Shown: positions 1 through 55,841 of the stretch, in pieces
Layout: each line of letters starts with the position of its first letter
Numbering within the stretch: position 1 is the stretch's first letter
NCBI GenBank assembly: GCA_023231475.1
Contig: JALJEE010002827.1
Coordinates: forward strand, 1 to 55,841
Reading direction: 5' to 3'
DNA length: 55,841 nt
Origin: Seison nebaliae
Lineage: Eukaryota
Notes under the pieces: model-generated
Told to the model about the DNA's origin: nothing
What the model saw: only the letters and a program-made list of their open reading frames with translations
Databases searched by the model: none
Position numbers and translations under genes: made by a program

Positions 1-871
1 CCAAAGTATGAGCCTGGCTAATAGCTTGGCTCGAGCTTTGTATGTATAGGACTCTTATCATGTCTGGATTTTTTTTTTCCATGATGTATAGAGGACTCGA
101 GTTTTTTCACTTTGGACTCACGGATCATAATCACAGCACTACCGATAATTCCTATGAATTACCTCACCTCAACAAATAAATGAATTATTAAAAATTTCTA
201 ATGATTTTTATTCCTCTCAAATTACTCAACATTAGTTGTTGGTTTACTTGAAAATAATGGAACAACAATTATGTTTGTAGTATGGGAGAATGTAAAGTGT
301 CGATTCGGATCGGAATTAAACGATGAATAATTGTTCCAGGCTGTTGACAAATGAATGTGTGGTGCATAATAGTCTAATTCCTAATTGATTTGCTTACATC
401 TGTTCAACTTCAAACTTAACGACATTTCCAACAATTTTAATGATCATTCCATCATATAATTATCAATTATTTCCTTCTTTTTTTTGCATGTGGACATATC
501 ATATGATATTTTAACATCAACAATAGATTGATGAGTAGACATAAAAGAAAGTGATAGAGTGCAAATTAAATAGATTAGATGATTCGTCAGAATATTGATG
601 AATTGGATGAACGAGAGTAAGTGCATGAAATGATGAAATCAATTTACTCTCATTTCTCTTTCTCTTCAAATACTTTCTTAACTCCATTCTGTCAATATGC
701 GAACGAAATTAATTTATCGTCTATACGAACAATGTGGAAATTAATCAGATTGCTGACCATCATCACAATCGCTTCATTATTCCAATAAACATTTGTTTAA
801 AGAACAAATCATTCCCCATTATCATTCAACTATTCGTGCTAGTGGATCTCACTTATGTCAACCTCATTTCA

Positions 872-3674
872 ATGCAACAATTACTGATAATCTTTTCATT
901 GACAATTTCCATCCTCCTCATTCATCAATGTTGGAGCGCATCGGTTGGGGGAGGAAGTGGCAGTATCACCGTACTCAATAAAGGACAACGAGGCAGATAC
1001 AGTAGTGGAAGTAGTAGTAGTGTGAGTGAGACTCATAGTACGGGACAGATAAGTTCATTATCTGCCATTTTGGATGACGAGGAAAGATTAATTCGAGATC
1101 TACTTTATCGTTACTCTCCCAACATTCCACCCGTCCGACATCATCACGATGCAATTCTGTTGAAATTCGGATTGGAAATCATTCAACTTATCAATATGGT
1201 TTTTTTTCCTTCTTATTTCAAATATATTTTTTGGGTTCAAGTATGAAAGTTTGCAGATAATTAAAACCAATATTTGGTTACATATGGTTAATATTTATTC
1301 GTTTATTATTTCTCTCTACACTCATCAATTTGGCTCCGGGTCAAATTTGTTTAGTAATCACTTAAAATCTGAACTTTCATCTTTGAACTTTCATCTTCAA
1401 TTTAATCCCCTCCTCCTCTTTCCATTCAATAGAAATGGCATGATTATCGTCTAACATGGAAATCGCAAGACTATGGAAATATTCGCAGTATTCGCTTGCC
1501 ACCCGATCGTGTTTGGACGCCAGATATCGTTTTATTGAATAAGTTTCATTTTGAAAAAAAATCTTTTATTTTTCATTTTTAATAGTGGTGATGGAAATTA
1601 TGAAGTTTCGTACAAATGTAACGTAGTTCTCTATTCGAATGGAACTCTGTTGTGGGTACCACCAGCACTCTATAAGAGTTCCTGTATTATGAACGTGCAA
1701 TATTTCCCGTTTGACGAACAGGTTTGTGAATTACGATTCGGATCGTGGACATATCGATCGAACGGTCGTCTTATTTACGATTGGTTCGACGGATGTGATC
1801 GAGCCGATTTGACGGATTATGTAAAATCAGGAACATGGGACATTATTGATGGTACGGGAATAATTTATAACGCAAATAATTCAATTGAACTCGCACCCGG
1901 TACAACATCGATAAAAGAGACAAATTCAAAAATGATAACGAAAAATACGAGCGAGGTCGTTTTCCGTTTAAAATTGAGACGGAAATCTTTATTCTATGTC
2001 ATCAACATTGTAATTCCATGTGTGCTCATTTCATTTTTATCGATGTTCGTTTTTTATCTTCCAGCGGACGCCAAAGGGAAAATGACGTTGTCTCTCTCAG
2101 TTTTATTGGCACATATCGTTTTCATGTTATTAGTGACGCGATTGATTCCTCAAACGAGTGTCTACGTACCGGCATTGACCAGATATCTCTTACTCACATT
2201 CCTTCTCAATATTCAAGCGGTAGCTTGTACAATAATGATAATTAATTTAACATTTCGTTCTTCGTTGACTCATACTCCGATATCTTCGAAATTTTTCAAT
2301 TATCTTCTCTTTCAAGGCCTTCCTGTCATCCTGCGGATGAAGAATGAATTGAAATATCGAAAGGAAAAAAAAGAACAACGTTATTTAGAACGAGAAACTC
2401 TCCGAATTTTATATGTTCGTCTCCGCAAATTACATTGTCGTAAATGGGAGAAATTGAAGAGACAGGAACATAATTTAGAAATGAGCAGATCGAAATTTCG
2501 ACGATCAATCGATGAAGGAAAACAAATTCTTTATCGATTAAATAAATATTGTGAACGGGATGAAGAGAAAGAAGATAATTCGAAAGAAAACGAAAATAAT
2601 TCATCGAATGAATTTATTGATAATCGACCGAAAAGTTGTGATATCGTCAATCGATATCGAATCAATGACGGACATTTGACAAAAATCGAAGTAAAAAAAA
2701 ATCGGTTTGTGAAGCATTCAGACTACATCCCACCAGACCATTACAAACTCCATTATAATAACAAAGAAGAAATTTCAAATAAAGTGCCACGAAGTATCAG
2801 TGTGGATGAGAGGAAGATTAACGGAATAAATAAACAATCCATCGATCCCACCACCTCACGTCATATGTTGGAGACGCAATGGCTCCTCTCCCAACAAGAG
2901 AAACAATTATCAGATATTAAACATCGTCTCGATTCCATTCTCTTACATCGGATCGCCATAACGACGGCAAAATATACAAATTTCATAGCGAATCATGTCC
3001 GGAAAGATATTAGAAGTAAAGAAGTTAAGAAATTTTATTTAAAAACATTTGAAATTAAAATTAAATTTATTTTTTTTTAATATTTTTAGATTCAAGAAGA
3101 TTGGCGATTTATTGCACATGTCATATCGCGTTTGTTACTCATGACGACATTTTTAGTGTTCAGTGGAGGAACAGTTTATTATTTCTTAGAGAATCCTCTA
3201 TTATTCAAACGTTTCTTCTATCCAATTCTCATTCTCATTCCAAAATGGAGAAATAATCCTGCCAATCAATATGTCTTCAATGCTCCTCCCATTTCCGTTC
3301 TATCTTGTCACAATATCGCACAATCGTTCCGTCGTTTTGATATTGGACAACCAAGAATTCCTGGTAGTACTTCGGTGGATATTGTACATTTTCCGCCTAA
3401 TCTCCCTCGATTTATGTTACCGACGAATGAACTTGCAATTTCCAACAAGAATTTTCCACAACGACCGTATGAGATGGTGAAGAATATAAGACGACCGAAA
3501 TTCAGTGATTTGGAGAAAGATCGATTTCCGTTTAATTTGAAAAAAAAAAATTTTATTAGAAATCATTCATTCACACAATCACTCTCGTCTCCTTTCATTC
3601 CCATCAATCTCATCAAGAATTTGAAAGGAGATATCGGTCATCGTCGTGTTAGACCTGATTTCCCGTTGAGTTAG
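872..3674 (+). CDS. Nicotinic acetylcholine receptor subunit, non-alpha (invertebrate beta1/UNC-29-like), ~834 aa
   Basis: Exons 872-1198, 1242-1286, 1433-1542, 1586-3023, 3090-3674; all introns GT..AG with consistent phase. The 45-nt and 110-nt exons are typical of nAChR genes. Signal peptide MQQLLIIFSLTISILLIHQCWS; motifs WHDYRLTW, VWTPDIVLLNN, Cys-loop SCIMNVQYFPFDEQVC, FGSWTY, DYVKSGTWDII, RRKSLFY followed by TM1-3, and EDWRFIAHVISRL followed by TM4. No vicinal CC in loop C. Confidence 0.95.
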
Positions 3675-5141
3675 TGATGGAGTGACGGGGGATACTATCT
3701 AGTCAGTAATATAATAGCACGATCACAAATGACACGAGCACAACAATGAGAAGAAATGTTACGAACTGTTCTAGAAGAGTATCCGCCGTCATTCCTCACT
3801 GAAATTCACAAACGAATGAAAAAGTAAATGATGAACGTGGAGAGATTAATTCACAAAGACAATACACTAGAAATTATTGAAATTGCCATTTCCTCTCGCT
3901 AACATAGAGAACCGATAAGGGAAAAATGTCAATTCACAATATCAGCAGTTGGTGAGAAGGCAGTGGAGCATAACGAATGCAGACGGAGGAGAGCGAGAAA
4001 GAAACGTCTGCAATTGTGAAGTTGTGTGGAGAATGTGCGCGTATTTCTGTGTATATGTGTGTGAGAGAAGAAATGAAATAATTGAATGAGAGGAAAATAA
4101 CGAATTCTTCTAACGAAGAAGAAAAAACAATCCTATATGTCAATCGGTGAAATTTTCGGGAGAGAGGCGAATAAAAATAAAAAATGAAAATCGTAATAAT
4201 CATAGTAAACGAGTGGAAAGAAGAAACGTACACAAAACGAAACACAGAGACACAAATAAATGAGAAGAAGAGAGTAGAATCGTGAAGTATGTTTGATACG
4301 CGGGAAAGGAAAATACAATTTGAAACGGACCAACGAACGAATTCGGCGAACTCTCTATGTTTAATAATGAAAAGAACTTTATTGGGGGAGAAAAAGAGAG
4401 AACATTCTTCGTTTTCTTTGGCGAACTGTAGAGAGCGGTTATACACGCTACTCCCGAACTAGGTCTCTTCTTTTCACACATCTCGTACATGTCCGCGTTG
4501 CTATTCATATATCGACAACTTTCTTTAACCGTTATGGTGGGTGATAAAATAATTAGAAAAAATAAAAAATGTTATCTCGTCAATGAGAATTTTTGAAAAA
4601 AGATTCAAATCTTAAGCTTTGTCCAAGAAAATAATCCAATTTATTTTTTAAACATTTCTTAACTAATTTTCATTGGTAGGAGATTTGTACCTATAACATT
4701 TTTTTTTCTAATTGCAATTCAGTATGATTCCTTCAAACAAAATCTTCACATTTCTAACTTCACATGACTTAACTTCCTAATACGTCAATTTTTTTACAAC
4801 AAGATTCTTTGAGATATATTTGAGAAAATATTTCGATTAAAAAGTTCCCTATAAGTTGATATGCTTAAAATGACTTCAAACAATTTTTCAGTTCAATAGG
4901 AAAGATGATTTGAAATATTTAAAATTTTGTATTATGATGGAAGAATAAATGAAAGAATTTGTGTTTAATCATTGATGTTGAATGAAGAAAGAAGAATTAA
5001 GAAAAGAAGAGGAATAAGAGTAAGAGAAGTTGGTGGGATATCCAAACTCAAATTTTTTTTGAATAAACTTTAAAGAATAATGAATACTTCACATTTAAAT
5101 TAGTTTAGGGGAGGGAGTTGATATAATTCCTTTGGTGTTGT

Positions 5142-7685
5142 TTACGTGTAGCCACGATGTCCCTTTGAATATACTTCAGGTGCTTTCTTTGTTCCATGGA
5201 GAACGATACGGAACGATTTCAATTGACCACGATTCTTAAAACGACCCACCTAAAATAATTGAATAAAAATAATTGAATATTTGAAGATTTGATTATAATG
5301 GAAATAACTCGGTCCATTATCTCCAAACGCCATTTACCTCTTGGATTCTCACCCCACGTATGTACCGACATAAAACTCCATCCTTTGAAACCAGAAGATG
5401 ATCCATCACTCTGTCTCTCGCTCAACATCATCGTCTCTTTAAATGAAAATTTTGGTAAATTTCGATTGTGAAAAATGAAAATTTAATCGAACCTGTGTTG
5501 GATGGTGACGTTAAATTGACGTGCAAATCACCACGTCTCGTATAATCGAGAGTGATGGATAATTGTACATGTTCCAGGAAATTGATTTCGTTCGATTCTC
5601 CTCGACAACCAGAAATGTTCATTTCAATCTCAACAGCCACTCTCGAATGGATGTCACTGTAAGAGAAGAATGAGAATGAGAGAAATTCAAAAAAAATAAC
5701 ATTGGGCGGAAGTTGATTGGTGAAATTTCACAAACTGATTTCGATGGAACACGTTTCCAGTATTTGGCATATTTGACAAGTTTATCGGCATCTAACAAAC
5801 CGAAACCGAATCGAGAATTCACTTGGAATCCTGCACCATTTCGCTTCCAACCGGCGTTCCTCGATAACGGAGCATAATCTGATGTCCATGCAACAAGATG
5901 TTGCATATCTCTCCATGTCAAATTTGGACTATATTCAAATTGAAAAGTTGAATAAAAATATTAATAAAATTAAACTTGGCTTGTAAAACTAATGCGAATA
6001 CTCCGGCTGCTAATGGAGCTGAAGCTGAAGTTCCTGTATGTTCATTTGTACATTTATTATGAATATCGGTCGTCGTCTAAATAAATGTTGAATAATTTTA
6101 TGAAAACTAAATTTTTTAATTCTATTAACAATCTTTGGATCGGTATATCTTCCCGATGAATAAGTAGTTGCCATAGTCGATGCACATTTCTCCGCATACC
6201 AAGGCGATTGTTGTTGTTGACTGGCGGATGAGATGGATATTGTATAGATGCTGCCTGTATAACCATCACAATCACAATTATCACCTAATCGACCACCATT
6301 TCCACTAGCCCATACATAAATTACTCCACGACCACCACGTCCCTTAAAAACGCCGAGTTTGAACGCTTCGGAAGCTAAGACTCCTGGTCCTTCTACAGTT
6401 CGTCCATCATCATTCGGACCTAAATTAATTTAGATGAATAATTGGAAAGAATAAAGAATAAAACCCCATGAAGCGGAGAAGATATCGATATGATCCAATG
6501 CATGAGTTAACGCTTGTGCTTCTATTCGATCAGTGACACGACCGTCCAACATTCTCACACCACCAATTTTCGCATCAAATGCAACTCCCACACCACAAAA
6601 ATTATTATTGGCCACCATAGCAATTTCTCCTGCACATCTCGTTCCATGTTTGTTTTCATTAGACCAGTCGTATCTTGGCATCGGATCATTATCATTTCCG
6701 TTTAAATCCGTACTTGCTTTCGGATCCTAAAATGATTATTATTATTTGAATAATTATTTGAATTTAAATTAATTTAACATAATTGGCACGAATATCAGTA
6801 TTATTCCATTCTAAACCATCATCTAGAACAGTAACAACAATTCCTTTACCAGTAATTCCTTTTTTCCACACTGGCATCACATGTAAATCCAGTCGAGTTG
6901 ACGGATTGTTATTTGTTGTTCTCAAATAGCCAAAACTTGCACTTCGACTCCTTGTGTTTTGACCCTGAAAATGGACATATATGGTGCTTGGGTGAAATTT
7001 TTGGGTAATCGTCTAACCAAATACCATTCGTTATGCCAATTTGGATCCACGAATCTCAACTGAATGTTATGTCCACTATATCGGCGATTGAATGATGTTC
7101 GTGGTCGATAAAATAGAGACGATGATGGTCGATACCGTCTCTTTTCACGATGTCTCGATTGTTGTTGTTCAATCCAATCAATCTAAAAGAAAAAAAAATA
7201 AGGAGATGAAGAATAGAAAGAAAATTAACCGATTGATGACTGCTGAGTTTTGTGTGATGAAATTCGGCTGAACGTTTAGATCGGGAACTAATTGCTGGAT
7301 GTTCAACGATGAACATATCAGGAAAATAAGCGTGAAACTGAAAAAGAAAATTTTTTTGAAAAAAAAATTCAAAAAAAATTAAATTAACATCGATAGCATT
7401 GTTGAAACCATGTTTCTTGAGATGATGATTGAGATGGTGAACGGAATAATTATTCTTCAGCTTCACAATCCATTCATTGAGATATACTTCATTCTTATGA
7501 TCGCTCGGAATCGTTTCACCGTCAGATGATGAGTGAGCAGGTTTCTTGAAATATGTTTCCGCATCTAAACTTTCATATGGATTCTCACCATCTTTCCCAT
7601 GATGTCTTATGGGAACATTCACCTTCTCGCAATATTGACACGTAATTAACATGAGGATAGGAAGGAAAGACTTAAAGAATTCCAT
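5142..7685 (-). CDS. PCSK1: Neuroendocrine/prohormone convertase PC1/3 (kexin-type subtilase S8 plus P domain), ~678 aa
   Basis: 11 exons: 7685-7389, 7337-7230, 7182-7018, 6964-6779, 6726-6465, 6419-6130, 6076-5976, 5928-5701, 5656-5493, 5436-5309, 5249-5142. Signal peptide; prodomain with RSKR and REKR sites; catalytic [18 protein letters not shown] and HTGTSASAP; oxyanion Asn in ASGNGG (PC2 has Asp); PC1-type SPWYAEKC and QHLVAWTS; P domain RRGDL and [12 protein letters not shown]. Confidence 0.95.
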
Positions 7686-9062
7686 CTTCCTTCAAAGTGT
7701 AATTGTTCTTCTGGGAAAGACGACTACGATGTTGATGATGTAGGAGAAATGAGAGAGATATGCGTTTCCTGTGTGGGTGCTTGCTTTTATAGCTGTGTGA
7801 TGGGAGAGATAGTTGTCAGAAAAATTAAGAATATTTTTCTTTTCTATTTCCTTTCAACGTTTCCCGTCAATAATATTCTTCCGATTAATAGTTTGGAATG
7901 TTCACCGGTGGACAATTTGGTTGTTTGGATTTATTTGATTACAAAAATATTGATTTCTCATACAATTCACTGTCCTGTCTCTGGGTGTGAGGGAGGAGAG
8001 AAAGAGATGAAAGAAAGTCAGTTTTCTTTATTGATATCAAACCGCAATGTGCGATGACGATGGAATGTAACGAGAAGCGTCAGATAAGATACTAATTCCT
8101 TGTGTCAATCAGCGGAAATAGTCAAGTGCATTCGGTAGTGTGTTCAATTTGATTTTGCACAAATTATTCTTCGATAATTCCTCCCTCCATATTTCCATCT
8201 GTGACGTCGTAGTGAGTTGACAGGCGAGAATTAAAAGAAATGTGACGGAAAGGTGAGATTTTCTCTCTTGCTAACTAGCTATTATGCGATATCTCCATTT
8301 CAATTAATTTCACAGGAATACTACTTAACAGCAGATGGTAGGCAGCTGGTGACGAAATGAATTGATGAACGATTTGTTCATTATCTATAACTGTTATCTA
8401 TCAACTCTTATATATACCTGTAAGTGGGGAAATTCATGTGTCTATATGGAATGATGTTCATTCGAACAATTTGCACGAACATCATATCATATTGATAATA
8501 CCAAGAGGAACGATCGTCAAAACAAAAACATTTTGTTAATTGCAAGAATTGTCGTCTCGTAAGAAGTAAATAAAGTGAATAAAATTCCGAAAATGATGGT
8601 TATCAAATGGTTCGATGACGATTCGAGATCGAAATCCGAATAATTCAAATCACACAAGCAAATCAAGCTAAAAAGAACAATAAATAAACGAGAGAATGAT
8701 CATTCCATTCTTTACATGTTCATCACTGTCGTAATCACAATTTCTAATTAGCGATGTCTTCCATTTCAACTGTTAAGAAGGAAGAATTAAATATTATTTG
8801 GGAAGAAGGATTAATAATGAAAAAATAATTTATCATTCATCAAAACTACTTTCATGCTATTTGTTACCATCTCTAATTATTGAAGTATGAATATCAATAG
8901 AATTGTGTGACAATCAAAAAAAATCTGTTAAGGGCCACTTCTGATCCAGCTGGAAAACCGGCTCCCACTCCTCCCCAACAAGGAACAAACAAAAACAATC
9001 TTCGATTATTCTTAAAGTTCTTTTGGAGATTCCACCAATTTCATTTTCACCGTTCACATATC

Positions 9063-9121
9063 AACACACACACTAACATTCATCCAAATCCATCACACAC
9101 ATACACACACATACACACACA
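9063..9121. repeat. Imperfect (CA)n/(TG)n tract upstream of PC1/3
   Basis: caacacacacactaacattc...cacacacatacacacacatacacaca read directly from the sequence. Confidence 0.7.
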
Positions 9122-9939
9122 AACATGTGGCAATTTCTATGAATTCCACAACTTTCCTTTTACAAATCTTCTCTCGCAATAATTATCGGACACTTGTTAT
9201 TCAAACGATTACTGGTTTCTATTTGTTCATCATATCAATGATTGGACATTTTTTACAATTCGTTTTGTTGGTGAAAAGAACCTTCAGAAGTTCCAAAGTA
9301 AATCATCACTAAATGATTCGTTAATTCCCGATAATTCTCTTTCATTCATTTTTATTTATTCGGTTATTTCCACTATTTATCTGACATTTCACTTCATTCT
9401 AATAGTTCAGTGTGAAACTTTACAGCTGCCGAATAATAAACACCTACTAATTTAGACGACTAGTGACAAAGATGGATAAAAAAGAAAAGAAGATGAAAAG
9501 AACAAGTTGGACACAATAAGAGAACGATATGAATGGTCGAAAGTTGAATGTTGGAGATTTATATGAATTATTACTAGGATTTTAAGTAGATAACGAACGT
9601 CGTCCAAAATCAAAATAATAATTAAGAAATAATTAAAAAACATCAACATTCTTTTTCGAATATTTCTACTTTCTCCTTTCTTATTTTTGTTGATTTGAAG
9701 CATTAACGATACTATGTGTAATGTTACGTTATCTTATGAAATTTATATCGAAATTCTTTTTGGCAAATTCGAAATTTTTCGATCAAAATTTCAATTCAAA
9801 ACGAACTTCCATCACTTCTTCCATTTTCCTCATTTTTCAGCCAAACAAAAAAAGAAACGATTTATTTATTTGATTTTAAGAAGAAAAAAACATATTCAAT
9901 TCTCATGAAATTCATATTCAACATATGACTGACTTCCAT

Positions 9940-11517
9940 TTAGAGACAGGAACAACTTTCAACATGAAAATTCATGATAGTTGATGCCAATGTATTTCCT
10001 GATGGTTTATGGAGGAATATGAATGTTTGAGCTCGTGTATGAAAAGGTCGGCAACAATGTTGTGGTCTAGTGTTGTTGAGCTTAAACGGAAACACTTCAT
10101 ATGCGGCTGTCGGTAAATTTTTCAAATGACATCCTCCGTCACACACATTGATGTAGAAACTACGAGGGGCAATTATGAAACGGAAACCGTCACCCCATTC
10201 ATCTAAATTGATGAGAACTCGTCTCATGCAACAACTCTCCAAATTGCCGTTGGTCTCATGACAATATTTCGTTTTCTTCGAGAATCTCTTTCGTATTCGA
10301 TGAGACGATTTGATATGATGAATTCCATCATAATTCTTATGGAACGGTGTGAACACTGGTGTCATATGAGGATTGTGTACGAATCTCATTAACATGTAAG
10401 TTTTGGGACGAGTTCGAACCACCATAACCGGTTTCCATTCCTTCATTGAAATCATACAAAAATATTTACAATTCTCTACATTTGAAAATTGGAGGAATAT
10501 GGAAAAGTTTTGAATTGTCTTTTTGTCTGTCATGTCGTTCAATTGTTTTAAGAATTTCTCGTCTAAATTAATCGTTATCCAATTGGTATTGAGAAACTCT
10601 TCGATTCGTTTCCGTTTTCCTGATTTCGGAACAATAATATTTGAAGTTAAATTTTTTATGGAATTCCAATTTTTATTTATTGTTTTAATTCGAAAGTTCA
10701 TTGAATTGAATTCGTGAATGATTTCCTCGATTTTCGACGATTCCTCAAATTTCCTTTTAAAGGAATTGGGGAAATGTGTATAGAAAGCAATTCTGGTAAA
10801 ATGAGTATGTTGAGTTAACATGGCTGGCGGTAGAAGATATTCGATGATGACTGCTTCTTTCGAATCTGATAAAAAAGAAAATTTTGGAATTAAAATAAGA
10901 AATGATAATTTTAAATTCAAAAAAAAATTAAAACTTTTCAATAAATTTCCGTTGATGGTCATGAGAGGAGGAATGATATTTTCTGCTTTCTCCAAATCCA
11001 AATGATATGCAGTTGAATTTATCGAAATTTCTTTATAGAAAATATTACTCATCTTATTGTGATAATTCGAACTGAAATGATTAGGAGAAAAATGATCGTT
11101 CGAATGGTCGATATGTTGATTAATATAACTAATCAATTTCATTTTACTTAAAAGTAGCATCCGATATTTGTTTATCGCTATATTCTTCCAATGTTTCGCT
11201 GACAATCCACATCGATTCCATAAATATATTTCACGTTCTTTCCCACTTAACAATTCACTTATCTGATCAATTGTTGAACGCTGAGAAGAGTTCGAAGTTT
11301 CTTTCCTCCAAATTCTTAATAATCGTTGTAACTCATCAAATAACGCCAAATTGAAATCAGTTTTATTTAGAACGTGGTCTCGAAAAATTTGAATTGCTTC
11401 ATCGTCCGCATTTTTCGGTAACTTAAATTTGTCGGTTTTTACTGAATGTTCGGAAAGAACGTAAAAGAATAAGAAAGGGTAAAACGCATTCCTCATGTTT
11501 AACAACGCGTTCTTCAT
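9940..11517 (-). CDS. TGF-beta superfamily ligand, 9-cysteine (activin/myostatin/TGF-beta) class, ~502 aa
   Basis: Hydrophobic N-terminus, long prodomain, furin site RIRKR, then a mature domain C-x9-CC...IIAPRSF...CDGGC...CCRP...VESCSC with 9 Cys. One probable 69-nt in-frame intron at 10934-10866 (GTTTTA..ATCAG, T-rich) that the ORF track reads through. Confidence 0.92.
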   Translation of the reverse strand: MKNALLNMRNAFYPFLFFYVLSEHSVKTDKFKLPKNADDEAIQIFRDHVLNKTDFNLALFDELQRLLRIWRKETSNSSQRSTIDQISELLSGKEREIYLWNRCGLSAKHWKNIAINKYRMLLLSKMKLISYINQHIDHSNDHFSPNHFSSNYHNKMSNIFYKEISINSTAYHLDLEKAENIIPPLMTINGNLLKSFNFFLNLKLSFLILIPKFSFLSDSKEAVIIEYLLPPAMLTQHTHFTRIAFYTHFPNSFKRKFEESSKIEEIIHEFNSMNFRIKTINKNWNSIKNLTSNIIVPKSGKRKRIEEFLNTNWITINLDEKFLKQLNDMTDKKTIQNFSIFLQFSNVENCKYFCMISMKEWKPVMVVRTRPKTYMLMRFVHNPHMTPVFTPFHKNYDGIHHIKSSHRIRKRFSKKTKYCHETNGNLESCCMRRVLINLDEWGDGFRFIIAPRSFYINVCDGGCHLKNLPTAAYEVFPFKLNNTRPQHCCRPFHTRAQTFIFLHKPSGNTLASTIMNFHVESCSCL

Positions 11518-12711
11518 TCTTGATATTATGGATAAAGTAAAATGTGATGAATTGGACTATGGATAACAGTTCAGAAAAATGTCTTACTAGCAATTTAATT
11601 ATATTGTAATGAGTCAGTTTCGTTATGATTTTTGGATAAATAAATTATAATTGTCAACTCAATCGTCATGTCATTTTGGTTAGGAATAGTTTTGTTTAAC
11701 GTCTCTCATTAACAAATCCCAAAGAAGGAACGGTTGCTCCAATTATTTGAGGAGATGGACTTTAACATTCTTATTTAACATAATTTTTCCGTAAAATTAT
11801 GGTAATAAATTCATGTTAAATTCATGAAAAACAAAGGACAACGAATGGTCATGCCAACTATTTATCGTTAATTTTCAAATAACCTGAATGAAACTGTAAC
11901 AAGGGAACCTCAAGAGGGAGAACACCTCCGAATAACTTGAAATTTTTTATACAAATAGATCATTAATTTTCATCCATAAAAATATTTTTTATAATATAAT
12001 GTAATTTGAATTCAAATTCAAGTAAAAAAATTAGAAAAGGATGGAAAGGAGAAAAATCCGGGAACTGGGACATTTTAACATAATTTTACCATATATTCCT
12101 TATATCGACCGATATTTTTAGTAATATTTTAATAATTTTTAGTTTCTGAGAAAAAATTCCTGTGAATGTTTGGTAAAATATTTACATGTTGTAAATTAAA
12201 ATTTTTTTCTTATAAAATGAAAGAATTTAATATTCTATAATACGTCGAATGATTTTATGAGGAATTTTAAGATCAGATAACGACGTTATTACGACAGAAA
12301 TGAACGACACTTATTCGACGATTGAACAATAATAATTTTTTAAATTTTTAATATAATTATGATGAAAGAGTAAATACTAATCCAACAAATCATTTAAGAG
12401 ACCATATGATGGAAAATAATGAATCTTTCAAAATTAATTTGATTCTTCCTTTAGCGAGTGATTGCTATCTGATAAGTGGTTCCTGAAATATGTGCCATTA
12501 GTGGAAATAAAAAAGCTTTAAATTAGAAAAAAATAAATTTTAAAAGTTGATTATTAGAGAAAAATGTTGAGATTAAATTATTAAAAATTTTTTAGCTTAT
12601 CGTTTTCCACGATTTCCCATTTCATTTGAACGAATTGTATCTCACTGTAATAGATTAATGATTTCTAAATTATTAATAATATAATTTAATATTTTAATTT
12701 TCTTTCATAGA

Positions 12712-14481
12712 ATGACAATTTCATTTGACATAGAGAAAGTTCATGAGAATCGAACGGGATGGGGTCCATCCAAACCTTTTGTTCTTTATCAAGATATGCC
12801 ATATCAACCATTTAGTAAACATGATCGATTAGGAAAAGTAGCCGATTGGGTTCAATCTAATTTCACTGAGAAACGATACCAGAACCGTTATCAGACACAA
12901 CAATCGATGGTGAGTCATTATGCATATATGCCAGCACAAGAGGATAATGAATATGTTCTACAAGAATTTCGTGATGCTCGTCAACCCAATCAACGTGGTT
13001 ATCGATTTCGTTTTAATCACCATCACAATTATCGTAATTATCGAAATAATCATAATCGATATCATAATTCTCATTATCAACCCATCACCAAATCCACCAT
13101 TTCCACATTAAGTAAATATGATAAACAGAGATTGAATAATATGAAAAAAATGCAGAAAGCGAAAGCGGCAGTTCAACCGACACATTCGAAACGAGAACCA
13201 TCAACTCCTATTCATGAGGATTGGGTGTCATTGCATGAATTCGAATTTAAACAATTAGATGTTCTCCGTATCGAGAAATTGCCAGCTGTCAAAACATTGA
13301 GATCGTGTGGTTCATTGAACTTTTATGATAAAAGTTTTCAACGAAACGTTCCAATTCAATTGAAAAAAGGTGATAAATCTCTAGTGAGAAAGACGACGTC
13401 ATTTGACGATGTCATTCGTGATCTGAGTAAACAACATGGAAATGTCTTTATTGTCGATTGGTTATTAGCGACGATAATGTGTTGTACGAAAAGTGTATTT
13501 CCTTGGCACATTAAAGTGACGAAAGTGAAAGATAAATTATTTTTTGATTATGACGATAAGGAAATGGTGACGGTTAATGAAACTGCACCTGATGCACCAA
13601 ATGACGTTGTATCGAAGAATCTGTCGTTAGAAGCATTGTTTATTGACATTAATTTCCGTCAACAAGTTCTCATGAAGAATGAAAACGATTCCATCAAAAT
13701 GGAAAATGCCGATCCATTTATGGATGCATTGAAGAAAGATAACGTAAAAATGGAATGTCTCCCAACCGCTTATCGATATCGATTGTTTGATTTAGGTTTC
13801 AAAAATATCAAAGTTCTCGTTCGTTGTGAACAGGATGCGGTAATGAAGACGGAGAATAAAGACAGTTTACAATATATTAATCTGAGAGCATTGAATGAAC
13901 ATGTTCGTCCCAATGTGCCTGATTGGCGTGTTCGTTTGAAACAATCGACCGCTGGAACTTTAGCAACGGAAATCAAAAATAATGCGAACAAATTCGCCAA
14001 ATGGGTCGTATCAGCATCAGTTGCTGGTTCGGATTTATTGAAGATTGGACTCGTCTCTCCAATGAGTGGTAATAAAACACCGTCATATGAAGTTCTCGAT
14101 ATTCATACCGTCAATTTGAAAGCGGAGGATAGTGGACAATTCAATATCAATATTAATATCAATAATGGATGGGCAGTATTTCAGTCGTTGGTCGAATTGA
14201 TTTTCGCTCAACCTCACGAATTCGCCAGTTATATAATTTGGCGTGATCCGGAGAAGAATGTTATTCGAATTTTCCATCGTGATCGTCCATCATCATCATC
14301 ATCTGAAGAATCAGAAAACGACGACGATGATGATGATGATGATGATAATGATGATGATAATGACAATAATGATGATGATGAAGAAAAAGAAGAAGAAGAA
14401 GAAGAAAATGATGTCGGAAAAGAGAAGAAAGAAGAAGAAAAAAAAGAATTGAAAGAAGAGAAAGAAGAAGAAAAGAAATAA
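12712..14481 (+). CDS. EIF3D: Eukaryotic translation initiation factor 3 subunit D, 589 aa, single coding exon
   Basis: Diagnostic motifs ENRTGWGP, DMPYQPFSKHDRLGKVADW, TVNETA, AYRYRLFDLG, VRCEQDAV, DWR, TLATEIKNNANKFAKW, NGW, DPEK; acidic C-terminal tail. Confidence 0.97.
   Translation: MTISFDIEKVHENRTGWGPSKPFVLYQDMPYQPFSKHDRLGKVADWVQSNFTEKRYQNRYQTQQSMVSHYAYMPAQEDNEYVLQEFRDARQPNQRGYRFRFNHHHNYRNYRNNHNRYHNSHYQPITKSTISTLSKYDKQRLNNMKKMQKAKAAVQPTHSKREPSTPIHEDWVSLHEFEFKQLDVLRIEKLPAVKTLRSCGSLNFYDKSFQRNVPIQLKKGDKSLVRKTTSFDDVIRDLSKQHGNVFIVDWLLATIMCCTKSVFPWHIKVTKVKDKLFFDYDDKEMVTVNETAPDAPNDVVSKNLSLEALFIDINFRQQVLMKNENDSIKMENADPFMDALKKDNVKMECLPTAYRYRLFDLGFKNIKVLVRCEQDAVMKTENKDSLQYINLRALNEHVRPNVPDWRVRLKQSTAGTLATEIKNNANKFAKWVVSASVAGSDLLKIGLVSPMSGNKTPSYEVLDIHTVNLKAEDSGQFNINININNGWAVFQSLVELIFAQPHEFASYIIWRDPEKNVIRIFHRDRPSSSSSEESENDDDDDDDDDNDDDNDNNDDDEEKEEEEEENDVGKEKKEEEKKELKEEKEEEKK
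14318..14478 (+). repeat. GAT/GAA trinucleotide low-complexity tract encoding the eIF3d acidic tail
   Basis: (GAT)n and (GAA)n runs encode poly-Asp/Glu and also produce the shadow ORFs at 14243 and 14261. Confidence 0.85.
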
Positions 14482-14606
14482 AGATAATTAGAAGAAATTT
14501 AAATAAATAAATAATAATTTTAATTAATGAAAATTTAAAATTTATTTTTCTTTTCCTCATTTCTTTTTTTGATAGAATTTTTTATTTAATGTAATTTGAA
14601 GGTATC

Positions 14607-17600
14607 ATGACTCTCGTCAATAATAACGAGAATGAAATAAAGAGTGAGATCGATGAGACGAACGGTCGTGAAATTCAATTGGCAATCATTCGAATTTTGG
14701 AGAATGGCTCGGGTAAATCAAATGGATTTCAAAACGGAGGAAATATCGATGAGAAGAATTGTTTCTGTACAATTTGTACCAAGTCACTTCTCTGTTGTCG
14801 ATCGTTGGACAATTTGGAAATTCAACAGATTCTTAGTCATATGAATGAGATCTATTCTGAACACAAGACCACTGTTTATCTCAGTAAATTCTGTGCAGAA
14901 TTATTGAAAATGTTAATAAATTATATTTTCGGTGAGAAGATATCGAAAAATTATCATCATCATCACGATATCCATCCACAATTCCAATCGTTATTTATTA
15001 ATAAAACTGAAGAATTCGATTTAGTGAAGAATGTCTCATTGATAACGCCTGAGATTGTTGATCTGATGGATAATCGAATTAATCTCATCTCTCCAAAAGA
15101 CGCTTTTCGAGCCATGATGACATTGAAAATTTTAACGGATGAAAGTTATTTCACCGATAAACAATCCATCGTCGCTTTAATACAAGACGAGAGATTTATG
15201 AATTTCCATCGATCCAAATACACGTCTACATTATTGACGATTAATATATTGATTTGGATTAATAATCAATTGAATAATTTGAACAGTAAACGATGTCAAG
15301 ATATTTTCCGAATTATTCTTGGGAAAATTATCAACATTAGACGATTGCCAAATTCGAATGAGAGTCAAATGAAATTGTTAATGGAAATTATTCGTCAGAC
15401 ATTCCATCAATTATTATGGAATGAGAAAAACATTAAAAATTGCACGTTAATTCGCAGAAATGTCATTTGTGGAAATATGCCACTTTATATAATTCTTCCA
15501 TTAATTAAATCGTTAATAGCATTCGATCGATATTCATCTGAATTTCAAATTTTCACTTCCTCCTCATCAACAATCATCGAAATTCTTAAAGAAAATTATT
15601 TGTTTGAAAATCATTTTCTCATCCTACTTCATGATGAAATTAAATTAATTTTGAAAAAAGTTGAATTATTTTCAAATTTATCTTCTTCTCAATTATTTAA
15701 TCCTCTTATCACTAATCGTTCAAATGGGAAACAATATGGAATCATTAATCAATTATATTCGACGACATTCGAAGAATTATTCGAAATGCCAAGTGCCACC
15801 AGAAATCTGTTGGAATGTCTGATGAAGAAACAAATTGTTGTAAAATTGAAACAAATCAATTTCATTCCAAATTATCAATCTCTCAATTGTTTATTCGAAT
15901 GGAAATTCTTTTATCTACAAAAAGAGAAACGTTTAACAATGATCGATTTAATTGTCTATTTATTCTCTAAACGATTCGCCAGTCAATTTCATAACATTTT
16001 CCTTCATAATCGATTATATGGTTTCCGTACGTTTCCTTTAATTCTATTGAATGAGAATCGCAATAATGTTTTCGATTATATCTCTTATTATATTCTCAAT
16101 TCGAATACATATCAAGATTTGGAGAGATTGTTCGAAAATTGGAATCGAAATGAAACTCGACAAAATGCATCATCATCTCTCGCCATATCGTCGTGTGATG
16201 AGTTGAAATCGACATATCTACAATTCGTTCGAATTATCGTCGCTGAACAATTCGGTAAATGTATTACGGAAACTTTCTTTACCATTATCGAACAATTTCA
16301 ATTATCATCAAAACGATTTATTCAACGTTGTGTTCAATTGATTCAACCTAATCATCAAATTAATTCCGATCAATTTCTCAATACTTCCTTTATCTCCTTG
16401 AAAGATGTTCTTCATCAATTAAATCAATTGAAACGATTTGTTGAGATTGTGATAGAGAAGAATATTTTGACTTCTCAATATTTATTCGGATATTTCATTC
16501 TTCTCATTCATTTCCAAAAACATCGAAAAAAATTATTTTGTTCAAAAAAATTCTTCGTAAAAAATGAGAAAGTCGAATCGAAACCTCATGAAATAGTTAT
16601 AAAAAATTTCCTCATATTTTATCTACTTCATTTTATGACGAGTATCGAACCGGTTTTTTATGAAGATTCTCCCACCGATTCCTCCAATTCTTGGGATCTC
16701 GACGTTCTCATAAGGAAACATAATCATTTATTAGATTGGAAAATAACGAACAATACTCGACGTCAATTAAATTTGTTTCTTTATCGACAATTATTTAATG
16801 TTTTAGAATCAGATAAATTACGACGAACTTTCAAATCCATTCACGACAATTTATTATTGGAACAACATCATTTGTATTTTAAGGAGATGTTAGATGTAGA
16901 GAATTTATTTGTTGATATTCTTCTTCCAAAATATTCACTTCATTCAATTCGAGAGATGTTCATTTTTGAATTGATAAAATTCGATTATCAGACTTATCAC
17001 CATCTTTTAGGGATGGATAACGGAAATTTAATGAACAATCCATCCTTCTATTGGAGTCAACCTTTCTCTCGTAATCTAATCACTCCCACAATTCTCTTAT
17101 ATGACATTCTCATACCATCATCAAAACAATCATCAGCACATTGTCATTTTCAAAATAAAGTGAATTTAATTTTCAAATTATTTCCTCACAGTAATCAGAC
17201 ATTGGATGGAGACGCGATAATTAAGGGATTGAATCATCATCAGATTAATTTGATTGAACGTCTCAATTCGTCGTTGACTTTCCAACATGATGGAAATACC
17301 GTTTCAATTCTCGTCAAATTTATGAATTATTTATTGAATTTTTTGAAAGATAAACCATCGGAGCGTTATCAAAAATTCCTTCAAATATTCTTCAATCATC
17401 CCATATCAAATCTAAAACGACAAATCGGCTATTTGACTTTAGGTGTCACTCAACGAACCTCTCCGTTTTCTTATCGTCAAATGCAATCAGGAAATGATAA
17501 TCATATGCCATTCCTACGACTCTCTTCAAATATCATCGATTCAATTTTGACGAAAGATAATTGTTTATTATTCTCTTTAAAAAAATGTGAAGAAATTTTC

Positions 17601-20600
17601 AAAGTTCTTTTTGATAATCTCTTGAAAGACAAATCGATAATCGAAAAAACGGAAAATTGTATCGCTAATGCGAAGCATTTATTGAGTTCGAAACAATTCT
17701 ATCTAATGAATATTCCATTATATATTTCATTATGTAATATTGCTCATTTTTGTGAACCATATTCTATTGGTGCCAATATCGAATTGATGGAAGAGATAAT
17801 GAAAGATCAGGAAAATTTATCAGCTCCATTAATTTGGTTACAAATGATCGTTTACAATTTCAAATTACAATCATCATTTCTCTTAGGAAATAATCATTCT
17901 GGAGAATCATCAATACATTCTTTCCGACCATCTAATAATCATCAGAATGATAATTTATTAAGCTTTTTAGAATTGTCATTCAGTTTTGCCAAGAAGTTTT
18001 TCTTCTACAATGAATTCTTCCTTTTGAAACATTGGGACAACGTCTTCCCAAATGACAAATTACCAAATCGGAATTGTTTTCGCGTTTCAACGGAAAACGG
18101 TAACGATTTCATTCATCAATCACATTCTGGACAATTCGACATAAATTTCCAATTCGCTCTAATTCGAATATTTGAACGATTAATCTTTTTTACCAATTTC
18201 CATCGATTGGCAGATAATCCTGAAATTTATGGTAAATTCTTGACAGAATTTAATATCATCTTCTCCACTTTCACTTCTCCATTTCCCACACTCGTCATGA
18301 ATCTACGTCATTTCCTCATCAAATTCCTCACTATCAATTTTCGATGTACACGAAATTTTTTCATGACATCATTCTTCATTTGTCGATTCAATTCACTTTT
18401 CATTTCAAATCAATCCTTCACAAGAAACGGTTCTGTTGTTGGATTTTTGACGAATAAAGATGTCGGTTATCCTCCCACCGATATCATCCAACCATTCATT
18501 CCCAAATTCCTGTTTTTTGGAACATCGATGAAATTGAGAAAGTTAATTTATCAATCCAATTTAGATGATCATATTTTCGACATGTTCAAATTGTTTGTGT
18601 CATGGTCGATGGAGGACATGTCGGCGAAATCGATCACTTTCAAATATATCGGTCGATTCATTTCCTTTTTCGTTACATTGGTCAACAGTAACGATTTGGT
18701 ATTGCTCTCGGAACATTTCAATATATTTAACGAATTCAAAAAATTCGATTGGTTCAATATCATCATTAGTGGATTGGAATCATTGTTGAAACGGATGACT
18801 GAATTGTTTGATGAAGTCGATCGATTCATTCGACATTTGACAAATATGAAAGGAATTCTTTCCGAAATGAAATTATTTCCCGAATATCAAATGTTGTATT
18901 TACGTCGAACATATCTCCTCAATCTTCTCGTTACATTTGATTATGAAAATAATTTTTCAAAATTATTGAAGAAAGGCAAAAGCAATGAAATGGTCATCCA
19001 TTTCACCACACTCTCCTCTCATTATTCTCATCGTTTACCCACCAAAATGAAATTTCCTTGTCAATTACCGATGAATTCTATTTATTTCACTTTTCTCTCA
19101 TGTTTCTTTCGACATGTCTACGAGAATTTGGCTCAACATCCACAACTTCCCATCGATTTACATTGGATTCATCTCATCGAAATATTTCGAAAAACGACAA
19201 TGAATACGAAAGAGAGAATGATGGAGAATTTGTGTGATTATTTAATTCAAATTCATCTTCGATCATTTCTAGAGAAGAATTTGTTCACTTCATTTATTCA
19301 AGGTGTGGAATCGAAGAATTTCCATGAACCGAATATTCGGACGATGGAACAATTTTTTCGATCTTCTCAAATGAAAGTTGAATTAACACGAGTGACTGAA
19401 GCTTTGGATTTTTTGAGTGAACAATTCAATTTGATTGATTATCATAAATTCTTTTATATTCTCACATTTCGTTTCTTTTTGACGAACGAAGAGAATTTGT
19501 GTGTGAATATGTTGAGTGAATATATTCTCCTCACTTACAACGCGAAGAAATTGCAGGAGACTCAAATGCTTTTCAAATCATTTTCCAATAATGAAACGGA
19601 ATATAATTTCATCGATTCACTCAATATCGATGAATCATCCAAACAATATTTGTTAATGCTCATTAGTAATCCAGATCGTGAACGATCATTGGAAGCACTT
19701 CTCACTTATTTGCACTATACCCATAGTCTACAAATGCAAAATAAAATACCATTTGAAAATTGGTTTTTTCACAAATTTCCCAACGATTCACATGAAGATC
19801 AAATATCTTTAATTTCTCTTATTTCCAAAGATTGGAGACATTCAATCTCTTTATACATCGATGTTTTATTATTGAAATTCTTCCAATTCAATTTACCATT
19901 AACTGATGATCTTGCCTCTCAACTCACCATCAGTCTATTAGCGACGGATAATCCATTCGATATCATCTTCAATCTCATCCATCGAATACAAACACATCGA
20001 CATTATATGTATCTCCTCTATAAACGACTCCCGTCAAACCAAACCATATTCTATGATGAGAATATTGATCGAAATAATTTTCAAAAAATTCTCTCGAACT
20101 TCCTCAAAATCAAATCGATTCACATTCCAAATTGGTTCGAAGAATTGTTGACAAGTGGATCGAATGATGGTATTTTTTCCAGAATGTTTGGAGATTTGAT
20201 CCAATCGAGAAAACATAAATCACTTTCGTCTTATGTTCTGGGACGGAGACATTGTGATGGCGAATTGAATGAAATTCAGGAAATATCTTATGGTTTTTCT
20301 TTCAAAAATTCTTTGGACAAATATTTGACTTATGGAAAATTGTCGATGTTTATTATGAAAATTGATTATAACATTCTCTTTCGAATATTTGAAGAACAAA
20401 TCGATCACAATTCACACGATTCTCAATACTCAATTTATTTAGCTGATGTAGTTGGTGGAATTGCCGAATTGATTTCTTCTCAATTCCTCCAGAACATTTT
20501 GACCAATTCCATCAAAATGATAGAAGAAAAATCAATTAAATCATTTGATGGTTTATTGAATGATGTACATCTTTCATTTTATCTTAATCTTATTCATTCA

Positions 20601-21230
20601 ATTTTTCAACATAATTATCAATTGGACATTTGTCGAACATTCACCACATTCATTTGTCAATTGAATAAAACGGTGGGAAAACCGTTGGATGAGATCGTTC
20701 TATTATATTTGATGCATATTTATTTGGCGAATTATCATAACTTCAAAATCATTCGTCATTCAAAACAGCAAAACATATTAAACGGTATTGAACATGAATT
20801 TATTGTTGATGCATTGAAAGAAGACGAGGAGAATTTTCATCAATCAATTTTCATTCAATTTCTTCATCTTCTTATCACCATCACTGCATCAAATCCGCCA
20901 GAACTCGTTCATAGCGAAACATTTGTCAACTTTTTTTATTATGAGAAATATAATCAGGAATTCAACGATGAACATTGGAAAGAATCTCATAGTCTCATTT
21001 CTACCATCAAACATCCAAAACTTCAAGCTGAATTGAGATATCTTACTAAACCGAATGAATCATATTATGAATATTCTCAGAGTTTAATAAAAACCATCGA
21101 AGGTTTAAAACGGTGTCATGACGATAAAATGAATGGGAATGATAATAATGATGGACATTTTAAACAATTCCGTCCAGACTCCCATTCTGCTAATTACCCT
21201 GTCATCAAAGACGAAAATTTTATGAACTAA
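14607..21230 (+). CDS. Large intronless 2207-aa, probably alpha-helical protein; tentatively a highly divergent EPG5 (autophagy tether)
   Basis: A 6.6-kb stop-free ORF in very AT-rich DNA is almost certainly coding. No signal peptide, catalytic motif or transposase motif. Short collinear segments (NILIWINNQL, PLIWLQM, AKKFF, TRNFFMTS, KKFDW, RTYLLNLL, VLGRR) resemble EPG5 as I recall it. Confidence is for the CDS; the EPG5 identity is about 0.45. Confidence 0.9.
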   Translation: MTLVNNNENEIKSEIDETNGREIQLAIIRILENGSGKSNGFQNGGNIDEKNCFCTICTKSLLCCRSLDNLEIQQILSHMNEIYSEHKTTVYLSKFCAELLKMLINYIFGEKISKNYHHHHDIHPQFQSLFINKTEEFDLVKNVSLITPEIVDLMDNRINLISPKDAFRAMMTLKILTDESYFTDKQSIVALIQDERFMNFHRSKYTSTLLTINILIWINNQLNNLNSKRCQDIFRIILGKIINIRRLPNSNESQMKLLMEIIRQTFHQLLWNEKNIKNCTLIRRNVICGNMPLYIILPLIKSLIAFDRYSSEFQIFTSSSSTIIEILKENYLFENHFLILLHDEIKLILKKVELFSNLSSSQLFNPLITNRSNGKQYGIINQLYSTTFEELFEMPSATRNLLECLMKKQIVVKLKQINFIPNYQSLNCLFEWKFFYLQKEKRLTMIDLIVYLFSKRFASQFHNIFLHNRLYGFRTFPLILLNENRNNVFDYISYYILNSNTYQDLERLFENWNRNETRQNASSSLAISSCDELKSTYLQFVRIIVAEQFGKCITETFFTIIEQFQLSSKRFIQRCVQLIQPNHQINSDQFLNTSFISLKDVLHQLNQLKRFVEIVIEKNILTSQYLFGYFILLIHFQKHRKKLFCSKKFFVKNEKVESKPHEIVIKNFLIFYLLHFMTSIEPVFYEDSPTDSSNSWDLDVLIRKHNHLLDWKITNNTRRQLNLFLYRQLFNVLESDKLRRTFKSIHDNLLLEQHHLYFKEMLDVENLFVDILLPKYSLHSIREMFIFELIKFDYQTYHHLLGMDNGNLMNNPSFYWSQPFSRNLITPTILLYDILIPSSKQSSAHCHFQNKVNLIFKLFPHSNQTLDGDAIIKGLNHHQINLIERLNSSLTFQHDGNTVSILVKFMNYLLNFLKDKPSERYQKFLQIFFNHPISNLKRQIGYLTLGVTQRTSPFSYRQMQSGNDNHMPFLRLSSNIIDSILTKDNCLLFSLKKCEEIFKVLFDNLLKDKSIIEKTENCIANAKHLLSSKQFYLMNIPLYISLCNIAHFCEPYSIGANIELMEEIMKDQENLSAPLIWLQMIVYNFKLQSSFLLGNNHSGESSIHSFRPSNNHQNDNLLSFLELSFSFAKKFFFYNEFFLLKHWDNVFPNDKLPNRNCFRVSTENGNDFIHQSHSGQFDINFQFALIRIFERLIFFTNFHRLADNPEIYGKFLTEFNIIFSTFTSPFPTLVMNLRHFLIKFLTINFRCTRNFFMTSFFICRFNSLFISNQSFTRNGSVVGFLTNKDVGYPPTDIIQPFIPKFLFFGTSMKLRKLIYQSNLDDHIFDMFKLFVSWSMEDMSAKSITFKYIGRFISFFVTLVNSNDLVLLSEHFNIFNEFKKFDWFNIIISGLESLLKRMTELFDEVDRFIRHLTNMKGILSEMKLFPEYQMLYLRRTYLLNLLVTFDYENNFSKLLKKGKSNEMVIHFTTLSSHYSHRLPTKMKFPCQLPMNSIYFTFLSCFFRHVYENLAQHPQLPIDLHWIHLIEIFRKTTMNTKERMMENLCDYLIQIHLRSFLEKNLFTSFIQGVESKNFHEPNIRTMEQFFRSSQMKVELTRVTEALDFLSEQFNLIDYHKFFYILTFRFFLTNEENLCVNMLSEYILLTYNAKKLQETQMLFKSFSNNETEYNFIDSLNIDESSKQYLLMLISNPDRERSLEALLTYLHYTHSLQMQNKIPFENWFFHKFPNDSHEDQISLISLISKDWRHSISLYIDVLLLKFFQFNLPLTDDLASQLTISLLATDNPFDIIFNLIHRIQTHRHYMYLLYKRLPSNQTIFYDENIDRNNFQKILSNFLKIKSIHIPNWFEELLTSGSNDGIFSRMFGDLIQSRKHKSLSSYVLGRRHCDGELNEIQEISYGFSFKNSLDKYLTYGKLSMFIMKIDYNILFRIFEEQIDHNSHDSQYSIYLADVVGGIAELISSQFLQNILTNSIKMIEEKSIKSFDGLLNDVHLSFYLNLIHSIFQHNYQLDICRTFTTFICQLNKTVGKPLDEIVLLYLMHIYLANYHNFKIIRHSKQQNILNGIEHEFIVDALKEDEENFHQSIFIQFLHLLITITASNPPELVHSETFVNFFYYEKYNQEFNDEHWKESHSLISTIKHPKLQAELRYLTKPNESYYEYSQSLIKTIEGLKRCHDDKMNGNDNNDGHFKQFRPDSHSANYPVIKDENFMN

Positions 21231-24200
21231 AATTAATTTATTTGAAAAATATTTTTATTCGCCACAACGATTATTATTCGTTTAGATAACAACACAAACA
21301 ATGAAACAATAAAATTTCTAGTCACAATATTTTTTCAGTTAGTTAATCTAATTTATTTAACAATCTGTTAGTTACTGCTTAGCAGATTAAAGTTTCCCTC
21401 AATTTTTTTAAACAATCAGTATAACTTTCATTCTTTTATATTCTACTCTTACTATTCTGTTATAACGAATTAATAATAAATTTTTATTTATATTCCAAGT
21501 TACCCAACACATGCTTAAACTTGAGAAATCAGTTGTCTTTTAATTGAATCAACAAAAATTTTAAAGTCACCATATGAGATAATACAATATATTTAAATGC
21601 AACTTAAAAATTTGAACTAGAAAAGAAATTACTTCTCTCAAATTTGTCAGATCTTTTTGAACATTCCTCCTTCCTACTCGTTCCTTCCTGTTAATAATTT
21701 GGAATTATTGTTGGAAGAACCAATAATAATTTTATTATATGGTAAGACAGATAATCGCTTACGATATTTAATCTCAAAAATGTAACATGACAGATAATAA
21801 ATAATAATTAAATTGGTGTATAGCATATCTTATGCTAAACTGAAGTAGTTCACCTGGTTTTCACCACTAAATATAAAAAATAGTTTCGCTGAAAATCCCA
21901 AATAAATTTCTTTTTTGAAAAACTGTCAGAAAACAAGAGGATCAATCTAACTTGTCACATTTGAAGTCTAAACTACATATGAAATTAACAAAATCGTGAG
22001 AGATTTTATCATCAATTTGAATCTAATTTACTATTTGAGCGATTTAAATTCCAACATTGCTAAACTATCTAATTAACTAATTCTCCTGCTACCTTGATCG
22101 ACTTGTGTTTCCTTTTAAGTTTATAACGACCAATAAAATTACTTGCACAACAATAGTTTCCAGTTTGATCGAAAAATTAATTGCATTTCCAAACCATGTC
22201 AATTATTTTGAAATCATTAATGATTGATTGACATTTCATATTTTATCTCATTTATCATAATCGAACTTCTATTGTCTTTTATCATTATTGCATCGTTAAA
22301 AATAGTTCGAATAATAATCTATTCATGAATAATGATATTCAAATCTATAATGAACGTTATTAACTTTTGTCGATAATGTACGACTAAAAATGTTGAAGTT
22401 TCTTTCCATTAACTGAAAGTTGGAAATGGCACATATCGGAATTTTGGAAGTTGATCGAGAAAGAATTTTCCAGAATTGTTAATTCTAAATAAATTTCGAG
22501 TAAAAGAAAGAAAAAAACTTTCCACAAGTTCCACAAAATATTTTTTGATTAAAACAAAACCTCAAACTTACAAAATGTTCGATAATTTGCAGAGTGTCCA
22601 CTAAACTGATCAACGATAACGACATTAGAATCATCCGATTTATTGTCATCTCCTTTTATATTGGATGGATGATCAAGTAATGAATCGAGTTCTACTAAAT
22701 TAAATCAACTATGTCAACTTAAAATATATGCTATTTTTTTGTTTTTTCCATTACTAAATATATTGGAAAATGTCCAAGTTCTTTGAAATCTTTCGAGAAG
22801 AAGTCAATTGAAATAAGTTATGTGTGATTACGAATTCAAATTAGTTGGAAAGTTTAAGAAGAAAAGCCTTTTTTAATGATAATCTTTAGGTGGAAGAAGA
22901 AAAGCACAAATTTTCCAAACTTTTCCTCTTTCGATTTTTTTTGCGTTAGACTTATTTGTTGTAATTAATAAGAAAACATTTTCAATGAGAATTTCAACAT
23001 AATATATTTTTCCGCCAAAATAATAATGTGAGAAAGAAATGGAATTAGGAAGAAAAGAATTATCTTAATAGTAGTTCTCGACCTCCACCTCTAATTTGAT
23101 AATAATAAGACATAATATTATTTAATGATTGTTAGAAAGGTTTGATGAAGGGAAGAGGATGGTCGTCGTGTAACTAAGCGATCAAATAGTTATAGCGCGG
23201 TTCAAATCGGAAAAATATTCAGATGGAAAGAAGATAGTTGAATGAATTCATTGAAGAAAGATGGAAGGATAAGATTTGTATGACATATTTCATGATGGAA
23301 ATATTACTTGTTAATTTATTATAAATATTAATTGGACATGAAAAGAGTTGATGCTTACATAACCAAAGAAGCATAATATACTTACCATTCTGTTTTAGTG
23401 AGCATGTGATTCTATTAGAGAAGTGGATGATAAGTAGTCATACAAATAAATGATGATGAAAACGTTTCATATGTGTGGAATGAATGAGAAGAATTGAATG
23501 AGTGCATTGATTGTTGATAGGGGAATAAATGAAGGTCCAAATATTGGTAATCTTTTCATGAGTTTTCAGGAGAAATAAAAGATTAATTCATTTGTTCAAT
23601 GAATGAGCATAATGAATGTCAACCACTTCTTGTCCCCTCAATCAGATCAAAATCAGGAGCAGGAGACATGTCTCCTTTTACAGACACATTTTATTTACAT
23701 TACTATGAATATTAATGGATATTTCGAGAAAAGTTTTCGGATCCATTCACTTCTCTATAGAGTTCATAATTGATTGATACTTTATGTATATGGATCATTT
23801 CAACAACTTTTGTGCACAATGTGTGCACAGAAGGATCGAACATTTCATCATTCCATCCAACAAAAATCTTGTACATGTCAATTGATCTGATAAACAATCG
23901 ATCTGCGAATAGATTAATTTATGATTCGTATTATTAAGCAAAAGGAAAATTAATTCGTTTCATTTTTCTCGAAGAATTATTCAGTCAATCGACTCCTAAT
24001 CCCTTCCATCTTATCTAATTTCTGTCATTGTATAACACTCCATAATTTGTTCCACATATATCTCTCTCTATTTCTCCATCTCTATCTCGTCAGACTTTGT
24101 CGTTCATCCTAATTAATCGACTTATTATTTTCCGACAGTCCATGATTATCTCCTCATTCGACAATGTAACAATCGAACGTTGACGATGCAAAAATCTTTA

Positions 24201-27200
24201 ATTTCACTCAATAAAATTCATGACAAATAAATTGGTTTTCAAATGTAGTTTCATAAACTTTATTTTTGTCTGCAAAAAGAAATTATTGTTGACGACTCTC
24301 TTCGACAAAACATATGAAATGAACGGGTAAATGTAATCATCTGCAAGTGGTGTCATGTGAGTGATAATATGATTGATTTATCTCGAAAACAGAATACATT
24401 TCTTATTCTTCATACTTCTTCTTCATTTCCGTTATCTGATTTTTACTTAACATTCATTACTGCCATATAATGTTAATGGAATTAAAGACGATTATAAAAC
24501 AATCTTCCAATAATCCCATTTATTCTGCTTTCTAAATTGAAAATCATAAAATTTTCGAAATTCAACCAGATTAAGGAGAAATTGAATTTTTGTAAAAAAT
24601 TATTGAATCAATCGATTTTGCTTGTGTAGAGGATTATTAAAATAACAGAATTTTATTCGAATTAAATTTTACCAATCATTTAATGTTTATCTTATTAATA
24701 GTACTATTCTTGTAATGGAATTCTGGTGAATGGTGTCAGGTATTAAATTGAATGTTCTACTATTTCAACATATTCCACTCGGCGACAATTGTGAGGGAGA
24801 TATCAGTAGATATGGCATAAATGGATGAATAAGCAGTATAATCTTTTTTGTGAGAAGTTTTAAGGATTTTTGGGAGTTCGCCATCAATGTATCTGGTGCG
24901 CGTATGTGTGTTTATGGAACAATTACACATATCTCGTTATTAATATTTTTATATCATTAGAAAATTATTTAAAATTTCTTTAGTTTGTTCAACATTCCTC
25001 CTATTCATTCCCATTGACATATTCATATATTTATACATTCATTTCAATATCAATATGCATATTCGTTTCTTCTTTCCTCAAAAAAAAATTACTAAACAAC
25101 AATTTACAATAGTAATAATAATATTATTATTCTTATGATGGTGATGATGATTTGTAGGAGAGGAATATGTATTGCAATAATCATTGAATAATCGTTCTTA
25201 CATCTTTTCCGTATGGAGATGAATGGATGCGAAAGTTGAATTATATTAGCAGAAAATTTGATATTTATCAATTCATCTTTATTGTGTATTTTCATTTTAT
25301 TTTCCTTCTCCTATCGTTCCTCGTCTTCCCCCGTTAATTCGATTCTTTAATAGAAGTAAAATGTTGTTAATCGTTATAATTTTTTATACCAATTCTTTCA
25401 ATTTCCTTCATAGTTTCGTCGACCAATTTATTTGTTTTCTTAATTTCCCTCAAACATTTCCGTTCCACATTCTCATCAACACATATTCCACTAAATTTCA
25501 ACTTAAATTTTATACGAAATTTTTTTCTCCGAAAGTTCCCAAAAAAAACTATTTCAGCGATCATTTAAAAAAAGAGAATTTATTGACGTTTCTTCTTTTG
25601 TTCAACTGTTGAAAAGATTTCAAATTCAGCTGATATTTTTTCTCCATCAAATCCGTTTGTTGAATTGAATGTTTTTTCTGGAATTGATTCCATCACTTAC
25701 GTAATTAACAAACTCCAACAAAAGAACGACGGGAAGTGACGAAATGGAAGTAGCTAAGTTTTCTTCTTCTCACTAATTCACGGACAAATGGAAAGCAATG
25801 TTATTTTTTCATTATTTCTCCTCCCAACTAAATTATTAATCAACGATCCATTTAGAAATGTTTCCTGTTTCTAAATGGAATGCACACCCAATATAAGTAG
25901 GAAAGTGGAGAAGATTAATATCAGTTTCATTTTCGAAAAAAGAAATTTCCATTTGCAACGTCATTAGGAAGGAATTGAAGATGGAATAAATTCATTTAAT
26001 TGGCAAATTTTCATTAATTTGACTAATAAATTTTGCATATCATTAACTGGTGTGTTAATGATATAAGTTTGTCAGTTTGAGGCGGAGACGATAGAGTTCT
26101 CATGAAACGAATCAATCAGTTATGAGAAGAAGGATTGATTTCATCTGAAGATTATTTCCTAGAGTTGTTTAATAAAACGGAAGAGAATAGTGTTTTATTA
26201 GTTAAATATGACTTGTTTTCTTCTCGAATAGCTGGTGCGGATACAACTTCTTCCTCCACTTTCTTTTCTATATTATCGAATAACGAATTTATTCAAATTC
26301 TCATCTTTCTCCCACAATCACTACTATTCTCATCTCTCCAATCATTAAAATGATCAACTTATCATTTCCATCAAACAATTCTTCACTACTTCACAAATGT
26401 CATCTCGCCAGTTGTTATGAAAAAAGAATATACTCCTTCCATAAAATTGATCTGAACATCCGTTCTAACACAATTTTATTTCCCACAAATCGACTTTCAA
26501 TGAGAAAATATCATCAAACTCTTCCAACCAATACCATTCCTGTTCCTATTTTATGGAATACACAAGTTTGCTTGTGAAGTTCCTGTAAAGTTCATAACAT
26601 TTCCTCAACGAACAACATATCGATTCATATGAGAAATTTAAGTATATTTCATACACATGTCAAATAGTTACCACAATTCAAGTAGTTTGATGGTGAAATT
26701 ATTTGTCGATTATAATTTTATTTTTGGAAACGGATTATTTTTGCACTCGATAATCGCTTGTTAATGGAGAGTTCATAATGATGTGATGTTAGTAGCCGTT
26801 GCCACTTGACCAATTAGACGGAACAGAACATTTAGGAATATCTTTCTATTGATTTATCACTGATCGTTGACTTGTATAATTCGTTGATTATTGAGGGGAT
26901 GGGGAAAGAGTGGAGATATACGTGCACTTCCATCAATCGATCTCGATTACGCTAAACAAGTTGTCGAATAAGCAATTTTTGTTCTATTCGTCTTATTCTT
27001 TCTCATATTATCTTCCTATTACACAAAGTTTGTGTTAAAATTTTTTTTTTGTTGGGAAAGACGAGTAGACGAAGGCAGATGAAGAAAGAAAGAAATTATT
27101 AACTTGTCGATATTTCGGACTTATTTTACATGAATTGCATTTACAATAATGGATTTATAATTCCATGTGGATGCTCTCATTCATCTTCGAGAGAGGAATG

Positions 27201-27797
27201 TTATGTAATTATTATTTTCACAATAATTTCCTTTCTATTAAACAATTCGTGCACACACATATATAAATGTTGTTGTACCAATAAATAATTATGAAAAAGT
27301 TAAGAAACTTCTGATAATAATGTAATGAACATCATATAATTATATTTGTGAACATGTTGCCTTATATGATCAATTCCTCAATTTACACATGTATTTGAAC
27401 ACATATGAATTGAGCTCAATCGCTCAACTTCGCAATAGACATAAAATATTATTCTCTATTTTTTTCCGTTGAACAATAATTGAATTATTGCTGTAGAATG
27501 ATGCATCTAATATCCTGAAAATCTCACTAGTTGCAAGATATGTCGAATTGTTAATATATTGAAAATAATATTCATATTTCTATCAATTCTCATCGAATAA
27601 TTCCAGTTATATAATTGAATGGAATTACTTCTCATTCTCTAATCTTATCTCGTTTAACATCGTCTTTCAAAGTCTCTTCAAACTTCCTCTCGTCCACACT
27701 TTCAGATGCTTCGAAAGAAATCCCGAATAAAAAAATGATTTGAGGACGACTTTGAAATTGTGAAATTCAGATAAAATTTTCTCACCAAAAATCCAAC

Positions 27798-29168
27798 ATG
27801 CAAATCTTGCCCAATATCTTCTCCGCGATATTCTTCCACATCTACCTCAATTCTATTCTACTGAAACATGCTGCCTCAGAATTCTCATTTCATTGTGATC
27901 TGCTCCATCAGCAATGTCGACAATATCTACCGTCAATAAATCAGAGTGATCGACATCGACGTTCAACCAAACCGAGAGAAATCATTCGAGATAACGTTCC
28001 TTATATGATTCATGCCGTCATTAACGTTCCGTTCGATCGACGATATTTCTTCTCCAGAGATAAATTACTTCCTATTCTCTGGATGGCATTGGACGATTGG
28101 AATGGAGAAGATTATAGTTTGAAGCAAATTAAATTCGGAGATATTTATCAAGAGCCCAAATTGAACACTTATACTCATAGTCTCGATATAAAATATTCGT
28201 ATACAAAGAGACATCATCGATCGATTCGAAATCGTAATAAATTCACTTCTTCCAAATCACTCAAATATTTCCATCCATTCGACATTAAACTCGATATTCA
28301 CGATTCACAATGCTCGACCGTTATCGCACCGGTGAATGCAATGCGTGCCACATTAGCCCATAATCAGTTGGTGTCTAAAGTAAATCAGAATCGATACATC
28401 TTCCCATATGACGAGTTGGTGAGATCGTCAAAATTCACCAACTTCCAATCATGGTACAATGATCCCGAACTGATTCATGTATTTTTTGGACCGATGTGCG
28501 ATTTCGCTTTGGCGCCTGTCATTCGATATAGTAGCATCGATTGGAGTATTCCTTTATTGACGATTGGCGGTACCGCCTCCTATTTCTTCAACAACAGCGA
28601 AGTCGGTCTCTTAACTCGTGTGGGTCCCGGTCAATACAATTATATGGTCGATGCAATTCGCAGTATTTTAAATCATTTCTCGTGGAAAGCAAGTGGAATC
28701 ATCAATATCGAAGATGATGTACATGGAAGGAATTTCGTGAAGAAATTTTCCAAAAATGTTACTGCTAATCTCAAAGATTTCTATTCGTTCTATGAGACAG
28801 CCAAAGAGTTAGTAAATTTTCAAATACTCTTTCAAAATTATTTGATGTGATCTGTGAAATGATTTTCGGAAAACGAAAGAATGTTGTGAAAATTATCGTG
28901 AAAAAAATGAGTGGAAAATTTTCGCGGAAAAATAAATGAATAATTTTCATTTTTAGAGATACGGAAACGGAAAGAAAAATTGATGCGAGAGATTCGCGAT
29001 TAATACAAGAAACAGGTGATCGTGGAGATTGTTATCGAATAATTTCAGCAATCAAAAAAGAATTAAAAATATCATCATCCAGCATCGCATTTCGGAAGAG
29101 AATATCTCCCCAACCAATAAGTGTTCTCCGCAACATTCTCCTTTCCGATTTGGGCATCGAACGATCTA
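27798..29168 (+). CDS. Guanylyl cyclase variable N-terminal cassette A (signal peptide plus ANF-receptor ligand-binding region), 2 exons
   Basis: Exons 27798-28807 and 28957-29168 (1222 nt, phase 1). Signal peptide; motifs [51 protein letters not shown]. Ends ...GIERS-a|GTTAGT, which joins 35836 to read ERSIVIMC. Confidence 0.85.
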
Positions 29169-32100
29169 GTTAGTTCGCTTATTTTTCATATTCGTCTCGA
29201 TGAGAGAAATGTAGAAAGAAGATTTTTGATTTGTTTGAAAGTCAATTGGCTTTCAGTCAGATGATAACCTATTACGTAGGAGTTAGCAGAGGAGAATATT
29301 TGGGGAATATTTTTCCATATAAAACTGAATGGTATTGACGGTGCATGTTGGGCATGAATCAATTTTGTTTAAAAAATTAATTAAAATGCCTGTTTGCGAC
29401 GAAATGTCCTTTGTCATTCACATATTCTTCATGTTTTCCAATTAAACGACTGAATTCTGTATGATAATAAATGTATTACACTTTATGGAATTGGAAGGGA
29501 TCAGCACGTTTACCTAATCCGGTTTCCTCTTGTTCGACGGGAAATGTTGTTTCAATGAATTGGAAAGGAGAAATTAGTATGAGGAATAATCTAAATTTCC
29601 TTCGTATTCGTTGGGAAGGATAAAAGGAAAATCTAATTTCATCCTGATTATAACTTGTTCACATCACAGCTCCTTAATAAAAGAAGCAAACACCTTAGGA
29701 TAAGGATCATTTTCTATTTTGAGAAAATGATTGTGATATTATTATTATCAATCTTTCCTATCCCATTTTTCCAGTTTACGATTGTGTAAATTCATTTCTT
29801 ACCAAATCTCTCTCTCCACCCTCTCTCTCTCTCTCTCTTTGATGGAGGGAGGGGAAAATGTTTGGGAGAAAACGGAGAAATTCTAGTTCATCTTTGTTTT
29901 TACTTGGAAGCCAAGTATGGACGAATATTAGGTTATCAGAAAAATAATATTCAAAAGAGACAAAGTTTTTTTTATTTCTTCTCATCATGTCACCGTAGTC
30001 GACCTTTCTCTACTTTTTTCTCCTACGTTATTCTATCTTTGAACTGTATCGACAATATAAAGTCGTTCCAATATTATCGTAGAAGTTCATTTATCATTCG
30101 ATTGGAAAACGGCACGAGAGATTCTAGTTCTGAATGAAATGAATGAGTGATTGAGCATGAAAATTGATAATCAAAAAAAAATTCTTTTGATTAATGAATT
30201 ATCCATTCATATTTATATCTGCCTCCACAACACTATCCATACTTAATAAAATCATTTGTAAAATTGTTGGTAGAGAATTGCATCGATCGAGAGTCTCACA
30301 CTTCTCCCATCAAAATAACGAAATGTCGTCGGAACATTGAACTTTTTCTCCTAATAAGAAATTTCCATTCCTCAAATCTATGTTCCTAATTTAGTGTTCG
30401 ATATGTTATGGGGTCGATGTAATAATTTTATTATTGATAATGATATCGTTAAAATGTAGAAAGTCGAACTATATTACTTCCGCCATTATTCAACATCGTG
30501 AAAAATACTGTTTGGCGAAAAGGAGAAATATCTGGGGAGAAACCAGTGAAAGTTTTAATGAATGAGCAAATCATTTACACATGAGTCCCTAAACAAAATT
30601 TTTTGGAAGACAACATATAAATCGCTTCTTTACATCTCGGAGAGTTACTGCTGTTAACATCACCAGGAAATGATTGTCGCTGCCTACCATACGATCGTTG
30701 TTGATCTACCAATTCCAGGTCATCATGGTTATTTACACAGACATTTACACACAATTATTCTTTATTCTCCAATGCACATTCTTAATATCCTTCGTCAAAT
30801 ACTTCGCTCGTGTATTGGTAAGTGAGAAATGTTTTATGTTTATTTTGGTGGAAAATTATGCTGATAATAATGTGAAAATTGCGGAAAAAACGGAAGATTA
30901 AATTATAAACTTATCTGAATTTTCTCTATCTCCTCCACATTCACTTTACTTCACAATTATAATTATTACATTAACTCTACTCATTGAATTGCATTAATCG
31001 CAATCTGACGACTCTCATCCAAAAAACAACACTTCATCAATTCCTTAGCACAACATCTCGTCTTTGATGTCATAGTCACTGATATATCTAAATCTAATAA
31101 ATTTGTGTGCGACTCAATTCATTTTTTCTCTAGTCGATTCGTGAAGAATATTCATCGTTTAATAATTATCGATGGCAGCGATTATGTTCGATGTTGTTCT
31201 TCAAATCTTAAAATTTTTCGGAAGAATTTCTTCCAACTAATAATGAATTTCCGGTTGGCGCATACACTTCACATAATCTAACATCGGTTTTCTTATAAGA
31301 AAACATTTCGAAAACACAACAACTGTCGCTCATGTACAAATATTATTCATCTATCTTCTGATTGGGAGGAGGAAGTGAATAAGAAACGTAAATAGAGAAT
31401 AAGTAGATGATATTGATAGTCTAATAAATCTTGAAATTTTGAGATATTATAGAATATTCATAATTATGCATCATTACCATTCTCATTTTTCGTTTGAATT
31501 ATCTTTCGTAATCGGTCTTTTATTTAGAAGAATTATTATAATCCAATTATTCATGTCTACTTCACAAATTTGATCATGTGAAACAAATTTCACAGATAAA
31601 CGAAACGAATAAGTCGAATATACGTTTCTGAATAGAAACCATCAAAATTGACCACGGCACCGATTAGAGAAATACTTCTTCCTCACTCCGAAAATGGCAA
31701 GGGACAAAAGAATGATATGTATGTGTGAAAATTATTTTATTGTTGAGGAAAGTTTATTTAAGAAATATTCATTTCCTGCTGAAATTCCTGTGAGATGGAA
31801 AATAGGAAAATTATGAAAAAAGTTTCCTTGCATAATTCTTATTCTTTCATTTATCTTGTTTGTGAAATTTTGTTTTAATTAAACAATTAGTACGGAGACG
31901 TCATTCTGATTTGTGCCTTCTTCAATAAGTTTAATGGATGCAAGTTTGAAGTGAAATGGAATGAATTCTGATAATTCTTATTATTTAATATGTAAATGCA
32001 AATGATTTGACTCTTTCGCGATGTTGCATAACTCCTAATTTTTAGTGTGAGACACATACGTATTTATTGTTGGGGAGGGGGGAATATATTGATTATAATG

Positions 32101-35100
32101 CTTACTCTCCTATCAAAGTACTTGACTATTCATAAATGTTTCTTCCCATAAATCAATTTGAACTTTTCTTCTTTGTGTGTACGTCGGATGTGAAGCATTT
32201 CACAGATCTGATTATGTTAATGTTATCCGACCGAAATAAGCACTTCTACATTAAGTTCAATAGGAATATTTAAGCATTGAATCGATAAACGTGTATCGTT
32301 CGATTTTTCTCCCGCTTTCTTTCCTCCGTGGAAATTCGAATATTTTCGTTAAGGATTAGCCGAGTCGTCATCTTCCCTCGTTTTCTTATTAGTTTAATGT
32401 ACAGATGAAGTCGCTATTTCTATCGTTGTTTATCTTTCTCATTCTGTGTTAGTGATAAAGAAATTTATCCGATCATGTTCTTGATCTGATTGCTCATACC
32501 AGTTAATGAGATATCAGAGGAATGTAATTGACATTTATGTAAGGAATGGAGGAAGTTGGATATGTGATTTACCTGTAAGACATCGTTAATCAGAAGAAGA
32601 AAAAGACGATAATATCGTCACGATAATAAGATGAGATTCAGTTCTTCCCATTCATCGAGACATTATTAATACGGATACTCGTTGTAAGAAAGGAGAAAAT
32701 TATACGATGACAATATACTTCTTTCTCCCTTCTAATAGAATGAGAAACATATTAATTAATTGATCTATCGAGAGGAAAGATGCTCGTCTATTTCCAGTTT
32801 ATTTATTTTCCGATCAATGAACATTATATGAACACAGAGAATGATGGGAAATTGAAGAGGAATACACTTTTTTTTAAATTCCCTTTTTTCTCTGTCGTCG
32901 TCTTTCAATCTTTAACAATCAAAATTCTCCTTTTGACGCACTTCGTGCAAAGTCACAAGAAAACGAGAAAGCGAAACTTGTTCTTTGTTGGAGTCTATAC
33001 GCCATTTTCGCTAGGCGAATTTAAGTAGGAAATTATATTTCTTATAAATACATATCTCAATAAAGACATTTAGTTAACGATGAAGATAAATATGGAAATT
33101 AACGAATACATCCATCTCACAATTATTCATTCATTCTTTTATTTTTTATGAATCTCTCCCGCCCAAACATTCTTGTTGAGTGCTACCTAAATTGGTTATC
33201 TCATTCTCCTCCTTCATTCTCACTGGAGACAGATGAATTTGCATAATTCTTAAACATTTACTTGTCATATCCCCCCTCCTCACCACTAGACTACATCAAT
33301 AAGATTCTTAAATTTCCTTTTTGAAAGATTTCTTTTTTTCTCGACGGGAATGAAGAAAATATTAAATTTTATTTTTCTCGCCATTCTCAATTGGGAGGAA
33401 CATGGGCACGAGTGTAGATCGAATACGAATAGGAATTTGCGAAGTATATCCAATCCGATCAAGATCGGCGTATTATTATCGTCATTTGCTGACAGGAAAC
33501 AGGCGTACATACCTTCCTTAGCTTTAGGTGCGATTTTGGAGGGCTTAGAAGATATCAAATCATCGAAAATGAGAGTTGAGGTTGTTGGCGAATTCTCGGA
33601 ATGGAATGTGATGGAAGAAACGAATTACACACAAGTCAAACGGATTCAGTTGCAAGAGACTCAATCGTTTGCAGAAACCAGTCTCCATGAAAGAATGAAA
33701 TGGACGAAAAGTATAAATGATTGTGTAGGAGCAGGTAAGTCTAAAGAGGAGATGATATCGAATTTATTAAGAATGAAATCAGAAATTTCTCAAAAGAAGA
33801 AAACTTTCCATAAAAAGAGGAATGTTATCGAAGTTATCGTCATGAATACATTCCATAGTGATACCATCGCACCAATGCGAGCCATCGACCAATATATTAT
33901 GGGCGTCAATTTGTTGGTGGGTGGAATCAATGCACACGCAATCGCTCCAGTTGCCCGATTCGCAACCATCGTTCGAATACCCTTCATCTCGTTGTATGGT
34001 GGTGTCACCGAATTGACAAACGGAAAACTCACCGAATACTCGATGTTGACACGAACAACAGCTGAATACAGTAGTTATGCGAAAGCTTTATTGAAAGTGC
34101 TCGATAAATTCAATTGGAAAAAAGTGGGACTAATTATTGAAGATGATAAGTCAACAAAATCCGATGCAACTTACTTAATCGCTCGTGCCTTCTATTATAT
34201 TAAGCAATGTCATTTCTTTAATATTGCAGCTATGTCACCTGAAGAACTTCTACCAAAACTTCATAGGCAGGCAAGAGGTTAAAACTTGAATAATTTCTCA
34301 TTCTCCTCACAAACACCTTTTAAAACTTTTTTAAACTTTTAACGAGAACGAATCATCTCGAAGTAACAAATTCGGAAAGTGTTGTAGAATTTTGAAAAAA
34401 AGTAAATTTTCTAGAAATTTTTTTCGGAGATAAAAATATAACAAATAAATTCTGCTCAAATTTGCAAATACGAGAAAAATAAAAAAAATAAAAGAAATTA
34501 TTCTGTTTCATTGTGTGAGTGGTTGAATGAAAAATTGAGTTTACATTTAAAAAAAAAACATTTTTTTCTTCTTTGATTGATTAAATCAGATTTATTTCCA
34601 TAAAAATAATAATATTAACAAAAATTTGTTGTTATGAAATAGAATGTAAGATTACAGGAAGCGAATGACTGTTGAATATGTTAGAATGTGTCTGTTTTTT
34701 ATGGTTGGAGCTATTTATATGAGAAAGATACGAACATCAATAAAGATTGGTGTTATCATCTCATCAGTTCCAGATAAGGAGCATGCATACATTCCAGCTC
34801 TTACGCTTGGAGCAATCTATACCGCTTTGGAAGATGTGTGTGATGAGAATGCGATTGTTAATCTGGTTGGTGACATAAAACGATTCAATCTCACTCAATT
34901 GACGACGATCAATAAAAAGAACATAAAGAACATTGCTTATGAGCAGAAGTTGAAAGAGGAAGGCTTAATATGGAAGAAGGACTGGTATCGCAATTACCAA
35001 CGAGACGTACAACGACGAAATATGTTGGATCGATATTTATTGAATCAGCCACAATTTATCATGTCGGAAGAACGAAACATTTCCTTCGTTAATTCAATCG

Positions 35101-38100
35101 AAGAAGCAAGACATTCTCATCTGATCGACGAGGAATTGATGAACATCAAAAAGGGAACGATCGATAATCATCGACCCACAATTAGCATTTATTTGAACGA
35201 CACTTTCTTCAACGACGCCATAGGAAGTATCTGTGTGTACGACCAATATATTTTAGGCGTCGATCTATTCGTAGGCGGTCAAAATCCCTTTGCCATCGCA
35301 CCGATCGCTCGATTCGCTGCACTGGTCGGTCTACCATACCTCACAACATATGGTGGAGTCGACTTCTTGACAACCAATAAACTAACGTACTTCAGAACAC
35401 TGACACGAACAACGTCCGAATATAAAGCGATTGCTAACGTTATTGTAGAACTATTGAGACATTTCCATTGGAAACATGGATCGCTCGTTTATCAAAGTAC
35501 TGAAGATAAGACATCTGCTTCCTATTACATAGCAACCGCCGTCTGGAAGGAATTACGAAATTCAGTGAATAATTTAAGTTTTAAAAAAAAGAACTTTTTT
35601 GAAGAGGCTACCGAAGTACTTGTCAATGAATTAAATTTGGATTCCCGAGGTATTATTATGAAATTTTTCTTATTTATTTTTCCACCAACTCTCCTCACAC
35701 AATTTTTTCACAATTTTTCACATTTTTTACACAATTATTTTCTGTAAGACAATTTGAACTAGATAGTGAATTAAGAATTAAAAAAAGATTTCTATCGAGT
35801 AACTATAACTAATTTCTCTTCTTTTTCAATTTCAGTTGTTATTATGTGCACGTCACCGGATAATGTACGACATCTATTGTTAACAGCTCATCGATTGGGA
35901 TTCATCAATGGCGAATATGTATTCATCAATTTGGACATATTTTCTGGGTTAGTTTTCTCCTTGTCAGAATCTTCTTTCAAATTTTCTTTAGCGAAGAATA
36001 TCTAAATCGACCATGGTATCGTGAGAATGATACAGATGAACGAAATGAACGTGCGAGAAAAGCATATGAGGCTCTCCTAATTCTCACCATCCGAAAACCA
36101 AGTATGGAACATTTTGACGAATTCTCTAAACGAGTCGAAGCGAAAACGAAACAATTATTCCGAATGAGTAATGGCACCGTTCCAACGATAAAGAAAGGAG
36201 AAGTTCCATTATACTCTCATTTAACATTATAAACTCTGAAATTATAATTTTAGGTCAATAATTTCATTACGGCTTTCTATGATTCCATCATTATTTATGC
36301 CGATGCATTAAGTCGCGCTATTGAGAAGGGAAAACATCCATCAGACGGTGTTGCGATTACTAATTTGATGTGGAATCGATCATACCATGGTGCTACTGGA
36401 GAAGTTTATCTGAAATTGTTAGATATTGTTAATTTTGTTGTGTTAGATCGTCTTGAACCATAATGGAGATCGTGTGGTCGATTTCGATTTGCTGGATATG
36501 GATTATGAATCAGGAAATTTTTCGAGTGTTGCCACCTATCATTCTTCAAATCAAACATTTGTATTGAATCCATTCAAGAAGATCTATTGGCATGGAAAGA
36601 ATACAACACCTCCAGCTGATACACCACAATGTGGTTTCGATAATTCAAAATGTCCTGATAAACGTTCGAAAATAATTTTAATTTTAAATAGTTTTAAATA
36701 ATTTTTTTTTCAGAAATTCCTTTTTGGATGTGGATAATTATTGCGATGTCTATATCGATGGTGATCGCCTTAGTGTTTTCCGTTTTTATTTACAGGTTTT
36801 CCTCATTTTTCTTATTATTTCCTTTCTAATTGAGAAATATGTTAGAAAATCGAGATATGAAGCTGAATTGGCTGGTATGGCGAATTATATGATAAAATGG
36901 TCGGAACTGAAATATAGTGGGGTGGAAAAGTTCGTGGAATTTGGGAATAATGCGGATGAAAGTCAACTCTCCATCGAGAATGACGGTTATGATGAAGATG
37001 ATTTGGCGAGTAAACCGAATGGAATGTCCAAGAAAAAAAATTACAAAATTTATGACGCAAATGATGAAGACGAAATGAATTTATTATCACGAGAAGTTAA
37101 TATTTTTTTTTGAACATTTTGATGATTATTTTGAAGGATTCTCAACGAGTTGATGGAAATAAAAAAGACCATAGGAATTCGGTAGCTAATTCCATTTTTA
37201 CCATAACCAGCACGTTCGATGGAACGAACAATAAAGCATTTACCACGACGGCATTATATAAGTCGAGTATCGTTGCATTGAAAAAAATTCATCAATCTCG
37301 TATCGATACCAATCGAGCGTTAATGTTGGAAATGAAACAAGTTTGAAATTTTGAGAATAATTCCATAATTAATTGATTTAGATGAAAGATATGAATCATG
37401 AACATATCGCGAGATTTGTTGGTCTTTGTGTCGATACACCATATCATTTCATCATAACCGAATATTGTCCGAAAGGATCTTTGCGTGACATTCTCGAGAA
37501 TGAACAAATACGCCTCGATTGGATATTTCGACATTCATTGATGCATGACATTGTCAAAGTTTACATTTCTATCAATTCAAATTCCATCACGAATATTTAG
37601 GGAATGAGTTATATTCATAACAGCGAGATCCATTCACATGGTAATTTGAAGAGTTCGAATTGTGTTGTTGATTCTCGATTCGTTTTGAAAATCACGGATT
37701 TCGGATTTCATTCGTTACGTTCCCCACCGTCAAATAATGAGCAGGAATTGACGAAAGATCACGCTTATTATCAAGGTCTTTTATGGACTGCTCCCGAATT
37801 ATTGAGACAATCAAATCCCAAACCTGGAGGTACTCAACGTGGCGACGTATATTCATTCGCTATCATTCTTCAAGAAATTATTTATCGCAAAGGTGTCTTC
37901 CATTTCGAAGAAGAGAGAGATATGTTACCTGAAGGTTCATTATCATTCAATTTGAAAATTTAAATTTTTTTTAATTTTAATAGAAATTTATCGAAGTGTT
38001 AAAGAAGGAACAGGATTGAGACCGACAATTAAACCAGACGCTTGTAACGCGCCAGAAGTGGCTGAATTAATTTTAAAATGTTGGGCAGAAGAAGTGGCAG

Positions 38101-39805
38101 ACCGGCCTGATTTCAATCATATTCGTGGAATTATGAGAAGAATCAACAAGTTAATTCCATAATTATCTGTTCGATGATGGAAAATTTAATTTCTGTTATT
38201 TTAGAGGAAATGAAACAGGAAATATTGTGGATAATCTGTTGAAGAGAATGGAACAATATGCGAACAATTTGGAGAGTATCGTGGAAGAACGTACGAGTGA
38301 TTATCTCCAAGAAAAGAAGAGAGCCGAAGAATTATTATATCGGTTAGATTTATCGTTTATCGATTCTACAACTATTGATCTACTCTCAGATTGTTACCAC
38401 CAGCAGTGACGAAAGAATTATTATCAGGTAAAACGGTGACAGCTGAAACATTTGATTGTGTCACCATTTACTTTAGTGACATTTGCGGTTTCACCAGTAT
38501 ATCCGCCGCCATCACACCAATGGAAGTTGTGGATCTATTGAATAATTTATACATTTGTTTCGATTCGATAATTGAACATTTCGACGTTTATAAAGTGGAA
38601 ACAATCGGTGACGCATATATGGTCGTTTCAGGTTTACCGACCAGAAACGGTGATAGACATGCCTCGGAAATTAGTCGAATGTCTTTGGCATTATTAAACG
38701 GGATACATTCGATAAAAGTGGGAAAGAATAAGAATGAGCAATTACGAATAAGAATCGGAATACATTCAGGTCCGTGTGTGGCTGGTGTTGTTGGAAGAAA
38801 AATGCCCAGATATTGTCTCTTTGGTGATACGGTCAACACTTGTTCCCGAATGGAAAGTAATGGACTACGTTCGATTTTCTTATATATTTATTATTTATAA
38901 TATTTATTTTTTTTATTTTATATTTTTAGCATTAAGAATTCATGTCAGTCCATCAACAAAGAAAATTTTGGATCAATATAATCAATTCGATTGTCAGTTA
39001 CGGGGACCGGTATCGATGAAAGGCAAAGGAGTAATCACAACATATTGGCTAATTGGTGAGCATGGCGGATTACAAGTAGCACCTCCATTAGACCCCGACC
39101 CCCTAGAAACGCAATTTCGAAATTTAGCCAAACAACAAAGAAATTCGATAAAGATCCCCGAGAAAAAATTAGACGAACATAAAAGAAGAACACTAAAACC
39201 AGCATCTTCAGGTTTTTTTGTCTTAATTTTCTTAATATCTGATAAATTTAAATTTGATAGAAATTACAGTGAGTAAAAAACCGTCATTAACCGATCAAAT
39301 CATCAGTTCATCGACTTGTGATGTCTTCGAAGAAAATCGGAATCTTTACGAGAAATATATGGAAGAGAAACCGATAAATATCCAACAATTGAAAGAGGAA
39401 TTGCCGGAAACCAAAGTTAAAAAGCAAATTACACAATCGGACATTCTAATCAAAAAGAAGAATGTTTGCACGAAATGTAATCGATCCAAATCTCGAGAAC
39501 GTCGAAGGAGAAATCGATCGAAAGGAAATAAAATTCCAGAGGAAGAATTCGAATTATCTTCATTACTCCAAATGAAGGAGCAACATATCAATAAGGAATC
39601 GAATTCGATCCATTGTCTCCAATGTTGTAAACATCATAAAAATTGTTCAGTTCATCATTCAAATCTTTCGACCAATATGAACTTCAATTATGAGAACAAT
39701 GAAATGAGTAATATGGCGACAGAAAATGATGAGGTCTCCATCATCTCTCAGTCAAACGACACACAATCGAAACAGAAATCAAATTTAAAAAATTCAATAA
39801 TCTAA
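27798..39805 (+). CDS. Receptor guanylyl cyclase, natriuretic-peptide-receptor type; whole locus (isoform A ~1522 aa, B ~1424 aa, C ~1443 aa)
   Basis: Constant exons 35836-35947, 35992-36202, 36254-36403, 36447-36663, 36714-36795, 36846-37095, 37137-37340, 37382-37558, 37601-37934, 37984-38149, 38205-38342, 38390-38868, 38930-39211, 39261-39805, all phase-consistent. They encode the rest of the ECD ([38 protein letters not shown]), a TM helix, kinase-homology domain ([28 protein letters not shown]), coiled coil (MEQYANNLE) and cyclase ([30 protein letters not shown]; the Glu/Cys pair indicates GTP specificity). Confidence 0.93.
29807..29838. repeat. (CT)n/(GA)n microsatellite
   Basis: tctctctctccaccctctctctctctctctct read directly; lies between cassettes A and B. 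Confidence 0.8.
33350..34277 (+). CDS. Guanylyl cyclase variable N-terminal cassette B, single exon
   Basis: 928 nt, phase 1. Starts [13 protein letters not shown]; motifs [43 protein letters not shown]. Ends ...HRQAR-g|GTTAAA, which joins 35836 to read QARVVIMC. Confidence 0.85.
34665..35649 (+). CDS. Guanylyl cyclase variable N-terminal cassette C (proximal), single exon
   Basis: 985 nt, phase 1, with an in-frame TAA at 34647 upstream of the ATG. Motifs [40 protein letters not shown]. Ends ...LDSR-g|GTATTA, which joins 35836 to read DSRVVIMC. Its signal peptide is weaker than those of A and B. Confidence 0.88.
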
Positions 39806-40139
39806 AATTTTCCTACCACACATCATCCTAAACTCAATCAATTTTATTCAAATTTCATGTCATACCGGTGCTTTTTCTTACAAACATTTCTAGCGTCTTT
39901 CATAAAATGTAGATTTCGATCAGTATCAAAATTAATTTTTTAAAATTTTCATCTAAATTTAATAAAAAATTTTTAAATTTTTTTCCTCTTATTTTTAAAT
40001 TATAACAATTTTAATTGAAATGAATTAATGACAAGTAAATTGTTCGAAAATAAAAATATTTCTTACCGATTTCATTTTAATTTATTAAGTTTCGCCTTTT
40101 CTTATTTGAGAAAGGACTAAAAAAAAGTTATTCCTCACA

Positions 40140-40352
40140 ATGATCGAAGACAGTTTACTTACACGGAAAGCCATCGATATTTTAAAGACACCACATTATA
40201 TCGGAAAATATTTGATATTCCTCATCATATTGCTTATCAGTACAATTTGGTTTATCATTTGTCGATCAATTAAAATATTTTTCATGGTACTAATTGGAAT
40301 TTGGATGCTCATTGTTCATTGTTTCACTACTCAAAGAAAATTCAAAAGCTAA
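40140..40352 (+). CDS. Possible small (70 aa) membrane protein, unknown family
   Basis: ATG..TAA ORF in a caaATG context, visibly less AT-rich than its flanks, with two hydrophobic segments and a basic C-terminus. No homology recognised. Confidence 0.4.
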   Translation: MIEDSLLTRKAIDILKTPHYIGKYLIFLIILLISTIWFIICRSIKIFFMVLIGIWMLIVHCFTTQRKFKS

Positions 40353-41059
40353 TAATATTTGTTTAAAAAAATTCTAATTTCAAAATTTCTTATTTTCCTA
40401 AAATTTTTATTGGATTTTTTTAAATCTTTTTTAATTCTATAATTTTAAAAATATTCAATCTATTAAGATTTATAGTTTAAAAATAAAAGTGATCTGATTA
40501 TAAATTGTTATCCGGTATAAATATGCACAGAAAATGCACAAATTATTTTTATACCTTCAATTGAACCAAATCTCCGTTTCGGGAAGTTATCGATGTAGCC
40601 AGAAACGACGTAACTTCAAAAATCTTTTAATTGTCCAATATTTGATGTAAAATGGATTGAGCACAATTCACGCACAAAAAAGAATTTTCTCATATTATTT
40701 CTGAACAAAAGTTTATTATTATTATTTAGGGGAATTTTTGAGGAATTTAAATTTATCAATATGAATGTTAAATAAAAATTGGAATGGTAAAGGTTGCTTT
40801 CTATAAGAATCACTGTGAAGATAAAAAAGAAATTTATTGGGAATTTTCAAAAAATTAATGATTAAGTCCGAAATGAGATAGTAAATTAAAACTATTCATT
40901 TTCAAACTTTATTTCGATTTTTCATTCTTCGCCACTTAACCACTTTTTTTCCATCTATATCTTCTTTACATGAGCCGAGAGACGATTACGTCTTTGAGTA
41001 GATTAGAATAAGAATTAAATTTCCAAATTGTTTTGGTCAGTATGTCGAATTAATAGAAA

Positions 41060-43421
41060 ATGCAACCGAAGAATAAGAAGAAACTGTCGAACTTAAAATT
41101 GAATGGCGAACGAGGATTTTCTACTGAATCGATTCGTTCTTCGAAAAAGAATGGGAGAACTCCTTCAGTGTCGTTACATTTAGTTCAACCAAAAGTATGT
41201 TCGATTAATGAACGACGACCAAAGAAGCGTGAGAAATCGTCGAACATGGAATATTTGAAAGAATATTTGATCGATAATGAGGAAAGGGGAAATTTGCAAA
41301 TAGTGAATAAATATGACAGAAATGTTCGATTTCTAGAGACATCTCGTTCATTTAATGACGAGTGTGAAGATTTGAGTAGAAATTGGAATAATAATACTTC
41401 AAATAATGCCGGTTTGCCTGGTAACAATAACATGGATAATATGGGAAATGAAGTTGTATCAAAACGTGTTGGTGATTTAAAAATCGCCAATTCCGGTAAA
41501 CCGATTGGAAGTAGAGCCACATTGTCAAGTGTTCGATTGAATGAAATGAAGAAAATGAGAAGTAGTGAAAAACGATGGTATCAAAAGATCAGTGTTGAAC
41601 CAATCCTCTTCTTGTTTATGCTCTCCGTTCATATAACCATGCCAGTGGAACAAGGTTTAGTTTATCAGAAAGTTTGTCTGCAAATGTACGACAAAGATTT
41701 ATGTAAAATTATCAATCGAAATGCTTCACTAGTTCAACATGAACGTGTCGTCCAAGAAAAGAGTTCACTTTGGTTAATGTATTTAGATATAGCACTCGCC
41801 ATTCCCAGTATTGTTACGGCTACTTATTTCGGTAGTATTAGCGACTCATTGTCTCAGAAATTGCCAATGATTCTCGCTAATATCGGCGCATGTTTATCAG
41901 CTGTCAATTATTTATTATGTGCCGCTTATATCAGTTGGCCACCGGCCGTTCTACTTCTTTCAAATTTCCTTTACGGATTCTTTGGCGGTTCAACTGCTTT
42001 ACTTTCTAGTGTTTTCTGTTATTTGTCCCAAATATCCGAAGACTCTCAACGTACCACACGAATGGCTATACTTGAAGCAATGTTGATGTTAGGTGCCACA
42101 TTAGGAATGTCGTTGAGTGGTGTCATACTCGATCATACGAATTTTACAGTTACTTTCACCATCGTTCTTTCCATACATGTGATAAATATCAGTTCCATCA
42201 ACATTCCATTGTCATTCATTCAAATCTTTCTCTCTTTCAGTTTATGTTATTTATTTCGTAAAAGATATCGGAATTCCTGTTTATGATCCCACCACTGGTC
42301 AAGTGGTCTTAGAACAAATGACTTGGAAGAAATTCGGGTTTGAAAAATTTCAGTTCAAAATCATCATAAACCTCATTCTTCAGAGTCCATACGAAAGAGA
42401 ATTTAACAAAGTGTAGCCATTTCAAAGAATCGGGAGAAGTGTTGGTGAAAGATCGGCCCGGAAGTCGAAGAACATTTATACTTCTCATATTAAGCGCCTT
42501 CTCAGTCAGTGTACTGACGTCGATGGGTTAACAATTTTGAAAATAGAAAGAAGAACTTTCTTGTTTTTATAGGAGAAAATACTATATCGTTTCTTTACTT
42601 AAGAAAATCACCTTTATCATTCACGCAAACTCTATATGGAATTTTTCGCGGTCTCAAAAGTTTCCTCACTTGCATCGCCCTCATAGGAATACTTCCCATT
42701 CTTCAAAAGTATTTCGATATATCCGACTTGACTTGTGCCATCATCGGAACGTTATCTAAGTGCTTAGGAGATTTCATGTACGGTTTCGCCACCAGTGCCC
42801 GAATGATATTTTTTGGTAATTTTTCCTTCGTCATATTTTTTTCATTTTTTTCTCTTTTAGTTCCCGTCTTGGGAATGTTCGGCAGTTACATAGCGGCTAG
42901 TGTACGTTCTTATTTATCTAAACAAGTCGCACCAAGCGAACAAGGTTTTCATCTAATGATTTGAGAATATTTTAAAGAAAACTTTTATGAATTTCAAATA
43001 ATTTCAGGAAAATTATTCGCGATAGTTGCGAGTGTTGAGAATGTCGATATTCTCGTCGGTACATTAGTGTTCAATGGAATTTATGCTTCCTCATTAGATA
43101 CCATGCCAAGTCTAGCGTTCTATGTCGCTACAGCACTTCATTTCTTTACTCTACCACCATTTATGTTCCATTTATTTAATACAATTTTTTTAAATCTAAA
43201 ATTTATTATCTTTTAGGTATGTGAGTTTCAAGGAGAAAACGGTGTCAGAGGCACATGAACCTCCATTACCGAGTCCATATTTACATTCGGAAAATTCACT
43301 AACTATCAGTCCAACCGATTTAACAACAAACGAATTGGCAAGTCGATATGATGATTCGAAAACTCGGAACGATCTCATCACATTGGAAGCACTGGCACCA
43401 GCACCAATAGACAGAAGTTAG
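41060..43421 (+). CDS. MFS transporter of the SLC46 (PCFT/HCP1-like) family, ~686 aa
   Basis: Exons 41060-42191, 42241-42337, 42384-42526, 42573-42815, 42861-42944, 43008-43164, 43217-43421. Family-typical ISVEPILFLF, QKVC..DLC, GSISD, RTTRMAILEA, LYLRKSPLSF, RSYLSKQVAPSEQGKLFA; about 12 TM segments after a ~175-aa hydrophilic N-terminus. Confidence 0.9.
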
Positions 43422-43510
43422 AAAAAGAGAGAGAGATAGAGAGAAAGAACAATAAGTTGAACAATATAAATTTATAACGAAAGAAAACAAAATTAAATTG
43501 AGATTTTCTT

Positions 43511-44075
43511 TTAAGAATAAGATGGTAATTCTTTGTCCTCATCTTTCTCAGTTTCCAATTCCTGTTTTGTGGAATTGACATCTTCATCTTCATCATCATT
43601 ATCCTCAACCTCCCTTGTTATATCTACTGTTGTTTTTGGTTGAGAACGATCGTTCGAAACTTGTTCATAATTTTCATCAACATTTCGTCTCAAGTACGAA
43701 ATTTGTCCTAGATTTTCATTCATTCCTGCCGCATTATCAGCCGTTTTAGCAACATAATTCTGACTTGGTTCCATTATCGGATTGAATGTATCATCTTTCA
43801 TTAATTTAACATCTTTCTGGATAAGTGAGGTTAAATTCTAAGAATAAATTTAAAATTTCTAATAATCATTTTAAAAAACTTCAAGTTTCTTATTCTGCAT
43901 TAGAGCTAATTGAACCGATTTATTCATGATGGAAGAAAGTCTCTTAATTCTCTCCTCCATCGATTCCAATTGTCGATTCTGTTTAACCATTAACTTATTA
44001 TCCGAATTGATTTTTGATCGTATTTTTTTTATAATTTTTTTCTTCTTAACATTTTCTTTCTTAATTTCCTGTTCG

Positions 44076-44112
<37 letters not shown>

Positions 44113-44638
44113 CGTCATCAGTTTTTTCTTTTTCCTCTTTTTTTGTTGATGGAATTGTTTCGTTCGTTTCTCGTTTCCTTCTCGAATGATTTCGTCTTTG
44201 TCCGTAAAGAACTTTCGTAGCTAATTTAGGTGAATATTTCAATAAGGCTCTTCTTAAAACTCTTAGAACGGCACCGCGAACTATCGGATTCTCTTTCAAT
44301 TCAATAATTCCATTTTTCGCTATTCTCCTCTCATTCTTTACTAATTTCATTAATTTCTTAAAAGATTTATCTAAAATACGTTTTAATCGTTCTTCCGCTT
44401 TTAATTTCGGCTGAACATGATGACGCGATTTGTTTATTCTCTTTCTTTTCGGTATGACAACTTCCCCATTGGCAGAAATGTCCGTCTCTCTTCTCAATCT
44501 TAATCGTTCACCATCGACTATTTTCGTTAGTTTCGACAGCGGTGCAACAAAACCAACAACTGGAGAAGAGATGAATTGGAGTGAAGGTGAAAAGAAGAGA
44601 AATGTTTGGAAGATAAATAAATTTAAAAATAATTTCAT
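43511..44638 (-). CDS. Orphan secreted protein or putative peptide precursor, ~361 aa
   Basis: Exons 44638-43880 and 43837-43511 (42-nt GTT..TAG intron, phase 0) join two ORFs from the track. Signal peptide MKLFLNLFIFQTFLFFSPSLQ; convertase-type sites RLRR|ET and RRKR|ET; poly-Asp tract at 44075-44119; no Cys. Confidence 0.8.
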
Positions 44639-45942
44639 TATTTCTCAAAAATAAAATATTTTGCAAATTAATATAAAAAATAAATTTAATATCAGTAGAG
44701 AAACGAGAAAATGAAAATAGATTGAGAGAACAAATAAAAGTTTAATTAACGAAAGTAGTTCCTTCTCATTTTGTTGATTGGATTTAATTTATTTCATTTT
44801 CATAACTCTCTTCTAAATTTAATTTCCAAGAATTATTTTCTTATACGTTCGAATTAGATGACGAAACATTTTTATTCGTTTCAATATCAAAAAGTATGTC
44901 ACCCACCAAACTGTAAAGGAGAATACAATAAAGAAGTTAAAAGTAAAATAAAATACGAACTAAAAGCAACGACCAATAATGCGATCAAAGACGAAAAAAT
45001 GAATGTCAATGATTGTATTGAATAATGAATAGTGGTATCCAAAAGGACATTTGACATAGTTCAAAATAATTTTATGAGCGAATGTTGTTAATTTTTCATT
45101 TTATTTTCAGCTTAAAATTTGAAGCTTTTTATTTATAAAAAAATTGAATAGAGATAAAGAAATTACGTATTTTTTAAGTTTGTCCATTTGAAGTATATTA
45201 ATTGCATATAAATAATACGTAAGTAAAATTAAAAGCTTAGAAATGTAATTTATGGAAAATTGAAAATACAATTTTTTTTCTAGGAATTTAAAAGAGAAAT
45301 TTTTTCGTTTAGCAATAACTTCTCCATGAAAAAGTTGTTGAATGTGGAGAGGGAAAAAATGGTTGTCGTTCTTTTGACATTTGTACAATGTACAATAATA
45401 ATTTCGTTGGTTGTTGAATGCATTTCATCTTCAACTCTTCCTCATTTAAGTTTCTTTTTGAGATGTGGCAGATTGATTTGTTTTGAAAGAATCATTTGAG
45501 AGAAGTACCTACGCACTTCCATGCAAATTCATGAAGTTTTTTCAGACACCATGTGAAGAAGAGAATATTGCAAGCAAGATAGAATCATCAATTCAATGAA
45601 TCTTTTCTTTGTCTACGCAATCTACACATAATCTATCTGTTGATTAACAAAAATTTATTTTCGTTTTGGTTGTTGAAAGAAAAATTGTTGGACAATGGAT
45701 GAGATTCGTGAACATTTTCCGTTCATTTCTCGTCAATTTGGCCCTTATTCTTGATGGGAGAGTTCCATGTTAATGTAGAAGTGATGTAGAAATGTGGAGA
45801 AGTTGAGGAGAGAGATGAGTTGATGGAATTAATTTTTCACTAAACCTATTCCAAAACTAATATGTGATGTGAATTGTATTTTGCCGAATAGAAAAATTCT
45901 TACCCTTCTTTGTTATATCGTGTGCAATCGGATTTGAAAATA

Positions 45943-47046
45943 ATGGACTTGAAAACTTCAGATATGGATATGAGTCTGGATGACTTGATCAAATTGAATA
46001 AGACGAAAGGTCAAGGTATGTCATTAATTTTGTGTTTCTCAATATATGTGGCTCATCTGCATGATTTATATGCACTCCCTTCTCAAAAGGAAACAAAGTG
46101 AATCGATTGAAGAAGAACGGACAACAGAAACAACGTAATAAGGTGAATGGCCAAAGGAAATTTGGAAACAATCGACCGAAATTTATGAAAAATAAATTGT
46201 CCAATAATCTCGCCAATCGCATCACAAGGTTCGTGTTATTGCCAAATACAAAGAAATATTTTTAAAAAAAAAGTCGACTGGAAAAATGAAATAATGGCCA
46301 CGATAAATTTGAATGTCGTGTTGTCGATGATGAGATGATAATAAAATGAAGAGATGAAATTTATCTATCGATCCAAATCGATAATAAATCCGACACGGGA
46401 ATGTTGAAGAGTCGGAATATTTTGAATGAGATTTCTATTCTCAATTTCCATTTAAATCTCTCTCTCATCTCTCTATTCTATTTCCTCCCTCTCCATTAAA
46501 AAACGATCATCTATTCTTAATATTTATCATTATTTATTGATATTTGGCAGCAAGAAAAATATGGTAAATAAGAATCAAAGAATGCCGGTATTTAACATGC
46601 CGCTACGACGGAATATCAGTGAGAATTTCCGCATTGGTCGACGAATGAACAAAGCACCAATGATGGGAAGGAAAAATATTATGACGCCTCCACTCAATCG
46701 ACAATCATCAATGAAAGAACAGATACGGAAGAAGCAGTTTGTTGATAATATTGTGAAGAATGCTCGACGAATAGCAAATAAACAATATAATATGACGATG
46801 AAGAATCGAATTAATCAACCCATTCGAAATGGAAAGATCTTTCCCACTAAGAATCTGTTAGAAGATCAAAATATTAAAATTAAAATAAACAAATCAATTT
46901 AAATTTTAGGAGACCGATTCAACGTCCTATGAGAAACTCGTTGATTGGAGGGAGAAAAGGAGGAATTCGATTTCAAATGAGAAAAGTTTTCAAACTATTT
47001 TTTTATTAATTCAAATTTTATTCTTTTTTAGAATATGAGAAAGTGA
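45943..47046 (+). CDS. UAP56-binding-motif protein without an RRM (UIF/FYTTD1-like mRNA export adaptor), ~202 aa
   Basis: Exons 45943-46015, 46090-46228, 46551-46856, 46910-46985, 47032-47046, phase-consistent. N-terminal DMDMSLDDLIKLNK matches the UBM of ALYREF/UIF; the remainder is basic N/K/R/M-rich with no RRM. Confidence 0.75.
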
Positions 47047-47252
47047 AGGAATTGTAAAAATGTTTGACAGTTCAATCTTTTTTTAGCATTGTGGAAGCAA
47101 TGATATTTTCGATTGTTTAAGAATTATAAAAATTACGTTGAAAATAATAATTGCGCTAATTTCATTCTTCTTTTTTTTTTATTATATTAAACATTATTTT
47201 CATATTCGACATTATTGGAGTAAATATTATTTACAAAATAAAAATTTTTTTT

Positions 47253-47901
47253 CTAATGATCCTCTTTGATTGTGCGTTGCATTCTCTTCTCGAAATGACG
47301 TTTGACCCAATCGGATTCCATATATTCTTTCGGGTCATTCAAAATGAATGCCAGTCGTTTGAATGTGTGGAAATAAACGATACTGAATAATCGATGAATG
47401 ATATAGAGTGAGAGATAAGTGACTCGATCATAAATTACTCGATCGATATATTCCGTTTTGCCATAACGTGCACTCTAGAAAGATATATGAGAATGAGATT
47501 GAATGAGATTCAACTAACTAGTGTCACTATTTGGAAGAGGAATGTGAGAATGAAATAAATGGCGAATAAGACGAGTGTTAGAGTGTGTGCCTTAAAACTT
47601 CGGAATAATAGTCCAGCTTGAGCGGAGAATGTATTGTTGAGTAAGAGGAAGATTGAGATGACGTTGAGTAAAATAAATAAATCTTGAATTCTGAATGAGT
47701 AAAATCGATTAGAATTCGATTAGAATCAACTAACATGTACAGAACGACAAAGACATTGTCAGCCTTTTGTGGAGTCATTTGAATACAAGCAATATATTCA
47801 CCGAAACTATTGATGAACACATCGGCAAACAAGAGAATCATTTGGAAGAAAATGACGAACACATATCTGGTAGTGCTGTAGTCACTTGAGGATGACGGCA
47901 T
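47253..47901 (-). CDS. TMEM138: Transmembrane protein 138 (ciliary trafficking), ~186 aa
   Basis: Exons 47901-47735, 47690-47519, 47474-47253. Segments YVFVIFFQMILLFADVFINSFGE, LYIIQDLFILLNVI, NTFSAQAGLL, HRLFSIVY..FKR, LNDPKEY.ESDW match TMEM138 along its whole length. Confidence 0.9.
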
Positions 47902-48295
47902 GATGCTCCTCAATCTTATCACGAATAACTCGTAGCAACATCATATTGAACAATTCAATCATTTCTTTACACATCCCAATGAATAATTCATCCGTTTTGA
48001 AATGAATAGCTTAACCTTTTCTGTGTCATATTCTCTAACTGTACTTTCTCCCCAGCCGTCCAGTCGCTTCTTCATCCTTTAGATTTATAGGAAAAGGTAC
48101 GGCGAATGATGGGGAAGGGAATTAGGTCTCATTATGTGAAATGTTTGAAGAAAAATTGAAAATTTCAAAATTTTTTTTTCTTACAATATAATCGAGAAAT
48201 TTTTCGAATGAAAGATCCATGACAAATAGAAGATTTATTTTAATTTTTTTTCTACATATCTATACAATCAACCTATGATTAGGTAACATACAACC

Positions 48296-48423
48296 GTGTG
48301 TGCATGTGTGTGTGCGTTGAGAACTATTAAGTGTGTTTAATGTGTCTGTGTGTGTGTTGTGTGTGTAGAGATCTATTATGTATATTTAATGTGTTAGTGT
48401 GTGTGTGTGTGTGTATGTTGTGT
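48296..48423. repeat. Imperfect (TG)n tract in the divergent TMEM138/MO25 intergenic region
   Basis: Several gtgtgt runs, the longest at about 48397-48414. Confidence 0.8.
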
Positions 48424-49057
48424 AGAAGTGTCGCTGTTGTATTGAACGAGGGATTTTAGGGAAAATTGTAGATGGTAAAGATTTCTTTTATGTAATCGAA
48501 TAGAAAGAATAGGTCACTAGGAAATGAATGATAATAATAGAAAGTTTTTACATTCGTTTCAATCAAACTCATTTCATCATGTACTCATCGTTTGAAATGA
48601 GGTGAAAAAGAAAGAGGGGAAGGAGTTAATTCAATTAGACAATTTCAATTTATTGTAAACAAAAAATTATTTCTTCTTCTAAACCGAATTAGTTTAATTA
48701 AATTCGAATTCTCATTTTTGTGAAATAAAAATGAAAAATCGAATTATTTCTGTATAAAACGAAAATTAAAGAATTCTTCAATTGAATGAAGTCGAAAAAT
48801 TTCAATTTTAAACTAATTTCATTAATAATTATTTTTACCATATTCTTCCTTCAACTTTTCATTAGAAATATCTTTTTATTTAAATTCTCCCTACATGTCA
48901 GACGCAACCATGTTAAAGTAGTTTTGGACGATTGTTCTAACATATCTCCACACGAACTAATTGAGAGGACAAAATCAGCAGACGAAATTGTTGAACGAAA
49001 TTCTGATTGAATTTCTGGAAGGAAACTGAGAAATAAGAGAAACTACATTAGATAAAC

Positions 49058-50732
49058 ATGTTGCCAAAGATATTTGCGGGAAGGACGAAATCTCCACAAG
49101 AATTAGCGAAAGGTCTTCGCGAAGCTCTTCTACAACTCGAGAAATCGGATAAGAAGACTGATAAATTGCTCGAAGAGATTCAGAGGTATGTCAACGAATT
49201 CAAATTAGGATTGATCGGTTCTCAAGAGAATGAGCCACAAGCGGAAGTTGTCGCACGAATCGCTCAAGAAATTTATACGAATAATTTACTGCAACTAATG
49301 ATCAATAATTTACATCGTGTCGAATTCGAAGTTGGCAATTTTATTGCAGATATATTTCAAATACATTTCAAATCCAAACATGTTTTGTAGACGAAAAAGG
49401 ATTTTGCTCATATTTTTAATAATCTTGTTCGTCGACAAGTCGGATTGTTGACACCGACTGTCGACCACCTGAACAAGAATAAGGAAATTATTTTCAAATT
49501 GATTAATGGGTTCGAATTTCATCATTCTCCTTCTCATTCTCTTCAGTTATCGAACATCCGAAATTGCTTTAAACTGTGGAATGATGTTGAGAGAATGTAT
49601 CCGTTTTGAATCGTTAGCAAAGATCGTCTTATACTCCGATCAATTCTACAATTTCTTCGATTATGTCGATTTCCCATCATTCGACATTGCATCTGATGCA
49701 TTCTCCACTTTCAAAGTTCCTTTTTTCCATTTTAAATTATTATTGGAAAAAAAACCGTTTTCAGGAAGTCTTAACGAAACACAAACCTGTTGTCTCCGAA
49801 TTCTTAATTGATCAATACGATAAATTCTTCAATAATTATCAACGACTTCTCTACTCAGAGAATTATGTCACCAGGCGACAATCATTGAAAGTTCAATTTT
49901 CTCATTTTTCTTCTTCTCGAATTGATCGAGAGGAAATCATCATCATTATTATCATTATCATCATCATCATTATTAATAATTGGAATTTAATATTAATTGA
50001 TCGAATATAGTTATTGTCAGATTTGTTGATGAGTCGTCAAAATTTGAAAATATCTGATTACTATTGTCATGATCCGAATTATTTAATAAGAATAATGAAA
50101 GGAATGTTGAATCCAGCTGAGAAGAAAGATCTCTTACTTGACTACTTTCATGTATTTAAGGTAGTGAACGAACGAGCTCATCTAAATTCTCTCCCATTTA
50201 ATTCTCGATTCCTTTCAATCATTTCCTTTTTCATTTCATTTTAGTTATTGGGTGAAATTTTAATGGAACGCCATCATTTTGCTGCCATGACCAAATATAT
50301 TTCACAACCGGAAAATTTGAAATTAATGATGAATATGCTTCGTCAAAAATCGAAAACGATCCAATTCGAGGCGTTTCATGTTTTCAAGGTTCCGAACACC
50401 ACCATTCTTCATTTGTCTTTTCGATTCTCTTCTTTTCCTCTCCATCATCTTCATTCCTTCTCTCACACTTTCTCTATCATCAATTTCAGGTGTTCATCGC
50501 CAATCCACATAAACCGAAACCGATAATCGATATCTTATCTCTCAATCGAGATAAATTGGTCGACTTCCTAACCACTTTCCACACCGATCGATTGGACGAC
50601 GTTCAATTCAACGACGAGAAAACATATCTAATTAAACAGATCAAAGATTTGGAACCGATGGCCACATCAACCGGTTTACCTGACACAAACATTTCAAATA
50701 ACGAACAATTGACGAATGTAGAGAATGAATAG
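49058..50732 (+). CDS. CAB39: MO25/calcium-binding protein 39 (LKB1-STRAD scaffold), ~357 aa using canonical exon 5b
   Basis: Exons 49058-49330, 49391-49509, 49547-49715, 49765-49890, [50011-50160 duplicate 5a], 50245-50388, 50490-50732. Motifs [72 protein letters not shown]. Confidence 0.97.
50011..50160 (+). other. Duplicated, diverged alternative exon 5a of MO25/CAB39
   Basis: [55 protein letters not shown]; 150 nt, phase 0-0, with the same boundaries as canonical exon 50245-50388 (LL...FHVFK). Confidence 0.85.
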
Positions 50733-50798
50733 ATCTTCTCTTCATTCAGATCGATATCAGAATACCATCCTTCTACACACTCTCTATCCATATACATG

Positions 50799-50801
<3 letters not shown>

Positions 50802-50829
<28 letters not shown>
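50802..50829. repeat. (AT)n microsatellite in the MO25 3' region
   Basis: About 14 consecutive AT units. Confidence 0.9.
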
Positions 50830-50833
<4 letters not shown>

Positions 50834-51608
50834 AAAACGATATGAAAATGCACACATTTTTATTTATTACAGAATCATAAGTTTATCTTCAAATTACAAC
50901 ATTAATATTTCCAATTTTTCTCTAATTCAATAATTCTCAACAGAAAAAGTTCAATAAAAAATTATCATCAACATTTCCGACGTTCAACCAACTCCCACTT
51001 TTAACGGTTGTTGTGTGGAGGAGAATTGTTCATGAAAATACACGTTCACTACAATTGTTAAATGATCCAATAAACTTTTATTTCCACACAATTTTCTTTT
51101 CCGCTTCATAATTCACTTTGTTTGTCGAAGCCAAATCCGATTCCTTCAATTTTCAATGAATTTCATTTAAATTCTCTCCGTTCACATTTTATTTCATTAG
51201 AAATCTTATTATTCTTTTTTATTCTTCGACCATCAATGCACAAACACGCCCACACATCGACATCAATGTTCATCTTTAACGAAATCTCCTTTTTTCCAAA
51301 TGATTCTCATATAATTCCAAGAACAATATATGAAATTTATTTAGAAGAATAATTTCCCTTCTGCACAACTCTGAAGATAAACAGTCTTTTCTTCTTCTTT
51401 TGTTTCACTTTATATTACGTCTCAATTATAACTTATAATCATTTCAATTCATTTAATAATTATAAATAATAATAATAATCATCATCATCTCAATTTCGTC
51501 TATTAAAAATTTGATAAGGAAAAATTTAATTTGATTCGATATTAATGAAAATAATTAAAAAATTCAATTATGAAAAAGAAGAAATAAATTTCAATATAAA
51601 TTTTCTTT

Positions 51609-53229
51609 TTAAATGACAATATCTGACAAGTGTTTCGAATTGATCGGTGAATTGACATCTTTCTCAACGATCGATAGTTTACTCTTCAAATTGGTGGGAG
51701 GATCATCCGATTTATTTGATTTTTTCGAAAGATTTTTCGAAATCCATTTCGCTTTCGCCACTATCTCTTCTTGCATCAGATCATATGACATACCAAGAAC
51801 GGCCATTCCAATTAATGCATAAATTGCACCGACCACTAATTTGATTGTTGAATGTTCGTCATCTGTACTTTGTCCGGGAACAAAATCACCGAAACCCACC
51901 GTCGACAACGTAATGTAACAGAAATAAGCCGATGCCAAAAGATCCCATCCTTCGAAAATTTTGAAAATGAATGCACCAAACATGACATAGCCAGCTATGA
52001 GGAACATTGAAACGGTTAAGGGAACGGTAACGGCTTGATAATTCTCCAAATCAATACCATCAGCGAGAGCGATATTATTTATTTTGTATAACGTGTCTAA
52101 TTGTTGTTCATCAGTTACATGATATTCGAGTTCATTGAAAGGAATCTCTTCCAAATCATTCTCTTTCACAAACTCCTCCATCAACTTATTCTTTCGTCGT
52201 TGTTGTCGCAGACAACAGAAACAAAATATCCGGGAATAACAATAACGAAATGCATTTCCCATCAAACCCGACAAATTCGCTAATGACATGACGAATAAGG
52301 GAATTCCAATCGTCGCATAACAAATACAAACAATACGACCTTCCCATGTTACTGGTGAGATGTTTCCATAACCGATCGTTGAAACGACCGTCACTGAAAA
52401 CATGAGAGCGTTGGCGAATGTCCATCGTTTCTGACTATCACAATCGCCACCATTAAATCCCGTTTCGTCATAAATTGTTATCGTTCGATTTCTTAGACTT
52501 TCTAAAATTTGGTCAACTTTCTTATTCGCTACCGTTTCATTATCTTTGCCAGCGACGGGAGTCGAACTGAAATTGAATGAGATGTAATTGATTAACGTCG
52601 TACGATATTTCGTTATATTTTGAATATCATATCCTTGACCTGAAGTAAATGAATAAAATTAAAAATAATTTTTAAAAAAATTATAAAATTAAAATTTAAA
52701 AAAAAATTTAAATTTCTGAAAAAAAAAAATGGGGAAAATTGAGACCTTCGTTACACAGACGGATTTCTTCGTGTTGTTCCAATATTGAGAAAAGTGCACC
52801 ACCACATGCAATATAAAAACCGACAGCAATTAAAATACCAAATTTGGCAAAGAATTTCTTTATTAAATTCGTCACTCGATATCTGATACCACTTTGATGG
52901 CTATCAATTGATTGTTGTTCATATACGTTTTGTTCGTTATTAATTTTGTTCTTTGTTAGTCCCTGTATCTCCTGCTGCTTCTTTAACGACGTTAATGGAT
53001 GCATGACATATTTCCGTTTAGTACTCATCGGTGATGGTTTCTCAAAATCGTCATCTTGCCGTTGTCGACGTTGTCGAATTTTATTGGGATCGTCCACCAT
53101 GTCTTTTTTCATCGTAATAAAATTTGGATCAGTTATAGTTTTTCTTCCGAAGACTTTTTGTGCGTTTTCCTCATCTGATTGTCCTTCTGAATTTCTTTCG
53201 GCTGTTGGCAGTGATGATTCACCTGTCAT
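51609..53229 (-). CDS. Two-pore-domain potassium channel (K2P, TWK/TRESK-like), >=504 aa
   Basis: Exons 53229-52746 and 52639-51609 (GTC..CAG intron, phase 1). TM1 YIACGGALFSILEQ, cap Cys, WTFANALMFSVTVVSTIGYG (P1), GIPL, FEGWDLLASAYFCYITLSTVGFGD (P2). The frame stays open upstream to an acceptor-like CAG at 53308-53306, so the true start may lie in an earlier exon. Confidence 0.93.
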
Positions 53230-55841
53230 AAACTTGTCATACAGTACGACATTGGTTGATGAATATGGAACATTCTTTAATCTTTCTGATCGTTCATTAT
53301 CAAGTCTGTGAAAGGAAGATGATAAAAGTAATGAATGATTTGAAAGATGATGTGATTTTTAATGGGAAATTCATTCAATTTATTTCCAATAGTTCTATTA
53401 ATGGGAATTTCATAGGAAATGTAAAATGTATTGGGAATGAGTTTTTCCTCTCCAAAAAAGAAATAAAGTTCATTAAGTAATTGATTTCCGTTAGTCGGAA
53501 AAAAACGGAAAAGTATTGATATGGATAATCGTAATCATAACAATGGAAATTGATCGAATTCCATTTCCTTTCGTTCACCACATTCCTACATTTTGACAAT
53601 TCATACAGACATTTCTGAATGATTATTATGGAAATTATTTGACATTTCTCTTACGATAAGAGAAGTAACTTCCAAAAATGTTTCGTTGAGTTGCGTTGAG
53701 TTGAGAAGATGATATTGATGGGGAGGAAAGAATGTTGAAATGTTGAAATGATAAGAGAGATTGATAAGATGAAAAGTAGATCGTTTAGCATCGAATTGAG
53801 AACGTTCCAAGATCAACTTACAAATGATTGAAGCCATTTATGTTGTTAATTATTTTGATGAGCCACAGGATATCCTTGGTATTTATATAATGACGGATAT
53901 ATAAGAGATCATATCTTCTCACCCATCGACAGGAAAGTGAAGAGCCTTGACTTAAGCTAATCAAAATAAATGTCTAATGGAATGAAGATTTGGAATTTTC
54001 ATTTCCATCCATTCTTTCACATCCGAATACTTCAAATTCTTTCAAAACCAACTGATACTAATCAATTTCTGACAACATCATTTAATAAGTAAGAAAAGTA
54101 ATTTTCTTTCGGTTATAGATCATTGCTATCAGAATTTTATCGTAAAATAAATCACATATATTCATATACCAAATAATTTTATGGAAACAATGATGATTTT
54201 CCTCACATGATTTATGCGATTTCATTGATAGAAAATTCAGATACTTGTATTCTTATGCAATCATCTTAAAACCAGTAGGTTTATTCTCGTGATTGAACGT
54301 GTGTAAATGTTCAATTGGAATTTATTCAGCTCACTTATCACCAAACTAATTTATTCATCAATTTCAGAATAATAAGAATAAATAGTTTGATTTGGAATAT
54401 ATTTAGAGAAAATAAATGTTGAACAGAACAGAAGAAGTAAAAGAAGAAGAAGAAATTTACTAACTTTTTGACGAAGTTGCCTAACATTCTTTCGGAATGA
54501 TTTAATGATTTCACTATGTGGATGAGATAAGAATTGATTGGAATAAGAGAATTGATTATGTGTTGAATTGATACATAAAATTTTCGGTGTTTGTCGAAGG
54601 AAATGAAAAGAAATCGATCTTCGAAGTAAATGGAAAGAAATCGATCTTTAACGGAGAAAGAAAGAAACGAAGGAAGAAGGAGAATGAATTTTTTTCAAAA
54701 CATTTCTCTTCAGTTTATTTTGTGTAAATTATTGATACTGTGTGAGAGATGGTATTAATTAAAAAACGAGGAACTTTCGAACGGAATCAAACAATAACAT
54801 TCAATCAATTAATTTCGCAGATAATTCTCTCCTACTAGAATAATGGACGGCAAATGATTCGACGTCTCGGGAGAGAATATGGAATGAAATACTTATTAGC
54901 AATACAATCCAATTGGTGCAACATGAAATATTATGTCTTCTATTTCCAATCGAGAAATAAACATCAAGGAAAATCATTTGCATAATAAACAGTTTATTAT
55001 TAAATATAAATTGTTATGTAATTATAGAACATAGTAAATGCCAGCTGCTGCAAAGTCGATAATTATGGCATTTGATTAACATCTTATTTCCTCCAAATCA
55101 TATTCATATGTCCCACACAAATTCCTTTTATATTAGACGAATGATCCAAATCAATAAATTTGATTGAACGAAAACCAATTTTTAAAAAGTAATCAACATA
55201 TTTGGAGGAAAGTTTCTTCTGCTTCATAAGTGATGAATACGAATTCGTTGGAACACAATTCATCCCAGAAACGTCTATCGAGATATGAATTCATAAAGAA
55301 ATCAAGTTTGAAGGAAAACAATTTGTTTCCATTTTCACTGAACGATTCGAATGATTAATGCTTTCCCATAATTAACGGAATGATGAGTATGAGCATTGGA
55401 AATTTTATTGATTTTCTTCCCCTTCTATAATCGAAGAGACATAAATTCTCTTTTTCCATTTCGTCTTGAATGAAGTTAAGGAGAAATGAAAATTGTTTCA
55501 TTTTAGAATAATAATTTTTAAGTTAATTCTGTTATATTCTATTATTAATGATAGCAGTATAAATCAATAAAATTTCGTTCTTCAATTTAATCCCTCAATC
55601 TTTCATTAGATGAACATGAACACTTCCCTAATGATTGTATGATTCCGAGATTGAAATTATCGAATTGTGTCATATTAAAACAAATAAGTGATGGAATAAG
55701 GGCAAAATCATTATTTGTTCCACACGTTCTTTTCGCCGGAACTGATAAGAAGAAGTTATATCTAGCGACATCGTTAGAGAATGGTGATGATTTACGTACA
55801 TTCATTTATGCACAACCAGAATTTAATAATCATCAAATCGC

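Follow-up and report, generated by a model that had tools for sequence, protein, structure and literature searches.

The closest described relatives of the receptor encoded at this locus are NPR-A and NPR-B (GC-A and GC-B) together with NPR-C, which have the same domain order and provide its best PDB sequence and fold matches. To our knowledge, mammalian NPR genes encode one N-terminus per gene. In C. elegans, isoforms a, c and d of gcy-28 differ in the extracellular part. The c and d isoforms have their own promoters, with different start sequences and forward primers and a common 3' end served by one reverse primer (available portions of PMC9249223). The gcy-28.c isoform is expressed broadly and gcy-28.d in AIA neurons (PMC9249223 and PMC3842693, in their available portions), and the isoforms are also covered in the accessible text of PMC5290486. 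This gene is like the proposed Seison gene in being a receptor guanylyl cyclase with different start sequences and a common 3' end. As for assembly of the receptors, the available part of PMC5225109 describes mammalian receptor guanylyl cyclases as homodimers and ODR-1/DAF-11 of C. elegans as a heterodimer.

Several systems outside this family use a comparable design, as far as the accessible sections of the cited sources go. The chelicerate sDscam genes and the clustered protocadherins have tandem 5' variable cassettes with alternative promoters and shared constant exons (PMC4835542). Drosophila Gr28b produces five isoforms, each from its own start and exon, with two common exons (bioRxiv 10.1101/2024.01.20.576342), and Drosophila babo places three alternative ligand-binding exons, with presumed different ligand preferences, on one signalling body (bioRxiv 10.1101/2024.03.05.583454). 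Serial duplication of the ligand-binding domain is reported for TGF-beta receptors (PMC13187141). The protocadherins and sDscam are adhesion receptors with many whole-domain cassettes, whereas the Seison locus has three cassettes that each encode half of one ligand-binding domain of an enzyme-linked receptor. Gr28b encodes a gustatory receptor channel, a protein unrelated to the Seison receptor, and babo is a TGF-beta type I receptor that uses a mutually exclusive internal exon 4 in contrast to the 5' cassettes of Seison. The design is therefore already known from protocadherins, sDscam, Gr28b and babo, with gcy-28 as a possible precedent inside the family. The original prediction that it was undescribed for receptor cyclases is too strong, because gcy-28.c and gcy-28.d have their own promoters and RefSeq isoform models of Tachypleus carry the same architecture. 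No paper presenting cassette arrays as a general pattern in receptor guanylyl cyclases was found in a search that was poor in subscription literature, and the available portions of PMC13267572, PMC12923798 and PMC6712205 contain nothing on such arrays. The recurrence of the design across phyla may be new.

Organization of the Seison locus

Seison is a tiny marine rotifer relative. The genome of S. nebaliae is 44-46 Mb in size and gene-reduced (available portions of PMC8351084). The window analysed here is a stretch of 55,841 nt (GenBank contig JALJEE010002827.1), and it contains an NPR-type guanylyl cyclase gene with three paralogous N-terminal cassettes located before a single body of 14 exons, all on the forward strand. 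Cassette A is composed of two exons. The first (27798..28807) encodes a putative leader, N-terminal insertions and an ANF_receptor core with Cys172 and Cys234, and the second (28957..29168) encodes the conserved Cys362 and ends at the phase-1 donor GTTAGT at 29169. The original prediction had given the same limits and a length of 1222 nt for this cassette; both hold, though that length requires two exons and the removal of a 149-nt intron (28808-28956). Cassette B (33350..34277, 928 nt) is a single exon of 309 codons with the phase-1 donor GTTAAA. Its sister, cassette C (34665..35649, 985 nt), is a single exon of 328 codons with the phase-1 donor GTATTA. The three conserved cysteines are missing from both B and C. 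Each cassette begins with an ATG and ends one base into a codon, followed by GT. The ATG of each cassette had been predicted along with a hydrophobic leader, and the latter is only modest in each (best 9-residue Kyte-Doolittle mean of 2.2 for A, 2.8 for B and 2.7 for C). All three cassettes exceed the Pfam cut-off of 25.4 bits for ANF_receptor, with scores of 42.4 (A), 59.2 (B) and 41.6 (C).

The shared acceptor CAG (35833-35835) opens the first constant exon (35836-35947), which also carries the cysteine of the VIMC strand. Three further constant ectodomain exons follow (35992-36202, 36254-36403 and 36447-36663). The transmembrane exon (36714..36795) is identified by a hydrophobic stretch in the translation and by the aligned position of P0004 against NPR1. 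It is followed by the juxtamembrane, kinase-homology and linker exons (36846-37095, 37137-37340, 37382-37558, 37601-37934, 37984-38149 and 38205-38342) and by two guanylyl cyclase exons (38390-38868 and 38930-39211; Guanylate_cyc E 2.8e-55). The last exon (39270..39805) encodes a C-terminal tail without a Pfam match and the stop codon, and its acceptor lies 9 nt further upstream in the NCBI model. Profile searches identify the kinase-homology and cyclase domains in the body, so that the order of ANF_receptor ectodomain, one transmembrane helix, kinase-homology domain and cyclase domain is that of an NPR-type receptor guanylyl cyclase. Two cyclase motifs of ten residues each align with human NPR1 and read as they do there, and the cyclase motif residues, 25 in number, are all found in the body; we take these NPR1-like motifs to be those with roles in cyclase function.

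Joined to the 14 constant exons, the cassettes give open frames of 1519 (A), 1421 (B) and 1440 (C) amino acids with one stop, and the joins read ERS-IVIMC, QAR-VVIMC and DSR-VVIMC, respectively. The locus has the sequence features of a variable-first-exon/constant-exon gene, with tandem paralogous 5' cassettes that carry their own start codons, same-phase donors, one constant exon set and every join in frame. Scanned with HMMs in all six frames, the window contains exactly three cassettes and a single set of constant ectodomain exons, with no fourth cassette or second constant ectodomain set. The scan agrees with the single downstream body claimed at the outset, and the cassette coordinates, phase-1 ends, shared acceptor and three in-frame joins put forward with it all check.

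The best explanation, to which we assign a probability of roughly 0.8, is one NPR-type gene in which three tandem 5' cassettes are spliced alternatively to one acceptor, probably from separate promoters, to produce three receptors. The cassettes would have arisen by duplication of an ancestral first coding segment with its boundary just before the V-I-x-x-C strand. Each would be transcribed from its own start and would splice its own donor to 35836, the cap-proximal donor of each transcript being used and the downstream cassettes skipped. The cassette would supply the ligand-facing half, and the transmembrane, kinase-homology and cyclase body would be common to all products. If this is right, one gene encodes three receptors, of which standard annotation misses two.

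The NCBI annotation of this locus splits the gene. Cassette C with the body corresponds to KAI3379471.1 (SNEBB_001321, Seison nebaliae; matched with one constant exon), in which the start of cassette C is Met13 as against 34665 here. Cassette A is a separate protein of 408 aa (KAI3379469.1) that has the same 407 residues and the same 149-nt intron, and NCBI nr lists the 310-aa read-through of cassette B (P0001) as a protein of its own. Only C is joined to the body in a database model. An annotation of A and B as orphan fragments had been foreseen in the original prediction, correctly, since both are separate proteins in NCBI and C alone is kept with the body.

A join of separate full-length paralogues by the assembly, named beforehand as a reading that would undo the proposal, is very unlikely. 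DNA unitigs carry positions 25500-41500 as a single piece in run X1 (0 differences) and in run X2 (1 difference), and 27780-34330 lies in one piece in run X3 and in two overlapping pieces in run X4. Depth is even in the unitigs across the locus in X1, X2 and X3. The best DNA match between cassettes is 65% over 183 nt, and they have no long repeat in common. In favour of a misassembly it can be said that one of the runs X1-X4 may be the source of the window, so the support of the spanning runs is not fully independent.

Splice sites and the proposed joining of A and B to the body

The donors of A and B start with GTT, as do 13 of the 13 body donors, and they have higher splice-matrix scores than the donor of C, which NCBI uses. 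The matrices are trained on 13-15 sites of this gene. At 4.8, the donor of cassette A falls short of every one of the 13 training donors (6.8-9.6, values inflated by training), and 10% of the GTs in the spacers score as high or higher. The shared acceptor ranks top among 310 AGs, a result that is partly circular because the matrices use the gene's own sites. The implied introns are 6667 nt (29168 to 35836) and 1558 nt (34277 to 35836), compared with 41-61 nt elsewhere in the gene, where two further introns measure 149 and 186 nt. Among alternative acceptors after A there are 14 open stretches of at least 25 codons, none of them body-like, and after B there is no open stretch of at least 25 codons. 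A constant-exon-like match at 32854-33048 was rejected as chance (iE 0.65).

A stop lies one codon into the intron after the donors of A and of B, and AATAAA or ATTAAA hexamers occur within 500 nt past each, so A and B could end as separate transcripts. They would then be short genes in their own right, whose secreted products would be parts of the ectodomain acting as decoys or binding proteins, with only C using the body, and the NCBI orphan models of A and B are in line with this. We consider this unlikely. A TA(A/G) after GT is common among the gene's own donors, 4 of the 13 body donors beginning with GTTA, and the stops therefore need no other cause. Furthermore, A and B both terminate precisely where an intron is conserved across animals, which counts against independent short genes, and the Tachypleus models described below join such cassettes to one body.

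Conserved non-coding islands in a sister lineage bear on how a cassette would be chosen. Low-depth contigs in the same runs (depth of approximately 2-4 against 14-27) are approximately 81-92% identical to the coding parts of the locus. S. nebaliae is reported to have two nuclear lineages, with a weaker AU skew of third codon positions in the rarer one (PMC8351084, available portions); the excess of T-to-C and A-to-G changes in the low-depth pieces fits such a sister lineage. The sister pieces listed cover at least 759 of 928 nt of B and at least 575 nt of the 4181-nt spacer between A and B. Non-coding islands conserved in this lineage lie upstream of B at 32199-32300, 32478-32538, 32732-32769, 32849-32875 and 33081-33274, and upstream of A at 27163..27259. 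The islands before B (32199..33274) are candidates for its promoter or 5' UTR, and the island before A is a candidate regulatory element of A. They are only a hint of separate promoters before these two cassettes.

Alternatively, all three cassettes could join the body, with the choice made by spliced-leader trans-splicing or by splicing from a non-coding leader common to all. This reading leaves the proposed splicing of the cassettes to the body intact, and we regard it as possible but clearly less probable than separate starts. Acceptor-like AGs precede A (at 27705, score 5.8) and C (at 34414, score 5.2), the true acceptors scoring 5.0-11.5, and the space between the B donor and the C ATG is short (387 nt). 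In addition, babo has mutually exclusive ligand-binding exons. Against a shared leader stand the ATG and putative leader present in each cassette, the spacers of 6567 nt before A and 4181 nt before B, each containing one or more of the conserved islands listed above, and the separate starts of gcy-28, Gr28b and sDscam.

Divergence and predicted function of the cassettes

The cassettes are 35% (B and C, 279 columns), 32% (A and B, 84 columns) and 27% (A and C, 132 columns) identical. In a FastTree phylogeny of 130 cassettes, an EVG class that includes A (SH 0.99) is apart from an SR type that includes B and C. In an IQ-TREE phylogeny of 44 cassettes, B and C group together (100/100) and A is placed with the EVG group (84.9/84). 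The trees were built without P0010, P0040, P0152, P0105, P0088, five redundant members and segments shorter than 165 aa. A single clade of A, B and C was not rejected by an AU test (p 0.13, with the constrained tree from a fast search), and an ancient origin of cassette A is therefore suggested and not established. The same trees, and the 4.2 kb between A and B, would fit A being the first segment of an older EVG-class cyclase paralogue whose body is lost or elsewhere, with B and C the true alternatives. The AU result counts against such a paralogue, as does the outcome of the HMM scan, which detects no body remnant between A and B (best match iE 0.65). Cassette A is also intact and conserved and therefore needs a body, the nearest in-frame one being the shared body. 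On balance we hold a lost paralogue to be more doubtful still than the secreted short genes.

Selection on the cassettes is apparent from the sister lineage. In cassette B, 14 of the 16 changed codons are synonymous (approximately 0.2 expected, P 1e-8), and in cassette C 30 of 36 are (approximately 0.2 expected, P 7e-15), in each case among the rows listed (40 of 118 and 40 of 261 difference rows). Cassettes B and C are under purifying selection. Most of the B rows fall in its insert, and the insert is therefore constrained too. For A, the sister pieces listed cover at least 766 of 1010 nt of exon 1 without gaps and none of exon 2; selection on A is seen as this gap-free conservation of exon 1 only, without per-site differences. 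Independent short genes under purifying selection would also fit these data. The locus is real and probably functional.

Cassette A keeps Cys172, Cys234 and Cys362, at columns that are Cys in 88-100% of the aligned homologues, and B and C have other residues at all three columns. The NPR-A counterpart of the third cysteine presumably pairs with a Cys of the constant strand. A cysteine in A whose presumed partner lies in the constant exon argues against A as a free-standing secreted protein. Compared with vertebrate NPRs, the Seison cassettes carry inserts of approximately 60-150 residues, and B and C are without the conserved Cys residues. AlphaFold models of A (mean pLDDT 69.9) and B (82.1) have the expected alpha/beta core. 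The inserts of A are mostly of low confidence, and the insert of B at approximately residues 93-153 is predicted to be a helical hairpin of two long helices. Fold searches match A to NPR-C and NPR-A and B to mGluR and NPR ectodomains, each match covering part of its target (TM-score by target of 0.30-0.34 for both models against NPR ectodomains). The match to NPR is partial, as would be expected of half a domain. A cassette appears to correspond to the N-terminal ~208 of ~440 residues, about half of the two-lobed ectodomain, which is a further point against secreted short products.

In NPR-A, most of the hormone contacts and the dimer surface lie in the N-terminal half equivalent to a cassette. 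With three receptors made from one gene, the choice of cassette would change ligand preference or the site of expression, and heterodimers would be possible only where two cassettes are co-expressed. Different ligands are likely for the cassettes because they are only 27-35% identical. Cassette A looks like the canonical peptide-binding half. Since B and C lack the three cysteines, and a long helical insert is present, they probably respond to something different from A; this combination of cysteine loss and helical insert may be new. The isoforms could also differ mainly in expression site, as reported for gcy-28. If the three-receptor reading is right, deorphanising invertebrate NPR-type cyclases would have to cover each cassette-body isoform beyond the annotated one. 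The locus would also be a natural swap experiment on the way in which one half of a ligand-binding domain determines specificity while the signalling body stays constant.

The junction and candidate tandem cassettes in other animals

A HMMER search with cassette A identified 458 relatives. Word-based searches with B as query, or with A against longer proteins, returned no relatives, and are weak here given the number found by HMMER. By alignment, the junction position corresponds to that between R and VIYIC of human NPR1. Among the best 150 of the 458 relatives, 77 of the 98 body-less homologues that reach the junction continue with G or S and then with K, E, M, R or Q, or end there, which is what translation into a phase-1 GT donor would produce. 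A metagenome set of 79 loci, most of them below 5 kb, contains 19 loci that reach the junction, and 13 of these have N-GT there or close by, in 12 cases no more than one codon away. The junction between cassette and body is, from these comparisons, a phase-1 intron position conserved across animals. Duplication of the segment upstream of such an intron would therefore immediately provide an alternative that stays in frame. Many short homologues may be no more than first exons cut by contig ends or long introns. One cassette with the first constant exon is found in 3 of the 79 metagenome loci, and P0054 and P0112 each have an A-like cassette joined to a constant exon of this type.

The ANPR1-like gene of the horseshoe crab Tachypleus tridentatus resembles the Seison gene in having paralogous N-termini on one body. 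Isoform X2 shares 46% identity in its N-terminus with X1, X3 and X4, and the join reads R-VIVMC (XP_076366604-607). The bodies of X1 and X2 are identical, the isoforms being computational RefSeq models. In contrast to Seison, two cassettes are seen in Tachypleus; they are sisters in the tree (96/100) and both carry the conserved Cys residues, and this duplication is independent of that of Seison B and C.

Two or three whole cassettes are chained without a constant segment in 5 of the best 150 of the 458 relatives. These models are from the snails Batillaria and Bulinus, the brachiopod Lingula, the amphioxus Branchiostoma (three cassettes) and the bichir Polypterus. A spider model (P0029) was removed from this count due to repeated blocks, an apparent assembly artefact. 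The chained models suggest tandem cassettes, with a shared body a further step, and the same annotation error as in Seison seems likely in the snail, brachiopod, amphioxus and bichir models. No metagenome locus contains two cassettes (0 of 79), though most are below 5 kb. Tandem exons in other animals, which the original prediction had raised for protostomes, are represented by the Tachypleus models and the five chained models and are absent from the metagenome loci. The variable/constant reading itself is well supported by the conserved junction, the selection on the cassettes, the Tachypleus join and the NCBI split, and its claim to novelty is too strong.

More tentatively, and at less than even odds, several alternative first segments for ligand binding may be arrayed on one body in NPR-type genes across Bilateria, a condition that would be recurrent and perhaps ancient. 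The two old classes of segment, EVG and SR, would then share a spiralian body, B and C would be cysteine-free, helix-extended sensors, and many proteins of 230-320 aa named as ANF_receptor fragments would be unrecognised isoforms. If so, distinct cGMP receptors for invertebrate neuropeptides are undercounted. The pattern is directly testable with existing transcriptomes. In the ESM Atlas, ANF_receptor clusters of 250-320 aa, two of them named "fragment", are found from arthropods, chordates and nematodes.

Donor sites and cassette junctions of the cyclase gene

Splice donors usually begin with GTR. All 13 donors of the body, the 14 constant exons of the guanylyl cyclase, begin with GTT (window 35948–39269), as do the internal donor of cassette A (28808) and the terminal donors of A (29169) and B (34278), two of the three paralogous ANF_receptor cassettes. 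The terminal donor of the third, cassette C, is GTA and is the sole non-GTT donor of the gene. Judging from the cyclase gene alone, GTT is possibly an unusual donor consensus of Seison nebaliae. The body introns are 41–61 nt in length. Read-through at the start of the C intron gives GIIMK (35649–35660), which resembles VVIMC of the constant exon (35836–35846), probably by chance. Two or three NPR N-terminal cassettes lie in series in the chordate gene models P0022 (Polypterus KAG2462139.1) and P0021 (Branchiostoma CAH1254748.1); the bichir Polypterus may thus have an NPR1 gene with alternative first exons.

Upstream region and C-terminal tail

No convincing ORF was identified in the 6.5 kb located 5' of cassette A (21231–27797), a large stretch for so compact a genome and a possible regulatory region or site of non-coding exons. 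Downstream of the cyclase domain is a C-terminal tail of approximately 180 aa (39270–39805) with basic and Cys/His-rich patches, for which no Pfam match was found and which is absent from the Tachypleus relative.

Sister lineage and neighbouring genes

Divergent, low-depth contigs of a sister lineage occur within window 27959–38341 in sequencing runs X1–X4, and dN/dS for any gene of the window is obtainable from them. The forward strand encodes a Cys-loop channel subunit (713–3674), eIF3d (12685–14481), an MFS transporter (41057–43216) and Mo25 (49052–50732), and the reverse strand encodes a prohormone-convertase-type subtilase (about 4200–7691), an intronless TGF-beta family ligand (9940–11556) and a two-pore potassium channel (51609–53650). 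A forward-strand ORF of 2211 aa (14595–21230) has no Pfam match and is intronless, an oddity in a genome where tiny introns are frequent.
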